The position numbers were made by a program, and so were the translations under genes. This document shows, piece after piece, positions 1-64,000 of a stretch of 64,000 nt of DNA; the first letter of the stretch is position 1; each line of letters opens with the position of its first letter. Source of the DNA: an uncultured bacterium (GTDB taxonomy: Bacteria; JAGOEH01); assembly GCA_964632485.1 (NCBI GenBank), contig CAZWDO010000001.1, positions 293,631 through 357,630 of the forward strand. Direction: 5' to 3'. A model generated the notes under the pieces. The model made no database searches. It was given only the letters and a program-made list of their open reading frames with translations, and had not been told where the DNA came from.

Positions 1-439
1 ACCAAGAACCATGGTAATTTGCATGAAATAGATGGTCAAAAATCTTTGAATAGGTATTTTTGTCTACAATCCGAAAACAAATAAATATACTGTTCGGCAA
101 TGCTGCCTTATCATGCTCGGTAAGCATTGCAATATAGCCTTCAGGAAATAGTTTAGTTGCACTTTTATTGTAAGCAAAATCTCCTTTTTTGATAACATAA
201 TAGTTCTTATAGGCGTTACCAGCAATCTCTCTACCAAATTTCTCTAATTGAGAAACCAAACCAACGCCAGCTGTAACACTCATAAGTGTGTATTTTTTTG
301 TTCCAGCCCGTTCTTCAATTAATTCTATTAAAGCCCCAAATTCTCGTGTTGACCACTCCCCCATCCCCCGAAACTCCGGAAACCTCAATTTTGGCACCGC
401 CATTTTTTCTTCGTGTTTTTCGTGCCTTTCGTGGTTCAT
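1..439 (-). CDS. hsdS: Type I restriction-modification specificity subunit HsdS (N-terminal part; rest lies beyond the window start)
   Basis: Minus-strand translation from the ATG at 439 gives MNHERHEKHEEKMAVPKLRFPEFRGMGEWSTREFGALIELIEER...KKGDFAYNKS. The PKLRFPEF...GEW N-terminus and the target-recognition-domain motifs are classic HsdS features. Its ATG overlaps the dinD stop (ATGA). Not in the ORF track because it runs off the window edge. Confidence 0.7.
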   Translation of the reverse strand, partial: MNHERHEKHEEKMAVPKLRFPEFRGMGEWSTREFGALIELIEERAGTKKYTLMSVTAGVGLVSQLEKFGREIAGNAYKNYYVIKKGDFAYNKSATKLFPEGYIAMLTEHDKAALPNSIFICFRIVDKNTYSKIFDHLFHANYHGSW

Positions 440-1125
440 AATTCTTCCAGTCTGTCAGGATTTTTTATTGTTTTCTTCTGAGCCGTATCCAGACGGCGCT
501 CTACCTTTTTGACATCTTCAGCCGGAGGCAGGCTTTCCGGGCGGATGCCTCGATTCAGCAGGGTTTCCCGCACCGCCTTATTGTTGGTCACATGCTCACC
601 TGATATGCCTGTTACCTGATCGCCCTTACTGCGGATAAGGGCAAAATTCTGATTGCCGCCGGTTTGTTCATATATCACATCAGATAATTCTTTTTCGGTG
701 GCAGAGAGCTTTTTTCGGGCGGATACCCTCTCGGATTCAAGTAGGCGTTGCTCAATCAATTCCGCCTTGCGTGTCTGCATGGCAAAATAGGTCTGCGCAA
801 AAGCAATCTCCTGCTTGGCCGGGTCTCCGTTCTGGGCGATCAAATAACAGGCATACCGGGTCAACATGAAGTCGTTAATTTCCCGCTGGCTGCCTGAACC
901 CAGATCAACCATTTTCCCGACATCGGCAAAATGGTCGGGGATTTCATGCCCGGAGACTTCACAGGCTGTTTTAGCCTTGGAGATTACATTCAAAAAATTG
1001 TCCCATTTTGTATATCCCAGCAAGTGCTGTAAATCACGTGCCAGCCAATATTCAACGCCATTTTCCGTAGTTTGAGCATGACCTTCAAAGGTTGCAGTCA
1101 TTGTGTAAATTAATTCATTTTCCAT
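436..1125 (-). CDS. dinD: DinD / RhuM-family (Bro-N-like) protein embedded in the type I R-M operon
   Basis: Matches E. coli DinD blocks (FEG...EYWLARDLQHLLGY, GSGSQRE, RYACYLIAQNGDPAK). The likely start is the ATG at 1125, preceded by AGAGGAG; the track's GTG start at 1149 overlaps the hsdR stop. The stop overlaps the hsdS start. Confidence 0.75.
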   Translation of the reverse strand: MENELIYTMTATFEGHAQTTENGVEYWLARDLQHLLGYTKWDNFLNVISKAKTACEVSGHEIPDHFADVGKMVDLGSGSQREINDFMLTRYACYLIAQNGDPAKQEIAFAQTYFAMQTRKAELIEQRLLESERVSARKKLSATEKELSDVIYEQTGGNQNFALIRSKGDQVTGISGEHVTNNKAVRETLLNRGIRPESLPPAEDVKKVERRLDTAQKKTIKNPDRLEEL

Positions 1126-1145
1126 TTTCCAACACTCCTCTTTTC

Positions 1146-4142
1146 TCACTCATACGCTGTCAACCCCGCAATCTCACGCCCACCGGCAAGTTTTTTTAAC
1201 AGTGGTATCAAGTCTTCCATCAGTTCCAGTTCCTTTTTTGTCCGCTCTTTCCAGCCCAAGTCCAGCGGCTGCATCAAATCACTGAGCTTCTCGCCGTCAA
1301 AAACCATACGGTCTGTAATTTCATCCACAAAAGCCTGCAATGCTTCCGGCTCCAGTCCGTGCCTGCGGGCCGCCTCTGCCATCTCTTTAGCGGCCTTTTC
1401 CGCTTTAAATCGCTGGTAACCGGACTTTATCTCTTTTTCGTTTAACGCCACGCCAGCTTTGAGCGTATTGATATAGGCGATAATATCGTCCCGTTCTTCC
1501 ATTAAATTGGCGCTGGAACAAAGCATATTGATCAACTGGTCGCGGCTCATTTTCTGCTTTTTTGACTCGCTTTGGGTAAACTTCGATATGAGCGTCATGA
1601 TGTAGTCATAGTCGATAATTGCAGATGAAAACAGGACAAACTCAAAATCAAGCTGGCCAACTTCAGTATCTACCAGGCTTCCTTCTTTTTGCTGTTTTTC
1701 TTTTAGTCGTTGGGCGATTTCCAGATAGGAACTTCTGAATGAACGCAATTGATCTTCAGAGATAAGGGTATCCATTTGTTTTTTTTGTTCAACGGTTAAA
1801 TCAGTGTATTGGTCCAATTGGGTTTTCAATCGCTGTACTTCTTTAAACCGGTTAATAAAGTTAATGCGCGCGGTATCACCTTTGAGATTGTAAACTGACT
1901 GGGGCTCGCATACCAAATCTCTTTTTTGCATAAAATCACCTAATGCGGCGACCGCTTTTTCGTATTTTTCAATAACTTCAGGAGCCGGATCGACAAGCCA
2001 AATTTCGTTTGCTTTGCCTGTATCCTGGCCGGAAAAGAGCGCGATGGCTTCATCCACTTCTTTAGTTTGCGTTCTAAAATCGAGCACATTGCCGTATGGT
2101 TTCGTGTCGTTCAATACCCGGTTTGTTCTGGAAAAAGCCTGTATCAAGCCATGTTGTTTTAAATTCTTATCAACATACAGGGTGTTCAGATACTTTGAGT
2201 CAAAGCCGGTCAACAGCATATCGACAACGATAACCAAATCGATTTTGTTTTTATGCGTATAATCAGCATTGGAATATTTCTGGTCTTTGATTCGCTTTTG
2301 TACGTCCTGATAGTACAAATCAAACTCGTTTATTCGATGGTTCGTTCCGTATTGCTTGTTATAATCAGCGATAATCGCTTTCAGGGCTTCTTTCTTTTTA
2401 TCAGGTTCCTGTTCGTTGTCCGCTTTTTCCTGAGGCAAATCTTCCTGAATCTGCTGAACATCTTTATTCCCCTCTGCTGGAGGCGAAAAAACACAGGCAA
2501 TATTTAACGGACTAAAATCTTCATCTTCTTGCGCGCGCTTTGACTGTATCGCTTTGAAAAGATCATAGTACTCAATTGCGTCATTTATGGAAGCTGTTGC
2601 CAACAATGTGTTGAATCGCCTTGCATTGGTGGCGGCATCGTGTTTGTCAAGAATTGAATCCACAACGGCTTTTTTATTAGTGGCATCTGCTATTCCAACC
2701 TTTTTCTTACTATCCGGTTTGAAATAATCCACATGAAAACGCAGGACATTGCCATCGTCAATGGCATGGGTAATGGTGTAGGCGTGCAGTTGTTTTTCAA
2801 AGAGATCTTTGGTTGTCTTGTAAGAGCCGAATGTACCATCCACTTGTTTATATGTTGCGTTTTCCTCAAATATAGGCGTACCGGTAAAACCGAATAACTG
2901 CGCTTTAGGGAAAAACTCTTTAATGGACTTATGGTTATCCCCAAACTGTGAGCGGTGGCATTCATCAAAAATTATGACAATCCTTTTATCGCGAAGCGGC
3001 ATTAACCTTTCTTTAAAGGTCAGTCTGCCTTTGTGCTTACTGTTTTGGTTTCTTTTACTGTTCTCATCGAGAGCAAGACCCAGTTTCTGGATAGTGGTGA
3101 CTATCACTTTGTCAGCATAGTCTTCCGATAACAGCCGCTGAACCAGCGTTTCCGTATTGGTGTTTTCTTCAACACAACCTTCCTGAAATTTATTAAACTC
3201 TTCACGGGTCTGTTTGTCGAGGTCTTTGCGGTCAACCACAAATAGGCATTTTTCAATATCGGGATTATCTTTCAGAAGTGTTGAAGCCTTGAAAGATGTA
3301 AGGGTTTTTCCGCTTCCCGTGGTATGCCATATATAACCATTGCCCCGGTTTTGATGGATACAATCCACAATAGCCTTGACCGCATAAATTTGATAGGGCC
3401 GCATGATCATTAATTTCTGTTCGCTGACCACAAGCACCATATAGCGGCTGATCATTTGCCCCAGTGTACATTTTGCAAGAAAACGCTCGGCGAAATCATG
3501 CAAATGGGTGATTTTTTTATTGGCTTCATCAGCTAACTGATAGATAGGTAAAAAACGTTCATCCGCATTGAAAGCAAAATGGTCTTTATGGTTATTAGCG
3601 AAGTAGTAAGTATTGTTTTCGTTACTGACGATAAAAAGTTGCATAAAACAAAGCAGAGAATTAGTATAGCCATTTCCCGGGTCGTTTTTGTATTCAACAA
3701 TCTGCTCCATTGCCCGTTTTGGCGTAACTTGAAGAGTTTTAAGCTCAATTTGAACTGTCGGAACACCGTTAATCAGGATGATGACATCAAAACGATGGTG
3801 ACTATTTTCCGTATTTATTCGTAGTTGATTAATGACCTCAAACTCGTTTTTGCACCAGTCTTTAATATTTACAAGAGTATATTGCAGGGGCGTATCATCA
3901 TCCCGGCGAAAAGTATTTGTTTCCCGTAAAGTTTTTGCAGCCGTGAATAGATCGGCAGTAATAATTTCATCCCTGAGTCGCGCAAATTCAGAGTCATTTA
4001 AATTTACCTTATTGAGTCTTTGAAAGTGCTCTCTGAAATTCGCTTCAAGCGAAATCTTATCTCGAATATCTCCGCGGTATGTGTATTTAAGGTCTTTAAG
4101 CTTATTGATTAAAGATTCTTCTATTTTTCTTTCAGATGTCAT
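1146..4142 (-). CDS. hsdR: Type I restriction enzyme R subunit (HsdR), 998 aa
   Basis: SF2 helicase motifs are present (TGSGKTLT Walker A, IIFDECHRSQ DEAH-box), with an N-terminal nuclease region and length typical of HsdR. Confidence 0.9.
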   Translation of the reverse strand: MTSERKIEESLINKLKDLKYTYRGDIRDKISLEANFREHFQRLNKVNLNDSEFARLRDEIITADLFTAAKTLRETNTFRRDDDTPLQYTLVNIKDWCKNEFEVINQLRINTENSHHRFDVIILINGVPTVQIELKTLQVTPKRAMEQIVEYKNDPGNGYTNSLLCFMQLFIVSNENNTYYFANNHKDHFAFNADERFLPIYQLADEANKKITHLHDFAERFLAKCTLGQMISRYMVLVVSEQKLMIMRPYQIYAVKAIVDCIHQNRGNGYIWHTTGSGKTLTSFKASTLLKDNPDIEKCLFVVDRKDLDKQTREEFNKFQEGCVEENTNTETLVQRLLSEDYADKVIVTTIQKLGLALDENSKRNQNSKHKGRLTFKERLMPLRDKRIVIIFDECHRSQFGDNHKSIKEFFPKAQLFGFTGTPIFEENATYKQVDGTFGSYKTTKDLFEKQLHAYTITHAIDDGNVLRFHVDYFKPDSKKKVGIADATNKKAVVDSILDKHDAATNARRFNTLLATASINDAIEYYDLFKAIQSKRAQEDEDFSPLNIACVFSPPAEGNKDVQQIQEDLPQEKADNEQEPDKKKEALKAIIADYNKQYGTNHRINEFDLYYQDVQKRIKDQKYSNADYTHKNKIDLVIVVDMLLTGFDSKYLNTLYVDKNLKQHGLIQAFSRTNRVLNDTKPYGNVLDFRTQTKEVDEAIALFSGQDTGKANEIWLVDPAPEVIEKYEKAVAALGDFMQKRDLVCEPQSVYNLKGDTARINFINRFKEVQRLKTQLDQYTDLTVEQKKQMDTLISEDQLRSFRSSYLEIAQRLKEKQQKEGSLVDTEVGQLDFEFVLFSSAIIDYDYIMTLISKFTQSESKKQKMSRDQLINMLCSSANLMEERDDIIAYINTLKAGVALNEKEIKSGYQRFKAEKAAKEMAEAARRHGLEPEALQAFVDEITDRMVFDGEKLSDLMQPLDLGWKERTKKELELMEDLIPLLKKLAGGREIAGLTAYE

Positions 4143-4357
4143 TCACATTCACCTTTCAACCCTTCTTGTTTTATCTTCCGAGCCCACGGACGGCCGAGGA
4201 CTGTATTTAAGCCGTGCGTCAGCGGCGATCGCGCCGGCGCGAGATTGTATCTATCATTATAAATCATCACAATCAGCTTGTCAAGTAGAAAAATTTATTG
4301 TGGGGCCACAACAGGGGGGAAGCCGGGATTTAACAGGAACAAACGCAACAGAACGCG

Positions 4358-5479
4358 CTATCCACCAATCAGTCGCAGGATGCGCTCGGTGATTGAGCGC
4401 CAGTCATATTCAGCGAGCTCGGCCAGATCGACCGGAATAAATTGATTGCGAGCGGCATGGACAGCGTCAGCGATAAAATCCTCCCGGGTATCGGCCAGAC
4501 GGCACCATCGGGCATAGCGGTCCAGCTCATGGCTGCGGATGGCTACAACGGGCAAACCCGCTGCGACATATTCAAACAACTTGACAGGATTCACCGCTTG
4601 TGAAAGCGGACCCGTTTTGAAGGGAATCAGGCCCACATCGAATCCGGCCAGATATTGCGGCAATTGCGCATAGGATTTCACGCCCAGGATGTGTAGGTTC
4701 GGGGGAATATCTCGTGGAATAGGAATTTCCCAGGGGCCGATCACGACCACACTGCCTTTCGGACATGCCGATGCCAGTTCGATCAGTAGCGCAATATCCA
4801 ACCAGGGACCGATAGTTCCAACATACCCAAACCGAGGATGAGGATGAGCGGTCAAATCCCCGGCGGGAACCAATCCGCGACGCGCCCGGCTGAAATGCTC
4901 GATTTCAACGCCATTGGTGATGTGATGCGTTCACGAATTGAAGCGGCGGCATTTATCAAACAACAGTTGCGATGTCGCCAGCACTCGATCGCCCCGCCGA
5001 ATCAGTTCAGTTTCCATTCGGGATATAACTCGTTGTTGCCAGCCATTAAAAAAACAGGAGTAGTCGTCCAGACAATCTACAATCACGCGCGATTCCCCCA
5101 ATAATCCAATCAAATCGACATGGGTGGGAAATGAAAGCCAGAGCCGGGGGGAGCTGAACCCCAATGTACGTAGCACGGGCAGCAACTTGAAGGCCAACCA
5201 TCTCTGATTCAAGCGGTTGAGCAAGCGAAACCAGCGACTGAAAGGTAACGCCGGAGCCGGGGTAAACAGCCACAAGCGCTCATCCAACCTTTCCAGCCGG
5301 GAGCGCCAGGGACGGTGGGCGGTATGCTGCAGTTTACGCAACAAATGGGTGCATACTGAATAATTGACGGTATTCACATAGAGCACGTAATTCATCACGG
5401 CCAATTGCTCAGCCAAATGTTGGGGACGCTGTTTGATGCTATGCCAATCATTCACGCCACAATACACAATGCCTTTCAT
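4358..5479 (-). pseudogene. GT4-family glycosyltransferase interrupted by one in-frame TGA (4931-4933); possible pseudogene or sequencing error
   Basis: Track ORFs 4931..5500 (GT N-terminal half) and 4358..4873 (C-terminal half, EX7E-like region) are in the same frame. The stretch between them is open and reads NS*THHITNGVEIEHF, the conserved GT4 'NGV(D/E)xExF' linker. The likely start is MKGIVYCGV at 5479, directly after the wecB stop. Confidence 0.7.
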
Positions 5480-6615
5480 CCTCGCCACCCGGACAACCAA
5501 CGCTGCAGCGTTTCAACAATCCGTTCAGCCGCATGGCCGTCCCCATAAGGATTTTTGGCCTGAGCCATTTCCGCATAAGCGGAGGGGTCCTTTAATAAAC
5601 GGATAGTTTCCGCGACAATCCGCTGGGTATCTGTTCCCACCAGCCGCAGCGCGCCGGTGGCTATCCCTTCGGGACGTTCAGTGACGTTACGCATGACCAG
5701 CACCGGCTTACCCAGACTTGGGGCTTCTTCCTGTATCCCGCCGGAATCAGTCAAAACCAAATAACAGCGCTGTATTAAGCGGATAAAAGTTTCATAATCC
5801 AACGGCTCAATCAGATGAACACGATCGATTCCCTGCAATTCCCTCTCAACAACAGTTCGCACAAATGGATTTCCATGCATGGAAAAAACAAAGGCAATAT
5901 CGGAAAAATTTTCTGCTAATTGACGTATAGCGCGGCAAATGTTCTCAATCGGCGCGCCCCAGTTTTCCCGACGGTGGGCGGTCACCAGCAAAACGCGTTT
6001 TTGAGCGAAATCCACCCGATTGAACAACGCGCTGGAAAATCGATAAGGCCGATCAGCTATAGACAACAACGCATCAATTACCGTATTGCCGGTAACAAAA
6101 ATCCGTTCAGCGGGAATATTTTCCCGTAGAAGATGCTCCCGGGCCGATTGGGTTGGCGCAAAATGCAGGTCCGCTAAAACACTGGTCAGCCGCCGATTCA
6201 TTTCCTCTGGAAATGGTTGATGCTTATCATAGGTGCGTAATCCGGCCTCTACATGGGCAACCGCTATTTTCAGGTAAAAAGCCGCCAATGACGCCGCCGG
6301 CACTGTCGTTGTATCTCCCTGCACCAGAACTATATCGGGATGCTCTGTTTCAAGGATCGACTTTAATCCCGACAATACTTGTATAGAAATCTCAAAAGGA
6401 GTTTGTTCGCCATTCATAATATTCATATCGTAATCAGGAACAATCTCAAACAAACGCAATACCTGATCCAGCATTTCACGATGCTGGGCAGTTAAAACAA
6501 TGACCTGCCGATATTGATCGGGATGTTCAGCCAAACATCGGATAACCGGAGCCAACTTGATAGCTTCCGGACGGGTGCCGATAACCGTGAGGATTGTAGC
6601 TGGTTTATTTGCCAT
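5476..6615 (-). CDS. wecB: UDP-N-acetylglucosamine 2-epimerase (non-hydrolysing)
   Basis: The N-terminus ILTVIGTRPEAIKLAPV, the motif HVEAGLRT and a length of 379 aa are typical of WecB/MnaA. Confidence 0.88.
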   Translation of the reverse strand: MANKPATILTVIGTRPEAIKLAPVIRCLAEHPDQYRQVIVLTAQHREMLDQVLRLFEIVPDYDMNIMNGEQTPFEISIQVLSGLKSILETEHPDIVLVQGDTTTVPAASLAAFYLKIAVAHVEAGLRTYDKHQPFPEEMNRRLTSVLADLHFAPTQSAREHLLRENIPAERIFVTGNTVIDALLSIADRPYRFSSALFNRVDFAQKRVLLVTAHRRENWGAPIENICRAIRQLAENFSDIAFVFSMHGNPFVRTVVERELQGIDRVHLIEPLDYETFIRLIQRCYLVLTDSGGIQEEAPSLGKPVLVMRNVTERPEGIATGALRLVGTDTQRIVAETIRLLKDPSAYAEMAQAKNPYGDGHAAERIVETLQRWLSGWRG

Positions 6616-6672
6616 ATACTCATACAGAGTAAAGTTAGTTATCCCGACCTGTAAAACGGATAGCGGTATTCT

Positions 6673-7986
6673 TCACACTGGTTCGGAATGAACAGAAGCA
6701 GGCGGGATTTCATTCAAAAGCATTGCTAATTGACGGGTAAGTTCGCTACGCTCAAAGCGCGCCAGAAGCTCTCGAGAGGGATGGCAATCATCCGGCTGAG
6801 AGCGAACGGAATCAAACATCATCAGTAAAGCGTCGGCGATAGCGTCCGGGTTGTCCGGCGCTGCAACGGCGCCTAATTTTTCTTCCATCACAAGTGTGGT
6901 GATAATTCCAGGGGGCGCAACGGCCAAAATAGGACGCCGCGCAGCCAGATACTCAAAAAATTTATTGGTCAGAGTCATCCCGCTCAGAACGGTGGGTGGC
7001 AGGATCAATAACAGGAGATGCGAGCGGCGCATGATGTTAATAGCATCCCGATGGGGAATGAATGGCAGGATTTCAACAAAAGGAGCCAGTTTTTCCAAAC
7101 GACGCCGGTATTCAGGCGCGAATTGTCCGATAAAACGCGCTTGCGCTGTATTACGGAAAACATCGCTTTGAGCGATGGCGCGGGATAACCCTTCTGGAAA
7201 CGCATTGTCGACCCGATGCCCTAACATAGTGCCGGCGAATGTGATCACAAATTTATACTTATTCAGAACCGATGAAGTCGAATCAAAATCTTCCGAATCA
7301 AATCCATTGGTTATTGTGCGGCATTTGGATGCGATTGGAGCGCCAAACAGGGTCTGAGTCGCCTGAGCCAGGGATTCGCTGGTCATTATCGCTCTGTCGC
7401 AGCGGTCCAAGACCTGTTTTTCCGCGAATTGCTGCATTTTCAAGTGAAGTTTCCCTACACCTTGCAATACCTTATTTTCAACTGTCCATGTATCGCGGAA
7501 ATCGGCGACCCACGGCAATTGTTTATGGTGTTTTAACCATGCGCCGATCAGATGGACGGAATTGGGTGGCGAAGTAGTCAGAACAACCTCGCATGAATGC
7601 TCATCCAACACTCTCAGACACTTCCGTATTGCTCCGGGAATCCACACGATGTTGGGATCGGGAATCATGACGCGGTGAGCGAAACACACGGCCTGTTTTC
7701 GAAACCAGGCGGTTAAAGTGAGTGAATCCGCTGACCCGGGAGATGAAGAAAGATGCATTCCCCTGCGTGTCGGCCATGGCCGATGAACCCGATAGACAGG
7801 AGTCGATGGCGCTATATCCCGCGCCAGGCTTTCGTCACTATTCCACAATGTATCTGAGCAGACGACAATTGGCTGCCAGCCGAATTGGGGCAGGTATTTG
7901 ACAAATTTTGTTACACGCAAGACCCCGGTACCCCCCTGGGGCGGAAAATCAAAGGTAACGATCAGTACTTTTTTCAATTTCGTCAT
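6673..7986 (-). CDS. Glycosyltransferase family 4
   Basis: The GT-B fold C-terminal half contains an EX7E-like motif. The likely true start is the ATG at 7986 (MTKLKKVLIVTFDFPP) with an AAGGA Shine-Dalgarno site; the track's extension to 8124 runs into the GC-rich repeats. Confidence 0.75.
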   Translation of the reverse strand: MTKLKKVLIVTFDFPPQGGTGVLRVTKFVKYLPQFGWQPIVVCSDTLWNSDESLARDIAPSTPVYRVHRPWPTRRGMHLSSSPGSADSLTLTAWFRKQAVCFAHRVMIPDPNIVWIPGAIRKCLRVLDEHSCEVVLTTSPPNSVHLIGAWLKHHKQLPWVADFRDTWTVENKVLQGVGKLHLKMQQFAEKQVLDRCDRAIMTSESLAQATQTLFGAPIASKCRTITNGFDSEDFDSTSSVLNKYKFVITFAGTMLGHRVDNAFPEGLSRAIAQSDVFRNTAQARFIGQFAPEYRRRLEKLAPFVEILPFIPHRDAINIMRRSHLLLLILPPTVLSGMTLTNKFFEYLAARRPILAVAPPGIITTLVMEEKLGAVAAPDNPDAIADALLMMFDSVRSQPDDCHPSRELLARFERSELTRQLAMLLNEIPPASVHSEPV

Positions 7987-8050
7987 TAATATATATCCTT
8001 GATAAGCGTATCGATACTTAATCTGCTTGACCCGAGAACCAATTTCGCCC

Positions 8051-8170
8051 TCACCCTGCCAGCCCCCCCCCTCACCCTGCCCTCTCCCCAAGGGGCGAGA
8101 GTAAAAGATGGATGTTCTCCCCAAGGGGCGAGGGTAAGATGGAGCTCTCTCCCCAAGGGGCGAGGGTTAA
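8051..8170. repeat. Intergenic GC-rich tandem repeats: 2x CTCACCCTGCC, then 3x about 32-33 bp units with core TCTCCCCAAGGGGCGAG(G/A)G
   Basis: Read directly in the sequence: core copies start at 8083, 8116 and 8148. The inter-core segments resemble one another (gtaaaagatgga / gtaagatgga / gttaagacgg), so this is a tandem repeat rather than a spacer array. Each core can form a short imperfect hairpin (tctcccc/ggggcgaga). Confidence 0.8.
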
Positions 8171-9399
8171 GACGGCGAGTGAGAAACCCGGGAAATCTGA
8201 ACTACCCGCCGATAAAACCACAGCGCCAGAATGAAACATAACGTATATGATAATGTAGAAGCCAAAGCGGCGCCGCTAATTCCATGGCGGGGAATCAGCA
8301 ATAAGTCCAGGCCGACAGTCATCACCAGAGCTAAAGCGGAATTGATGGAATTGTAGTGGGGAAATCCGCGGCCCGCGATTTCATTGGTCAGCACCTTAGC
8401 GCCGCCAAGAAGGATCACGCCCGGTAGCAATATCAGCAATGCGGGGTAAGCTCCCAGAAAAGCCGCTGGATAAATTTTCCCGATCAGCAATTTACCGGTA
8501 AGCGCCAAAAAAATTCCCCCCAGTAAGCTGATGATCAGGGTAATCCGAAAAACACGCGGAGTGAAAAGATTCATGGTTCGCGCATCAGTAGCGGCGGCTT
8601 GCGGAAAAATAACATACCCTACCGAGTGCGGCAGATACCATAGCAATTCAGCCAATGCCACCGCGATGCTGTATAAACCCACATCAGCCGAACCCATATA
8701 AAAATTTACCAAAAAAAGGTCCAGCCGATAGTTAAAAAACTGGAACAGGTTACCGATATAACTCCGGCTCCCGAAATTCAAAGTCATACGCAGTATTGGC
8801 CATTGCCAATGGGGCATCAAACGCCCGCCTTCTTTCCGAAGGGCATAGCAGGTAATAACCAACCGGATTATCCAGGCGCTCAGGGCGGCTAAAGCGCCAC
8901 CGATAACACCCAAATTTAACCCGACAATAGCCAAACCGGTCAAAACCAAAATCAACAAATTTTGAATTAAAGTGATGATGTTAAGTTTGAAAATGTTCCT
9001 GAGCCCCAACAGAATGCCGCTGAAATAGTCATTGAGGAGCTGAGCGGGCAAGGCGATTATTACCACGATCACCAGCGCCACCGAAACATTGGGCAGCCAT
9101 ATTGCCAATCGTCCGGATGCCTGAAGCGCGCTGATCAGAATCGTCCCTGCCAGGGTGGCAGTCAGGGCCATGGCAACCGAATTGCGGCTCAATACGGATA
9201 CGCTCAATCGCCGGGATCCGGCAAAATACACATTGGCCGCGCCCAGACCCGCGCCTGAAAATATCACCAGCAGGGTAGGAATCGTCAAAATCAACGAAAG
9301 CGCGCCTTTGCCGGAAGGGCCAAGGATACGTGCCACGAGTATTGAGTTAGCTATTAACAGGCACGCCGAAAAAATCTGTGTAAAAAATGTAAATGACAC
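8167..9399 (-). CDS. wzx: Polysaccharide/O-antigen flippase (Wzx-like, MOP superfamily)
   Basis: 410 aa with about 12 predicted TM segments. The N-terminus (LLIANSILVARILGPSGKGALSL) is typical of Wzx/RfbX. Confidence 0.8.
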   Translation of the reverse strand: MSFTFFTQIFSACLLIANSILVARILGPSGKGALSLILTIPTLLVIFSGAGLGAANVYFAGSRRLSVSVLSRNSVAMALTATLAGTILISALQASGRLAIWLPNVSVALVIVVIIALPAQLLNDYFSGILLGLRNIFKLNIITLIQNLLILVLTGLAIVGLNLGVIGGALAALSAWIIRLVITCYALRKEGGRLMPHWQWPILRMTLNFGSRSYIGNLFQFFNYRLDLFLVNFYMGSADVGLYSIAVALAELLWYLPHSVGYVIFPQAAATDARTMNLFTPRVFRITLIISLLGGIFLALTGKLLIGKIYPAAFLGAYPALLILLPGVILLGGAKVLTNEIAGRGFPHYNSINSALALVMTVGLDLLLIPRHGISGAALASTLSYTLCFILALWFYRRVVQISRVSHSPS

Positions 9400-9650
9400 T
9401 TTGGCGACAAACTTATCACTACGTAGTTCATCCTGGAACGCTCTCGCTAAGCGCGAAACAGACGATATGGCGCTTATTTTCTCTCCTTTGGTACGGCGAC
9501 ATTCATAAAGTCACTTTATTCTTTTATAAGCAACGGATAATTATCAAAATGTAAACCGATGATCATTTGGGCTGAATCGGAGACAAATACCCCGAAACCA
9601 GCCACAAGAAATCATAATATCAGTTTTCAAATTTATTAATTGGCGGTAAA

Positions 9651-12140
9651 TCAGCGTAAAAGTACTAATTTTTTGGTCAATCGGCTATTATCTATTTTCA
9701 TACTGTAAAAATAGATTCCGCTGGCGACTCGCTGTCCCGAACGATCAATTCCATCCCAGATTATTTTATGCCTTCCCGGCAAATAGTATTGATCCACTAT
9801 CGTTTGGACGGACTCTCCCAGCATATTGTAAATTTCCAGTTTAACCCTGGATGATCTGATTACTTCAAAATAAATTTCAGTATTGGAATTGAAGGGATTA
9901 GGAATATTTTGAAATAATTGATTTTTAGCTGGTGGAGAAAAAACGGGGTTTTCCGCGCTATGAGTTAATTCACCGAACTCAAAAACATCATCACGGGTTA
10001 ACGGTTTATTTATCACTAAATCAAAAATATCCCCGGGTTGGGGATTAATAACGGACGCGCTTCCCTGGAAAAACAATCCCCATGTAATCACCAGCGAATC
10101 CGGTTTTAATTCCTCCAGAATGTAGAGTTCATCCATTTGCGAAATAGAATGATCATTATCATAATCAATGAATATCACCTCAGATTTCCTGGTTTCGGTG
10201 ACATTCCATACCGTGAACTTCATGGGCTCCACGGGCGCATCCATGTAACTGAAAGATGAATCCACAATATCGGCATAAAAAGTAATCCGGTAATCTGCGG
10301 GATAGGGATAACCGCGAATCAAAGCGGAATTGAACTCAAATTCCGGCAATTGGATAGTCACCGTCAGACTGGAAGCACCAGCACTCCAGCGTGAACTCTC
10401 TTCATTCACTCGCGGGGGATCATAATCTTGAATCTGCAACCGTATTCCATCAAAAAGCGGACCTTCGGCGGCATGATTTCCAATCTTTACATCGCTAAGC
10501 ATCAGCCTGTCAAGGGTTATATCCCGGATACTATATTGCTTTTCACCTTCCACGCTATCCTGGATAGTAAGTTGGTAAGTGTGACCGGTCAAACGAGCCG
10601 GGTCAATAAGATGGGATTCAATTTCAGCATCGGCTGATCCCTGAATATGCCTGATAGCCGGACCCTGGCTTCTCTGATTCTCCTTGATAAACACAGGCGT
10701 CTGATCACTATAATGGTTTATTCCATCCGAAATTTCAAGCTTTACAGCCGAATACCGTGAATTTGGCAAATCAGGAAGGTTTATGCTGAATAGTTGCGCG
10801 GCAGTATCTTGAAAAACAGGCATTTGTAAAAATGTCACAAACGACGACCCGCTATCGGAACTGCTTAATACCTGAATATTCAACGAATCTGTTTCCGGAT
10901 CACCGATAAGCAATGATAAAACTAAACTATCGTCAGTGAACACGCTGTTGACGGTAAACTGCGATTTATCGATTTTAACAAATGGAGCGCCATTCATGGC
11001 ATTATTAATACTAAAATAGGAAGACTGAGCCGAATTCAGAATGATTCCCTGGGGTGTTTTCAAAAACACCTTAATCAATCCAAAAACACAATCGTTCTCA
11101 TCTACCGTATTCCAGTCATAATAACCGGTGTTGGACGACGAGTGAATCAACTTCCAGCTCAATGCCGCATCCGGACTGAAGCGGATTTCACATAAATTCT
11201 CCGGTTGAGCAGAATTCCAGCTTATCCGCGCAGTACCCTTCAAACTGGCAAACCGTTCGGGAGATGTAATAGTCAATGTGGTCGTATCTTTCCTGCTTTT
11301 TTCAAAAACCCATTGGAAAAGCATGGGATTATTATAGGATTTATTCCAGATATCATGCCCTTCATTGGGATATTCTGTGTATAATAATTGCGCGTGATTT
11401 TGGATATAGTACAAAACAGCGCTGTCAGACAGGCCGGAGCAATCTCCCGAATGACAATGGGTATAAATAACCGTACAACCCAACTGCTCAAACGCGGTCA
11501 TCAAATCCTGAGAAGAGGAGGCAGGAACAAGCGGGTCAATTTGCCCATGAAACGTCCATACCGGCAGATCAATAATCTTCGATACGAGGCTGACGTTTCC
11601 CCCGCCGCTCATGGGAACCGCCGCCGCAAATCGTTCAGGATATTGTGTTATCAGGTACCAAGTACCGTATCCTCCCATGGATAAACCAGTCGCATATAAA
11701 CGGTTGATATCGATTGAATACTCAATGAGCAAGGAATCGATAATAGAATTGGCAGCTTCGATTTCACCAGTGCCAGACCAGTTGGACGAGTACGGACATT
11801 GGGGAGCGACCACAAAACAGGGGTAATTTTCCTGATTGAGAGGGTCTGCCCATGCCGTTGCCAGACGATTTTGTTGAATCTGAATTAAATTATCCGAACC
11901 TCTTTCGCCGGAACCGTGCAATGCCAGGACCAGGGGATATTTTATCACGGGATCATAGTTTTCCGGCACAAATAATCGATAGGGAAGCGTTCCCCCCGAA
12001 TAGGGCTGCATTCGACTGACAAATTTGGCGACAATAGAGGGCTGGGAAAACGAGCTGTTAAATGATAATAAACCCGCAACTACTATTGATATGTATGCAA
12101 AGATTTTATTGATTCTATTTCTTAATTTATTCCTGTTCAT
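9651..12140 (-). CDS. Secreted alpha/beta-hydrolase (esterase/phospholipase-carboxylesterase family) with a T9SS C-terminal sorting domain
   Basis: Signal peptide present. The nucleophile elbow GLSMGGYGTW sits in an N-terminal hydrolase domain, followed by Ig-like/beta regions. The C-terminus (KLEIYNMLGESV...GIYFYSMKIDN...) is a Por/T9SS CTD. Confidence 0.75.
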   Translation of the reverse strand: MNRNKLRNRINKIFAYISIVVAGLLSFNSSFSQPSIVAKFVSRMQPYSGGTLPYRLFVPENYDPVIKYPLVLALHGSGERGSDNLIQIQQNRLATAWADPLNQENYPCFVVAPQCPYSSNWSGTGEIEAANSIIDSLLIEYSIDINRLYATGLSMGGYGTWYLITQYPERFAAAVPMSGGGNVSLVSKIIDLPVWTFHGQIDPLVPASSSQDLMTAFEQLGCTVIYTHCHSGDCSGLSDSAVLYYIQNHAQLLYTEYPNEGHDIWNKSYNNPMLFQWVFEKSRKDTTTLTITSPERFASLKGTARISWNSAQPENLCEIRFSPDAALSWKLIHSSSNTGYYDWNTVDENDCVFGLIKVFLKTPQGIILNSAQSSYFSINNAMNGAPFVKIDKSQFTVNSVFTDDSLVLSLLIGDPETDSLNIQVLSSSDSGSSFVTFLQMPVFQDTAAQLFSINLPDLPNSRYSAVKLEISDGINHYSDQTPVFIKENQRSQGPAIRHIQGSADAEIESHLIDPARLTGHTYQLTIQDSVEGEKQYSIRDITLDRLMLSDVKIGNHAAEGPLFDGIRLQIQDYDPPRVNEESSRWSAGASSLTVTIQLPEFEFNSALIRGYPYPADYRITFYADIVDSSFSYMDAPVEPMKFTVWNVTETRKSEVIFIDYDNDHSISQMDELYILEELKPDSLVITWGLFFQGSASVINPQPGDIFDLVINKPLTRDDVFEFGELTHSAENPVFSPPAKNQLFQNIPNPFNSNTEIYFEVIRSSRVKLEIYNMLGESVQTIVDQYYLPGRHKIIWDGIDRSGQRVASGIYFYSMKIDNSRLTKKLVLLR

Positions 12141-12369
12141 AGCTCTTTCCTTTTTAATTATTCATCGTGCGGAGTGTCTGTTTGGTAATTTTTCATCCTA
12201 ACCGTTTGCTTTTTCATCATATTCTATTGCTTAATTAATTTTTTATCGTATCGGGGGATTCTTGTGTAACTCGATTAGACATCATACATTCTCCCCTAAC
12301 TTCAATACAGGAAATAACATACGCAGTATCAAGCGGAGTTTGAAAATAAAATTCAAGTCAGAAAACAAT

Positions 12370-14031
12370 TCATCTAATTATCAATTCGACTCTTCGATTA
12401 AGTTCCCGTCCTTTTTCCGTATCATTGGAAGCGATCGGTTGGGATGAACCTTTTCCCGAACAGATTAGGATTTCAGCATTGATGCCGGCATTGACCAAGC
12501 GTTTCTTAACGGCTTCCGCGCGCTTTTGTGAAAGCAGCGTGTTATAGTCCCGAGTTCCTACATTATCGGTATGGCCCACAATTTCAAATTTGTATTTGGG
12601 ATTTTCTTTAATCAACTCTAAAACTTTCTGTAAATCGATATCCGATTCGGGTCTGATTTCATCCGAATCAAAATCAAATAACAGATTATTTAAAATCAGT
12701 TTTGAGCCTTTAGCAATGGGCATCAATAAAATATCGTTAATAATCCGGTCCGTTGTCAGCTTATTATGCGTGTTAATGACTGAAGAAGAAAAAAGATACC
12801 CTTTTTTATGGGCCCAAAGGGAATAATTTTTCCCCGACGAAATAGATACTTCATAAGCGCCATTTTTTTTATCGCTCTTCAAGGCTGTTGAATCAGCGAG
12901 ATTCCCTGATTCACGAATTATAATGGCGCTTTCCAGCGCTTTTAATGTTAATGCATCTTTAACCGTACCCGAAAGAATCAGACTGACTATCGGTTGTTGA
13001 GAGGTATTTTGCGGTTTACCCAATTGTATTTTGGGAAGTGTTGTCATATAGATATCCCCGTTTCCTTCCCTGTCTGAAAAAAAATAAGCGGTTTTTCCAT
13101 CCCCGGCTATGGATAAACGGCCATCCTGACCGGAAGAGCTGATTGGCATTCCCAGAAGTTCCGGAGTTGTCCATTCGTTATTTACCAAAGTACTGCGAAA
13201 TATATCATTTTTACCAATACCCGGATGACCATTGGAAGCAAAATATAAGGTCCTTCCATTGGGAGAAAGAAAAGGGGCAGATTCATCTGCCGGAGTGTTT
13301 ATAATTTCACCCAGATTTTTCGGGACTCCCCATTTATTATTAGCATCTTTTTCCATCAGCCAAATATCCCATTGCCCGAAGCCAATTCCTTGAGGATTAC
13401 AGGAAAAATAGAGCTTTTTCTTATCCGGAGTTAAGTAAGGATCCTGATACGTCACAAACGACACTCCGCCATCCCCTTTATAGGTAGAAAAAGGGTCTAA
13501 TGCTTCAATTAGTTCCCAGCCGTTGGCAGTTTTTTTTGCCAGAATAATCCCCTGATTCAGATTTACTAATGTATCGCCTTTTTTTTCTCCTGCGTCAGCG
13601 ACAATGCTCATTTTATGAGATTTCGCAAAGACCATGGCTTCTCCATCGGGAGTGATTGATCCCATCAAGTTTAAATCCTCCTGATTCATGGGAGAATCCA
13701 TTTTTTTTACATTTGATCCCTGCCCCTGGTTTATATCCGCCCGTAAAATATCCAATTTCATGAACCCGGTCATTCGTGAAAAATAAAGAGTTTTGCCATT
13801 GGAATAAATAAAAGGGGCCATTTCATTGGAGGAAGTATTAACACTGCCAGTGAGTTTTTGTACTTCGACATTTTCTTGTTTGTTGATACGGATACGATTA
13901 TCCAATTCACCCATTTTAGAAAACCGAACACAACTTGAAAGACCCAAATCGCAAATTACAACACCCACGAGCAGGAAAGCGAATCTTAGCTGAATACTAT
14001 TTACCCGAATGGCTCTTTTCGCTGTTTTCAT
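12370..14031 (-). CDS. Lipoprotein with TolB-like beta-propeller (PD40) repeats and a C-terminal OmpA/MotB peptidoglycan-binding domain
   Basis: Lipobox LSSC. Repeated PD40-like segments (SPNGRTLYF, TPDGEAMVF). The C-terminal OmpA_C motif is NTLLSQKRAEAVKKRL...NRRVELII. GGTGA Shine-Dalgarno site upstream. Confidence 0.8.
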   Translation of the reverse strand: MKTAKRAIRVNSIQLRFAFLLVGVVICDLGLSSCVRFSKMGELDNRIRINKQENVEVQKLTGSVNTSSNEMAPFIYSNGKTLYFSRMTGFMKLDILRADINQGQGSNVKKMDSPMNQEDLNLMGSITPDGEAMVFAKSHKMSIVADAGEKKGDTLVNLNQGIILAKKTANGWELIEALDPFSTYKGDGGVSFVTYQDPYLTPDKKKLYFSCNPQGIGFGQWDIWLMEKDANNKWGVPKNLGEIINTPADESAPFLSPNGRTLYFASNGHPGIGKNDIFRSTLVNNEWTTPELLGMPISSSGQDGRLSIAGDGKTAYFFSDREGNGDIYMTTLPKIQLGKPQNTSQQPIVSLILSGTVKDALTLKALESAIIIRESGNLADSTALKSDKKNGAYEVSISSGKNYSLWAHKKGYLFSSSVINTHNKLTTDRIINDILLMPIAKGSKLILNNLLFDFDSDEIRPESDIDLQKVLELIKENPKYKFEIVGHTDNVGTRDYNTLLSQKRAEAVKKRLVNAGINAEILICSGKGSSQPIASNDTEKGRELNRRVELIIR

Positions 14032-14657
14032 AGATTTTCACCAACTTTCTGAATAATGGTTATTGTAAGCGCTGACTCCCCAGGTCGTTTAAAAAGCTTT
14101 TCCGACCAACGAAGGATGAACTTTTTTTTTAAATGATCTTCATTTTCTTAAAAAATATTTAAAGCTATCGCATGGTCAATGTTAATTTTGATCCACTTTA
14201 ATCTCTATATGATTTATTCAAATCCTAACGGTATAGAAACGTTCATCCCTCAGGATAAAAAAGCTAAAACTCTATTAACAAGTATAACGCAAATCCAATA
14301 ATTGTCAAGTTATTTTTTTTGAATGCGAATAGGGTCACCAAACGTGGATCGCGCCAGGACTTGGTTTTCAAAATGCCTTGAATTGCGATGTTATGATGCC
14401 GTGATAAAAGCCATGATTAGTCTATGCGATAGCGAACCCATTTTCAACGCCGAGGGTCTATCGGTTGCGATAGGACGGAATATACGAATCCCAAGGTGAT
14501 TAAAAATTCATTGATTCTTTTTTGAATAAAAGCTTCTCTAAAGTTTAGCGGGTGTTAGGTACTACTCTCCATCTTCATTGAAGCGCAACACTAGTACACG
14601 CCGGAGGCTATTGGTGTGCGTTTGATTATAGCATATTCATTAATATATTCTTATTTC

Positions 14658-14999
14658 TTATGCCGCTCGTGTTTTACCTAAAAGCATTTTCCTGGGGTCG
14701 CCTTTAGTTTGCCAACTCAGGATGAAAAGGTAGGTGGTGAGGAACAGGCTGCCAAAAAACAATGCCAGCAGACTGAGCACCAGTCCGGGGATTGTAAATT
14801 GATGCCGCCATGCTACCCAAAGGCAGGAGAACATCAACATGAAAGTGAAATCCAGATTGAACTGACCGGGCCAAGTCAGGGTTGCGATATCGCCAAAGAA
14901 GATGCTGAGCAGGCCCATGCCATGATTCACGATAACAATGGCCGTGTAGCCAACAATGGCTACCCAGAGAACGATCAGAAAAACGCGGAATGCGGTCAT
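14658..14999 (-). CDS. Small integral membrane protein (about 4 TM), unknown function
   Basis: The most hydrophobic and coherent of three mutually overlapping ORFs at this locus; 113 aa. Confidence 0.5.
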   Translation of the reverse strand: MTAFRVFLIVLWVAIVGYTAIVIVNHGMGLLSIFFGDIATLTWPGQFNLDFTFMLMFSCLWVAWRHQFTIPGLVLSLLALFFGSLFLTTYLFILSWQTKGDPRKMLLGKTRAA

Positions 15000-15072
15000 T
15001 GCTTATTCCTTTCCTTATTGCTTGGATTGCCAAGATTGTACGGCACCAGAAAAGATAAATTAAACACTACGG

Positions 15073-16536
15073 TTATTTGGTAATGAGCAGTTTCTTTGAC
15101 AATCCATCTTGAGGTTTAATCAGATACATACCTCTTGGCAGGTGCGACAGATTTGCCTGAGTAGTATTTCTCTTGAATAAAATCCTGCGGCCCAACATAT
15201 CGAACAGATCAAAATTAGTAGGTTGTTTGAAATAGATCATGCCATTCGTGGGATTGGGAAAAACATGAAAATCATGTGAGACAACTGATGTTGCTTCATT
15301 GACTGACGTCGGGTTGCGAACCTTTTGATAATAAATCAGGTCCGGTTTAACAAGACCGGTGGTTTCAGCGCCGAGTGAATCTATAATGAGCATTAGTTGA
15401 TGGCCTTCCTTGCTATAGAAATATATTTCGGTTCCATTATCATAATCGAGTAGCCAATCAGTCCCGTTTTCCTCCTTGTACTCTTCATCCATTTCCCATT
15501 CCGTCCAAATCCATTGGTAAGTGATCTTGATGACCTCAACCGGTCCGTCATCCGGGGTTTCAAGCGTGCCGTATGCCTCAGACCAGTAATACCAGATATC
15601 CAAATCGTAAATAGTATCGCTATACCACGTTGTATCACCTTGTATCTCGTCAGTTGTGTCTTCGCTGTAATTAGATGAGTAAGCAGTATTGATAGACAGC
15701 GGAAGAGGTAAAATTTCTTCTTCAATATAGTCATCATAATCTAATTCTTCCATATTTAATCCCTCGTACCAGAGTCCTTCCTCATCAAGCAGATAATACT
15801 CATAAACATTTATACCCAGGTTAGGGGAACTGACATAAATACAATGAGTCGCTTCTAATACTGAATCATTTTTGGGAGTGAGTTTGGGGTCAAGAATTTT
15901 TCTCTGGAGGGTAGAAAACTCCAAATCGTTTGGTATCGTCCAATGCTGTGGCGTAGTAAAGTAGGGGTCTTCGAATCCCATGTCCATCGTAACGTTTTCA
16001 GGGATTACATAGTATTCAATAAAATCTGAGTTGTAGCTATAAATCTTCTGCATATCCTCAAAGGTAATTTCGAAATCCGATGAGCGCCGACTTTTAGTGA
16101 CTTTGCGCTGGGAAAAATTCTTGTTCATACGATCAAGCGCTGAATGATAAGTCTTTTCCAATTGTTCCTGACGATTTTTCTTTTCGTAAAAAGTCCGATG
16201 AAGCTGAGATGCGTTTTTCTCACTCTTTTCGCAACCGGTGCCAGGTACGAACCATCTGCGTCCGCACCATTCATACCAAACTCCGCAAGGATCCCAGGAT
16301 GGAATCTGTAAAGTGTCACAAAAAGGCAGGTTACGGCCATTATTGTTATTAAAAGCCGACACACTGTTTGGCAGAATTGCAATCATCGATAAAATCACCA
16401 TGATCATAAACACTGGGATGAAATTTGTTTTTACATCCAGTAAAACTTTTTTCATAATAGTCCTTTCGTTGATGTTTATTGTAAGATTTGTTTTATCTTC
16501 TAAGTGAAGTATATCATATTTTAAAGGAATTGTCAA
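15073..16536 (-). CDS. Acidic secreted hypothetical protein with a T9SS C-terminal sorting domain
   Basis: Signal peptide; W/Y/E/D-rich body; C-terminus ...VFPNPTNGMIYFK...RGMYLIKPQDG..KKLLITK fits the T9SS CTD pattern. Confidence 0.65.
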   Translation of the reverse strand: MTIPLKYDILHLEDKTNLTININERTIMKKVLLDVKTNFIPVFMIMVILSMIAILPNSVSAFNNNNGRNLPFCDTLQIPSWDPCGVWYEWCGRRWFVPGTGCEKSEKNASQLHRTFYEKKNRQEQLEKTYHSALDRMNKNFSQRKVTKSRRSSDFEITFEDMQKIYSYNSDFIEYYVIPENVTMDMGFEDPYFTTPQHWTIPNDLEFSTLQRKILDPKLTPKNDSVLEATHCIYVSSPNLGINVYEYYLLDEEGLWYEGLNMEELDYDDYIEEEILPLPLSINTAYSSNYSEDTTDEIQGDTTWYSDTIYDLDIWYYWSEAYGTLETPDDGPVEVIKITYQWIWTEWEMDEEYKEENGTDWLLDYDNGTEIYFYSKEGHQLMLIIDSLGAETTGLVKPDLIYYQKVRNPTSVNEATSVVSHDFHVFPNPTNGMIYFKQPTNFDLFDMLGRRILFKRNTTQANLSHLPRGMYLIKPQDGLSKKLLITK

Positions 16537-16653
16537 ATTAATAAATGTATTTAAAATTTTCTACGCTATCCTGGCGATTTTCACGCCCTTTATCCCTGCT
16601 TACCAACTCGCGGAGGCAGCATCCGCGGTAAGTGAAAGATAAGGCTGTCTGAG

Positions 16654-16860
16654 TCAGCTTTTTTTAGATGTTTTTGCGCTAATTTTATTAATAACCCAGC
16701 TACAGATATAAAACACTATTAGCCATATTCCCAAATCGATGATGAATCCTGGCCAAAAGGAAAATCTGGTAAATGGATCAAAACTAAAAAATCGAAAGCT
16801 CAAACGAGTGATGATAAACGTTAGGGCCAAGGCTAAAAATGATTTCATGATGCTCGTCAT
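16654..16860 (-). CDS. Small membrane protein (2 TM), hypothetical
   Basis: 68-aa ORF with two hydrophobic helices and a basic C-terminus. No homology recognised. Confidence 0.35.
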   Translation of the reverse strand: MTSIMKSFLALALTFIITRLSFRFFSFDPFTRFSFWPGFIIDLGIWLIVFYICSWVINKISAKTSKKS

Positions 16861-16976
16861 GGTACGTGTCTCCTTCAGGGTTGATGGGTGACGCCTAACG
16901 ATGGAACGCGGCGTGTTGCGGCGATAAAATCAATGCAAATAGACAGCGTCCGGGTTGATCGCTTGGTTAGGCCGAT

Positions 16977-17294
16977 TTACAGGATAATTTTAAGCAATTT
17001 TGTATAATCAGATTCGATAATAGGGGCAGGAACCAATGTTTGGACCAGTTCCGTTATCCATTCTCTGGATGTATTAATTTCTTCCAGCCTAATTCCATTC
17101 ACTTGTCCGGTTAAAATTTCATAATGCCCGATATTGACTTTTATTGGCTCTCTTTCACCTTTAGGCAGTACCTCAATAAATATCGTTTTTTCTTTTGAGT
17201 TGATATTAAGTATTAACATTTTTCCAAACCTTTTAAATTTTTTGTTAACTACTAATTTAATGATGCTTTCTGTTATCATGTTGCCTACTTGCAA
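16977..17294 (-). CDS. Hypothetical protein (about 100 aa)
   Basis: ORF of coding-like composition. The real start is probably the ATG at 17279 (MITESIIK...). No family recognised. Confidence 0.4.
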   Translation of the reverse strand: MQVGNMITESIIKLVVNKKFKRFGKMLILNINSKEKTIFIEVLPKGEREPIKVNIGHYEILTGQVNGIRLEEINTSREWITELVQTLVPAPIIESDYTKLLKIIL

Positions 17295-17508
17295 TGGAAT
17301 ATATTTTTGGTTTTGTATTAGCCGCCATTCTTGGAATATTCGGCGAGCTGCTCAGGCGACATCATTATAAAGTCGCCATTCATTGCCGCTCCGACTTCAG
17401 CACCGACAATCGGAATAACCTGCAGCCTTTCGCTTTGATAGATTGATGCCAAGTTGCTTTGCAAGCGCCCGGATTGTGAGAAGCGCGACCTCTTTTACTC
17501 GTATATTT

Positions 17509-18144
17509 TCAATCCCGAATAAAATTCATAAATATCTTATCTTCTCTATTCGGCTCGGAAATTTTCCCTTTACCGAATTCGATCAGATTTAATACCCAGG
17601 CCATATTTTTCCCCAGAACCCGCATGATTTGCGCGCCTTCTTCATCCCGGACCGCCTCGCCCGGCGCCGCGCCATGGATGACATTCCAGTAATTCGAGGT
17701 GGGGATAATCATTTCGGAATAATTCAGATAGTGGTTCATTTGATCGAAGGTCGTGACGCCCCCGGAACGCCTGACAGCGACAATGGCGGCGCCCACTTTA
17801 AGCCGCATCAACCGGCCGTTGACTCCGGCCACGTAGAAAGCCCGGTCCAAAAAAGCTTTCATGGTTGCGCCAATGCCTGAATAATGCACCGGCGAACCTA
17901 TAATAATGCCGTCCGCGACTTTCATCATTTGGATCCACGGATTGACTTCATCATCGATGATGCATCTCTCGTTTCGATTCTTCGCGCAGGCTCCGCAAGC
18001 GAGACATCCTCTCAGTTTACAGTTACCGACATGCACAATTTCGGATTCGATTTTCGCCTTCTCAAGTTCAGCTAAAATCATCTGTAGTGCATGATATGTA
18101 TTGCCATCTTTACGAGGACTTCCATTAAATGCGATTACTTTCAT
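17509..18144 (-). CDS. Iron-sulfur flavoprotein / NADPH-dependent FMN reductase family (flavodoxin-like fold)
   Basis: N-terminus MKVIAFNGSPRKDGNT, a compact Cys cluster CKLRGCLACGACAKNRNERC (ISF-type 4Fe-4S site), and GSPVHYSG. Confidence 0.8.
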   Translation of the reverse strand: MKVIAFNGSPRKDGNTYHALQMILAELEKAKIESEIVHVGNCKLRGCLACGACAKNRNERCIIDDEVNPWIQMMKVADGIIIGSPVHYSGIGATMKAFLDRAFYVAGVNGRLMRLKVGAAIVAVRRSGGVTTFDQMNHYLNYSEMIIPTSNYWNVIHGAAPGEAVRDEEGAQIMRVLGKNMAWVLNLIEFGKGKISEPNREDKIFMNFIRD

Positions 18145-18462
18145 AGATTCTCCTGTTGAAAAATATTAACGGTTTTCAAGCGCCTAGCGGGATTTACGCT
18201 CAAAAGATAGATAATCACTCCAATGACTGAAACTTAACTCTAATTAGCCCGGCCAGTCATTCCTGTTCAGTTTGTAACTAAAATCCTGCATACCCAAAAT
18301 TATCGGCCCGACACCGCATTTTGTTGGGGCCGAATATTCAAACAGAGTGAAAATAATCCCTCTTAAGTACATTATACCACATATTTAAAATATTTCCAAG
18401 ATTATTTTATTTTGCTAAAAACCCATAAAACCTAAAATTTCCGATTTGCTGAGGAGCGCTAA

Positions 18463-18503
18463 ATAAAAAACCCGCCCTTTGTCAGGCAAAAGGCGGGTTT
18501 TTC
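18463..18503 (-). terminator. Rho-independent terminator downstream of dcp
   Basis: AAAAAACCCGCCCTTTGTCAGGCAAAAGGCGGGTTTTTCAC has a GC-rich 10-bp stem. A U-run follows on the minus-strand transcript, just 3' of the dcp stop. Confidence 0.75.
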
Positions 18504-18522
18504 ACTAATCAGCGGGAAAGGA

Positions 18523-20643
18523 TCAATTTTTCAAACCGCGACGTTTCAAGAGCGATTCCACGGAAGGATCGGCGCCGCGGAACTCTTTATAAAGTTTCAT
18601 AGGATCTTCAGTGCCGCCTTTTTCGAGGATGCATTTACGGAAAGCGCTGGCATATTTCTGGTTAAACAGATCGCCACTGGACTTGAATGCGTCAAAGGCG
18701 TCGGCATCCAAAACTTCCGCCCAGATATAGCTGTAGTAACCGGCCGAATAGCCGCCGGAAAAAATATGGTTGAAATAGGGAGTACGGTAGCGGACGATAA
18801 TTTCCGGGATCAAGCCGATTTTATCAAGGGAATTTTTTTCAAATTGATTGACGTCATCGATAGACTGTGATCCGTCATAGGTATGCCAATCTAAATCCAA
18901 TAAAGCGGCCGACAGGTATTCGGTGGTAATAAAACCCTGATTGAATTTAGAAGATTTATTGATTTTATCGATCAGCTCCTGGGGAATCGGCTCGCCGGTT
19001 TGATAATGTTTGGCATAACTTTGCAGGACCTCTGGTTCCAGAGCCCAATTTTCCATGATCTGCGAGGGCAACTCAACAAAATCCCGCGCGACTGCGGTAC
19101 CGGACAAAGTCGGGTACACGCATTTCGATAGCAGCCCATGCAGGCCGTGGCCAAATTCATGGAATAACGTCTCAACCTCGTCAAGCGTCAGCAGCGAAGG
19201 AGTCGAAGCGGTGGGTTTGGTAAAATTACCATTATTGCAGATAATCGGCAACACCGCCAGGCCGTCTTTAACATACTGGTCGCGCAGGTTGTTCATCCAG
19301 GCGCCGCCGCGTTTGCCTTCACGCGGATAATAATCTACATAGAGTATTCCGATCACGCTACTATCCGGATTGATCACCTCATACGTTTTAACATCTGGGT
19401 GATATTTTGGTAAATCTGAGCGTTCCTTAAATTGAATCCCGTAAAGCCTGTTAGCCACCGAAAAAACTCCGTCGATGACATTTTGCAATTGAAAATAGGG
19501 GCGCAATTCCTCTTCCGAAAGATCATATTTGGCCTTTTTCAATTTTTCCGCGTAATACCACCAATCCCAGGGTTCCAGTTTAAAATTACCATCTTCCTTA
19601 TTAATAATATCCTGTAATTCTTTAACTTCCTGTTGGGCTTTGGCCAGAGCGGGCTTCCAGATTTTCAGCAGAAAATCATAAACCGGCTGCGGTTCCTTGG
19701 CCATATTTTCTTCCAGTACATAATGGGCATGGGTTTTGTATCCCAACAGATTGGCGCGTTCCAGACGCAATTTAACAATTTCAGCGGCCAACGCCTTATT
19801 GTCAAGGGAATCATTATAATCGCCCCGCATGATATAGGCCTTGAACAGTTTCTCCCGCAGGCAACGATTATCCGCATAGGTTATAAACGGGATCAGGCTC
19901 GATTTTTGAACCGTGAACACCCATTTGCCGGCTAAACCCCGTTTAGCAGCTTCTTCCGCTGCCGTTTCCTTTGCCATGGCCGGCAATCCGGCCAGATCCT
20001 CTTCGTTTTCTAGGAGCATCTGGTACCGATCGTTTTCAGCAAGGGTATTATCACCGAATTTCAATGTCAATTGCGAAAGCTTTTGATTAATCTCCCGCAA
20101 TTTTTGCTGGTTGATCGAATCAAGGGCCGCGCCCTGGCGGACAAACTGCTTATAATAATAGTCCAACAATTTTTGCTGTTCCAGGTTTAAATCCAGATTA
20201 TCTTTTTGCCCCCAAACCTGTTGGACACGGACAAATAATTTGGGATTCATGCTGATATCATCGGAATGAGTTGAGATTTTTTCGGCAATAACTTTCGCCG
20301 CTTCCTGCATTTCAGGAGTACTCATCGACTCATTCATAGCATAAAAAATATTCTGCACTTCAGCCAGCAAACGACCGCTGTAGGACAAAGCAGCAATTGT
20401 GTTGTCAAAATCCGGCGCGGCCGAATTGCTTACAATCGTTTCAATTTCTTCTTTGTTAAGTCGAATCGCCTCTTCCACTGCCGGCACATAATGCTCAGGT
20501 TTAATCTTATTAAAATCAGGCGCTCCAAAGGGAGTATCACTCTTTACCAACAACGGATTATCTCCTGTTTCGGATTTTGGGGTGGATTTCTGACAGTAAA
20601 CCATCAAACCCAGTACAAGTAACAAAACACAAAAACGCCGCAT
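18523..20643 (-). CDS. dcp: M3-family zinc metallopeptidase (peptidyl-dipeptidase Dcp / oligopeptidase A-like), lipoprotein
   Basis: HEFGH zinc motif (LFHEFGHGLHGLLS); about 700 aa; signal peptide with a Cys lipobox (LMVYC). Confidence 0.88.
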   Translation of the reverse strand: MRRFCVLLLVLGLMVYCQKSTPKSETGDNPLLVKSDTPFGAPDFNKIKPEHYVPAVEEAIRLNKEEIETIVSNSAAPDFDNTIAALSYSGRLLAEVQNIFYAMNESMSTPEMQEAAKVIAEKISTHSDDISMNPKLFVRVQQVWGQKDNLDLNLEQQKLLDYYYKQFVRQGAALDSINQQKLREINQKLSQLTLKFGDNTLAENDRYQMLLENEEDLAGLPAMAKETAAEEAAKRGLAGKWVFTVQKSSLIPFITYADNRCLREKLFKAYIMRGDYNDSLDNKALAAEIVKLRLERANLLGYKTHAHYVLEENMAKEPQPVYDFLLKIWKPALAKAQQEVKELQDIINKEDGNFKLEPWDWWYYAEKLKKAKYDLSEEELRPYFQLQNVIDGVFSVANRLYGIQFKERSDLPKYHPDVKTYEVINPDSSVIGILYVDYYPREGKRGGAWMNNLRDQYVKDGLAVLPIICNNGNFTKPTASTPSLLTLDEVETLFHEFGHGLHGLLSKCVYPTLSGTAVARDFVELPSQIMENWALEPEVLQSYAKHYQTGEPIPQELIDKINKSSKFNQGFITTEYLSAALLDLDWHTYDGSQSIDDVNQFEKNSLDKIGLIPEIIVRYRTPYFNHIFSGGYSAGYYSYIWAEVLDADAFDAFKSSGDLFNQKYASAFRKCILEKGGTEDPMKLYKEFRGADPSVESLLKRRGLKN

Positions 20644-20878
20644 AAGACCTTCCTTCCGGTTAAGTGTATTGATTGCGGGCTTTAAATTTATACCCCGCTA
20701 TGAGAATAAAATTATGTTAACCACAATTCAATATAAAGTCAAATATAATTCCCAAAAAACTACATTTTATAATCTTTTTATTCACGGTCCTTCCCGGAAT
20801 AAAATATCCCGGGAATTTTTAGCCATTATCCGATCGTTTTTCAGACAGCATGTTAATTCCACAGGCAAAAGAGGGCTG

Positions 20879-23800
20879 TTACGAACCGGTTGAGATTTCT
20901 TCACTGCCAACAGCAGATTCAGAATAAATCTGGCTGATCGGTGGGGCATCAGGATTTTCAGAGGGCCGCCAATAAATAAAGCTCGGCCAGAATCGGCTCC
21001 AGAAGGTTCTCAGATCATCCAGATAGGTGTAAAAAACCGGTACGGCAAATAAAGTCATCAGTGTTGAACTGATCAACCCGCCGATCATTGTAATTCCCAT
21101 AGGAGAATACGGAATACCAATCAGAGAGGTATTTCCGACCGCCATGGGGAAAAGTCCGCAAATCGTCGTCATGGCCGTCATCATGATCGGACGCAGACGA
21201 TGCGCGCCCGCTTCAATGATCGCCTCATCGCGCGAGTAGCCCATATTCCGAAACTGATTAATCATGTCTATCAACACAATGGCGTTGTTGACCACCACAC
21301 CGATCAGAACGACCAAACCGATACCGGCCATTATTTCAAACGTGGTTCCCGAGAGGTAAAGCAACCAAAACGATCCGGTGAACGCCGCCGGAATGGAAAT
21401 CAGTACGGAAACGGGCAGTATAAAAGACTCGAAGAGCACGCCCATGATAATAAACACAAAAACCACCGAGAGCAGCAATGCCAGGTTCAGCGCGTTATCC
21501 TGCTCTTCCATCCGCCGGAAGCGTTGTCCCTGTTCATAAGAATAGCCAGTCGGGAAATTATAATTGCTGATAATTTTTTCAATTCGCCCCGATATTCGTT
21601 CCAAATCGTCGGAATCGACGAAAATTGTCAGTTCCATGAACGATTTTCCGTTTTCCCGGCGAATATTCCCCACTCCCCGATGAAAAGTCAAATCGGCAAT
21701 TGAGGAGATAGTCGTTTCCTTGTTATCTTCGGTCTGCAGGAAAAAATTTTCCAGTTGAGCGACAGATTGCCGCTGGTCAGAATCGGATTTCAGGTAAATA
21801 TCGATCTCTTTTTCGGCGGTTTTGAAATTGGATATTTTGCGTCCCCGCAGATAAAATGACAGATATTGACTCAAATAAGAGGGATTAATGCCAACGGCAT
21901 ACGATTTTTCCCGGTCCATTCTAATGTGGATTTCCTCATTGCCGATTTCGGTTTCCGTATCCACGCCTAATACGCCATCTACCAGCCGCAGTTGTTTTTC
22001 CAGATCATCGCAAAGTTCCGTCAAGACGTTGGTATCATACCCACGCAGGGTATAAGTCACCGATTTGTTCATTCCTGAAGGATCTTCACGCCATGATGTA
22101 CGAATGCGGATACCGGGAATGACCGGCAACGAATTCTTGATATTTTGGCCCAGCTCTTCCCGGCTGAGTTTTTTGCGGGGAAGAAGATTGAGTTTTTCCT
22201 TGATTTTTCGCAAAACCGTATGATACCATTGCGTTTCTTTACTGGGCTTGAGATAAACTTCAATCATCCCACGTTGCCCCCAGGTCCGTGTTGTAATATG
22301 ATCGACGCCATAGATAGAGTCGCGTTCCCAGATTTTTTTCGAGTAAAAATTAAGCACGCTATCCGCGCGTTCCGCCGAAAAATTGGGTGGAAAATTCACT
22401 CGTAAGCGGGCATCAGTGGGACCTCCCTCAGCCGAATCGCTTTTTTTCATTTTCTGAAAGGGGATTACCTGACTGCCGATCATTACCAGGATAATCAAAA
22501 CCATATCGGTACGATGATACAAAATTTTACCGAGGGAGAATTGATACTTTTTGATCAGTTTATCAACAAAAGGATGTTTAACTGTATTAGCGGCAGGGCC
22601 GTGTATAATTGTAGTCCCCAGAGGAATCAGCACGAGAGCGATCAGCAGACTGGCTAAAAGGGCGATTATTACCGGCATCCCAATGCGCAACAAATAAAAA
22701 GTTAATTCTGAATCCCCGCCCATGAACATCATGGGAACGAAGACCACAACCGTGGTCAGGGTTGACATGATAATCGCCAGTCCTACTTCCGACGCGCCAT
22801 GGATTGCGGCCCGTTTTCGTTCATAGCCCATGTTGTTGAAGCGATAGATATTTTCAGTGATAACAATGGAATTATCGACGACCATGCCGATTGAAATCAT
22901 CAGCCCGGTCAATGTGAACAGGTTTAAAGTCCATCCCATAAAATACATAGTAAGAATCGTAACCATGAGACAAAGAGGAATGGCCATTGTAATGATGCTG
23001 GTTGATCCTAAGCGTTTAAAAAACATCAGCAGCACCAAAAAGGCAAAAAAACCGCCCCAGATACCGGTCATCTGGACATTAAAAATAGAATCGCGGATGA
23101 TATTGCCCTGGGAGAAAAACAGAATGTACTTATACCCGGCAAGCTCCTTGCGATTTTTAAATTGTTCGATAAGGGTCTGATCCAGCAACTGGCATACTTC
23201 CACCGTATTGGCCTGGCTCTCTTTAAAAATGCCGATACCGGTGGCGATCTGGCCATCAATCCGCCAAATACTGCGCTGTTCATCGTCCACATCAAAAATC
23301 ACACGGGCCACATCTTTAATCCGTATATTGTCCTGTATCTCCATTTCTTCAATTTCCCGGATATCACGAAACCGCGAATCAACGCGCAACAACAATTTTT
23401 GCTCCCCTTCATACACATATCCGCTGGATAACCCAAAGTTATCTTTCCGTAATTTGGATACCAGGATCGGCAGACTTACTCGATGCGCTTTAATTTTATT
23501 ATTATCCAAAATAATCTGGATATATTTCTCCTTCATACCCCAAAGCTCGACATTAGCGACGCCTTTCAGGCGTTCCACCGGTTCTTTGATATACTTTTCA
23601 ATGGTATGATTGGGGTCAGAATCCTCTTCGGGAAAAACCACTCCAAAGTACAAAATCGGTTCATCATTTTCACGATAGCGATGAATGTAGAAATACTCGA
23701 TTTCGTCCGGAAGTTCGGGCCGGGCGCGTTCCAGCCGATCGGTCACCTGGGCGTAAGCGACGTCCATATTGGTTCCCTGGGCGAACTCAAGCCAGAACCA

Positions 23801-24094
23801 GCAACCGCGAGTTTGGGAATTACTGTGGACCCGGCGCAGGTCTTTAACGGTTTTCAGATTCCCTTCCAAGGGCTTAACGATCTGCTCTTCTATTTCCTTG
23901 GGATTGGCATCGGGGTAGGGAACCCAGACGCCTAAATTCGGGAAATTGAGGCCTTCGGGGAAAAGATCGACTTTGATGCGCATATAGGCAATCATACCAA
24001 TCACCAGAATTGCAAAAAGAATCATGCTGACGGTTACCGGACGGCGAATCGAAAACCGCGGCAATAACCGTTCTTGTATTTTAGGTTCAGTCAT
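20879..24094 (-). CDS. RND efflux transporter, inner-membrane pump subunit (AcrB/MdtC-like), 1071 aa
   Basis: 12-TM plus two large periplasmic loop architecture; N-terminus PVTVSMILFAILVIGMIAYMRIKVDLFPE typical of the HAE1 family. Confidence 0.9.
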   Translation of the reverse strand: MTEPKIQERLLPRFSIRRPVTVSMILFAILVIGMIAYMRIKVDLFPEGLNFPNLGVWVPYPDANPKEIEEQIVKPLEGNLKTVKDLRRVHSNSQTRGCWFWLEFAQGTNMDVAYAQVTDRLERARPELPDEIEYFYIHRYRENDEPILYFGVVFPEEDSDPNHTIEKYIKEPVERLKGVANVELWGMKEKYIQIILDNNKIKAHRVSLPILVSKLRKDNFGLSSGYVYEGEQKLLLRVDSRFRDIREIEEMEIQDNIRIKDVARVIFDVDDEQRSIWRIDGQIATGIGIFKESQANTVEVCQLLDQTLIEQFKNRKELAGYKYILFFSQGNIIRDSIFNVQMTGIWGGFFAFLVLLMFFKRLGSTSIITMAIPLCLMVTILTMYFMGWTLNLFTLTGLMISIGMVVDNSIVITENIYRFNNMGYERKRAAIHGASEVGLAIIMSTLTTVVVFVPMMFMGGDSELTFYLLRIGMPVIIALLASLLIALVLIPLGTTIIHGPAANTVKHPFVDKLIKKYQFSLGKILYHRTDMVLIILVMIGSQVIPFQKMKKSDSAEGGPTDARLRVNFPPNFSAERADSVLNFYSKKIWERDSIYGVDHITTRTWGQRGMIEVYLKPSKETQWYHTVLRKIKEKLNLLPRKKLSREELGQNIKNSLPVIPGIRIRTSWREDPSGMNKSVTYTLRGYDTNVLTELCDDLEKQLRLVDGVLGVDTETEIGNEEIHIRMDREKSYAVGINPSYLSQYLSFYLRGRKISNFKTAEKEIDIYLKSDSDQRQSVAQLENFFLQTEDNKETTISSIADLTFHRGVGNIRRENGKSFMELTIFVDSDDLERISGRIEKIISNYNFPTGYSYEQGQRFRRMEEQDNALNLALLLSVVFVFIIMGVLFESFILPVSVLISIPAAFTGSFWLLYLSGTTFEIMAGIGLVVLIGVVVNNAIVLIDMINQFRNMGYSRDEAIIEAGAHRLRPIMMTAMTTICGLFPMAVGNTSLIGIPYSPMGITMIGGLISSTLMTLFAVPVFYTYLDDLRTFWSRFWPSFIYWRPSENPDAPPISQIYSESAVGSEEISTGS

Positions 24095-24114
24095 AAATAC
24101 CTCCCCCCCTGGCT

Positions 24115-27100
24115 CTAACGGCTAAACCGATTATAGATCAAGGGGATAAAAACCAGGGTTAGGAAAGTTGCGCTGAGAAGTCCCGCCATAATCGTAATCG
24201 CCATCGGAGTGCGAATCTCAGCGCCTTCTCCCAAGCCCAGGGCCATCGGCAGCAAACCCAAAACGGTCGTGGAAGTGGTGATCAGAATGGGTCTCAAACG
24301 CACTTTGGCCGCTTCACGGATCGCTTCGATCTTTTCCTTCCCGCGGCTTCGCAACAAATTAATATAATCAATCAAAACGATGGCGTTGTTGACCACAATC
24401 CCGGCCAACGTGATCATCCCGATATAAACAGTCACACTCAAAGGCATTCCAAGACTGAATAACACCCAAAACACACCGATCAAACCCAGCGGGATAGTAA
24501 ACAGAATTAAAAAAGGGTGTAAAAATGATTCAAATTGAGAAGCCATGACGATATAGACCAGGAAAACTGCCAGTATCAAGGCCATAATCATACTTCGCAT
24601 TGAGACTTCCATCTCTTTGTTCTGACCCAGGAACTCATAGCTGAAATCGGCGGGCCAGGAATTTCCCTCTTCATAATTCTGAAAAACGCGATAAATCTGC
24701 TCCACCGCTTCATTTAATTTTATATCCGTGATATTGGCCGTAATCACTCCCGATCGTTCCTGGTTGATACGCCTAATTTCATTAGGACCCGTCATAATGC
24801 GGACATCGGCCACAGAAGCCAGCGAAATGGCTACCGCGCCGCCCGGATTAACAATGATATTCGGAATATGCGAGGCTTTCTGCCGCTGCTCGTCTTTAAG
24901 GTAAACCCGCATATCAATGCGCCGGTCCTCTTCTTTAAATTTTGTCGCCACATAGCCTTCAATTTTATTCTTTACAAGCCGAGCAACGTCATAAGCATTC
25001 AGCCCATAGTGCGCCAATCGGTTACGATCAAAAATAATCGTGACTTCCGGGTACCCGGGTTTAATGGAACTCTGCACATCGTTGATTCCCGGCATCTCGG
25101 ACAAATCCGTCGCTATGCGTTGAGACCACTCGCTCAATTTTTCAAGATTATATCCTTTAATTACAACTTCTATAGGTGCTTTGAAACTAAAAAGCACCGG
25201 ACGACTGATCTGCGGATCGACATCGGTGATATTCGATAAAATGGCGCGAATCTGCTCAATTGTTTTCTCTTCGATCCGGGTAAGCGAACCCTGTTTTTTT
25301 ACATTAACCGTAATTCGACCGATATGTTCTCCTATTTCACCCCCCGTCAGGTCCTCTTTGGTGATGCCGGCATAATAGCTGGTATTGGTGACCGTTGGCA
25401 GAGAATCAATCAATGCAGAAATCGCAGTAAGCGACCGATCGGTTTTTTCGACAGGGGTTCCCACAGGGAACGCAATATTAACATAAAATGTTCCCTGGTG
25501 GAGTTCCGGAATTAACTCACTGCCAATCTGAGGGACAATTGCGAAGAGAGTGAACAAGAAAAACAAGGCGACTCCGACAATAACAGCCAATTCATGACGA
25601 AGCGAACGTTGCAGCAAATGACCGAAAAACTGATAGATCCGTTCCAGCAATTTTGAAAAGCCCTTCACAAGCAACTGGATAAGTGGAGAAAGCCAGCTCA
25701 GCAATATCAAACCCAGGGCTTTGAAGAAAACCAGGGTCATAGAAAAAATCCCCATGCCGGTGCGGGATAATAAATAAGCGATACTTTCCACCAGAAATCG
25801 AATCAAATAATAAGGCCATGTCAATAGGCGGGTTATAAAAAATTTACGACTGTCAATGCCTGTAATAAAATGAAAAATAGGGAAAAAAATCAGAAAATTT
25901 TCCCATAAAACAGGTATTTTCTTCTGCATTTTTTCACTCAGGTGATATAAAAAAGGTATAAAATTTGAGCTGAAAGCAAAAAACGAAATAAAGGGATAAA
26001 CAACCACAAAAATCAAAGATAAGAAGAATAAAACAAAAGCGGAGATAATAGCAAGGAAAAACATGGCGATATAATATAGCATCTGGGGAATAAGCATTAA
26101 AAAAGAACGAAGGGCGGGTTGTTTTTCAAATGTAAAAGTAAACGAAACCAGATGAGCCACCCGGAGGGGATTGATTTGACGGGAAGCCAGCATAGGAATG
26201 AAGTATAAGGCAACCAGCAGAGAGGCAAGCAGAGAAAAGACAACCGTCAACGCAAGGTCTCCGAAAATCTGGCCGGCGATCCCTTCGACAAAGACAATTG
26301 GAAAAAAAACCGCAACAGTTGTCAACGTCGAAGCGACAACAGGGCCCCCGACCTCCGACACTCCGTGAATCGCTGAATCCACCCAGGAGTCGCCTTCTTC
26401 CCGGCAGCGGAATATGCTCTCCATCACAACAATTGAGTTATCAACGAGCATCCCGATACCCAGCGCCAGACCGCCTAAAGACATGATATTCAGACTGACA
26501 TCAAACATTCGCAACGGGGCAAAAGTCGCCACTATGGAAAGAGGGATCGAAATGGCCACAATCAATGTAGTTCCGATATGTTGTAGGAAAAGATACAAAA
26601 TAATGATCGCCAGAATACCGCCCAAAATAGCCGTATTCTTGACCTCATCAATGGAGTTTTGAATAAAAATAGATTGATCGGCCAGAATTTGAAACCGTTC
26701 CAGATTTCCCTTTAGTTTATAAGAGAGGAATTGAGTCATACTTTTTTCCATCAACGCTTCCCTGGGAGAAGCCGCGGCGCGCGACCCCCGATTTTCCAGC
26801 ATTTTTACAAATTGCTGTTGCTGAGGCGTACCGAAAATGCGCGTTTTCACATCGTTACAAACCGCTACAATATTAGCGTCGGCTTCCTTGTAAATATCAA
26901 TTTCGATACTCTCGCGGCCATTAACGCGAGTGATCACTTTCCGTTCCTTATGGCTCAGCTCCACTGCGGCAATATCGCGCAACCGTACGGGCACGCCGTT
27001 CAGATCGCGAATAATAATCTGGCGGATTTCGTCCAACGATTCAAACTCATTCAGAGTCCGGACAATATACTCGGTTTCGCCTTCCCTGATATTACCGCCG

Positions 27101-27744
27101 GCCAGGTTGATATTCTCCTGCATCAGCCGATTGGTAATTTCATCATAGCGAATACCCGCGGACAACAATTGTTTTTCATCCAGTTTAATTAAAATCTCTT
27201 TTTCCAATCCGCCTTTTACTTTAGCGGCAGCGACACCCGGGATTGTTTCCAGCTCACGCGCCACTTCATCCTCAACGATCTGACGCGCCTCTTCCAATGG
27301 AATAGCGACTGTAATTCCCAGACGAAGCACCGGATCCAACGAAGGATCATACCGTAGAATCATCGGGCGTTCCACCTCCCGGTCCAGAAAAACCTGGTCC
27401 AGCCGTTCGCGGATTTCCTGCGAGGCCTGATCAAGATTGACATCCCACGTAAACTCCAAAATCACATCCGATTGTTCCGGCCGAGAAATCGAAGTAATGG
27501 AAACCATATTTTTTATTAATCCCAACTGCTCTTCAATGGGACGGGAAACAACGTTTTCAACTTCCTCCGGAGCAGCGCCCGGATACTCGGTTCGTATCGT
27601 AAAAGACGGGTAGGCGATCTCAGGCATTAAATTCAATGATAACTGCTGGTAACTAATTAGTCCAAAAACAGTGACTGCCAGCACGACCATCAGGATAGCC
27701 ACCGGTCGTTGGGTGGTAAAGGCAAATTTTGATTGATTATTCAT
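24115..27744 (-). CDS. RND efflux transporter pump subunit (MdtB-like), 1209 aa with an extra ~170-200 aa hydrophobic insertion between TM6 and TM7
   Basis: HAE1 motifs at both halves. A block HLVSFTFTF...LFFLFTLFAIV, with several additional predicted helices, is inserted at the central cytoplasmic linker. Confidence 0.88.
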   Translation of the reverse strand: MNNQSKFAFTTQRPVAILMVVLAVTVFGLISYQQLSLNLMPEIAYPSFTIRTEYPGAAPEEVENVVSRPIEEQLGLIKNMVSITSISRPEQSDVILEFTWDVNLDQASQEIRERLDQVFLDREVERPMILRYDPSLDPVLRLGITVAIPLEEARQIVEDEVARELETIPGVAAAKVKGGLEKEILIKLDEKQLLSAGIRYDEITNRLMQENINLAGGNIREGETEYIVRTLNEFESLDEIRQIIIRDLNGVPVRLRDIAAVELSHKERKVITRVNGRESIEIDIYKEADANIVAVCNDVKTRIFGTPQQQQFVKMLENRGSRAAASPREALMEKSMTQFLSYKLKGNLERFQILADQSIFIQNSIDEVKNTAILGGILAIIILYLFLQHIGTTLIVAISIPLSIVATFAPLRMFDVSLNIMSLGGLALGIGMLVDNSIVVMESIFRCREEGDSWVDSAIHGVSEVGGPVVASTLTTVAVFFPIVFVEGIAGQIFGDLALTVVFSLLASLLVALYFIPMLASRQINPLRVAHLVSFTFTFEKQPALRSFLMLIPQMLYYIAMFFLAIISAFVLFFLSLIFVVVYPFISFFAFSSNFIPFLYHLSEKMQKKIPVLWENFLIFFPIFHFITGIDSRKFFITRLLTWPYYLIRFLVESIAYLLSRTGMGIFSMTLVFFKALGLILLSWLSPLIQLLVKGFSKLLERIYQFFGHLLQRSLRHELAVIVGVALFFLFTLFAIVPQIGSELIPELHQGTFYVNIAFPVGTPVEKTDRSLTAISALIDSLPTVTNTSYYAGITKEDLTGGEIGEHIGRITVNVKKQGSLTRIEEKTIEQIRAILSNITDVDPQISRPVLFSFKAPIEVVIKGYNLEKLSEWSQRIATDLSEMPGINDVQSSIKPGYPEVTIIFDRNRLAHYGLNAYDVARLVKNKIEGYVATKFKEEDRRIDMRVYLKDEQRQKASHIPNIIVNPGGAVAISLASVADVRIMTGPNEIRRINQERSGVITANITDIKLNEAVEQIYRVFQNYEEGNSWPADFSYEFLGQNKEMEVSMRSMIMALILAVFLVYIVMASQFESFLHPFLILFTIPLGLIGVFWVLFSLGMPLSVTVYIGMITLAGIVVNNAIVLIDYINLLRSRGKEKIEAIREAAKVRLRPILITTSTTVLGLLPMALGLGEGAEIRTPMAITIMAGLLSATFLTLVFIPLIYNRFSR

Positions 27745-27763
27745 ATTTTTTACCCATCCAGCC

Positions 27764-28834
27764 TTATTCAGTCTCGATAATTTTTACCAGAATATCCGAC
27801 TTCAACGAACTTTTGCCGGCGGATACAATTCGGTCATCCAGTGTAATCCCGCTCGTGATTTCAGCTTGACGGCCATCATCAAACCCGATTGTAATCTCTT
27901 TTTTCTGAGCATGATTGTTTTCATCCAACACAAATAAGAAGATTTTTTTACCGTCATAAATTAAGGCGTCCTTGGTCAGTAAAATCACATTTTCATGGAC
28001 ATCGCGAATGATTTGGACATTGACAAACTGCCCCACTGCCAAGCGATTAGTGGGGTCGTCAATGCCAATCGTGGTTTTAAAAGTTCCGCTTTGCGGATCA
28101 ATGGCGGGGGATAATCGTTTGACCCGGGCCGCGTACTGATGGTCGCCGGCCAAAATCCAACCCTTCTGGTTCAAATAAATAGCGGAACGCTCCTGCTGGG
28201 GAACATGGACAACCGCGATTTTATCGCGATTTTCCACTACAGTGAATGTATGCTGGCTGGTGGATATTTTGTTACCCTCTTTAATTAAGCGCTGGGTGAC
28301 AACCCCTTCGATGGGAGTAACTACCCGCGTGTATGATAACATCAATTTCATCTGCTCCCATTCCAACCGGTTTTTTTCTAAATTCAGCTTGACCCGCTCC
28401 ATCTCTTCCTGGCTGATCAGACTCTTTTCGAACATCCTCTGTTGGCGATCATACTCATTTTTTTGCTGATCATAGTTCAGCCGGGCCTTAGCCTCATTGA
28501 TCGAGGCTTCACGATCATCCAGGCGAGCCAGTTCCTGGCCCTTCACGACAGTTTGTCCTTCATCGGCAAAAATCTGAGTGATAATGCCGGAAGTCATCGG
28601 ATAGACCTGTACAACCCGCTCCGCATCGATATTACTGCTATATAACAAAAAAGAGGAGATATTCCCACGGACTGCCCGAACAATTTGCACCGGAATAGCA
28701 TCGGCCAGACTGTCCGGTTGGTTCAGACTGTCTTTTTCACCATTCTTAAGTTTTGATGCCTCTCCCGACTTGCTTTGCCCGCAACCTAAGACGAAAATAC
28801 ACATAGATATTATTACAAACAACAAACGATACAT
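27764..28834 (-). CDS. RND efflux periplasmic adaptor subunit (HlyD/MFP family), lipoprotein
   Basis: Lipobox LGC after the start MYRLLFVIIS (ATG at 28834 with a GGAG Shine-Dalgarno site). Coiled-coil hairpin and beta-barrel domain layout. Confidence 0.85.
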   Translation of the reverse strand: MYRLLFVIISMCIFVLGCGQSKSGEASKLKNGEKDSLNQPDSLADAIPVQIVRAVRGNISSFLLYSSNIDAERVVQVYPMTSGIITQIFADEGQTVVKGQELARLDDREASINEAKARLNYDQQKNEYDRQQRMFEKSLISQEEMERVKLNLEKNRLEWEQMKLMLSYTRVVTPIEGVVTQRLIKEGNKISTSQHTFTVVENRDKIAVVHVPQQERSAIYLNQKGWILAGDHQYAARVKRLSPAIDPQSGTFKTTIGIDDPTNRLAVGQFVNVQIIRDVHENVILLTKDALIYDGKKIFLFVLDENNHAQKKEITIGFDDGRQAEITSGITLDDRIVSAGKSSLKSDILVKIIETE

Positions 28835-29165
28835 AAATCGCTCCGATCCGGTTTCATGTGAATTCTTATGAAAGATCATACAAAAAAACATTCCTTATTC
28901 AATAATATAATATACGCCTGAGGAAATGAAAAGTTTATTTTTTTTTTCAAGAAAACTATTGAATTCAAAAAAAAAAATACTATATTAGATAAAGCCGTAG
29001 CAATAGATTCGGCTCTACCGGCAATATTCAAGCTATAGTATGAGATAATAATCGGGATTGATACTCGCAAAGCAATCCCCCTGCCTCGCTCAGGAGGAAC
29101 AGCTTGACTTGCTCATTGAACTGCCGGAGACTTATAGAGGAGAACGATTTAACAAGGATAATTGA

Positions 29166-30254
29166 TTGAGCAACAATCCACCGACGGATGAAATCATCCA
29201 GGAAAACCTGGAACTACGCAAACAAATCAAAGAAAAAGATCATATTATCGATAAACTCAATCAGCTCATTCAAGTCAATTCTGTAATCTCTTCATCTCTG
29301 GAACAGAACAAAGTATTGAAGAACCTGATTGATCAGACGATTTCGTTGCTGAACTGCGAAAAATGCAATATACTAATGGTCGATTTTGAAAACAATCAAC
29401 TGCGCTACGAAATTGTCAGCGACGATGAAGAAATGGAAAAATTGAAACGGTTGAACCTTGAATTGGGAGAAGATGTCGCGGGAACGGTTTGGAAAATAGG
29501 GAAACCGCTCCTGATTGACGATCCGCGCAAGGATTCACGTTTTCTGATGCTAAGCGATAATATCACTGGAAATATGACTCAATCGATCATGTCCATCCCC
29601 CTGGTCGTAAACGGCCGCATATTAGGCGTTATGGAAGCTATCAATAAAAAAGACAACGAATCTTTCGACTATTTCGATCTGGACCTCTTTCAACATTTAT
29701 CGATACAGGCGGGGATTGCCATTGAAAATGCCAAACTCTACGAAGCGGGAATTACGGATGGCATGACCAAACTTTATATCCATAAATATTTCCAGGAACG
29801 ACTGCTGGAACTGACCCGATCCTCCGAGCGCTACCGATTCCATGTCGCGTTGGTTATGTTCGATATCGATCATTTCAAAAAGTTTAATGATACTTATGGC
29901 CATCAGATAGGGGACGAAGTGCTGAAAATGACGGCGAAAACCCTTCGTTTATCCGTACGATTGAGCGATATCCCTTGTCGCTATGGCGGGGAAGAGTTCG
30001 CCATTATTTTGCCCCACACGAATCTCAAAGGCGCAAAAACTATGGCCGAACGGATTCGTAAGACCATTGAAAAAACTAAAATCGAGTATGATCGAAAGTT
30101 AATTAACGTGACAATTTCAGGGGGAGTCGCCAGTTATCGCGAGAATAACTGCAACAGTACGGCCGAACTGATCAAAAAGGCCGACCAGGCGCTTTATAAA
30201 GCTAAAGAATCCGGCCGCAACCAAATTCTGACATTTTCCAATAAAGAAAAATAG
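29166..30254 (+). CDS. GAF domain-containing diguanylate cyclase (GGDEF)
   Basis: N-terminal coiled coil plus a GAF-like region; C-terminal GGDEF domain with an intact RYGGEEF active site and an inhibitory-site-like RxxD. Confidence 0.88.
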   Translation: MSNNPPTDEIIQENLELRKQIKEKDHIIDKLNQLIQVNSVISSSLEQNKVLKNLIDQTISLLNCEKCNILMVDFENNQLRYEIVSDDEEMEKLKRLNLELGEDVAGTVWKIGKPLLIDDPRKDSRFLMLSDNITGNMTQSIMSIPLVVNGRILGVMEAINKKDNESFDYFDLDLFQHLSIQAGIAIENAKLYEAGITDGMTKLYIHKYFQERLLELTRSSERYRFHVALVMFDIDHFKKFNDTYGHQIGDEVLKMTAKTLRLSVRLSDIPCRYGGEEFAIILPHTNLKGAKTMAERIRKTIEKTKIEYDRKLINVTISGGVASYRENNCNSTAELIKKADQALYKAKESGRNQILTFSNKEK

Positions 30255-30431
30255 TGACGACAATTTACGTTCAATTTTCGACAAAATTGGCGAATCTCGT
30301 GAACCCATACATGAAGTTTAAAGCTTAACTCTTTGGCGAATAAGCAGTTTTAAAATGAGTATATTTTTGGGCACAGAGGTTGCATATCTATATAAAGCAG
30401 AACCAAGCAACCTCTACCAAAGGAGATCAAA

Positions 30432-31601
30432 ATGAAAACCGTCAACACGACTCGCATGTTGTTCGTCTGGACCTGGATACTCGGCCTGGCGCTCATGCTG
30501 AATGCCGATCCCATGGGAAACGGCAATGGACAAGGTAATGGAGGTCCGGGCAATGGACAAGGCCACGGAGGCCCGGGTCAGGGACGCTGGAACGATCGCC
30601 AACATCCCCCTTTCAACGCTCACTGGATCGATTCCGCGCAATGGGTAGAAACCAGCGGAACCGTTATTATCGACACGCTGTTCCGTCGCGACCACTATTT
30701 CCTGGATACGAACCAGGACCAGACCGCCGATCTACTGCTGAATTTCGGTCCATGGTGGTACCTGCCTGAAGGAATGACCCGCCCCAATGCCGGTGAAACC
30801 ATCAATGTAAAGGGATATCAACACGCGATCCCGGCTCAGCCCCCGCGTCCTCCACGACCCAATCAGTCCTGCGACAGCCTGCGTCCCGAAAATCCATTGC
30901 CGGTGGATTCGGCTTTAGCGGTTGTGGAACTCAACGGTCAAATCTGGCGCGACAGCAGCCAATGGACTACCCCGCCGGATAGTGGCTTCCCCTTTCGTTT
31001 TAATCGCGACAGCCTGATAACAGTCAATGGCATCGTACTGGTTGACAGCATCACTAATACCGTCTTCCCCATCTACCAGTTAGATATTGATAACGATAAT
31101 CTGCCTGATTACATCCTGGGTCTGGGCCCCCGCCACCGTCTTAGCCAGGCCGAATTGCCGGAAGTCGGATCCACGATCGAAATCGAGGGATTCACTCGCG
31201 AAGCGCGCCCCAATGCGCCCATTGACTTACCGGTATTAGTCGTTTATAAACTGAATGGCCAGATATGGATGCCGCTCAATGGCCGGAACAACCCTGACAT
31301 TCGTGGAAATGGCATGAATTCAGAAGCCAAACTGAAAAGTTCCTGTTTCCCCAATCCCTTTAACCCCACCACTACCATTAGCTACACACTGAGTGAAAAC
31401 ACCCAGATTCATATAGAAATTTTCAATCTCTACGGACAGTGGGTCCGTACTTTGCAAAACGGTTATCAAAATGCCGGGGCGTATCAGGTGACCTGGCAGG
31501 GCGACAACGATACCGGTCAAACCGTCGCCGCAGGAACCTACTTCTATGTAATCCGCACGGATAACTCTCTGGATTCCCGCAAGATTCTGTTCTTAAAATA
31601 A
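30432..31601 (+). CDS. Secreted Gly/Asn/Gln-rich protein with a T9SS C-terminal sorting domain
   Basis: Signal peptide; low-complexity GNGNGQGNGGPGNGQGHGGPGQG; C-terminus ...IEIFNLYGQWV...GTYFYVIRTDN...KILFLK is a T9SS CTD. Confidence 0.7.
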   Translation: MKTVNTTRMLFVWTWILGLALMLNADPMGNGNGQGNGGPGNGQGHGGPGQGRWNDRQHPPFNAHWIDSAQWVETSGTVIIDTLFRRDHYFLDTNQDQTADLLLNFGPWWYLPEGMTRPNAGETINVKGYQHAIPAQPPRPPRPNQSCDSLRPENPLPVDSALAVVELNGQIWRDSSQWTTPPDSGFPFRFNRDSLITVNGIVLVDSITNTVFPIYQLDIDNDNLPDYILGLGPRHRLSQAELPEVGSTIEIEGFTREARPNAPIDLPVLVVYKLNGQIWMPLNGRNNPDIRGNGMNSEAKLKSSCFPNPFNPTTTISYTLSENTQIHIEIFNLYGQWVRTLQNGYQNAGAYQVTWQGDNDTGQTVAAGTYFYVIRTDNSLDSRKILFLK

Positions 31602-31639
31602 ATAGATATCACTTATGGCCGGCCCTTCGGTATCAACGG

Positions 31640-31690
31640 AGGGCCCAGGCCTGTTTTTAAGCAGTTTTGTTTAAAAACAAGCCTGGCGCT
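31640..31690. other. Strong intergenic hairpin (15/16-bp inverted repeat)
   Basis: CCAGGCCTGTTTTTAA-gcagttttg-TTAAAAACAAGCCTGG lies between the T9SS gene stop and the next gene. No clear U-run follows, so a terminator function is unproven. Confidence 0.5.
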
Positions 31691-31709
31691 CAACTCAAAG
31701 GATTTATTC

Positions 31710-32279
31710 ATGGTACGCGTTTTCTTTGTTCTTTGTATTATATTTTTTTTCTTTGCGCAGGCATCTGCCAAATGGCTGGACCAAAATGGCGATGGCATCA
31801 ACGATTTGTTCCGAGATGCCGACGGCGATGGCATCAATGATGTCACTCTTACGGAATACCCGAGCAACTTCCCTTTTGAAGATAAAAATAAAGATGGAAT
31901 AAATGACCTGTTCATCGACGAAGACGGTGATGGCGTTAATGATTGGGGTCATAATCGCTATCCAGTGCTTGACCATCAAAATCGCCACATCAACGACATC
32001 ACCGAGGAGCCCTGGTTTAAAGGATGTTTCTACGGATATCGCTACGGATTCATCCTGGAGGAAAAACGAATGCGGATACCTGAGTTTGTCGATCAGAACC
32101 GGGATGGGATGCACGACCGCATTGAGCAGTTTATGTTTCGCGACCGCGACGGAGACGGAATCAATGATTTCTTTTTCGACCGTAACGGCGATGGAATCAA
32201 CGATCGTCTCAAAAACCGCCGTCGTCCCCGCCCCATAGGCCAGGGTCCGAATCGTCCTCTTCACCCGGGCCGGCCATAG
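31710..32279 (+). CDS. Secreted calcium-binding repeat protein (7 EF-hand/dockerin-like DxDGDGINDxF loops)
   Basis: Signal peptide MVRVFFVLCIIFFFFAQASA. Repeats: DQNGDGINDLF, DADGDGINDV, DKNKDGINDLF, DEDGDGVNDW, DQNRDGMHDRI, DRDGDGINDFF, DRNGDGINDRL. Confidence 0.7.
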   Translation: MVRVFFVLCIIFFFFAQASAKWLDQNGDGINDLFRDADGDGINDVTLTEYPSNFPFEDKNKDGINDLFIDEDGDGVNDWGHNRYPVLDHQNRHINDITEEPWFKGCFYGYRYGFILEEKRMRIPEFVDQNRDGMHDRIEQFMFRDRDGDGINDFFFDRNGDGINDRLKNRRRPRPIGQGPNRPLHPGRP

Positions 32280-32459
32280 CATATAGTACTCCGCAGGGTT
32301 CTCTGTCCGAGCGCGTTACGACACCCAATTTTTTCCCGTTGAGATCGAAACGGAACACTTAACTAAAGCGCGATCGAAAATTTAAACAGTTTCCTGACGT
32401 TCCAAATATACCGTCCGGAACGTCCCTGACAAGTTAAACCTATTACCCGCACCCAACGC

Positions 32460-33596
32460 ATGAAATATCTGCTGATTATTTGTCTGCTTAGTTTCATAAC
32501 ATTTTCAACCTATGCGCAATTTTTTTTCGAGGGGGCAATGGCTACCCAATACAGCTCCAATCTTTTTCATAGCGCTACTACCAATTCCGACTGGTATCAC
32601 CGGGCTCAAATCCAACTTGAGTATCAAACCCCCCGCTGGTTTATCCAATATACGCCGGATATCACCTGGTTGAATCGTTACTATCACTATAACAACAGCA
32701 TCCATCCACTCGATTTTGGCATTACACTCACTGAAACTGAAAAGTTTCATTCCCTGCTCAGCGCTCAGGTAGAGCTTTTTCGCTACTTTTATATGGATAC
32801 TCTCTCAACCGATTATAATCAATTATCTATGGATTGGACCACTAATTATACAATAAATGACCAGCACAAACTCAAAACGAATTGCCGGTTTGAACAAAAT
32901 ATCTATCCCAATTTCAAAACCCTGGATTATCGACAGGCGCTCCTCAGCGGGACCTGGACGTCCAACATTGACCGTTGGCAACTGAATGCCGCGCTCAACT
33001 TCGGATACCGCCATTATACTTCACCGGCAACGGTTCCTCTTCTCTCAAACGGCCAGGGCCAGGGCCAGGGGGGAGGATTTGACCACAATCGTTATTTACA
33101 ATCAAAGGCTAAAGACCCCCAATATATTCAATTACAATTTAATACTGCAAGAGCGCTGCATCCACGCCTCGGTATCGCCTTTAATTCGCTTTTCAATTTC
33201 CTGCTGAATCCCTGGATTCAATGGCCGGATAATGAAATAACTCTTTTTGATCGGCAGTTTTGGTACGATTCATTCAGCTCCAATCAAACAGTATGGGGTA
33301 CCGCTTTGAGCTGGCAGGCGGGACTTCAACATCGCGTTCAGCTCTCACTATACCGGCATCACTTGAAATTTGAGGGATTTCAATATGCGATAATCAGCGA
33401 TCGGCCGCTCAAATCTCTCCAAACCCGTCAAGATCACCAATGGGAAATATCTTTAAACTGGTTAGCACGGTTTATCGCATTTACTCGGGAATGGAATACA
33501 TTTTGTTCCATCCGTTATTTGGACAACCAATCAAACATTACCTGGTATCGCTTTCAATCCTGGGACGTATCATTCACCCTCCGCTATATACCGTAA
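32460..33596 (+). CDS. Putative outer-membrane beta-barrel protein, hypothetical
   Basis: Signal peptide; alternating amphipathic beta-strand pattern rich in Y/W/N/Q; GQGQGQGGG loop. The stop sits 4 nt before the histidine kinase start. Confidence 0.55.
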   Translation: MKYLLIICLLSFITFSTYAQFFFEGAMATQYSSNLFHSATTNSDWYHRAQIQLEYQTPRWFIQYTPDITWLNRYYHYNNSIHPLDFGITLTETEKFHSLLSAQVELFRYFYMDTLSTDYNQLSMDWTTNYTINDQHKLKTNCRFEQNIYPNFKTLDYRQALLSGTWTSNIDRWQLNAALNFGYRHYTSPATVPLLSNGQGQGQGGGFDHNRYLQSKAKDPQYIQLQFNTARALHPRLGIAFNSLFNFLLNPWIQWPDNEITLFDRQFWYDSFSSNQTVWGTALSWQAGLQHRVQLSLYRHHLKFEGFQYAIISDRPLKSLQTRQDHQWEISLNWLARFIAFTREWNTFCSIRYLDNQSNITWYRFQSWDVSFTLRYIP

Positions 33597-33599
33597 TTT

Positions 33600-35546
33600 A
33601 TGAAAAGCTATATCATGTCGTTGATGCTGATCGGCGCAATATTGGCCGGTTTATTTTTCTATCTACGCACTGAACTGAACCGCCGCACCATTGAGCTTTA
33701 TGAAGAAATCTATATTAAAAAAACGACGACCTTTGCAATTTCATTCAAACGAATTATCTCCCAGCAAGATTTATATGAAAATTATTTTTTTAAACAACTT
33801 GAGGCGTTGCAAGTAAGTAGCCACACTCAATTTCAAGGGAGAAACTCCGAGAATCATTCCGGAGTTATTGTGATCAGAATTGATTCGAACGGTTTAATCA
33901 TCGATTCCGGAACGTCATCCACAGCGCCGGATATTTTGAAATTTATCCAAACCAATATCGAGCAATGGAACGATACCCAAGAAACCAACAGTATCGTTTA
34001 TTTCGGCATGGAAGCAATTGATAGTATTCTTGTTTATATGTTAGTCAAATCCACACCCACAGGGTTCATTCTCAGTGGCATTCAGCTTCCCCTTGAGCAG
34101 CAGTTCGAAGATATTTTCAACATGGCTCATTTTTTTAACGAATACTACCGGCTCAACCAATTCGCCTATCTTTGCTGGCAAGACGATTTGGGCATTATTG
34201 CCGCATCGCCTCCCTATCTGATGCTGAACCGCATTGAACAGGATACTTTTCTTCAGCAAACCGCGGGTCATAAAATCCGACGCCACGTTTTTCAGGGCCA
34301 GTCCATTTTGGAAGTGATCATCCCCTTTGCGCCATTGGATACTCCATCAGGAATCCTGCGGTTGGGTTTTTATCCTACTGAAATGGACACGGAAATAACT
34401 CAGGCAACCCTGCAACTGGCATTGATGCTGGCCGCTATCTGGCTAGTTTTAAGTATGGTCAGCGGTTATATCTGGCATCGTCAGAAAATCAATTGGCTCA
34501 ACCAGCAATATTATAGTTTATCAAACTATACCGGCTTGATTCTGGAAATGATCGATGATGGAATTATCGTAATAGACGGGAGCGATGACTTACGATATTC
34601 AAACCCGGCGCTGGGACAGATTCTGGGATTTATTCCTGACAACGGAAGTTTAGATAAAAAAATATTGCAGGAGCTACTTCCATGGGCAGCTATTACTCAA
34701 CAAACACAAGGAGAACTTCAAGTCACTAATTATCAAGGCGATCCGCTATATTTACTCTTCAGCGGACGTTCAATTCAGGATTCCCGGGGAGCGACCCAGC
34801 GATTAATTCTTTTACGGAATTTGACATCCTACAAAAAACTGGAAGAAAAAAGCCGGCAAATCGAACGACTTTCCCTGCTGGGTAAAATTTCTTCGATGAT
34901 GGCCCATGAAATCCGCAATCCACTTAACACCATCAGCATGATCATCCAACGCCTTCAAACGGAATTCCAGGTCCGCGAGAATACAGAGGAATTTCTTTAT
35001 ATGGCTCAGCTTATCAGTCGGGAAGTTCTAAGGCTGAACCAACTTGTCAAACGATTTCTTGAATATGGACGGCTTCCATTACCCCAGAAAGATTGGTTTC
35101 CAGTTCGACAGCTATTCAACGAATTGGAAGTGATGATTGGCTATTGGAGTGCCGAAAAACCTTATCGTTTCACACTGGAGATTGAGTCGACGGAACTCAG
35201 GGCCGACCGGGAGCAACTTTTTCAAGCGCTCTTGAATTTATGCCAAAACGCCTGGCAAGCGTTACCGGAAGAAGCCGGCGTTATCACTATTGAAGGCCGA
35301 CTTCAAAAAAAACGCTATCTGATAACCATCACAGACAATGGGGAAGGGATTCCAGACCATTTGCAGAGCAAGGTCTTCGATTTATATTTTACGACAAAAA
35401 AAGATGGTTCGGGATTTGGCCTTCCTATCACCCAACGAATTATTGAAGACCATGGAGGCCACATCGAAATGGAAAGCAAACCCGCGCAAGGGACCCGGAT
35501 TATGATCGATTTACCTCTGGCTTCGGAAGACAAGGAGCGGCGATGA
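33600..35546 (+). CDS. Sensor histidine kinase (periplasmic sensor - TM - PAS - HisKA - HATPase_c)
   Basis: Two TM segments flank an approximately 250-aa periplasmic domain. H-box SMMAHEIRNPLN; N, G1 and G2 boxes (DNGEGIP, GSGFGLPI). Confidence 0.88.
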   Translation: MKSYIMSLMLIGAILAGLFFYLRTELNRRTIELYEEIYIKKTTTFAISFKRIISQQDLYENYFFKQLEALQVSSHTQFQGRNSENHSGVIVIRIDSNGLIIDSGTSSTAPDILKFIQTNIEQWNDTQETNSIVYFGMEAIDSILVYMLVKSTPTGFILSGIQLPLEQQFEDIFNMAHFFNEYYRLNQFAYLCWQDDLGIIAASPPYLMLNRIEQDTFLQQTAGHKIRRHVFQGQSILEVIIPFAPLDTPSGILRLGFYPTEMDTEITQATLQLALMLAAIWLVLSMVSGYIWHRQKINWLNQQYYSLSNYTGLILEMIDDGIIVIDGSDDLRYSNPALGQILGFIPDNGSLDKKILQELLPWAAITQQTQGELQVTNYQGDPLYLLFSGRSIQDSRGATQRLILLRNLTSYKKLEEKSRQIERLSLLGKISSMMAHEIRNPLNTISMIIQRLQTEFQVRENTEEFLYMAQLISREVLRLNQLVKRFLEYGRLPLPQKDWFPVRQLFNELEVMIGYWSAEKPYRFTLEIESTELRADREQLFQALLNLCQNAWQALPEEAGVITIEGRLQKKRYLITITDNGEGIPDHLQSKVFDLYFTTKKDGSGFGLPITQRIIEDHGGHIEMESKPAQGTRIMIDLPLASEDKERR

Positions 35547-36901
35547 GTCAAACCCTTTTATTGATTGAGGATGAAAAATTCCAGGCTGATATTCTCATCG
35601 GGTTTTTGGAAAAAAATGACTGGAAGGTGCAATGGGCGCCATCACAAAAAACTGCGCTGGCGATGATTGAAAAAGAACCGTTTGAGCTGATTGTCTCGGA
35701 TTATCGGTTGCAGGACGGCAGTGGAGAGGAGGTACTGGAACATTTGCAAACGCTTCAAAATGCCCCGCCCTTCATCCTGGTTACCGCTTTCGGAAATATT
35801 GAACTTGCCGTCCGCATGATGCAAAAAGGGGCTTACACCTTCATCGAGAAACCGATCAATCTAAACAATCTATTAGAAAATATCAAACGGGCCGGAGAGA
35901 AAAAGCGATTGCAAGAAGAGAACCGGATACTGAAAGCTGATCTCAAAAAGATGGGTTCAAGCCCAATCATACACCAGAGTCGGTTGATGGTTGACCTGCT
36001 CAAATTAGCGGGACGAGCGGCTGAAACGGATGCCACGATTATAATTTACGGCGAAAGCGGCACAGGAAAAGAGTTGCTGGCGCGCTACATTCACGAGCAA
36101 TCAAAACGAAACGCGAAAAATATGGTGAATGTCAATTGCGCAGCGCTATCACCGACGCTGCTGGAAAGCGAGCTCTTTGGTCACGTAAAAGGCGCGTTCA
36201 CCGGCGCCGACACCCATCGAATGGGCCGGTTCGAACAAGCGCATCAAGGCACTCTTTTCCTCGATGAAATTGGTGAAATCAGTCCTGAAATCCAGGTCAA
36301 GCTACTGCGCGTACTCCAGGAGAAAATCATTGAACGAGTAGGCAGTAACCAACCGGTCAACGTCGATATCCGACTAATTACCGCTACAAACCGCAATTTG
36401 GAAGAAATGATCCGTCAAGGCGCCTTTCGTTCCGATCTCTTCTTTCGCTTGAACGTCTTTAATATCGAAATACCACCCCTCCGCAACCATACCGATGATA
36501 TCATTCCGTTGACCCAGCATTTTATTCAACGGTTTGCCCGACAATACCGACGTCCCCTTGAAGGAATATCCGACAGCGCCTTGCAAAAATTAATGAACTA
36601 TTCCTTCCCAGGCAATATCCGAGAACTGCAGAATATTATAGAGAGATCGATCATCACTGCCGATGGAATACAAATCAAAGAAGATGATATATTGATAAAA
36701 AACGCCCGGCCCGTTCCCGCGGACACTACCGAAGGCCTGATGTTGGAAGAAAAAGTTGCTCAACTTGAAAAAAATGAAATACTATTAGCCCTTCGTGGAC
36801 ACCCGGGGAATCAAACCCGAGCGGCAAACGCACTCGGAATTACCGAACGCGTACTCCGTTACAAACTGCAAAAGTACCACATCGACAGCGCCCGCGCTTA
36901 A
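35543..36901 (+). CDS. Sigma-54-dependent response regulator (NtrC family: REC - AAA+ sigma-54 activator - Fis-type HTH)
   Basis: Receiver Asp in LIVSDYRLQDG. Walker A GESGTGKE; GAFRSDLFFRLNV (the ESELFGH/GAFTGA region is present as GHVKGAFTGA); C-terminal HTH. The start overlaps the histidine kinase stop (ATGA). Confidence 0.9.
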   Translation: MSQTLLLIEDEKFQADILIGFLEKNDWKVQWAPSQKTALAMIEKEPFELIVSDYRLQDGSGEEVLEHLQTLQNAPPFILVTAFGNIELAVRMMQKGAYTFIEKPINLNNLLENIKRAGEKKRLQEENRILKADLKKMGSSPIIHQSRLMVDLLKLAGRAAETDATIIIYGESGTGKELLARYIHEQSKRNAKNMVNVNCAALSPTLLESELFGHVKGAFTGADTHRMGRFEQAHQGTLFLDEIGEISPEIQVKLLRVLQEKIIERVGSNQPVNVDIRLITATNRNLEEMIRQGAFRSDLFFRLNVFNIEIPPLRNHTDDIIPLTQHFIQRFARQYRRPLEGISDSALQKLMNYSFPGNIRELQNIIERSIITADGIQIKEDDILIKNARPVPADTTEGLMLEEKVAQLEKNEILLALRGHPGNQTRAANALGITERVLRYKLQKYHIDSARA

Positions 36902-37031
36902 CCACTTATCACTGGTTCCAAACTATCGCAAAGATTAAAAATCCTATAATTTTCCAACATTTCATGGATTTGAGAGCCTGAAGTATTAGACGCAAATGAG
37001 ATGGCGGAATAGAGGATGAAGGAGTGTTTAG

Positions 37032-37538
37032 TTAATTGGGGAGCTGGGGATACCAGTCATCCTCGCGAATTCGATCGACCTTAGCCACCAGGACCTCCCC
37101 GGTGCCGCTATGGAAAGCCACTTTACGACCGCGATTCAATCCAGTATCTTCACTTATAATAACCACTCGTTTTAATTCAAGGATACGGCGGCCAATCTGA
37201 ATATTCTTGGCGCCAATTTCCGGAGTATAGTTCGCGGAACGAAAATTTTCCGCGCCGCCAAACAGATGCGCTTCTAAATCGGAAACATGCGACCCGGCAT
37301 CGATAAACATGTTTACCATGTGGACAACCCCGGGGAAAGCATAATGAGCCGTTGCGCAATAGGCATTCTGCGCAATGGGATGGATATAATAAATCATTCC
37401 CCCAAAACGCCTGATCTTATCAAAGATGGCGATAATGCCCCCCGATCCAAGAGCGGTATATAGAATCGCCGGTTCAAACAATACATAAATATAACCCGGT
37501 TGGACAAAAATTCTTTTTTCCGAGAACTCAGTTTTCAT
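37032..37538 (-). CDS. cheD: CheD-family (chemoreceptor glutamine deamidase-like) protein with the catalytic Cys replaced by Gly
   Basis: CheD blocks are present: LGSGGIIAIFD (canonical LGSCVAV), HLFGGAENF, DTGLNRGRKV. The GSC cysteine is G here. Confidence 0.75.
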   Translation of the reverse strand: MKTEFSEKRIFVQPGYIYVLFEPAILYTALGSGGIIAIFDKIRRFGGMIYYIHPIAQNAYCATAHYAFPGVVHMVNMFIDAGSHVSDLEAHLFGGAENFRSANYTPEIGAKNIQIGRRILELKRVVIISEDTGLNRGRKVAFHSGTGEVLVAKVDRIREDDWYPQLPN

Positions 37539-37632
37539 TCATTCTATAACCGTTCTGTTGATGAATAATCATCCAAACGCTATTACAAATTCCATACCAT
37601 ATTTTTAACCGATCGCGCTTGAATAAAATCAA

Positions 37633-38241
37633 TTATTTTTTACGATAGAGTTGAGCATCAACAACAACCTGCTCAAATTGGACAAGTAGCTCTTCCGGCA
37701 TTTTTTGTGTTTGTTCCATTACCAGTAAACCATGGGGCATTAATGATCGGTAAAACATTTCAATTACAGATATCCGCTCCGAGGGCTGGAAATGCAATAA
37801 TACATTTTTACACACAATCAGAGAAATATCATCTTGAATGGGTTTAAGTTCAAGCAAATCAAGCTTGCTGAAACGTACACGGTTTCGAATCGAATCCACA
37901 AGCCGCCAATAATTATTTTCATGGGATTCAAAATATTTCTGGAAATAGTCCGCAGGAATGCGTTCCAGCTCAGAAAATGGATAGACCGCCTTTTCTACAA
38001 TCGGACCGAATTGATCATTGGGATCCAAATCGGTCGCCAGTACCTGAACGTTTTTAAAAGCAAAAGTCCCCATAAATTCAGCCAACAGAATCGTTAAAGT
38101 ATAGGGTTCCTGTCCCATAGCGCACCCGGCATCCCAAATACGGACAATGCTGCGTCCGGCGACCAGGGGGAGTAGATGCTTAACGGCCAGTTCCAAGGTA
38201 TGCGAATCACGGAAAAAGAACGTAAAAGCCATACCAATCAC
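37633..38241 (-). CDS. cheR: CheR-type protein-glutamate O-methyltransferase, catalytic SAM domain only (no N-terminal helical domain)
   Basis: Starts directly at the TFFFRD motif; SAM-binding VRIWDAGCAMGQEPYTL; 202 aa against about 280 for canonical CheR. Only 22 nt separate it from the upstream gene, so there is no room for a missing N-terminal domain. Confidence 0.8.
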   Translation of the reverse strand: MIGMAFTFFFRDSHTLELAVKHLLPLVAGRSIVRIWDAGCAMGQEPYTLTILLAEFMGTFAFKNVQVLATDLDPNDQFGPIVEKAVYPFSELERIPADYFQKYFESHENNYWRLVDSIRNRVRFSKLDLLELKPIQDDISLIVCKNVLLHFQPSERISVIEMFYRSLMPHGLLVMEQTQKMPEELLVQFEQVVVDAQLYRKK

Positions 38242-38263
38242 AACCTTTCTATGATCAAATTTA

Positions 38264-38866
38264 TCAATGTTTTATCGCAGTTGACATTTTTACGTTTTCC
38301 AGTGAACGCCGTAACATTTGAGTGACATTTTGATCGATTGCCGGGCCATGTCCCGGAAAAATAACTCGAATCGAAATACTTAAAAGCATTTCAAGATATT
38401 CGCCGAAATGGGGTGTATAGCTCCCTTCGGAGGTTTTGATATCAAGAGGAGTGTCACCGGAAAACAGCCACCCTTCCTGGGGCAAATAAATAGATACAGA
38501 ATCACTGGAATGCTCACTAACTGTAAATATCAATCCCTCGCTATCGCCGATCGGAATTATTTGCTGGCGCTGAAGAGTGTCAGCCGGTACGGATAGATTG
38601 CCCAGAGCCCATACCCGAGGATGAAACTGCTCGACAATCGCTTTTAATCCGCCCGTATGATCAAAATGATTATGGGTGAGAATTACCTGCTCCACGCGCT
38701 TTTTTCCGACTCCGGTCGAAAGCTCCATAATATGCTCTATAATCTTATCATCAATACCGGTATCAATAAGCGTATTGACATCACTCAGTTTATTCCAATC
38801 TCCCAATACCATATAAGCATTAGAACTATAAAGATGAGGATTGCTTCGGAGTTTAATAACTTTCAT
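38264..38866 (-). CDS. MBL-fold metallo-hydrolase
   Basis: The THNHFDHTGG (HxHxDH) motif and downstream His/Asp ligands; 200 aa. Confidence 0.8.
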   Translation of the reverse strand: MKVIKLRSNPHLYSSNAYMVLGDWNKLSDVNTLIDTGIDDKIIEHIMELSTGVGKKRVEQVILTHNHFDHTGGLKAIVEQFHPRVWALGNLSVPADTLQRQQIIPIGDSEGLIFTVSEHSSDSVSIYLPQEGWLFSGDTPLDIKTSEGSYTPHFGEYLEMLLSISIRVIFPGHGPAIDQNVTQMLRRSLENVKMSTAIKH

Positions 38867-38965
38867 GGGTATTCAATTTGGAATTGCGCTGGTTTATCAT
38901 GTTCAGACCTCAAATCTTCCAAGTCAGGCAATTTAGACATCAATTATTGGTTAAAAAGAAATAAA

Positions 38966-39475
38966 TTACAGCAGACTTTTCACCCGGTCGATGATTTCTA
39001 TCGTCAACCCAAAGAGAATTCCTCCCGAGATGCTGGCTGCCAACTCAGTCCGAAAACGCGCGGATCGTTCGGAAACTGTGCGGGAAATATAATATAACAG
39101 TAGAGAAAACAAAATAGAAGCAGCAAGGTAGATTAAAAGCATATAGGCCAAACTAAAGGTTTTATCCAAATATTTCAAAAACCAATTAACTCCAAAATAA
39201 ACTAAAGAAGCAAACGCACAAAAAAGGGTTTCCTTCAGATAAGTCATCCGATTCACTTTAGCAAGTTTGACGGGGATAAAAAAAAGGGTGATATAAGCCA
39301 CGATGGAAAAAACAACCAAAGCTGCCAGAAGTTTAATTCTGACAAGGTGTTCAAATGAGCTGGTATAGGTCTGCAAATTCACGCCGCCGGATCTGCCCTT
39401 AACCAGCAGATACAATAAAACAATTAAAACCAAAGCGCCGGCCATCAGAATCAGATCGCGCTTTTTTCGAGTCAT
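38966..39475 (-). CDS. Integral membrane protein (4-5 TM), hypothetical
   Basis: Hydrophobic 169-aa ORF lying in the same-strand gene string between the M20 peptidase and the MBL hydrolase. Confidence 0.5.
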   Translation of the reverse strand: MTRKKRDLILMAGALVLIVLLYLLVKGRSGGVNLQTYTSSFEHLVRIKLLAALVVFSIVAYITLFFIPVKLAKVNRMTYLKETLFCAFASLVYFGVNWFLKYLDKTFSLAYMLLIYLAASILFSLLLYYISRTVSERSARFRTELAASISGGILFGLTIEIIDRVKSLL

Positions 39476-39607
39476 GGCAAATCCTTTTTATAAATTTGAA
39501 AATAGTTCATAAAATTCGTCGCAGTTCCATTTCGCGCGCCCAATCATTCCGGACCCCCAGGCGCTTAATCTCCCTACGGGGGAGACTAAGCGACAAATCT
39601 ATAGGGT

Positions 39608-40846
39608 TCAAGCCAAAAGATCGATAGCGACTAAAGCCGTCATGTGGGCAAAATCAATCAGTTGCTTAATTTCAACCGATTCATTGGCCACGTGAAATGC
39701 ATTATCATCTCCCGGCCCCCATCCAACTGCAATAATTCCATTAAGGTTAAGGCTTTTGGCATAAGTGCCGCCGCCCATTCCAAAAGGTACGGGTTTGAAA
39801 CCGAGCATTTCAATGGCATTTTCCTGGATCGCTTTAACAACACGATTCTCAGGGTCGCATCCATGAGGATCATTCCAGGACATAACTTCAATTTTGAAGT
39901 TCCCCTGCTCGACCTTTTCCGTACATTGAGTTAATTGAGAAATAACTTTATCTTTAGTTATTCCAGGAACTGTGCGGATATCAATGTAAATCACGCAAGT
40001 ACCGGGGACAATGTTCGGCGCTGCCCCGCCATGAATTTCACCCAAATTCAAACTGGGATGTCCCAACATGGGATGGATTTCATAATCGAATTTGAGAATC
40101 TCCAATTGATTGACCAGCTTTGCCATCATATAGACAGCATTGATTCCCCGTTCCGGCGTAGCTCCATGGGCTTGTTTACCAAATGCCGTAATTTTAAACA
40201 CGGTCCGGCCCTTTTCTGCCACATCGATTTTCTCCATATTTTCACCAATATCGGGAATAATAGCAAACGTGGGATTGATAAGTTTTTCTTCCAGGAGATA
40301 CTTGATCCCATAATCAATGCCATCAGGGTCAGCGGCTTCTTCGTCCGACAGGGCCGCAATTTGCAATTGACCCGGCAATTGGGAAGCTACACCTGTTTTC
40401 TGCAGGATTTCCGCAGCAATTAAAATCGCAACCAGAGGTCCCTTGTTATCCAAAACCCCACGTCCAATTAGCTTACCATCCTTTTCCGTCACACTAAATG
40501 GGTCTGAGTCCCAACCTTCACCGGCGGGAACGATATCCATGTGCCCCGGCATAAGCAGCCGCTTACCATTCTCATTTTTGCCTAAATAGCCAATCAAATT
40601 GGGCCGGCCTTCCTGGCGGGCAAACGTTTTAAATGGAATATCCAAAGCATTCAATTCCCTCTGGATAACCGCCGCTACCCGATATTCTTCACCCCGAAAT
40701 TTCAGATAAGGATGTTCAGGAAGCTTTTCGCTCACAACATTGACCGTTTTTTCTTTCACTACTTCCCTGACCAGTTCGATCAGTTTTTGTTTAAGCTCAT
40801 CATAATGCGCCTGAAAATATTCATTGACACGCTGCTTGGCTTCCAT
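39608..40846 (-). CDS. M20-family metallopeptidase (ArgE/DapE/Cpg2-like)
   Basis: MPGHMDIVPAGEGW metal-binding motif and the dimerisation-domain pattern. The start is at 40846 (MEAKQRV) with a strong AAAGGAG Shine-Dalgarno site 5 nt upstream; the track start at 40864 contains that site. Confidence 0.85.
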   Translation of the reverse strand: MEAKQRVNEYFQAHYDELKQKLIELVREVVKEKTVNVVSEKLPEHPYLKFRGEEYRVAAVIQRELNALDIPFKTFARQEGRPNLIGYLGKNENGKRLLMPGHMDIVPAGEGWDSDPFSVTEKDGKLIGRGVLDNKGPLVAILIAAEILQKTGVASQLPGQLQIAALSDEEAADPDGIDYGIKYLLEEKLINPTFAIIPDIGENMEKIDVAEKGRTVFKITAFGKQAHGATPERGINAVYMMAKLVNQLEILKFDYEIHPMLGHPSLNLGEIHGGAAPNIVPGTCVIYIDIRTVPGITKDKVISQLTQCTEKVEQGNFKIEVMSWNDPHGCDPENRVVKAIQENAIEMLGFKPVPFGMGGGTYAKSLNLNGIIAVGWGPGDDNAFHVANESVEIKQLIDFAHMTALVAIDLLA

Positions 40847-41167
40847 AGAAACTCCTTTCGACAAAAATTGATACTAAAATAACACACGTCACCAAAACAA
40901 GTCTATAAAACCGTAATATTCGCATTGCCAACTCCCCCCAAAAAATACACGTCCAGAAAAAACACCTGTTTTAATCGATATTCTCGGTTCCAGATACCTG
41001 TTTTAGATTCCCGTCAACTTATTTAAAACGTTTTGGGCTGATTTAAATCATCTGTATCTATAATATGGTAATTTATTTTCAATGTCAATAAAAAAAACTT
41101 GCTTTTTCTTTTTTTTTAAATTATATATGAATAAAGTTAGTTAATAACATAAATCAGACAGGCGAAA

Positions 41168-42328
41168 ATGTTCAATGATTTAACTGGTAAAACCAAAGAC
41201 AAAGATCAAATTAAAACAATTCTCGAAAATGCCACTAATGTACATGTGAAGTGTGAACTCAAATGTGGTGAAAAAGTTGCCTATGGCATGCTTAACAGCA
41301 TTGAAGATAAGCAGATAATAATTTTCATAAAAGGATGTAATAAAGAGGATTTAAAAAAATGCGAGCTATTTTTCTTCTTATCCGGTTATCTGTTTGATTT
41401 TGAAACTGCCATCCAAGCCTTGGAAGATAATTTTTTCCATTTTTCTTTTCCTCCCAGACTTCATTACCGGCGGCGAGACAACCGGCTTGAATTCTCGCGG
41501 AGCGCTTCTTCCGATGATGAAGAACAACCTGTGTTTTGCGATATAAATAATCAGAGCCAATGCATAATTGGAAAACTTCTGGATTTAAGCAAACGGGGGA
41601 TTGGTTTTAAACCTGAAACAGCCTTTATTGATTTGAAATTAAAAAAAAATGACACCCTTTCAAATGTCTTTTTTTACCTTGATGAATCAAATATCATCAT
41701 TGAGGAATCTGTAATACGGAACATTAATAATCAAACCGTGGGACTTGAATTTACGAAAATCACCGATTTTTTCAAGAAAAAAATCAGTGATTTTATTATT
41801 ATTGAATTGCGCAAGCGTGATGAAGAGGAAAAACAAAAATTTCTAAGGGAAGCATTTCCTGAGCGTTATCGGAAACAACAGGAAAATTCCGAAAAATTAC
41901 TTTTTACAACACAAGTACCTTCAAAGGATATACCAACGGTTTATGATCCTAAATCTTATCGTGTTCTGGTCTTCGATTATAATCCCAATATTTATGAATT
42001 AATACAGCACACTTACCAAACGTATTACACCCGGGAACCGGACCAGGGACGGATCAATCTGATTAAAAATTCGCCCCATATCCTGCTTACTTCGCTTTAT
42101 CCCGCCAAATCCAATATGGATAAACTTAAATGGCTCAATTTAATTAACGAATCGAAAAGCCGTAAAGTACCCATTGTAATCATTTTTGAACAGATGCTGG
42201 AAAAAGAGAAAATCATCGCCGCTTTAAAAATGTTTGGCGCTTCGGATATAATCATCCGCAACATTATGACGCATAAAGAAACCGTATGCGAACGAATTGA
42301 CCGATTGCTTAAAAAAATATACCAATGA
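41168..42328 (+). CDS. PilZ-domain c-di-GMP receptor fused to a degenerate receiver-like C-terminal domain
   Basis: RRRDNRLEF (RxxxR) followed by DLSKRGIGF (DxSxxG) are the two PilZ c-di-GMP binding motifs. The C-terminal YRVLVFDYNPN...PIVIIFEQ resembles a REC fold lacking the phospho-acceptor context. Confidence 0.6.
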   Translation: MFNDLTGKTKDKDQIKTILENATNVHVKCELKCGEKVAYGMLNSIEDKQIIIFIKGCNKEDLKKCELFFFLSGYLFDFETAIQALEDNFFHFSFPPRLHYRRRDNRLEFSRSASSDDEEQPVFCDINNQSQCIIGKLLDLSKRGIGFKPETAFIDLKLKKNDTLSNVFFYLDESNIIIEESVIRNINNQTVGLEFTKITDFFKKKISDFIIIELRKRDEEEKQKFLREAFPERYRKQQENSEKLLFTTQVPSKDIPTVYDPKSYRVLVFDYNPNIYELIQHTYQTYYTREPDQGRINLIKNSPHILLTSLYPAKSNMDKLKWLNLINESKSRKVPIVIIFEQMLEKEKIIAALKMFGASDIIIRNIMTHKETVCERIDRLLKKIYQ

Positions 42329-42843
42329 GTTGTTATAAAATTTCTTTCTACCGGAAGATAGGGACCCAATTCCCACTTTTTAAATAATTGCAAGATATAA
42401 AATATAATTACAAAACCCAAAAAAACACTTGACTTTTTCAATAAATTTATTAAATTGTATAACATGAAAGATTTGATTTGGAAAAAATGCCGTCTTTACT
42501 ATTTGAGTAAAGGCTACTACATCTATATTCAGTTAAAGCGCAACATTAGTCTGTTGCGGGAAGCGCAGTTGGTAAAAGTGCAGGCTTTTACCGAATCATT
42601 CAGTCTCTAAGCTATTATTAATCCCTTTTTTACCATCTTCGTACATTCGATGACGCGTGAAAATTAGTAAAACGTTTAACAACTAAACGCGTAAATTTAT
42701 TAAATTCATACAATCATCGAAATAAAAATAAACCTTAATCGACCTTGATTGAAATGGGTTTAAGCATTTCATCACCCAGTCCAATCGATTTGAAACAACC
42801 GGTAACTTCCGTATCAAAATAGATATGAAAGGAATAAGATAAA

Positions 42844-43221
42844 ATGAACGCATTAGGACGTCAAATTTTAGTTGAGTTTTATGATTGCAATAGCGAGCGC
42901 TTGAATGATTGCCAGTATATCGGAGAAGAGATGGAAAAAGCAGTGATTGCCGCCAAGGCAACCGTTGTATCAAAAACATTTCATCATTTTTCACCCTTTG
43001 GAGTAAGCGGCGTCATTGTTATTGCCGAATCACACGTAGCTATTCATACCTGGCCGGAATATCAATATGCAGCCGTTGATATTTTCACTTGTGGTGAAAC
43101 AATCGACCCCTGGGTGATCCATGATCTGTTAAAAACCGCTTTTGAGAGCGGACATGCTTCGCAAATGGAAATCAAGCGGGGGATTTTTAATCTCGAACAC
43201 CTCGCGCATAAAGCCGCTTAA
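42844..43221 (+). CDS. speH: S-adenosylmethionine decarboxylase proenzyme (small SpeH/SpeD class)
   Basis: About 125 aa; VIAESHVAIHTWPE self-processing/pyruvoyl site motif. Confidence 0.88.
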   Translation: MNALGRQILVEFYDCNSERLNDCQYIGEEMEKAVIAAKATVVSKTFHHFSPFGVSGVIVIAESHVAIHTWPEYQYAAVDIFTCGETIDPWVIHDLLKTAFESGHASQMEIKRGIFNLEHLAHKAA

Positions 43222-43253
43222 TAAATTAATTTTTAAGGAAAGGACAAAAAAAA

Positions 43254-44086
43254 TGGAATTATGGTTTACCGATCATCATGGCGATACAGGTTTTAAAATT
43301 CGTCTTCAGGAGCAATTGGCGCATCGTAAAAGCCCCTGGCAAACAATTGATATTTTTGAAACCGCCAATGTTGGCCGAATTATGGTTATTGATGGAATTC
43401 TGATGTTAACCGAATGGGATGAATTCGTCTATCATGAAATGCTGACTAATATACCCGCGCAGATTATCCCCCAACTGGAACGGGTATTGATTATTGGCGG
43501 GGGCGACGGGGGTACGGCTCGTGAAATCCTTAAATACCCCCAGGTGAAGGAAGTGATACTGGTCGATATCGATGAAGAAGTCATCCGGGCGGCAAAAGAT
43601 TTCTTTCCGGGATTTGCTCCCGTCTTCAACGATCCGAGACTGAAGGTTCAATGCCAGGATGGAGCTCAATTTGTAAAAAAGTACGAGGACTATTTTGATC
43701 TTGTTATCATCGATTCCACCGACCCTATCGGACCGGGAGAAGTTCTTTTTACCGCCGAATTTTATAAGGATTGCGCCCGAACGTTGAAATCTCATGGAGT
43801 GTTAACCGCCCAATCCGAGTCACCGTTCGACAAGCGGTATCAGCAAACGATCCGCAATATCCAGACTAATTTACGTCAATCCTTTGAAGGTTCAACCATT
43901 TATCTGGGTTATATCCCCACCTATCCATGGGGATTGTGGGCTTTCGCCCTGGCCTGGAAAACGCCCCTTGACTATCGCCACCCGAGTGGGGAACGCCAAG
44001 TCCCGGAGGGCTTGAAATATTACACCCGCTCACTACATTCCGCCTGTTTCGAATTGCCCCCCTTCGTTCAGCAACTATTACCCTGA
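43254..44086 (+). CDS. speE: Spermidine synthase (aminopropyltransferase)
   Basis: VLIIGGGDGGTAREILK, VDIDEEV and DSTDPIGPGEVLFT motifs. The start is MELWFTD at 43254, just after the speH stop; the track ORF is over-extended upstream to 43142. Confidence 0.88.
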
Positions 44087-44605
44087 ACTCGACAATTAAA
44101 GGTTTTACAAACCAGAAATAAGTTAACCGATCGGGATAGCAATCTATCTAAAGCCGATCAATTATTATTATCTGACAGACCGGGCTCCTGAACAAGACCC
44201 GGTCTGATTATAGGTCAAAAAAACTAGCCGAATATATAGTTAATCCAAATTTACGAATTGTTTGGCAAGTTAGACCGGAATATAAAGATTAAAAAAATTA
44301 ATACTTTTTTCTTGATAATATTTTGATGATTCTGTATATTATAGCAGTAAATCATTGACAAAAGACTCAATTTTAACCTAAAAATTGCAGATAACAGATG
44401 ATAAACCGAGAAAACTCAGCCATTAAAATGGTCAGTAAGGGCCCTTGTATGGAGATGCGGTGTCCGAACTTAAAATTCTGATTGGTTATTGGGCAATGAA
44501 TTGGATTTTATCATCAGCGCGGATGAATCTCTTGAAATTTTTATTCAGATTATTGTCGTTTGTTTTAAGCCCTACTGAACAATCAGCTCTTATAGCGCCA
44601 AAAGG

Positions 44606-46663
44606 ATGATAATTATGTCAAAACGAATATTACAAGCGGCTATCTTTTTATTAATAATTATAGTCATTTGCGCAGCAATTTATAGTTTTTCCAAAAAACC
44701 ATCAACCGTAATTAAGAAAGCCGAACTCGTAGTTGATGATTCAAGCAGGGCCAGGGCTCCAAATCATAAACGTCGAATAGTTCACGTAAGTATCAATAAC
44801 TCTTGGCCTGATAGTTTTTTGGATAAGCAAGGAACTCCCCAAGGTCTGTTGATTGATATTCTTAATGAGATTGCTAACTATGAAAACTGGCAGTTGATTT
44901 ATATAATGGATGAATGGCAAACAGGATTAGAAAAACTAAAAAATTGTGAAGTAGAGCTTAAGGTTTCAATTGCCCTGACCAAAGAGCGGGATATGATTTT
45001 TGATTTTTCCGCAGAACCGGCTTATCTGGATTGGGCCAATGTGATTGTAAATGATTTAAATATTCAGAATATTCTGGATTTGAATAACCGAAAAGTGGCT
45101 ATCACACATCAAGGTTTTTTTCCAATGGAATTTCAAAATTTGTGCACTGGTTTTGGGATATCCCCTCAATTTATCCGGTTTCAAACCGATGAAGACATAT
45201 TAATGGCACTAGAAAGAAAACAGGTAGATGCAGGCGTTATTCCCCATGTATTTGCTGTTCTTAACGCCCATAAATATAATGTAAAGTTTAGTCCCATTGT
45301 ATTTTCTCCAATCGGAGTTTTTTTTGCTACACCAGAGGGAAAATACGGGGAGCTGTTGGAAACAATTGACCGGTATCTAATCATGTGGAAAAAAGATCAC
45401 GACTCCTTTTATTATGAAACTCTGGGAAAATGGATCTACTCCGAAAAGACACGCGCAATTGTCCCGCATTGGATACTTGTTTTCCTTGGGATCGGCGTTG
45501 GATTAGTTGCTTTTCTTTTTATTTGGGTAAGAATCTTGCGATATCAGGTTAAGCGAAGGACTTACGCTCTGCAGGAAAGTGAAAAAAGATTTTTTACACT
45601 CTTTGAAAACAGTCCGGCTTCTTTATGGGAGGAAGACTTCTCTGAAGTAAAATCATATCTTCAAAGCATAGAAAGCGAGATTGATAACAACATTGAACAC
45701 TATTTGACAATCCACCCGGAAGTTCTCGCGCAATGCGCAAAACGGGTTAAAATCATCGATGTCAATCAAGCTACTTTAAAACTTCATGGCGCAAAAACCA
45801 AGGAAGAATTGCTTGAAAACCTCAACACCACTTTCACTTCAGATTCATATCCGACATTCCAAAAAGAGATTATCGCTATTCAACATGGCATACATTATCT
45901 GGAAACAGAAGCTGTAGTTAAGACTCTCGACGGAATTGAACGTTATATTAACCTTCAGTGGCAGGTTTCTCCTCAACACAAGGAAACGCTCTCGAGAGTG
46001 TTAATTTCAATTACCGATATAACTGAACGCAAACTGACAGAAGATAAAAACAAAGCTCTTCTCATCGAAAAAGAACTCCTTCTGAAAGAAGTTCATCACC
46101 GCATCAAGAACAATATGTACACGATTAAGGGACTGCTTGCCATGCAGATAGATTCTGAAAACAATCCATCAGCTTATGCATCGTTAAAAGATGCCGAAAG
46201 TCGGGTACAAAGCATCATTATGTTGTACGACAGATTGCATTGCACTGATAATTACCGCGAATTATCAGTAAAAGCGTATCTTGAGCCACTCGCAGAAGAA
46301 ATCATTCACAGTTTTTCTAAGAACAGAAAGATTACACTAACCACTGAGATCGATGACTTTATTTTAAATCTTCAACAGTTGACTCCCCTTGGAATAATCA
46401 TCAATGAACTGCTGACCAATATGATGAAGCATGCGTTTATTGGCCAGAATAGGGGTACTATATTTATATCCGTGTCGTTAAGAGATAAAAATCTTAAAAT
46501 CGTATTACGGGATAACGGAGTTGGAATTCCCGAGTCAATCAGTTTTTCAAACCCAAGCGGCTTTGGAATGAAGATTGTAAGTATGCTCCTCGAACAGTTT
46601 AGAGGTAACATCCAGATTGAACGAGATAAAGGAACAAAATTTATTCTTGAATTTATTTTATAG
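44606..46663 (+). CDS. Sensor histidine kinase, HisKA_2/HWE-type, with a periplasmic solute-binding (SBP_bac_3-like) sensor, TM and PAS domains
   Basis: The EVHHRIKNNMYTIKGLL H-box is characteristic of HisKA_2; HATPase_c at the C-terminus; the N-terminal periplasmic domain resembles type 3 periplasmic binding proteins. Confidence 0.8.
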   Translation: MIIMSKRILQAAIFLLIIIVICAAIYSFSKKPSTVIKKAELVVDDSSRARAPNHKRRIVHVSINNSWPDSFLDKQGTPQGLLIDILNEIANYENWQLIYIMDEWQTGLEKLKNCEVELKVSIALTKERDMIFDFSAEPAYLDWANVIVNDLNIQNILDLNNRKVAITHQGFFPMEFQNLCTGFGISPQFIRFQTDEDILMALERKQVDAGVIPHVFAVLNAHKYNVKFSPIVFSPIGVFFATPEGKYGELLETIDRYLIMWKKDHDSFYYETLGKWIYSEKTRAIVPHWILVFLGIGVGLVAFLFIWVRILRYQVKRRTYALQESEKRFFTLFENSPASLWEEDFSEVKSYLQSIESEIDNNIEHYLTIHPEVLAQCAKRVKIIDVNQATLKLHGAKTKEELLENLNTTFTSDSYPTFQKEIIAIQHGIHYLETEAVVKTLDGIERYINLQWQVSPQHKETLSRVLISITDITERKLTEDKNKALLIEKELLLKEVHHRIKNNMYTIKGLLAMQIDSENNPSAYASLKDAESRVQSIIMLYDRLHCTDNYRELSVKAYLEPLAEEIIHSFSKNRKITLTTEIDDFILNLQQLTPLGIIINELLTNMMKHAFIGQNRGTIFISVSLRDKNLKIVLRDNGVGIPESISFSNPSGFGMKIVSMLLEQFRGNIQIERDKGTKFILEFIL

Positions 46664-46692
46664 TTAAAGAAACAGGATATGAACTTGAAGTT

Positions 46693-46765
<73 letters not shown>

Positions 46766-46874
46766 ACTTGAGCCTATAATATATGCTTTTTCAGATAAAA
46801 GTCAAGACATTTTTTTAATCTCTGCATTTTTTGTTCAGAAAAATTATAAATTTTCAACTTTAGGTAAAAGTTTC

Positions 46875-47540
46875 TCAATAGGGCTGGGTCCGCTTAATTA
46901 GTTGTTTTGAGTTTTTAGAAAAACCGGACTGGATTGCTTCCGCTGCCCGGGCGGCTTCGTCCTGAGTAGCAAATGGACCGGTATAAACTTCATACCATTT
47001 CCCGAAGTTGTCTTCATTTTGTCCCTCGACGATGCGGAAAAGAGCGGAATAACCTTTCGCTTTTGCCTGGCTGATCTGTTTTTTAGCGTAATATAGACCG
47101 CGAAATGAATTCAACCGGGCATACCAATATTCCCCGGTGGAAGAATGGCCCGAAAGCGCGGCTTCCTCAGGTTTGTCCGGAAGGTTGCCTCTTGAAGGTT
47201 TGGATTTAACAGATTCTGGTTTAGGTAGTTCGATCTCCTTTTGAGAAGTGGGAGCTTGATTTTCGCCGTCAAAAGCGGCTAAAGTATCGATTGATTCAAT
47301 CTGGTTAATGGGATCAAAGGAATCTATGCTATCGCTTTCTGAATTGATCAAGTCGGCAACGATGGTTACTGAATCAGTTTCCAGAGATTTATTAAGAGAA
47401 TCCTTGGCCATTTTAACCCAAAAAAAATATCCACCCAAAACAATAAGAGCTACGCAAATAAGCGCAAGGGTGATCAGAGGACCGATCCGATTGCCCCGCT
47501 TGGGTTCATCTTCCATGTAAAAATCTTTTTCTTCGGACAT
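46875..47540 (-). CDS. SPOR-domain protein (septal peptidoglycan binding), single-pass membrane
   Basis: N-terminal TM; a Pro/Ser-rich linker; a C-terminal SPOR fold (YWYARLNSFRGLYYAKKQISQAKAKGY...YEVYTGPFATQDEAARA). Confidence 0.75.
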   Translation of the reverse strand: MSEEKDFYMEDEPKRGNRIGPLITLALICVALIVLGGYFFWVKMAKDSLNKSLETDSVTIVADLINSESDSIDSFDPINQIESIDTLAAFDGENQAPTSQKEIELPKPESVKSKPSRGNLPDKPEEAALSGHSSTGEYWYARLNSFRGLYYAKKQISQAKAKGYSALFRIVEGQNEDNFGKWYEVYTGPFATQDEAARAAEAIQSGFSKNSKQLIKRTQPY

Positions 47541-47782
47541 TTAGACCTCCTTTGGTCATTCCTGGGCGATCAGGTGTTACATGTTAAATTTCTTATTAAA
47601 TTCAGGAAAACAAGGTTTCAATTAAAAATAATCATATTTAAAAAAAATGTCAATAAAAAAAATAATAAAAACTACTTGACAGATTGCTAAAAAAAAATTA
47701 TTATAGATAGTATGAGAAAAAGTCGATTTAGATTGCACTTATCAATAAAAAGTCTATTCAAATTTTTTAAAAGCAGGAGGCC

Positions 47783-49207
47783 ATGATGAGCTTTGTTAAA
47801 CGCGCTTATTGTATCATACTGATTATGATGCTGATACCCATGTTGTTGGCGGAATCTCCGCGGACCGCGTCGATTCGAATTTCCAGTTATCTGCGTTCGA
47901 CGCCCCTTATTCCATCATCACCGAAAAGCAATGTAATAAAAATAGTGAAAGCGAACCAACCCTGTTCCCTGGTTAAGTTTAATAAAGGGTGGTTCCTTTG
48001 CCGTTTTGAGGATGGCAGTGAAGGATGGGTTTACCGTAAACTTTTAAATTATTATGATTCTCAGAATCAGCCGATTGAAAACTTTGATCCGTATAAAGAT
48101 AGCGAATGGCATCCAACCAAAACCCCACAGCCTATCAAACAGACGACTCATCAAGTAAAGGAAGTAGACACCTCGACTCACGTTACTACAAAAACCCAGG
48201 AAAAACCTAAAAAACCGGTTTCCTCAAAACCAGCCCAAACCCAACCCGCGCAACAAACTCAGGTTGTAGCTACGCAATCGCCTGAAGCGCTCACTAAGGA
48301 AATTGCTTTTTCCGATTCGTTAATTAGAATCAATGAGCGGATTGATAGCATCAACAACACAATCGCATTGATGCAGAACAATCTGGATCAAAAATCATCA
48401 CAACTATCTGAAGTACTCGAAAGAATTAACCAAATCGAAGTCAATTATACAAATATTAATAAAAAAGTGGATTCTTTTACACCTTCCACCTCTAATACAT
48501 TACTTTGGATATTAATGGCGATTTTGATTATTTTAGTATTCATACTTTATACAAGTCTATCCAAAACCCGCCGTATCCTTGGCGCTCGTCAGGAAGAATC
48601 GCAAACAACAATTGAAAACCTTGAAACGAAAATAAAGAACTCCTATAAAAAAATGACGATTCTTTCCCGCAACGAATATCAGGAAATCAAAAGCGCTTTG
48701 TCATACCTTTCCCACATGGAAGATCGCTCAATCCAGGCTTTATTGAATGAAACAGAATCCAATAAAGGCAATGTGAAAAAGATGAGCAATGAGACCTTGT
48801 CCTATTTAAAATCCAAAGATATTTCCCAACGGTTGCGTGAGATTCTTAGTATATATACAGTAAATGAAAATACTGAAGCCCGCCAGAAAAAAGCGCTAAA
48901 ACTGATCCAGGATATGGAAACTGTTGTCGCGGAGGTTATCACCAACTTGAACAGTAGTGAACCATTTTCACGGACAGTAGAAAACTGGTTTAAGAACCTG
49001 GCAACGACGGCCGAAGGCATCACTAATCTTACCAATATCTTCCGGTCCAACTTGTTAAAAAACTATTATCAGTCATTTTTCCAGGCGACATCAGAAACCT
49101 ATCCGAGTGAAACCAGCAACATCCAGCAGCAAATTCAAAACAAAAATTGGCGACAGGCCCTGCATCTGTTTGAAAAATCTTTTAATGATAATTCTACGGT
49201 TAAATAA
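47783..49207 (+). CDS. Hypothetical secreted/membrane protein with an N-terminal SH3b-like domain, a low-complexity linker, coiled coil and one TM
   Basis: Signal peptide; SH3b-like block (NQPCSLVKFNKGWFLCRFEDGSEGWVYRKLL); a TM at about residue 240-260. Confidence 0.5.
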   Translation: MMSFVKRAYCIILIMMLIPMLLAESPRTASIRISSYLRSTPLIPSSPKSNVIKIVKANQPCSLVKFNKGWFLCRFEDGSEGWVYRKLLNYYDSQNQPIENFDPYKDSEWHPTKTPQPIKQTTHQVKEVDTSTHVTTKTQEKPKKPVSSKPAQTQPAQQTQVVATQSPEALTKEIAFSDSLIRINERIDSINNTIALMQNNLDQKSSQLSEVLERINQIEVNYTNINKKVDSFTPSTSNTLLWILMAILIILVFILYTSLSKTRRILGARQEESQTTIENLETKIKNSYKKMTILSRNEYQEIKSALSYLSHMEDRSIQALLNETESNKGNVKKMSNETLSYLKSKDISQRLREILSIYTVNENTEARQKKALKLIQDMETVVAEVITNLNSSEPFSRTVENWFKNLATTAEGITNLTNIFRSNLLKNYYQSFFQATSETYPSETSNIQQQIQNKNWRQALHLFEKSFNDNSTVK

Positions 49208-49221
49208 AAGGAGCCCATTTC

Positions 49222-50481
49222 ATGCGTATATTTCCGTTCAGGGGTTGGCGCCCGCGGAGTGATGCCGCCGCTCAGCTTATTGCCTATCCGTATGATGTGT
49301 TGAACAGGGGGGAAGCAAAAGAGATTCTGGCAAAGAATCCGAATAATTTCCTTAAAGTGACCCGTTCTGAAGCCTTGCTGGCAGATCAAATAGATCCCTA
49401 TGATCCTCAAGTGTATCAATCTGCCCGAAAAAATTTGCAGGAATTGAAAGACAGCCAAATTCTCCAACGGGATGCGAATCCCTGTTTTTATGTGTATCGG
49501 CAAATTATGGGCAACCACCAACAGACTGGACTGGTTACTACCTGCCATATAGATGATTATATTGACAATCTGATTCTTAAGCACGAACTAACCCGCCAGG
49601 ATAAAGAAACCGATCGAACTACCCATATTACAACTACCGGCCACAATACCGGTCCTGTCTTCCTGTTTCACAACGAGCGCGAGAATCAGATGGATGCGCT
49701 TATAAATGAAATAATTAGCCATCTGACACCAACTTATAAAATTAGCACCGATGATGAAATCACCCACATTTTCTGGGTAATTGATGATCCCGCAGCAATG
49801 GCGTTAATACAAGAAAAAGCCTCGGTAATCCCCAAATTTTATATTGCCGACGGTCATCATCGCGCCGCATCTTCCGTTAATGCGGGTTTATATTTTAAAA
49901 GTCAACCATCATACACCCAAAATGCTGTTGATGCTGAACATTTTTTAACCATTATTTTCCCGGCCAACCAATTAAAAATTCTTGACTATAACCGAATCGT
50001 AAAAGATTTAAACAGCTATTCAGAATCGGATTTTGTTGAAAAAATCAAAGAAAACTTTAGTGTTTCTGAGTTTGATCAGAGCAATGGATCTAAGAAAGCG
50101 CCGCAACAGCCGCATGAAATATCAATGTTTCTGGCCAACAAATGGTATCAGTTACGCGCCCGTGAGGACCGAATTGACGAAACTGATTCTCTTCAGCGTC
50201 TTGATGTTAATCTTCTTTACCAATACATATTGAGTCCCATTCTGGGTATTGGTGATCCACGTACTGATAAACGAATAGATTTCGTTGGAGGTATTAGAGG
50301 TATTGATGAGTTAGAGCGTTTAGTATTGAACGGCAAGGCAGCCGTTGCTTTCGCCATGTACCCAACATCTATCGATGATTTGATTCGGGTAGCTGACCAA
50401 GGCAAGATCATGCCGCCCAAATCCACCTGGTTTGAACCCAAATTGCGGAGTGGGCTCATCCTCCACCAGATGAGCGATTAA
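49222..50481 (+). CDS. DUF1015-family protein
   Basis: Conserved YIADGHHRAASS block and overall length (about 419 aa) typical of DUF1015. Confidence 0.7.
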   Translation: MRIFPFRGWRPRSDAAAQLIAYPYDVLNRGEAKEILAKNPNNFLKVTRSEALLADQIDPYDPQVYQSARKNLQELKDSQILQRDANPCFYVYRQIMGNHQQTGLVTTCHIDDYIDNLILKHELTRQDKETDRTTHITTTGHNTGPVFLFHNERENQMDALINEIISHLTPTYKISTDDEITHIFWVIDDPAAMALIQEKASVIPKFYIADGHHRAASSVNAGLYFKSQPSYTQNAVDAEHFLTIIFPANQLKILDYNRIVKDLNSYSESDFVEKIKENFSVSEFDQSNGSKKAPQQPHEISMFLANKWYQLRAREDRIDETDSLQRLDVNLLYQYILSPILGIGDPRTDKRIDFVGGIRGIDELERLVLNGKAAVAFAMYPTSIDDLIRVADQGKIMPPKSTWFEPKLRSGLILHQMSD

Positions 50482-50535
50482 AAATAAGGTTTGCTCTCAA
50501 CAGCAGCTATATCATTATCAGGGCAGCGCGCGCAA

Positions 50536-50988
50536 CTATTTACTGTTTGAGATTAATACATAGCACGGCGCATACTCAATAATTTGTTCTAATTGTTTCC
50601 CGGCAATTACACCTTTAGTACCACCCCGATCACTTGATCGCGGTAACACAATCAAATCGACCTCATATTTTCGAGCCAAACTGATTACTCGATCCGGAAC
50701 CGGACCATGTTCGAGAATGATAAAATTTTTAACTTTATGCTCTAAAGCCATTTCTTCAAAATAGTACAAATATTTCCAGCCGTTTTCCTCAAGCTCAATT
50801 TCTATTTCGCCGATTGTTATATCCTTCTGGAAACGGGCCAATTGAGAAACAATCGTGGGATCAATCACATTAACGGCAATAATAATTGCACTATGCGTTT
50901 GCGCCAGGGACAAGGTATAATTTGCTGAGTTCAGAGCAGCATCGCTGCCATCCATTAAAAAAAGAATTTTGTTGATTACTTTTTCCAT
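50536..50988 (-). CDS. uspA: Universal stress protein (UspA family)
   Basis: 150 aa with a Usp alpha/beta fold; the C-terminal ATP-binding-like motif resembles G-2x-G-9x-G(S/T). Confidence 0.75.
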   Translation of the reverse strand: MEKVINKILFLMDGSDAALNSANYTLSLAQTHSAIIIAVNVIDPTIVSQLARFQKDITIGEIEIELEENGWKYLYYFEEMALEHKVKNFIILEHGPVPDRVISLARKYEVDLIVLPRSSDRGGTKGVIAGKQLEQIIEYAPCYVLISNSK

Positions 50989-50992
50989 TCGT

Positions 50993-51622
50993 TCACTCTT
51001 TCGCCTGGTTAATCTTTGATTTTATTTTTTTCATTCTAAAAAATTCTTCTTTTTCCAACTCATCCAGAATATCAGTAATTTTTCTGACCGTTTCCTGATA
51101 TTGGGGGATAAAAATATTGGCTAATGCGTTAACCCGGCGATTATTCCGTTTAATTTCCTCAGCCAGGCGCTTAATTGAAATATAGACTTCCGCCCATTTG
51201 AGGAGTTTAGGCACCATTTTTTGTATAGAAAGCGTCGCCGAATTTATTTCAAAATTACTTTGGGTCAATGTAACGGGATTCACCTGCTCAGAAAACTCCT
51301 GCAATTCAATTTGCGGAATATAAACACCCATAACACTTTTTTCAAAAATCTCAATCTTGAAATCATCCTGCCGGTGCTCCACCAATCGATCAAACTGGCT
51401 CTGTCCCAAAAGAGTAATCCCTTTTCTCACATACTGGACAGTACGGTTCAACTGTTCCTGGATATCGGAACTAACCTGCTTCAACGCATGTACCTGAGAC
51501 ATAAACTCTATCATCAGAACTTCACGTTTTTGCTGTAGCAATTCATGGCCCTTTTTTGCCAGTTTAAGGCTATCCTTAGTTTTGAGTAAATTAGTACGGG
51601 TCGGTTTTACTTTAAGCGACAT
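50993..51622 (-). CDS. atpD: V-type ATP synthase subunit D
   Basis: N-terminus MSLKVKPTRTNLLKTKDSLKLAKKGHELLQQKRE is typical of the V/A-type D stalk subunit. Confidence 0.88.
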   Translation of the reverse strand: MSLKVKPTRTNLLKTKDSLKLAKKGHELLQQKREVLMIEFMSQVHALKQVSSDIQEQLNRTVQYVRKGITLLGQSQFDRLVEHRQDDFKIEIFEKSVMGVYIPQIELQEFSEQVNPVTLTQSNFEINSATLSIQKMVPKLLKWAEVYISIKRLAEEIKRNNRRVNALANIFIPQYQETVRKITDILDELEKEEFFRMKKIKSKINQAKE

Positions 51623-51636
51623 AGTGAAATACCTGG

Positions 51637-53028
51637 TTAAAAATCTTCAGGAAGGAGATCAACATAGTATTGGCTAATCTGTTCCTCGGTGACACGATTT
51701 AGTTCTTCTCGCGGAAGAATTGAAATAGCCTTCCAACCCAATTCCAGGGTTTCCTCTATTGAACGGTTAGCCATTCCCTGGCCAATGAAAAAAGTTTCGA
51801 ATTTATCGCCAAATTTTAGATATTTTTTGTCAGTATCTGATAATTCTTCTTCTCCGATAACCGAAGCAAGCGATCGCACCGATTGGACATTGGCATAAGC
51901 GGCATACAATTGGCTGGAAAGATTGGGGTGATCCGGACGGGTCATATCTCCACCGATACAATCCTTCATTAAACGCGAGAGGGAAGGAAGCTCTTCAATT
52001 GGTGGATAAATATTTCTAGCGTGAAGTTCACGGGATAAGACAATCTGGCCTTCAGTAATATAACCGGTTAAATCGGGGATAGGGTGAGTTATATCATCAT
52101 TAGGCATTGAAAGAATCGGAATTTGAGTAATCGATCCATTCAGATTTTTAATTCGACCGGTACGTTCATACAACGCGGCTAAATCACTGTACATATAGCC
52201 GGGATATCCTTTTCGGGAAGGGATTTCTTCACGGGCTGTGGCTATTTCGCGCAAAGCCTCACAATAATTGGTCATATCTGTTAAAATCACCAGGACATGG
52301 TAGTTAAGGGTAAACCCGAAATACTCGGCAGTTGTTAATGCCGCCCGGGGAGTAACCAACCGTTCAATAGTGGGATCGTCGGCCAGATTCAGAAAAAAGA
52401 TCACACGATTCATAGCGCCTGCAGATTGGAATTCATTAATAAAATAGTCAGCGTCGTCATGTTTGACACCCATCGCGGCAAAAACAATAATGAATTGTTC
52501 CCCGCTGCCGATTTTGGCCTGTTTAACGATTTGTGCGGCCAATTCATTATGCGGCAAACCTGCGCCGGTAAAAATTGGTAGTTTTTGTCCACGAACCAGC
52601 GTGTTCATTCCATCGATCCCTGAAATTCCAGTTTGAATAAAATTGACCGGATATTCTCGTGAGACAGGATTGATCGACATCCCGTTCACATCAAGAAACT
52701 GTTCGGCCACAATAGGAGGATGGCCGTCAATGGGTTTTCCGGTACCATCAAAAATTCGCCCCAGCATTTCACGGGCGACCCCAATTTGCTGGGTGCGCCC
52801 TAAAAACCGAACCCGGGTGGAATCTTTATTAAGTCCATAGGACCCTTCAAAAATTTGAATCGCCGAATAATCGGCGCTTACTTCCAGCACAGTTCCATGC
52901 CGGACATGCCCCTGGCTATCGGTAATTTCAACCAGTTCATTGTATCCGACATTTTGAGTGTTCTCAACAATAACGATCGGGCCATCAGCCCGGCTGATTC
53001 CCAGATACTCACGATGTATCCACTTCAT
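51637..53028 (-). CDS. atpB: V-type ATP synthase subunit B (non-catalytic)
   Basis: 463 aa; conserved B-subunit blocks ([27 protein letters not shown]). Confidence 0.9.
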
Positions 53029-53042
53029 AGCGATCCTTCCGT

Positions 53043-54821
53043 CTATTTTGAATAGATCAGTTCAAGTTTGAGCATATCATCATCGATGATAGACTGGACT
53101 TGTTTCAGGTCATCCATTTGATCATTGGTATATTTGTATTTCATACGCAACAGCGTTTCTCTGACCGACAGGCTATTAATACGGGTAACCGGGCATCCGC
53201 CGGTAATTACCTTACGAGCCTTTTCATAAAAATGTCGGATAAGGGAAAACATCAATAGTTGTTTTGCAGGGGAGCAAAATGTATCGATTGGATCAAACGC
53301 AGCTTGCTGCAAGAAAGCCTGTTTGATAATTTTTGCGATTTCTATAACTAAGCGTTGTTCATCCGGCAAGGCATCCTGACCGACCAGTTTCACGATTTGC
53401 TGAAGTTTCTCTTCTTGTTGCATAATATCCATTCCCCAGGCGCGCAAGGCATTCCAATCAACATCCGGGGCAATTCCCTGCCAATAGGAAAGTACATAGG
53501 ACACATATTGGCTATAACTTTCCAGCCAGGAAATAGCTGGAAAATGGCGCGCTCCGGCCAGTTCTTTATTCAATGCCCAAAAACAGCGGGTAAAGCGTTT
53601 CGTGTGCATCGTAACCGGTTCGGAAAAATCACCTCCGGGAGGAGAAACCGCGCCGATAACGGTTACAGAGCCTTGGCGGTCAGCAGTAACATTAACCCGG
53701 CCTGCGCGCTCATAAAATTCCGCTAAGCGGGAAGGCAAATATGCAGGATAGCCTTCATCCGCAGGCATTTCTTCCAAGCGACCCGAAATCTCACGCAAGG
53801 CTTCTGCCCAACGGGAAGTCGAATCGGCCATTATCGCTACGTTATAGCCCATATCCCGATAGTATTCACCCATGGTAATTCCCGTATAAATACTCGATTC
53901 ACGAGCAGTAACCGGCATGTTTGACGTATTGGCGATCAAAATAGTCCGTTCCATTAACGGTCGTCCCGATTTAGGATCAATCAAATGGGGGAATTCATCC
54001 AAAACCTGCGTCATCTCATTTCCCCGTTCACCACAGCCGATATAGACAATAATGTCCGCATCGCTCCATTTTGCCAATTGATGCTGAGTTACGGTTTTTC
54101 CAGTACCGAATCCTCCGGGTATTGCCGCCACTCCGCCTTTTACGATCGGATAAAAAAAATCGATAACCCTCTGACCGGTTACCAGGGGCAAGGTCGGACT
54201 CAACCGTTGGTGAATAGGCCGACCTTTTCGAATTGGCCAAAAATGGTACATCGGCAATGCGTGGATTTTTCCCTTATCGTCTTCAATCTCAGCGACAATG
54301 TCATCAATCACATATTCCCCGGCAGGCAAAATTTTTACAATTTTGCCCTGGATACCAAAAGGAACCAGAACGCGATGGACAACCAAAACAGTTTCAGGCA
54401 CTTCCCCCAGAATTGTATTGTAACTGACAGACTGGCCGATTTCCACTTTGGGCTCAAATTTCCAGGATCGCTTTTCATTAAGCGCTAATATATTAATCCC
54501 GCGGCGAATGAAGGGAACCTGGCTTTCCTGCAAAATCCGGTCCAAAGGGCGTTGGATTCCGTCAAAAATTGATCCGATCAATCCCGGCCCCAATTGGGCA
54601 GATATGGGCTTCCCCGTCTGGATTAACGGATCTCCGGGCTTCAGTCCACTGGTATCTTCATATACTTGAATAACAACATATTCAGAAAATATCTTAATAA
54701 TTTCACCGATCAGCTCCTCTTCCCCGACAAAGACCTGTTCACCCATTTGTGGATTCAACGTATCCTGCGCCTGGACAACCGATCCAGTTACTTTTTTTAT
54801 CTTTCCAGGATTTGTATTCAT
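53043..54821 (-). CDS. atpA: V-type ATP synthase subunit A (catalytic)
   Basis: Walker [10 protein letters not shown]. The likely start is MNTNPGK at 54821, whose ATG overlaps the subunit E stop (ATGA). Confidence 0.9.
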
Positions 54822-55423
54822 GAGCGCTCCCAAATAGTTTGGAAAATTTTATGTTTCTTATCATCATACCAATCATTAAAAATCGATTCCAGTCGTAAAT
54901 CAATAAAAACATGGCATTGGGAATTCTCAACAATAAAGCCGCCTGCCATATTTTCTGCTACTACTTGGGGGACTTTTCCGTTATGATAGTTTTTTTCCAG
55001 ATATTCAGAGCAAAGCGAGCAATCCTCTTTACGGGTTCTGACTATCGAATTTTCATCTTCCCAATATTTACGAGTCGCTTCAAGAGAAGCGCAATAAAAT
55101 CCATGATATTCATCCGTCGCAACCCATTGGTTAAGAAGCGCCAACACGCAATCTTTAATTTTTCCATAGAATTCATGTTTTTGCTCTAATTGACGCATGT
55201 TGGCATCCATTTCCAGCGCGGCCTTTTTCCGTGAAACCTCCTGCTCCGCGTTTTTTTTAAACTGGACAAGGTAAAGTTCCCGTTGATGTTCCGCTTGTTC
55301 GCGAAAAGGCCTAAGATTTCTTTCCTTAGCTTTTTCCGCCAGAGAAAGAATACTCTCGCTCTCCTGGTTGGCTTTATCTAAAACCGCTTTAATCATTTTT
55401 TCCAGATTTTCATCATTATACAT
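54818..55423 (-). CDS. atpE: V-type ATP synthase subunit E
   Basis: Coiled-coil N-terminus; C-terminal GGFIVEN motif typical of V/A-type E. Confidence 0.75.
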   Translation of the reverse strand: MYNDENLEKMIKAVLDKANQESESILSLAEKAKERNLRPFREQAEHQRELYLVQFKKNAEQEVSRKKAALEMDANMRQLEQKHEFYGKIKDCVLALLNQWVATDEYHGFYCASLEATRKYWEDENSIVRTRKEDCSLCSEYLEKNYHNGKVPQVVAENMAGGFIVENSQCHVFIDLRLESIFNDWYDDKKHKIFQTIWERS

Positions 55424-55457
55424 ACGCTTCCCTTTCAGGAATTATGACAATCAAAAC

Positions 55458-55766
55458 TTAAAATTTAATACCCACAATCTGTTGGATATATTTTTGGATA
55501 TCCTCTTCCCGGGGAGATTCTCCGGCGTTGGGCACTTCCATAAAAAGAGGTCGAGTCAGGTTCTGAAACTCATCGAAATCTTCTTTTAATAATTCTCGGA
55601 TGAAGCGGTTAAAGATGACCAGACCGATCTCCTCCCTATCCAGAATTTTTTTGAGTTCAAATTTCAAATCCGTCATGGAGATATCCTCCGCTACAATCTG
55701 ACCCTGGATACCAATCAGGGAAAAAGCGCGAACAGTTATCTCATCACCAACTACATAAAGTTTCAT
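55458..55766 (-). CDS. atpF: V-type ATP synthase subunit F
   Basis: 102 aa; MKLYVVGDEITVRAFSLIGIQG matches the F subunit. Confidence 0.8.
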   Translation of the reverse strand: MKLYVVGDEITVRAFSLIGIQGQIVAEDISMTDLKFELKKILDREEIGLVIFNRFIRELLKEDFDEFQNLTRPLFMEVPNAGESPREEDIQKYIQQIVGIKF

Positions 55767-55769
55767 CGC

Positions 55770-56138
55770 TTAAATTTTTGTTAAAAGGATAATGCTGACT
55801 ATCAAACCATAAATCGCAATGCCTTCAGCTAAGCCCACAAATATTAAAGCGCGTCCAAAGAGTTCCGGTTTTTCAGTGATAGAGCCGATAGCGGCGGCTC
55901 CGACATTAGAAACAGCAATTCCAGCGGCAATAGCCGACAAGCCGGTAGCCAATGCAATCGCAATATACCCTAAGCCTGGATTTAAATTAGTCGGCGCGGC
56001 AACCGGTACGCTGCTCACCGGGGTGGCATCATGCTCTTGCGCATGGACCAACGCCACTAAAAAAATAGCGGCGGCAAAAATAATAATCATTCGGTTCACT
56101 TTTGACATCATTTCAAGGGTCTTACCCAGTTTCATCAT
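55770..56138 (-). CDS. atpK: V-type ATP synthase subunit K (proteolipid c-ring), 2-TM hairpin form with an N-terminal extension
   Basis: Gly/Ala-rich helix (GLSAIAAGIAVSNVGAAAIG); a conserved carboxylate in helix 2 (GLAEGIAIYGL). Confidence 0.8.
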   Translation of the reverse strand: MMKLGKTLEMMSKVNRMIIIFAAAIFLVALVHAQEHDATPVSSVPVAAPTNLNPGLGYIAIALATGLSAIAAGIAVSNVGAAAIGSITEKPELFGRALIFVGLAEGIAIYGLIVSIILLTKI

Positions 56139-56155
56139 AGCTTGCTCCTTTGAAT

Positions 56156-58147
56156 CTACTTTAACGTTAAGGGTTCGAATTTAGTACCATTGCCATCGAA
56201 AAATTTCGAAAAAAATTCATAATAATGAAGACGAACAGTTTGTATTCCAACTACCATCCCTTCCATGAGAATGATGATGGCATTGCCAAGAATAATGTTG
56301 AGAGCATCCGTAAGCGCGCCACTATTCACCATCTCTTTAAACACATCACTGATCAGAAAAATTGCGCTGCCCAAAGCCGCATGATTCAGCGCAAACGCGC
56401 CCACACGCACGAAGGATACCGTATTGGTAAAATAGCTCATGACCATTTCAATCATTTCAAATATCTGCTGGATTATGGATTCATTCTCTTCATGCCGAGA
56501 TTGACGCGTCGGAGTGAAAATACGGCCAATCTGCTCTTTGAACAGAATCAGCGACAATAAACCGACAAGAATGGTCAACGCTGCCAGGAGATTGATATTA
56601 TAGCCAAATTGAATCGAAAGAATCGCCAAACTCAGCAATGACCAATAAAAAACGAAACTAACCATCCCATTGTGTCCCAACCAGGCGTCAATGTAATTGC
56701 CTTTGCGCCAAAGCTGAATCACATTCAAGAGGATACCCAGACTGAGGTAGCTCACACCCACAACAATTGAAAACGCCAATAACTGGTTTATATGATGAAG
56801 GGGGCTGAACCACAGTGGCGGGATGAGCTCCTCAAAACAAAAAATACTGCCAAAAAACCAGCCAAACAGCATGGAAGCGCCGCCACAATATAGTAAAATC
56901 GATCCGGCGACTCGTACTCCCGCATCGTTCAAACGGGGATGAAGCCGAAGAAAAAGACCGATCAACGCCAGAACCAAACCATGTCCAATATCCCCAAACA
57001 TTAATCCAAACAAAAAAAGAAACCCCAGCGAAACTATCGGCGTGGGATCGATATCGTCATACCCGGGATATCCATACGTGGTAACTAAAACCTCAAAAGG
57101 TTTGACGATTCCGTAATTCCAAAGCATCGTGGGGATTTTACCTAAATGCGGAAATTGTCTAAGAGCTTCTTTATCCTTCAATACTTCAATGGCGACCGTT
57201 TCTACCAGGGAATGATCTTGAATATAACGATAAATCGATTTCATATAAACCTCAGGAACCCATCCACTGAGATAGATAAAACTTTCAGTAGTAAGAGTTT
57301 GCTGGAACCCATCCAAGAGAACTTTCATATAGCGAATCAAATGAAAGGCTCGAGCGATCAGATCAATTTTATTATCGCGAAATCGTTTAAGCTCTTCCCG
57401 CAGTTCGATGAGTTCTTCACGTTTTTCCCAGGCGTTGAGTTCAATTTCATCCAGCACTTCTGAAATTGTTCCTTGATACTGGTCAGGAACATCCAGATCG
57501 ACATAATCCAGATTTTTCAAGATCGAATCCAACAAAGGCTGGTCATTTTTCAAAACAAATACAATAATGGCGCGTTTATCTTTATAATCGCCCAGAACAT
57601 GTAAAACACTGGGATATTTCTCCAGACTTTCCTTTAGTTTCAGCAAATCGCGGGCGGCAATAAATCCCCAGTGATATGCATAGTAACGCATTTTACGCAG
57701 TAAATTCACTTTAAAATCAGCATTTTCAAAACTCAACAAGGTATGAGAATATTGAAAAAGTTGATCGAGCTCATATTGTAGCAATTCTGCTCTTTCGGTA
57801 ATCTGCAAGCCGCGGGCTGACAAATCGGATAGTTCGCGGCTAAGATTCTCCATGCGCTCTGTATCATTAAACAAACCGATCATAGTTTCCGGGGAATCAT
57901 CAAATTTTTCAAACTCATTCACATCAAGCGCCAGTTTTTGAATCAGTTGATTCAAACTGTTTTCAAGATAAGGAATTTGCTGTTGAAGACGATCAGTAAC
58001 CTGGGAAGTCACCAACTGGGTAGGGAAAATTTTTTCGGCTGCAGAAAGTTGGATAAATTCCCGATAAGCCAAAAAAGCCATCAACCGCGGCGCAACATCC
58101 CGGTGTGCGGCAATCGATATAAAATTCATCCGCGCTGTTTTAAACAT
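56156..58147 (-). CDS. atpI: V-type ATP synthase subunit I (a-subunit)
   Basis: 663 aa; hydrophilic N-terminal half plus a multi-TM C-terminal half. Confidence 0.85.
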   Translation of the reverse strand: MFKTARMNFISIAAHRDVAPRLMAFLAYREFIQLSAAEKIFPTQLVTSQVTDRLQQQIPYLENSLNQLIQKLALDVNEFEKFDDSPETMIGLFNDTERMENLSRELSDLSARGLQITERAELLQYELDQLFQYSHTLLSFENADFKVNLLRKMRYYAYHWGFIAARDLLKLKESLEKYPSVLHVLGDYKDKRAIIVFVLKNDQPLLDSILKNLDYVDLDVPDQYQGTISEVLDEIELNAWEKREELIELREELKRFRDNKIDLIARAFHLIRYMKVLLDGFQQTLTTESFIYLSGWVPEVYMKSIYRYIQDHSLVETVAIEVLKDKEALRQFPHLGKIPTMLWNYGIVKPFEVLVTTYGYPGYDDIDPTPIVSLGFLFLFGLMFGDIGHGLVLALIGLFLRLHPRLNDAGVRVAGSILLYCGGASMLFGWFFGSIFCFEELIPPLWFSPLHHINQLLAFSIVVGVSYLSLGILLNVIQLWRKGNYIDAWLGHNGMVSFVFYWSLLSLAILSIQFGYNINLLAALTILVGLLSLILFKEQIGRIFTPTRQSRHEENESIIQQIFEMIEMVMSYFTNTVSFVRVGAFALNHAALGSAIFLISDVFKEMVNSGALTDALNIILGNAIIILMEGMVVGIQTVRLHYYEFFSKFFDGNGTKFEPLTLK

Positions 58148-58149
58148 AA

Positions 58150-59088
58150 TTACTCCCCATGAAATGAATAGCCGATAATCATATTTTGTAGTTCGTCCGG
58201 AGCCAGTTGGTGATACTTTCCATTAATTAATATATTTAAATTGTGAAATTCCAAATGTAACAAAATAAAAAAAGCTATAAAATAGGAATAACGAAACGGA
58301 AAACCGCTTAATTGCTTTTTAGCGACTCCGAATAAAGCGCTTTGAATCCGGGTTTCATTCTGAGCGGGCGATTGTGGATCAAAAACAGCCACTAAAGGGT
58401 GGGCAGAAGAATGATTCAAGTAATCGCCTCGTAAGATACCCTCAATATGAAGAATAATATCATTGGAACCCTGCCGGATCAGATAAACCTGCAACGGCTC
58501 AACTGCTATTTGATAAATATAGCTCAATTCGTTGATAATTTTCAAATTATGATAATCCAGCCAATAGGAGATTATTTCCCGGGTTGCCGAATCAGTATCC
58601 AATTGAGTGAGCGTAGTTATTATTGTTTGCGCAAACGATTGCAACAATTGCGATTCATAATAAATAACCGGATGCCGATCTTTTTCCTGATTGTACTGAT
58701 CGATAATTTTAATGATATCGGAAGGAGATCGATTCGGGATTGACATTACCGATTGCAAACGGTAGGCGCTTCTCAGATTCGATATAGTCTCTTGAAGCAT
58801 CTCATAAACCACGAAAATCTGAGTGAATTCGCGGCTCTTACCTTGCGAAAACCGTTTAAGGAGAACAAAAAAATGAGTATATGCGCCTTTCAATTGAGCT
58901 TCGAGCTTTGCAGGGGTTATACCATTCAAGGGCTCAGGGAGAATGGCTGCATATTTTTGATTAAAAAAACTGATTAAACTGGTTAAACTATCAGCATGAA
59001 TCATCCGGTTCAGTTCCAAACGGTTCAATATAAAGGTTTTGTAAAACGAAATAATAGGGAATCCGGCAAAAAACGCGGCAGGCAGCAT
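58150..59088 (-). CDS. atpC: V-type ATP synthase subunit C (d-subunit)
   Basis: 312 aa, all-helical, and positioned between G and I in the operon. Confidence 0.65.
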   Translation of the reverse strand: MLPAAFFAGFPIISFYKTFILNRLELNRMIHADSLTSLISFFNQKYAAILPEPLNGITPAKLEAQLKGAYTHFFVLLKRFSQGKSREFTQIFVVYEMLQETISNLRSAYRLQSVMSIPNRSPSDIIKIIDQYNQEKDRHPVIYYESQLLQSFAQTIITTLTQLDTDSATREIISYWLDYHNLKIINELSYIYQIAVEPLQVYLIRQGSNDIILHIEGILRGDYLNHSSAHPLVAVFDPQSPAQNETRIQSALFGVAKKQLSGFPFRYSYFIAFFILLHLEFHNLNILINGKYHQLAPDELQNMIIGYSFHGE

Positions 59089-59094
59089 GCTGGG

Positions 59095-59415
59095 TTACTC
59101 TTCTTTTAAACTTCGGATAAATTCTTGCAGGACCATTTGGCTAAGCGGATCTTTTTTTTCCTCAAACAATGTATTATAATAGCGGGTCGTTTCTGCCTGG
59201 GTTTCAGATAAGCGGCGTTGATGATCCGCTAATGCATTGTTTAGACTTTGCGCATATTTTTCCACTTCTTCATGGGCTTGCGCTAAGGCCATCTTAATAT
59301 ATTCGTTACCCTGTGTTTCGACTTCCTGACGAATTAATTCTGCGCGTTTACGGGCATTGCCAATCAATTCCTGGGCTTTTAATTCCGTTTCAAGAATTTG
59401 ACGTATCTGTTCCAT
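59095..59415 (-). CDS. V-type ATP synthase peripheral-stalk subunit G/H
   Basis: 106 aa, entirely coiled coil (ELKAQELIGNARKRAELIRQE), first gene of the V-ATPase block. Confidence 0.6.
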   Translation of the reverse strand: MEQIRQILETELKAQELIGNARKRAELIRQEVETQGNEYIKMALAQAHEEVEKYAQSLNNALADHQRRLSETQAETTRYYNTLFEEKKDPLSQMVLQEFIRSLKEE

Positions 59416-59537
59416 TACTTTTTTTTCCGTTTCATGAGGTTACGGATTTCGCGGATCATCAGAAAAACCACAAAACCCAAAAATGAAACTCTCACAATGA
59501 TCCACAGCCAGATGACCAGATCAGCAAAATTAATCAT
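59415..59537 (-). CDS. Unannotated 40-codon small single-TM protein, translationally coupled between ptsN and the V-ATPase operon
   Basis: Hand translation of the minus strand gives MINFADLVIWLWIIVRVSFLGFVVFLMIREIRNLMKRKKK*. Its ATG overlaps the ptsN TAA stop (TAATG). Its TAA overlaps the subunit G ATG (TAATG). An AGGAAGG Shine-Dalgarno site lies just upstream. Missing from the ORF track, whose shortest ORFs are 60 aa. Confidence 0.45.
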   Translation of the reverse strand: MINFADLVIWLWIIVRVSFLGFVVFLMIREIRNLMKRKKK

Positions 59538-59992
59538 TAACCTTCCTGAATCTTGATGAAATTGATAAATTCATCGGCCTTGTTAAATGTTAAAACCTTT
59601 TTTCGGTTTTCTTCTTTTTTAAAAATCCTTGAAAACCGCGCTAACAGAGCCAGGTATTCACCGGCTTTTTCTTTAGGCGCCAGTAAAAGTAAAACAAAAT
59701 TGACATTCTGTTTATCAAGAGCCCCAAAATCAAGGCTGTTTTTCAAACAGCAAAAGGCCGCAACGAAATCCACTACCATATCGGTCCGCAAATGAGGAAC
59801 TGCAATTTGGTCATTTACCGCGCTGGTATTGACTTCTTCCCGTTCTAACAAACTGGTTAATACCGGATCGACATTGCTGATTTTACCTTGTTTGGCAATC
59901 TCTCCCACTAGAGATTCTATGAGCTGGCTTTTCGATTTGAAACTTTGTTGTAGAAAAACTAAATCCTCACTAAACAATTCAAAAAGTTTCAA
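59537..59992 (-). CDS. ptsN: PTS EIIA(Ntr)-type nitrogen regulatory protein
   Basis: 151 aa, EIIA type-2 fold with the phosphorylatable His in DQIAVPHLR. Confidence 0.8.
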   Translation of the reverse strand: MKLFELFSEDLVFLQQSFKSKSQLIESLVGEIAKQGKISNVDPVLTSLLEREEVNTSAVNDQIAVPHLRTDMVVDFVAAFCCLKNSLDFGALDKQNVNFVLLLLAPKEKAGEYLALLARFSRIFKKEENRKKVLTFNKADEFINFIKIQEG

Positions 59993-60010
59993 AGCAACTC
60001 CTTTGTTTGG

Positions 60011-61786
60011 TTATTGAAAAAAATCACCCCATATTCGATAATTGATTGGGATATTGTTTTGATCGACATAATTAGCTAAAAATTGACGAATTTCATCGGC
60101 AGTAGAGAATTCACGTAAATAATTCGCTAAGAAAAGAACTTGTTTATAATTTATTGAACGGATAATCTGCTTAACCTCCGGAATAAAGATAGGACTGACG
60201 CTTAATTCATCAATGCCCATCGCGATAAGCAGAACAATGGCCAGGGGATTGGACGCCAGATCGCCGCACATTCCGACCCATATCCCTTTTTGGTGCCCGG
60301 CGATGATCGTTTGGTGAATCAGCCGCAATACACCGGGATGCAGGGAATTATACATCGAAGCGATACGCTCGTTACCTCGATCGACCGCAAGTGTGTATTG
60401 AGTGAGATCATTGGTTCCGATACTAAAAAAATCAACTAATTCAGCCAGTTTATCCGAGACGAGAACCGCCGAAGGAATTTCAATCATAATCCCGGTTTCC
60501 ATCTCTTCGTTGAAAGGAATGTTTTCTTTACGGAGTTGATCTTTTGTTTCTTCCAAAATGGTCAGGACTTTTTTCAGTTCTGCATAACCGGAAATCATGG
60601 GGAACATGATTTTAACATTCCCCAGGGCGCTGGCGCGTAGAATCGCCCGTAATTGGGGAATAAAAATATCGTGGCGGTCGATCGATACGCGTATCGCCCG
60701 CCATCCCAAAAAGGGATTCGATTCCTTAGGAAAATTGATATTATTCGTATATTTATCGCCACCAAGATCGAACGTCCGAATAATGACATTTTTAGGGTGC
60801 AATTTTTTTGCCAGATAATGATACTCTTGATATTGTTCTTCCTCAGTTGGCAACCAGGAGCGGGTTAAATATAGGAACTCGGTGCGAAACAAACCGACGC
60901 CGTCCCCTCCATACTTCATTACAGTCTCCACTTCCGTGGAGAATTCAACATTTGCGCTTAATTCAATACAATAGGCGTCCTTTGTGATTGAGGGTAGCGC
61001 ATTCAATTCAACCAATTGAGCTTCATAAAACAGAAACGAATTTTTTTGATGCTGGAAATCTTTCAATTGGCTGGGAGTGGGATTTATCATCACTTTCCCG
61101 TTGATTCCATCCACAATCAATACGGATCCATCATTGATGGAACGTGTTGCCAGCTTAGTTCCCACCACGGCTGGAATTTCCAGTGAACGGGCCAGAATTG
61201 ATACGTGGCTGGAACGTCCCCCCACATCTGTTACAAGGGCGGCGATATTCTCCTTATGAAACATAGCGGTTTCCGAGGGAGTCAAATCATGTGCAATCAA
61301 GATAGCATGACTTTCAATATTCGTCAGATCCAGCATATTCTTACCGGTTAGATTTCTCAAAACCCTCCGACGGATATCTCTCAAATCTATTACCCGTTCA
61401 CGAATAGTTTCACTATCGTTGTGAGTAAATGTTTCAATTAATGATTTAAGAGTTTCGAAAAAAATAAACTCGGCATTCTTGCGTCGCGTTTTAATCTGTG
61501 TAATTATTTTAGCGCTGGCTATCACATCGTCCAGCATCAACTGCTGAGCGAAGAAAATTCCTGCTTCCTGGTCAATACCGCTTTTTTTAAGTTGATTCCG
61601 GATCAGCTCCAACTCTTCCTTCGATTTTTGGACAGCGGCTTTAAACCGATCAATTTCGCTTTGAATATCTTCCTCGGCAACGTTTTTTTCCTCAATCAGG
61701 TCTTCAGATTGATCAAGTACGACCGCGCGGCCGATCGCGATCCCGGGAGAGGCTGCTATTCCCTGAAGTAGTTTTGGACTATCCAT
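60011..61786 (-). CDS. ptsI: Phosphoenolpyruvate-protein phosphotransferase (PTS Enzyme I)
   Basis: 591 aa; active-site GGRSSHVSILARSLEIPAVVG; PEP-utilising C-terminal TIM barrel. Confidence 0.88.
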   Translation of the reverse strand: MDSPKLLQGIAASPGIAIGRAVVLDQSEDLIEEKNVAEEDIQSEIDRFKAAVQKSKEELELIRNQLKKSGIDQEAGIFFAQQLMLDDVIASAKIITQIKTRRKNAEFIFFETLKSLIETFTHNDSETIRERVIDLRDIRRRVLRNLTGKNMLDLTNIESHAILIAHDLTPSETAMFHKENIAALVTDVGGRSSHVSILARSLEIPAVVGTKLATRSINDGSVLIVDGINGKVMINPTPSQLKDFQHQKNSFLFYEAQLVELNALPSITKDAYCIELSANVEFSTEVETVMKYGGDGVGLFRTEFLYLTRSWLPTEEEQYQEYHYLAKKLHPKNVIIRTFDLGGDKYTNNINFPKESNPFLGWRAIRVSIDRHDIFIPQLRAILRASALGNVKIMFPMISGYAELKKVLTILEETKDQLRKENIPFNEEMETGIMIEIPSAVLVSDKLAELVDFFSIGTNDLTQYTLAVDRGNERIASMYNSLHPGVLRLIHQTIIAGHQKGIWVGMCGDLASNPLAIVLLIAMGIDELSVSPIFIPEVKQIIRSINYKQVLFLANYLREFSTADEIRQFLANYVDQNNIPINYRIWGDFFQ

Positions 61787-62052
61787 TAATCCTCATTAAA
61801 TTTCATTTTAAATAATTTAATAATCTCTTCCACCGCATTATTTTCATCTTTACCTTCCGCAATGATTGTAATCGGAGTCCCCTTTTCAGCGGCAAGCATC
61901 ATCACCGACAAAATACTTTTACCATTGACCCGAGTTTCATTATGTTGGAGAAAGAGTTCTGCTTCAAATTCCATAGCTTTCTGCACGATCATCGATGCCG
62001 GACGGGCATGGATTCCCAATTTATTTTCAATTTCAATCGTTTGTGATTTCAA
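61786..62052 (-). CDS. ptsH: Phosphocarrier protein HPr
   Basis: KLGIHARPAS active-site His15 motif and a GKSILSVM Ser46 region. A TTG start at 62052 (GGGGGA upstream, 1 nt after the hprK stop) gives a canonical protein of about 88 aa. The track ORF is over-extended to 62130, into hprK. Confidence 0.8.
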   Translation of the reverse strand: MKSQTIEIENKLGIHARPASMIVQKAMEFEAELFLQHNETRVNGKSILSVMMLAAEKGTPITIIAEGKDENNAVEEIIKLFKMKFNED

Positions 62053-62053
62053 A

Positions 62054-63040
62054 TCATCCCCCGGTGGCCTGGTTGATTGACATTTTCCTAAGTAGGTTTT
62101 GATTGAGTACTTCAGGCGCGTTATAACCATTCTTTTTACTGATAAAATTGAGCGCTATCGTTTCGAGAATGCTGGCCACATTTTTCCCTGGCCGAATTGG
62201 CACTTTCACAATCGGAATCTGTACACCCAAAATCGATTGTTGTACTTCATCAAGTCCTAATCGTTCAAAATAAATTTTAGGTGAAGCCATTTCCAGGCTG
62301 ACTAAGATATCTATCCGTTTATGATGCAAAATAGAGCGAACTCCAAAAATTTCCTTCAAATTAATAATCCCGATACCACGTATTTCAATAAAATTCTGCA
62401 ACAGTTCCTGGGGTTCGCCCACTAACAAGTCCCCAATCGTTTTCTTTATAACAACGATATCGTCAGCAACGAGCCGGTGTCCCAGATTTATCAATTCCAA
62501 AGCGGCTTCACTTTTTCCAACACCAGGTTTTCCCTGAATCATAATTCCAACACTATAAACTTCAACGAGACAACCATGCAGAAATGTCGTTTCTGAAAAA
62601 CGTTTCCACAGGTAATTTGTTAGGTGATAAAAAACGATATCCGATGAAAAACCGCTTTTAAATATTGGAATATGGAATTCCGCCATGGTTGAATAGAAAA
62701 AATCAGGAACCTGATTACCGTTGGTAATGAAAAAACAGGGAATAGAATGGGTCGCCAATTGCCGGAGAGCGAGGATTAAGTCTGCGCTCTGATGCCGGCA
62801 TAAATAATGGGATTCCGTATTGCCAATCACCTGGATACGATTTTCAGGAAACACATCCAGAAAACCGGACATAGCCAGCCCGGTCCGACTCAAATACTTA
62901 TTTTCAATGAACCGGTCGCGCAGGGTTTCTTCATCCCCGACCAATTCCAGTTTCAGTTTCTCCTTGATATCCCGATAGAACTGATAGAGGGAAATTCGGT
63001 CCGGAACGAGTTTTGATAAGGAATCCGCAGTTTCAATCAT
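62054..63040 (-). CDS. hprK: HPr kinase/phosphorylase
   Basis: Walker A GKPGVGKSE and the LVADD motif; 328 aa. Confidence 0.88.
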   Translation of the reverse strand: MIETADSLSKLVPDRISLYQFYRDIKEKLKLELVGDEETLRDRFIENKYLSRTGLAMSGFLDVFPENRIQVIGNTESHYLCRHQSADLILALRQLATHSIPCFFITNGNQVPDFFYSTMAEFHIPIFKSGFSSDIVFYHLTNYLWKRFSETTFLHGCLVEVYSVGIMIQGKPGVGKSEAALELINLGHRLVADDIVVIKKTIGDLLVGEPQELLQNFIEIRGIGIINLKEIFGVRSILHHKRIDILVSLEMASPKIYFERLGLDEVQQSILGVQIPIVKVPIRPGKNVASILETIALNFISKKNGYNAPEVLNQNLLRKMSINQATGG

Positions 63041-63043
63041 TGG

Positions 63044-63346
63044 TTATTCTTCACGGTGTTTATGGTTCTTTAACTGTTCTTTTGTCCGTTTGATATTCCG
63101 TTCCATTTTATCAATCGCATTATTGATTGCAGTGTACATATCAGTTGTTTCTTCGGAAACTACCAGTTCCTGTCCAGCCACTTTGATGTTTAATTCACAA
63201 CGATGACGATACTTTTCAAGATCTAACACGACCCGAACATTCATAACATTATCGAAGTATTTCTTTAGTTTTCCCAGTTCCTTATTGATGTGGTCTTTGA
63301 TTTCTTCAGTCAATTCAAAATGGCGGGCAGAGATAGTGACTTCCAT
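63044..63346 (-). CDS. hpf: Ribosome hibernation promoting factor (RaiA/HPF, sigma-54 modulation protein family)
   Basis: 100 aa; MEVTISARHFELTEEIKDHINKELGKLKKYF is the hallmark of this family. Confidence 0.88.
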   Translation of the reverse strand: MEVTISARHFELTEEIKDHINKELGKLKKYFDNVMNVRVVLDLEKYRHRCELNIKVAGQELVVSEETTDMYTAINNAIDKMERNIKRTKEQLKNHKHREE

Positions 63347-63361
63347 TAGGTCCTCCGTGGT

Positions 63362-64000
63362 TTAATTTTTTTTTCGTAATCGAGATGGCAGAATACCCAT
63401 TTTTTCACGGTATTTTGTCACCGTCCGTCGAGCGACAACAATTGAATGCTCGATTTTGAGAATTTCAACAATTCGATTGTCGCTGAGTGGATTGTCAGTG
63501 TCCTCGCGCTCAATTTGCTGTTTAATCAGCTCCATGACCAGGCGCGCGGAAAGGTCTTCATCGTTGTCATCATTTTTTAGCTTTGCGCTAAAAAAATATT
63601 TCATATTAAATACGCCGTACTCGGTTTGCATGTATTTATTATTGACAATCCGCCCAACAGTCGTTGGATGGACTCCGATTTGATCAGCGACATCCTTCAA
63701 TGTTAAGGGTTTTAAACATTCCGGACCATTAATAAAAAATTCATGTTGCGCGTTAACCAGATTGGCCGCTATTTTTTTGATTGTTGATTTTCGTTGTTCG
63801 ATTGCATCAATCAACCATTTAGCGGCATTCAAGCGCTCTTTAAGATAATCCTTGCCGGTTTCAATACTTTTGTCATCATTCTTTAACAGCTTTTGGTAAT
63901 ACTGATTAATACGCAAATGAGGGATCCGGCTGTCATTCATAAAAATATTCAGATCATCCCCATTACTCTTTTCTACAATAACATCCGGAATGACTTCACG
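63362..64000 (-). CDS. rpoN: RNA polymerase sigma-54 factor RpoN (C-terminal part; N-terminus beyond the window end)
   Basis: RpoN box ARRTVTKYREKMGI and the HTH GVHPTTVGRIV. The track start MNDSRIP is internal; the frame stays open to the window edge. Confidence 0.85.
   Translation of the reverse strand, partial: REVIPDVIVEKSNGDDLNIFMNDSRIPHLRINQYYQKLLKNDDKSIETGKDYLKERLNAAKWLIDAIEQRKSTIKKIAANLVNAQHEFFINGPECLKPLTLKDVADQIGVHPTTVGRIVNNKYMQTEYGVFNMKYFFSAKLKNDDNDEDLSARLVMELIKQQIEREDTDNPLSDNRIVEILKIEHSIVVARRTVTKYREKMGILPSRLRKKN

Follow-up and report, generated by a model that had tools for sequence, protein, structure and literature searches.

What role can a CheR-type methyltransferase and an adjacent CheD homolog play in a stretch of DNA that appears to lack the rest of the chemotaxis machinery? 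In textbook accounts, bacterial chemotaxis owes its memory to adaptation through CheR/CheB methylation, together with CheD deamidation. An earlier note on the DNA analyzed here, a 64,000-nucleotide stretch of a contig from an uncultured bacterium (hereafter, the window), described such a pair as an orphan within a five-gene string and proposed that it acts on a target other than a chemoreceptor.

Chemotaxis genes in the window and on the contig

Pfam scans of the ~45 open reading frames (ORFs) covering the window revealed no MCPsignal, CheA, CheW, CheB, or flagellar domains, and PF01339 (CheB_methylest) had no match in any window protein. Similarly, phmmer searches with Che reference proteins uncovered no MCP, CheA, CheW, or CheB in the window, and the reported absence of these genes from it was thus confirmed by both approaches.

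The contig, however, tells more than the window. Genes for STAS, RR, CheA, CheW, and Hpt proteins are located at window-equivalent 68.5-73.0 kb, i.e., in a cluster that begins ~4.5 kb beyond the window end and ~30 kb from the genes of interest. The CheA encoded there has Hpt, dimerization, HATPase, and CheW domains. When compared with three reference CheAs, it scored 427 and 415 bits against the two whose genes adjoin short CheR-MBL pairs (see below), versus 380 bits against the third. No MCP gene was seen on the ~84 kb of contig examined. The CheR/CheD pair is therefore an orphan only at the scale of the window; given the CheA/CheW cluster, it is not one on its contig.

We consider it reasonably likely that three genes of the string, encoding an MBL-fold protein, a short CheR, and a CheD-like protein without the catalytic Cys and His, form a dispersed variant adaptation set for a chemosensory array. 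The functional unit would be this trio (37032-38866, minus strand), and it would most probably serve the STAS-RR-CheA-CheW pathway of the same contig.

Organization of the locus

The locus comprises five minus-strand ORFs (Table 1), with intergenic gaps of ~20-130 nt and no convincing terminator. The M20 protein scored 244 bits against the NCBIfam model TIGR01910 (cutoff, 217.6) and matches both PF01546 and PF07687, the M20 catalytic and dimerization domains. The promoter match upstream of its gene, which was recognized by consensus alone, a consensus from which FCB-group promoters deviate, could drive the whole five-gene string; promoter-like matches in the region are rarer than in shuffled controls.

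Table 1. Features of the five-gene locus and its upstream region
Feature	Coordinates	Strand	ORF	Characteristics
M20 ArgE/DapE-family deacylase	39608..40846	-	39608-40864	412 aa from probable ATG at 40846; TIGR01910
Multi-pass membrane protein, no family	38966..39475	-	38966-39475	169 aa; no significant match in Pfam or NCBIfam
Small MBL-fold metallo-hydrolase	38264..38866	-	38264-38866	200 aa; PF00753
Short CheR paralog	37633..38232	-	37633-38241	199 aa from probable ATG at 38232; alternative GTG at 38241; PF01739
CheD-like protein	37032..37538	-	37032-37538	168 aa; PF03975
Sigma-70-like promoter match	41060..41088	-		TTGACA-17-TATTAT, 11/12; upstream of the M20 gene

The short CheR family

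The short CheR matches PF01739 with 135.1 bits (cutoff, 27; E = 2.7e-39) over profile positions 2-181 of 195, and Pfam gave no match to PF03705, the N-terminal all-helical receptor-recognition domain. It aligns to the Salmonella and B. subtilis CheR proteins only from their residue ~70-83 on. Since the DNA upstream of the short CheR is taken up by the MBL gene, the N-domain is truly absent, as had been surmised from the position of the FFRD motif near the start of the protein.

The catalytic residues of CheR are R98 and Y235 in Salmonella numbering (PMC3447774). Alignment to the PDB structures revealed that the R98 equivalent is retained in the short CheR (FFRD), whereas that of Y235 is replaced by His (CKNVLLHF). 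This His is present in 79 of the 83 short-CheR family members that we aligned, as opposed to Tyr in 39 of 47 full-length CheRs, and the family conserves both R98 and the SAM motifs. The family is large (3002 matches at 55-65% identity) and was found in at least 577 genome loci from many phyla. The window protein scored 69.7 bits against the NCBIfam CheR equivalog NF007902 and thereby misses its cutoff of 435. Judging from these alignments, the short CheR is a distinct paralog that has lost the N-domain, kept R98, and exchanged Y235 for His. The two differences from CheR, i.e., the lost domain and the His, could mean a different acceptor, and in this respect they count against the trio as an adaptation set.

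Gene neighborhoods of the short CheR-MBL pair

We compared the gene neighborhoods of 80 short-CheR genome loci, annotated by phmmer with flanks of up to 10 kb a side. MCP, CheA, or CheW was found within 10 kb in 72 of them. All three were missing from the flanks of the other 8, several of which end at a contig end; given these loci, the short CheR may also have a stand-alone function. In 58 of the 78 loci with room for a further gene, the short CheR is directly followed by an MBL gene, and the distance from the short CheR stop to the MBL start is mostly -4 or -1 nt (overlapping codons). The MBL gene, previously regarded as mere context, is thus a conserved partner of the short CheR. The pair occurs in Bacteroidota/Ignavibacteria, Acidobacteriota, relatives of Geobacter and Syntrophia, Firmicutes, Spirochaetes, and candidate phyla, and we found no description of it in the open-access literature searched. 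No MBL gene was found beside the short CheR in the remaining 20 of the 78 loci, which speaks against the trio as an adaptation set.

Examination of 59 pairs revealed CheA (23 pairs) or CheW (15 pairs) as the upstream neighbor and MCP (36 pairs) as the downstream neighbor, and the pair frequently follows STAS-RR-CheA. Searches begun from the MBL side led to the same cluster, STAS-CheA-short CheR-MBL-polyHAMP MCP-CheW-CheR-CheD-CheB. Wedged in this way between CheA/CheW and MCP genes, the two proteins display a partnership that looks obligate. Since a canonical CheR is also encoded in 39 of the 80 loci and CheB in 31, the pair constitutes an addition to CheR/CheB rather than a simple replacement, a further point against the trio reading.

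These neighborhoods bear on the acceptor of the modification. The short CheR and its MBL partner might act on something other than an MCP glutamate, such as CheA, CheW, STAS, RR, or a small molecule. The missing receptor-recognition domain, the Y235-to-His exchange, the position of many pairs after STAS-RR-CheA, and the presence of canonical CheR and CheB in many of the same clusters, which suggests that the pair is not redundant with them, would all suit such a target. We nevertheless regard it as improbable, given that the gene most often found directly after the pair is that of an MCP, and that R98 and the rest of the C-domain, including the beta-subdomain region, align to canonical CheR without large gaps.

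Gene neighborhoods also delimit the conserved unit, which is the short CheR with its ~200-aa MBL protein and not the five-gene string. Homologs of the M20 peptidase and of the membrane protein were found in none of 105 related loci. The string described in the earlier note is real insofar as its genes share one strand and short gaps, but it is not conserved as such; two of its members, the M20 peptidase and the membrane protein, are same-strand neighbors rather than parts of the system, and they should be kept out of its annotation. One could still suppose that all five genes form an operon for a repurposed methylation/deamidation module with a non-chemoreceptor target, e.g., a membrane or peptide substrate. 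The gaps, the lack of a convincing terminator, and the strong promoter-like site before the M20 gene are compatible with such an operon, as are the 64-kb window without che genes and the 8 loci whose flanks lack MCP, CheA, and CheW. This explanation, which follows the original proposal, is quite improbable in our view; besides the absence of the two upstream genes from related loci, relatives encode all three che-like families inside MCP/CheA/CheW clusters, and the contig itself has its STAS-RR-CheA-CheW cluster.

The gene order of the window, with MBL before the short CheR, occurred in none of the 80 loci; the closest relative, L011 (CheRs-MBL-CheRs, where CheRs is the short CheR), was the sole locus to approach it. 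This unmatched order, like the lack of an MCP gene on the ~84 kb of contig examined, weighs against the trio reading.

The MBL-fold protein

The MBL protein matches PF00753 with 68.4 bits (E = 1e-18). In an alignment of 34 sequences, 27 columns are invariant, among them the metal ligands H65, H67, D69, H70, H119, D138, and H173. It is orthologous to the MBL proteins that follow a short CheR in che clusters, with which it shares 44-47% identity. Its AF2 model (pLDDT 94.8) gave LACTB2, YcbL, GloB, and BcII as the top Foldseek matches, and flavodiiron proteins were also among the fold matches. The fold matches are generic and in this respect count against the trio reading.

ODP, an MBL-like di-iron protein of Treponema/Thermotoga, senses oxygen and signals to a soluble chemoreceptor; di-iron flavodiiron/ODP proteins carry an HxExDH motif. 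By analogy, the window MBL could be not an esterase but a sensor of metal, redox state, or a small molecule and, as such, regulate the short CheR or the neighboring MCP; the pair would then be a signal-input device instead of a methylation/demethylation cycle. The window protein scored 19 bits against PF19583 (ODP), i.e., under the gathering cutoff of 27.2, and precomputed ODP matches exist for many of its homologs. Together with the flavodiiron fold matches, the pairs directly upstream of an MCP gene (36/59), and the loci already provided with CheB (31/80), these matches speak for a sensor. Against it, the window MBL carries the HxHxDH motif of hydrolases, complete with the H/D/H ligands, instead of HxExDH, and hydrolases (LACTB2, glyoxalase II/YcbL, and BcII) are its best matches in both sequence and fold. 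We therefore consider a sensor unlikely.

The CheD-like protein

The CheD-like protein belongs to the CheD family according to PF03975 (70.3 bits; cutoff, 25; E = 1.8e-19) and falls under all NCBIfam CheD equivalog cutoffs (best, NF041119 with 85.6 bits versus 240). Its AF2 model is of moderate confidence (pLDDT 69.7), and the best PDB match of the model is T. maritima CheD (2F9Z_C; Foldseek E = 4e-10; TM 0.67/0.73). The catalytic triad of CheD consists of Cys27, His44, and Thr21 (PMC7022378). Alignment to T. maritima CheD (2F9Z) placed Gly33 (LGSGG) at Cys27, Tyr50 at His44, and T28 at Thr21, and aligning the protein with relatives by hmmalign and by MAFFT gave the same assignments. The exchange of the nucleophile for Gly, already noticed in the unaligned sequence, thus stands, with no Cys at the aligned position; the exchange of His44 for Tyr had been overlooked.

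Among the best 150 cluster representatives at 50% identity plus the window protein, the residues at these two positions were Cys/His in 58, Gly/His in 39, Gly/Tyr in 15, and Ser/His in 14. The Gly/Tyr state is common to a clade of CheD homologs that also has specific features, namely, a C-terminal I-R-x-x-D-W-Y-P motif and an RGRKV block. Relatives from this clade are found within chemosensory clusters, and the window copy lies ~30 kb from CheA/CheW on its contig. More generally, Cys-less CheDs adjoin MCP, CheR, CheB, or CheA genes (loci L003, L004, L005, L081, L092, L093, L096, and L109-L111), often beside a second, canonical CheD within the che cluster. One of these loci, L081, brings together CheA-CheW-short CheR-MBL-MCP-CheD(G/Y).

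With two of the three triad residues gone, the fold kept, and a large, conserved Cys-less clade, the suggestion of a pseudo-enzyme has gained in strength, and on these alignments the CheD-like protein is very probably one. In B. subtilis, the CheD variant F102E is a normal deamidase with weak CheC/receptor binding, and its taxis is as defective as that of a cheD null strain, indicating that binding matters more than catalysis (PMC3513319). By analogy, the CheD-like protein is probably a non-catalytic, receptor-binding paralog. The large clade without the nucleophile can be viewed as a natural experiment in support of the view that CheD acts through binding and not catalysis.

A CheD without catalytic residues, detachment from the che cluster, and an unusual gene order would also be expected if the trio were all that is left, inert and soon to be lost, of a che cluster that has broken up. 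This we deem highly improbable, because all three ORFs are intact, of family-typical length, and retain every family-invariant residue, and because the Gly/Tyr state is conserved in a clade rather than being a lesion of this one protein.

A putative variant adaptation set

Returning to the trio as a dispersed adaptation set, we propose the following mechanism. The short CheR would bind SAM and methylate an array component, most likely the MCP signaling domain; devoid of the receptor-recognition domain, it would probably rely on a partner or another docking mode. The translationally coupled MBL protein may reverse or control this methylation as a non-homologous analog of CheB. The CheD-like protein would retain the CheD fold without deamidation and serve as a receptor-binding or kinase-modulating subunit, a role modeled on B. 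subtilis CheD acting independently of catalysis.

A bolder version, possible but in our opinion doubtful, is that the short CheR-MBL pair runs an undescribed second cycle of reversible modification on chemoreceptor arrays, in which the MBL removes the modification independently of CheB and the CheD-like protein, without catalysis, reads or blocks the modification sites. If this were true, the trio would amount to a full shadow adaptation set that is found in many phyla and has a non-canonical counterpart for each of CheR, CheB, and CheD. In general, the widespread CheR without an N-domain, its MBL partner, and the Cys-less CheD clade suggest that receptor modification has a further, unstudied layer.

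Comparison with known systems

The SAM-binding C-domain of the short CheR is homologous to that of the solved CheR proteins of Salmonella (1AF7/1BC5) and B. subtilis (5FTW), with E values of 4e-16 to 2e-21; all share the GxGxG-type SAM motif, ATDxD, and FFR(D/E) with Arg98, and both canonical CheR and the short-CheR family are encoded in MCP/CheA clusters. Unlike canonical CheR, with which it often co-exists, the short CheR misses PF03705, has His in place of Tyr235, and is paired with an MBL hydrolase.

The CheD-like protein shares the fold, the Pfam family, and Thr21 with CheD (2F9Z; B. subtilis), and its clade likewise occurs beside MCP, CheR, and CheB genes; it differs in the Cys27-to-Gly and His44-to-Tyr exchanges and in the clade-specific C-terminal motif.

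With YcbL/GloC (2XF4), GloB (7L0B), and LACTB2 (4AD9), the window MBL has in common a minimal MBL fold of ~200 aa and HxHxDH followed by downstream H, D, and H, at an identity of only 18-24%. In contrast to these glyoxalase-II-like hydrolases, its family is coupled to a short CheR inside chemosensory clusters. It resembles ODP in being an MBL-fold protein encoded beside an MCP gene and in its weak PF19583 similarity, but its motif is of the hydrolase type and it is coupled to a methyltransferase. The analogy with CheB is functional only, in that the MBL is placed as a hydrolase that would oppose the adjacent CheR-type methyltransferase in che clusters. Unlike CheB, it has neither PF01339 homology nor a receiver domain, its fold is a binuclear-metal one as opposed to a Ser-His-Asp hydrolase, and the clusters that encode it often carry CheB too.

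A conserved trio within a string of five genes

ORF calling placed a series of five minus-strand genes in the window, one following the other, between positions 37032 and 40864. The CheR ORF starts 22-31 nt past the stop codon of the metallo-beta-lactamase (MBL) gene, either at a GTG (38241) or, more likely, at an ATG (38232; MAFTFFFRD), and the remaining gaps measure ~95-130 nt.

Coordinates of the five genes and of the che cluster on the same contig
Feature	Position	Strand	Evidence
M20 peptidase, ArgE/DapE-family deacylase	39608-40864	-	TIGR01910, 244 bits vs cutoff 217.6
Multi-pass membrane protein, 169 aa	38966-39475	-	No family in Pfam and NCBIfam scans
Metallo-beta-lactamase-fold protein, 200 aa	38264-38866	-	PF00753
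CheR homologue, SAM-binding domain only (short CheR)	37633-38241	-	PF01739, E 2.7e-39; no PF03705
CheD homologue	37032-37538	-	PF03975, E 1.8e-19
che cluster, beyond the window end	L116:1-4551 (window-equivalent ~68.5-73.0 kb)	+	Pfam scan

The earlier note had placed the CheR/CheD pair in a string of five genes. A phmmer comparison of neighborhoods in 105 related loci (80 from genomes and 25 from metagenomes) did not support this string as a unit, since homologues of the M20 peptidase and the membrane protein occurred in none of them. What is conserved is instead a trio, made up of the MBL-fold protein, the short CheR, and the CheD homologue lacking the catalytic Cys and His (hereafter CheD*).

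A promoter-like site (11/12 match) was found upstream of the M20 gene using a sigma-70-like consensus, which may not be that of the host; otherwise, the promoter and terminator scan yielded nothing above shuffled expectation. The stretch separating the M20 gene from that of the membrane protein (39520-39607) holds a short G+C-rich inverted repeat (TCTCCCCCGTAGGGAGA) with no T-run, which the terminator scan did not call.

The short CheR and its MBL partner

The short CheR aligns with solved CheRs from their residue ~70-83 onward, without large gaps. Given that its start lies so close to the MBL stop codon, no N-terminal domain is encoded and no frameshift conceals one, and the upstream DNA is the MBL gene itself; loss of the N-terminal helical domain, as originally proposed, is thus borne out. 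Two residues of Salmonella CheR were followed in the alignments, and we take them to sit at positions 98 and 235. Both Arg98 and Tyr235 are catalytic in CheR (PMC3447774). Arg98 is kept in the window protein (FFRD), and Tyr235 (CRNVMIYF in Salmonella) is replaced by His (CKNVLLHF). The same His is present in 79 of the 83 distinct short CheRs from the family loci and in 0/47 full-length CheRs of these loci, 39 of which have Tyr; the Tyr235-to-His change is diagnostic for the short CheR.

A homology search with the short CheR returned 3002 proteins. Among the best 120, nearly all are 197-221 aa long (the four exceptions reach at most 245 aa), and these proteins carry PF01739 only, are 56-64% identical, and come from many phyla. 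At least 577 short-CheR loci occur in species-representative genomes, and the best match among the GTDB representatives reaches 64-65%. A short CheR is no peculiarity of this locus.

The gene order MCP-STAS-RR-CheA-[short CheR]-[~200-aa MBL]-MCP was seen in a relative of Geobacter and in a MAG of Bacteroidota, and a third MAG (with a protein named for Wallbacteria) has CheW-MCP-[short CheR]-[MBL]-MCP-MCP. The 80 genome loci were annotated by phmmer, using proteins from Pfam-annotated loci as references. Of the 78 loci that extend far enough, 58 have an MBL gene directly after the short CheR, and an MCP, CheA, or CheW gene occurs within 10 kb in 72/80 loci. The distance from the short CheR stop to the MBL start is mostly -4 or -1 nt, which points to translational coupling. 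Upstream of 59 such pairs, the adjacent gene is most often CheA (n = 23) or CheW (n = 15), and downstream it is MCP (n = 36); two look-ups starting from MBL homologues gave the same che cluster. Collectively, the short CheR and the MBL form a conserved pair. Since a canonical full-length CheR (39/80), CheB (31/80), or CheD (17/80) is often encoded beside it, the pair is an addition rather than a simple replacement.

The MBL-first order of the window was seen in 0/80 loci. The closest relative of the window short CheR (64%) lies in locus L011 (245-2212) in a tandem arrangement, short CheR-MBL-short CheR, ahead of a photolyase-like gene, with no che genes in the 8 kb downstream, and this is the sole other case seen in which an MBL precedes a short CheR. 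In 8/80 loci, the pair stands alone, with MCP, CheA, and CheW absent from flanks of up to 10 kb a side, several of which are cut by contig ends. Another organism of the metagenome that supplied the contig flank (L119; JGI 3300020048, Ga0207193_1004129) has MCP-RR-STAS-CheA-short CheR-MBL-MCP-CheW-CheR, with an unusual 390-nt gap between short CheR and MBL.

Compared with the MBLs that follow short CheRs in these che clusters, the window protein shows 44-47% identity, equal length, and conservation of all metal ligands. Its AlphaFold model is confident (pLDDT 94.8), and its closest relatives in sequence and fold are generic small hydrolases (LACTB2, YcbL, GloB, and BcII); PDB searches by sequence and by fold returned only such MBL hydrolases and no functional lead. 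An ODP-like sensor is retained solely as a rival to the hydrolase assignment, as the protein scores under the PF19583 cutoff and its metal motif is of the hydrolase type.

CheD homologues without the catalytic cysteine

Alignment with Thermotoga maritima CheD (2F9Z) confirmed the proposed replacement of the nucleophile, with Cys27 corresponding to Gly33 of the window protein. In addition, His44 corresponds to Tyr50, while Thr21 is retained (catalytic triad as assigned in PMC7022378). The AlphaFold model is of moderate confidence (pLDDT 69.7), and among PDB structures it comes closest to T. maritima CheD (TM 0.67/0.73, E 4e-10). The protein is thus predicted to keep the CheD fold with two of the three catalytic residues gone.

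Its nearest homologues (42-48% identity) all lack the Cys, having GSG, GAG, or GSS instead. Searching 1.84 billion cluster representatives with a profile of this clade yielded 86 matches below 1e-30. Among the best 150 representatives plus the window protein, the positions of Cys27 and His44 are occupied by Cys/His in 58, Gly/His in 39, Gly/Tyr in 15, Ser/His in 14, and Ala/His in 6, and the top 30 of the search are mostly Gly/Tyr and Gly/His. CheDs without the cysteine form a clade.

Members of this kind reside in chemosensory clusters. The Paucidesulfovibrio clusters read CheA-CheW-MCP-MCP-CheD*-CheR-CheB-CheD-CheY-CheX-CheX, with canonical Cys and His in the second CheD. Cys-less CheDs directly follow an MCP, ahead of CheR and CheB, in three further loci (L092, L093, and L096) and follow CheA in another (L005). 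Three loci (L109:7564-8663, L110:1979-3078, and L111:3-1054) have tandem CheDs, the first with Ser for the catalytic Cys and the second canonical, flanked by a response regulator on one side and CheA on the other. All elements come together in a Spirochaetales locus (L081), as CheA-CheW-short CheR-MBL-MCP-CheD(G/Y)-CheR.

A che cluster on the same contig

The earlier note had described the CheR and CheD genes as orphans. This holds within the 64-kb window, where Pfam detected no MCPsignal, Hpt/H-kinase_dim, CheW, CheB, or flagellar domains in ~45 ORFs and phmmer with Che references recovered only the five genes themselves, but a STAS-RR-CheA-CheW cluster lies ~30 kb off on the same contig. It was reached through the HPr-kinase gene, which led to a 369-kb metagenome contig (JGI 3300020048, Ga0207193_1000002) adding 10 kb past the window end; this locus (L116) maps onto window coordinates 52054-73040. 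The cluster encodes a STAS protein, a 93-aa ORF, a single-domain response regulator, CheA (Hpt, dimerisation, HATPase, and CheW domains in the Pfam scan), CheW, and an Hpt-containing protein truncated where the locus ends. Elsewhere, short CheRs come after this very STAS-RR-CheA architecture, and the CheA of the contig scores 427 and 415 bits against references from two short CheR-MBL clusters versus 380 bits against a third reference. The 10 kb before the window start contain no che genes, and no MCP was seen on the ~84 kb of contig viewed.

Other neighbors of the trio show no conserved synteny, or isolated matches only, in the loci of relatives. A histidine kinase and a sigma-54-dependent response regulator (33600-36901, plus strand, overlapping stop/start) converge on the CheD-like gene across a 130-nt gap; NtrC-like matches occur in ~10 loci at generic family-level scores, near some short-CheR clusters (e.g., in locus L118). 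Divergent from the M20 gene, a 386-aa protein (41168-42328, plus strand) has a marginal PilZ match (23 bits vs cutoff 22.5) and may be a c-di-GMP receptor, and a GAF-GGDEF cyclase is encoded at 29166-30254. Type I restriction-modification genes (hsdR, hsdS, and hsdM; 436-4142 and locus L117:10001-17555) are interleaved with Bro-N and KilA-N genes, suggesting that mobile or phage-derived DNA was inserted at the window start. T9SS C-terminal sorting domains (Por_Secre_tail, FlgD_ig, and CHU_C) in three proteins (9651-12140, 15073-16536, and 30432-31601) point to an FCB-group-like organism. At the window end, a 192-aa ORF with only Sigma54_DBD (63362-64000) represents the 3' portion of a 489-aa rpoN gene (L116:8210-9679) that is interrupted by the window end; this rpoN heads the string rpoN-hpf-hprK-ptsH-ptsI-EIIA beside a V-type ATPase operon (50993-59088).

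A proposed dispersed adaptation set

Database labels of the trio are routine (CheR family methyltransferase, MBL fold metallo-hydrolase, and chemotaxis protein CheD). Neither the short-CheR/MBL pair nor the Cys-less CheD clade turned up in full-text searches of open-access literature, and neither is described in a Geobacter che-gene survey or a CheR-TPR paper. The window instance is a displaced copy, which makes the original orphan claim less surprising, and it is the family-level pattern that should interest chemotaxis specialists.

Domain content, substitutions, neighborhood statistics, and the nearby che cluster were observed directly. Since the home of each member's family is a chemosensory cluster and a kinase cluster of the cognate type is encoded 30 kb from it, the trio is most economically read as a dispersed adaptation/modification set. 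We postulate that the short CheR acts on an array component and that the MBL reverses or controls this modification. The unusual MBL-first order, the lack of an MCP on the part of the contig viewed, and the stand-alone pairs, within the flanks covered, weaken this model; moreover, loss of the N-terminal domain together with the Tyr235 change may indicate a different acceptor. In the dispersed set, the MBL would be the non-canonical counterpart of CheB (by analogy only), the short CheR that of CheR, and CheD* that of CheD, one that binds receptors but leaves them unmodified. For the latter, the Bacillus subtilis CheD F102E variant serves as a precedent for a non-catalytic CheD: its deamidase activity is normal, its CheC and receptor binding is poor, and its taxis defect equals that of a cheD null, implying that binding matters more than catalysis (PMC3513319).

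Follow-up and report, generated by a model that had tools for sequence, protein, structure and literature searches.

A predicted membrane peptide of 40 residues, encoded where a PtsN-like EIIA gene adjoins the V/A-type ATPase operon of an uncultured bacterium

Results

A small open reading frame joins an EIIA gene to a V/A-type ATPase operon

The DNA analysed here is a stretch of 64,000 nucleotides from an uncultured bacterium, hereafter the window. On its minus strand a complete V/A-type ATPase gene set (H/G, C/d, I/a, K/c, F, E, A, B and D) lies in one cluster, preceded by a gene for a PtsN-like EIIA protein. A 40-codon open reading frame (ORF) occupies the position between the EIIA gene and the first ATPase gene. 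The features of the locus are:

59537..59992, minus strand: stand-alone EIIA-2 (PtsN-like) gene, 151 aa, TTG start (PF00359, 105.8 bits)
59541..59547, minus strand: AGGAAGG Shine-Dalgarno-like site within the final EIIA codons
59535..59539, minus strand: EIIA/peptide junction TAATG, in which the EIIA stop TAA and the peptide ATG have one A in common
59415..59537, minus strand: small ORF, 40 codons plus stop, ATG start (ORF list and sequence)
59413..59417, minus strand: peptide/H junction TAATG, in which the peptide TAA and the H ATG have one A in common
59095..59415, minus strand: H stalk subunit (archaeal nomenclature; G-like), 106-aa coiled coil, first ATPase gene
50536..59088, minus strand: remaining V/A-type ATPase operon including Usp (Pfam and ORF list), made up of the nine genes below
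58150..59088, minus strand: subunit C/d (Pfam)
56156..58147, minus strand: subunit I/a (Pfam)
55770..56138, minus strand: subunit K/c (Pfam)
55458..55766, minus strand: subunit F (Pfam)
54818..55423, minus strand: subunit E (Pfam)
53043..54833, minus strand: subunit A (Pfam)
51637..53028, minus strand: subunit B (Pfam)
50993..51622, minus strand: subunit D (Pfam)
50536..50988, minus strand: Usp gene, last, after D (Pfam/ORF list)

The EIIA-2 gene is the final gene of an rpoN-hpf-hprK-ptsH-ptsI cluster. Its product scores 61.2 bits against TIGR01419, the NCBIfam PtsN equivalog, which is below the cut-off of 138.7, and a fructose-type IIA domain model scores it higher (93 bits), so that 'PtsN-like EIIA-2' is the safe name. 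The H subunit of the window gives weak matches to V-ATPase_G, AhaH and ATP-synt_B, and its orthologue in the related contig L086 reaches the V-ATPase_G cut-off with 29.1 bits. The placement of the gene ahead of C-I-K-F-E-A-B-D agrees with its identity as H.

The small ORF encodes the 40-aa product MINFADLVIWLWIIVRVSFLGFVVFLMIREIRNLMKRKKK. Its start codon lies on the stop of the upstream gene, a Shine-Dalgarno-like sequence is found three bases ahead of the ATG inside that gene, and a promoter/terminator scan returned no terminator-like site between ptsN and H. The frames run from EIIA through the peptide and H to the rest of the V/A-type ATPase continuously, without gaps or terminators. This is the geometry of a translationally coupled gene pair, and judging from the junctions, translation of the peptide is likely to be coupled both to that of EIIA and to that of H. 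No Rfam family matched the peptide region in an Rfam scan.

An earlier note, made from the window alone, had drawn attention to this ORF. Its hand translation is identical to the program translation of 59415..59537 on the minus strand; the two TAATG motifs are read in the sequence at 59539..59535 and 59417..59413; the AGGAAGG ribosome-binding site in the ptsN 3' end is present at 59547..59541; and the neighbours are as it named them, ptsN on one side (PTS_EIIA_2, 105.8 bits) and H, C (AC39), I, K, F, E, A, B and D of the V-ATPase downstream. Two of its statements hold in part. The ORF had been called hidden, and it does fall outside the 60-aa ORF track, but four public assemblies (NCBI, JGI, ENA and Logan) already include a gene call, without a name, for exactly this 40-aa product. 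The junctions had been judged unlikely to arise by chance, and the ORF is indeed the sole free-standing ORF of 30-60 codons in the 64-kb window with one-base overlaps at both ends, two further double-overlap cases being internal Met codons of ptsH; at the local composition, however, the probability that a 39-codon frame is open by chance is about 15 %. The ORF taken alone is therefore weak evidence, and the comparative data are decisive.

Homologues occupy the same position in other lineages

An exhaustive phmmer search with the peptide against 1.84 billion representative proteins returned, besides the query, only P0007, a protein of 40 aa (54 % identity, E 5.4e-5) encoded on contig L085. Word-indexed protein searches, for which the peptide and a two-sequence profile served as queries, found only the peptide itself and P0007, and a word-indexed search with subunit C found no relative besides the query. 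That neither the peptide nor subunit C has further relatives in such searches indicates that the lineage is isolated. For subunit A, the best match among one-genome-per-species contigs has 59 % identity (an uncultured bacterium, L005) and is followed by V-type-like ATPases of Nitrososphaerales; the peptide is absent from these subunit-A-matched loci.

Contig L085 has the gene order of the window, rpoN-hpf-hprK-ptsH-ptsI-ptsN-[peptide]-H-C-I-K-F-E-A-B-D, and the shared synteny extends from dnaG and rpoN through subunit D. The L085 ptsN gene is absent from the public gene call, owing to its TTG start, but is present by tblastn and in the sequence itself. Its product is 67 % identical to the window EIIA-2, for which the identity to the L086 copy is 57 %, and all three proteins keep the 'AVPH' motif with its phosphorylatable histidine. 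At the 5' junction of L085, TGATG, the ptsN stop TGA and the second ATG of the small ORF have one A in common, and a 1-nt spacer separates the peptide gene from H.

A metagenome scan with an alignment of subunit I contributed 80 more loci, and a profile of the two peptides was then run against all stop-to-stop ORFs in six frames of 165 loci. A homologue was found in L086 (5671..5799, 42 aa, 50 % identity, E 3e-15), in the context hprK-ptsH-ptsI-ptsN-[peptide]-H-C-I, with TAATG at the 5' end and an 8-nt overlap with H. Counterparts of the Shine-Dalgarno sequence are CAGGAAGG in L085, as in the window, and CAGGAAGAG in L086.

A more distant candidate lies in L090 (5106..5234, 42 aa, 33 % identity, E 0.015-0.044), from an organism of 65 % GC. 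This ORF stands between a gene for an HTH_17+EIIA-2 fusion and H-C-I, with a gap of 39 nt to the EIIA gene, a spacer of 7 nt to H and no overlaps. An unrelated ORF in L046 scores slightly above it in the same profile scan. Its score was reached by 1 of 2000 architecture-preserving shuffles, and this together with the exact syntenic position leads us to treat it as a probable homologue, on weak sequence similarity and position, despite the non-significant sequence score.

The carriers are all uncultured organisms. Near-identical strains accompany two of them (L001-L004, 99.9-100 % identical to the window, and L166-L171, nearly identical to L090) and are uninformative on selection because of that similarity.

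The peptide evolves as a protein-coding sequence

Differences between the window and L085 fall at codon positions 1, 2 and 3 in the ratio 14:9:24, and those between the window and L086 in the ratio 16:7:21. The proportion of synonymous differences (pS) is 0.81 against L085 and 0.66 against L086, with a non-synonymous proportion (pN) of 0.29 in both comparisons, and the peptide dN/dS is 0.24-0.42 where dS is unsaturated. The peptide frame is the only one open in all four lineages, each other frame being stopped in at least one of them, and the length of the product varies only from 39 to 42 aa. Seven columns are invariant across the four lineages (M1, F4, L11, R16, V23, E30 and K39 in alignment A3), and F4, L11, R16, V23 and E30 are kept while the GC content of the peptide gene spans 27-64 %. 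Between the window and L085 the peptide has 54 % identity, as against 34 % for H, 32 % for C and 35 % for E, a level equal to that of I, F and K.

By this substitution pattern the protein sequence of the peptide is under purifying selection, and the small ORF is very probably a real protein-coding gene. One part of the signal has a second possible source: the purine-rich tail codons coincide with the expected ribosome-binding region of H, so that conservation of the tail could partly be at the nucleotide level. The earlier note had proposed a genuine small membrane protein and had looked to related genomes for a conserved ORF at this place. Both points are borne out, the latter because L085, L086 and L090 each carry an ORF of 39-42 aa there, the former by these homologues together with the coding-type substitutions and the single predicted helix described below.

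The peptide is predicted to span the membrane once

The layout of the peptide is a short acidic N-terminus, a hydrophobic stretch of 22 residues (7-28) that contains Arg16, and a Lys/Arg-rich tail:

59454..59519, minus strand: predicted membrane span LVIWLWIIVRVSFLGFVVFLMI, codons 7-28 (hydropathy windows, helix model, alignment A3)
59490..59492, minus strand: Arg16, codon 16 (AGA), in mid-span, invariant in all four lineages (alignment A3)
59418..59453, minus strand: basic tail REIRNLMKRKKK, codons 29-40 (from the sequence); basic tails also occur in L085, L086 and L090

Hydropathy over 17-residue windows reaches 2.4-3.1 in the L085, L086 and L090 homologues. AlphaFold2, given a two-sequence alignment of the window peptide and P0007, models a single continuous helix over residues 4-39 with a mean pLDDT of 90. 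On this modelling the product is in all likelihood a single-span (bitopic) membrane peptide, and by the positive-inside rule its N-terminus is predicted to lie outside and its tail in the cytoplasm. Small single-pass membrane proteins are characterised by fewer than about 50 residues and one spanning helix, and the peptide has, by prediction, both properties.

The peptide matches no Pfam family at E <= 0.1, Potass_KdpF included, and no relevant NCBIfam family was found for any of the four peptides. A four-peptide profile run against PDB chain sequences gave only matches with E >= 0.34, to Nad3 and TraA pilin. As judged by these comparisons, the peptide is a new, very small family and a member of no described one.

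Two special modes of translation were considered and rejected. The last codons of the window ORF contain an in-frame dnaX-type heptamer, A AAA AAG, at which slippage by -1 would join the peptide and H in one product; the run of eight A residues is no assembly error, since four independent assemblies agree on it. A programmed -1 frameshift is rejected as a conserved mechanism, H lying in the -1 frame in the window but in the +1 frame in L085, L086 and L090. A force-sensing arrest peptide of the MifM/SecM type is rejected on the reasoning that, in a product of 40 residues, the hydrophobic segment could not exit the ribosome tunnel before termination.

The peptide is confined to a subset of EIIA-H junctions

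Profile and architecture-based scans found no counterpart of the peptide in about 110 other related V-ATPase loci. The architecture scan covered 118 loci, in which ORFs with an N-terminal helix and a basic tail were sought ahead of subunit C. It recovered the three true homologues and otherwise artefacts only: the matches in L091 and L105 are the C-termini of longer proteins, and that in L088 is an unlinked ORF.

The H gene was located in 37 loci, in nine of which an EIIA-2 gene stands immediately upstream. The peptide is found at four of these nine EIIA-H junctions (the window lineage, L085, L086 and L090) and in none of the 28 loci whose H gene has no EIIA gene directly ahead of it (Fisher p 0.002, phylogeny ignored). 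In the other five (L093, L107, L134, L145 and L151, all of high GC) EIIA abuts H without the peptide, with gaps of 6-20 nt. The peptide is thus missing from most related operons, these five among them, and an ATPase of this type can do without it. Of the four carriers, three belong to one low-GC clade with identical synteny, so that the data amount to roughly two independent observations and the association with EIIA is suggestive. These counts suggest that the peptide is tied to EIIA-H junctions, a distribution that would fit an EIIA-related role equally well.

Apart from the peptide, genes for EIIA-2 (PtsN-like) and Usp proteins are recurrently joined to this type of V/A-ATPase operon in unrelated lineages. 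Their attachment to ATPase operons may be the more general lead.

Discussion

Small membrane proteins are an established class of pump subunits and stabilisers, among them KdpF, AcrZ and CydX/CioY (PMC12648545). In the same 2025 review KdpF is described as non-catalytic and as stabilising its complex, the cyanobacterial AtpTheta is cited among small ATPase-linked peptides, and V-type enzymes receive no mention (PMC12648545). By analogy, the peptide is most like the pump-associated micropeptides of the KdpF type. KdpF, of 29 aa in the KdpFABC K+ pump of E. coli, is likewise a tiny single-helix peptide whose gene heads an ion-pump operon and is tightly joined to the next gene. The two differ in that they have no sequence relationship, the Potass_KdpF model being unmatched; in that the downstream genes in the window encode a V/A-ATPase, a rotary pump, and not the P-type pump of kdpABC; and in that the window peptide carries a buried arginine and a long basic tail, its membership of a complex being inferred from context.

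Other likenesses are more partial. The Vo subunits e and f, Vma21, AtpI and the N-ATPase proteins AtpR and AtpQ are small hydrophobic proteins encoded or bound with the membrane sector of a rotary ATPase, but they have at least two helices and 70-130 residues, whereas the peptide has one helix and 40 residues and is unmatched in Pfam, NCBIfam and PDB chain sequences. AtpR is noted for conserved membrane arginine residues, proposed to face the c-ring carboxylate. Short peptides that tune ATPases are also known in phospholamban and sarcolipin (SERCA), FXYD (Na,K-ATPase) and AtpTheta (F-ATP synthase), some of which consist of a single membrane helix and a charged cytoplasmic segment; these show no homology to the peptide and act on another enzyme class, and for the window peptide a regulatory effect is conjectural. 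Finally, the helix and basic stretch of the peptide, taken jointly with the coiled coil of the H/G-like subunit, mimic the layout of the F-type subunit b, with the difference that peptide and H are two polypeptides in different frames and that the profile scores stay below threshold.

Our overall reading, to which we assign even chances, is that the peptide would serve the membrane sector of the ATPase as an accessory or regulatory partner, one restricted to particular lineages. The ATPase accessory role in itself, suggested by genomic context and architecture, is a tentative assignment that falls somewhat short of an even prospect. The junction geometry suggests that ribosomes ending one gene would re-initiate on the next, from EIIA to the peptide and from the peptide to H, and such re-initiation would couple the dosage of the peptide to the operon. 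The hydrophobic segment of a 40-aa peptide would still be within the ribosome tunnel at termination, for which reason the released peptide would insert into the membrane post-translationally. There it may associate with subunit I and the K ring, the membrane sector of the ATPase, and help to stabilise, assemble or regulate the enzyme, in the way that KdpF acts on KdpABC and other small membrane proteins on their pumps. The buried Arg16 would probably pair with an acidic partner residue, such as the ion-binding Glu in the K ring. A more specific version, in which Arg16 would pair with the K-ring carboxylate or an acidic residue of I while the basic tail would relay the phosphorylation of EIIA and thereby brake or release the rotor, is speculative and we consider it quite unlikely.

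The neighbours on either side suggest other partners. The peptide might be a membrane tether or adaptor for the PtsN-like EIIA, recruiting the soluble, phosphorylatable protein to the membrane and thence to the ATPase or another transporter; in function it would then go with EIIA and not with the pump. It directly follows an EIIA-2 gene in every carrier lineage (four of nine junctions against none of 28), its start overlaps the EIIA stop in the low-GC clade, and it still follows in L090, where the EIIA is a different one, fused to HTH_17 and located outside an rpoN/PTS cluster. A highly basic tail of about 12 residues, however, offers little surface for a specific contact, five EIIA-H junctions lack the peptide, and EIIA genes at the operon 3' end (in L005, L010, L136 and the second copy of L090) have no adjacent peptide. 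The invariant R16 lies within the membrane and so points to an intramembrane partner, and we hold a tether for EIIA to be unlikely. On the other side, the constant position directly before H, overlapping it or within 7 nt of it, would suit a detached peripheral-stalk anchor, peptide and H together forming a two-piece F-type b subunit. H weakly matches the soluble part of ATP-synt_B (E 0.001), the L086 peptide aligns with the membrane-proximal region of the NCBIfam F0F1 subunit B model PRK08475 (E 0.0038, 16.9 bits), and an artificial concatenate of the L086 peptide and H aligns with ATP-synt_B positions 2-91 (E 4.7e-4). These scores are far from the thresholds: the concatenates reach 15.6 bits (window) and 20.7 bits (L086) against a PF00430 cut-off of 28, and the cut-off of PRK08475 is 166. 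Concatenation does not improve the window score, the L085 and L090 concatenates have no match, and a fused protein of membrane helix plus H occurs in none of 39 H genes. Peptide and H remain separate frames with stops in all four lineages, at an offset that is not conserved; the 12-residue tail is too short for holding a coiled coil; and most operons of this type function without the peptide. A split b subunit is accordingly very unlikely.

Alternatively, the product might have no partner at all. If translation of the ORF merely handed ribosomes on from ptsN to H, or unmasked the H start codon, its product would be functionless; the stop/start overlaps at both ends in the window, the tight junctions in L085 and L086 and the location of the H ribosome-binding region within the last peptide codons would all be explained, and five other lineages link EIIA and H directly with gaps of 6-20 nt, which makes a spacer optional. 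The L090 ORF, however, is retained though it overlaps neither neighbour. A spacer would not keep its sequence, whereas here amino-acid replacements are strongly depleted (pN 0.29 against pS 0.66-0.81), the length is constant at 39-42 aa, and F4, L11, R16, V23 and E30 persist with the helix/basic-tail layout in versions of the gene with GC contents as far apart as 37 % and 64 %; a mere relay is in our estimation very improbable. The size, the single hydrophobic helix and the cationic tail also recall toxic peptides of the TisB/DinQ type (a class treated in PMC12648545), so that a free-standing membrane-perturbing peptide of the type I toxin kind might be considered, as might a non-coding ORF left open by chance, given the roughly 15 % expectation at the local composition. 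Against both stand the conservation of position, frame and sequence in four lineages and the purifying selection on the protein, and the ORF has neither a promoter of its own, nor an antisense arrangement, nor an Rfam match, but lies inside a gap-free operon without a terminator. We regard a toxin or a chance ORF as highly improbable.

The likeness to KdpF also suits the wider context: in E. coli, EIIA-Ntr controls K+ homeostasis via KdpD and TrkA. To our knowledge, no additional small membrane subunit is seen in the structures of V/A-ATPases from bacteria or archaea. In searches of the literature we came across no report of small membrane proteins in prokaryotic V/A-ATPases, nor of V-type ATPase operons to which EIIA or Usp genes are attached. 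The conserved 40-residue peptide with its buried arginine would be a concrete candidate for an extra membrane subunit of the V/A-ATPase. If the speculative version with a relay of EIIA phosphorylation were true, the peptide would be a previously unrecognised intrinsic component of a bacterial V/A-type ATPase and a micropeptide that links PTS-type signalling to a rotary ion pump. That EIIA-2 and Usp genes are repeatedly joined to such operons hints at a control of the rotary ion pump by PTS-type phospho-signalling, comparable to the control of K+ transport by EIIA-Ntr in E. coli.

Frame relation between the small ORF and the stalk gene

In its final codons the small ORF has an A8 run (window 59418..59426, minus strand) that includes, in frame, A AAA AAG, a dnaX-type -1 slippery heptamer at which a -1 slip would give a valine followed by the entire H subunit, that is, a 147-aa membrane-anchored stalk. 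Such a fusion of the peptide to H was rejected as a conserved mechanism: the two genes stand in a different relative frame in L085, L086 and L090, loci of other lineages carrying a peptide homologue (a probable one in L090), and therefore the heptamer is probably a by-product of lysine codons.

Membrane proteins at the operon head and the proteolipid subunit

The peptide has no homologue in L005, which among genome-derived loci is the nearest relative of the operon. There, 159 nt upstream of H, a 62-aa zinc-ribbon protein whose C-terminus forms a membrane helix is encoded instead (4898..5086, plus strand), a different small membrane protein heading the operon. Another membrane-anchored protein is coupled to the stalk gene by overlapping stop and start in L091, where a protein of 350 aa that carries a membrane helix at its C-terminus, a putative metallophosphoesterase judging by its sequence, ends on the start of an H-like gene.

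L091 4269..5321, plus strand: 350-aa protein
L091 5321..5644, plus strand: H-like gene
Window 55770..56138, minus strand: K/c-subunit gene

In the K/c subunit the two-helix ATP-synt_C domain is limited to residues 59-118 and is preceded by an N-terminal extension of about 55 residues, which includes a hydrophobic segment resembling a signal peptide. The extension also occurs in L005 (8581..8985), a locus without the peptide. Within the extension encoded in the window falls the only difference over 10.6 kb between the window and the JGI contig L001, a 12-nt in-frame indel at window 56057 (GTGGGTTCCACG in L001, missing from the window).

Archaeal relatives of the catalytic subunit

The catalytic A subunit of this bacterial operon is 52-58% identical to archaeal A subunits of L006-L084, which come for the most part from Nitrososphaerales and also from Bathyarchaeia and Acidilobus. 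The 'V-type-like' ATPases of Nitrososphaerales have been described as horizontally transferred (PMC6863869); their gene order, K...C...A-B-D...I, is unlike that of the window operon.

EIIA-2 and Usp genes attached to the operon

EIIA-2 (PtsN-like) genes recur next to V/A-ATPase operons of this type in unrelated lineages of 25-72% GC, either immediately 5' of H or at the 3' end behind D and a Usp gene; Usp lies behind D in about 15 loci.

Window 59537..59992, minus strand: EIIA-2 (PtsN-like) gene
Window 50536..50988, minus strand: Usp gene
L005 13811..14777: EIIA-2 attachment at the 3' end
L010 3785..4684: EIIA-2 attachment at the 3' end
L090 4308..5066 and 13729..14665: EIIA-2 attachment on the 5' side of H and at the 3' end, respectively
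L136 13823..14924: EIIA-2 attachment at the 3' end
L093, L107, L134, L145, L151: EIIA immediately ahead of H

In L085 a TTG-initiated ptsN-like gene (7549..8004, plus strand) is absent from the public gene call, which instead has a 92-aa antisense ORF within it (7564..7842, minus strand). A literature search returned no paper on EIIA-2/Usp attachment to V/A-ATPase operons. The recurrent attachment of these genes suggests PTS-type phospho-control of the pump.
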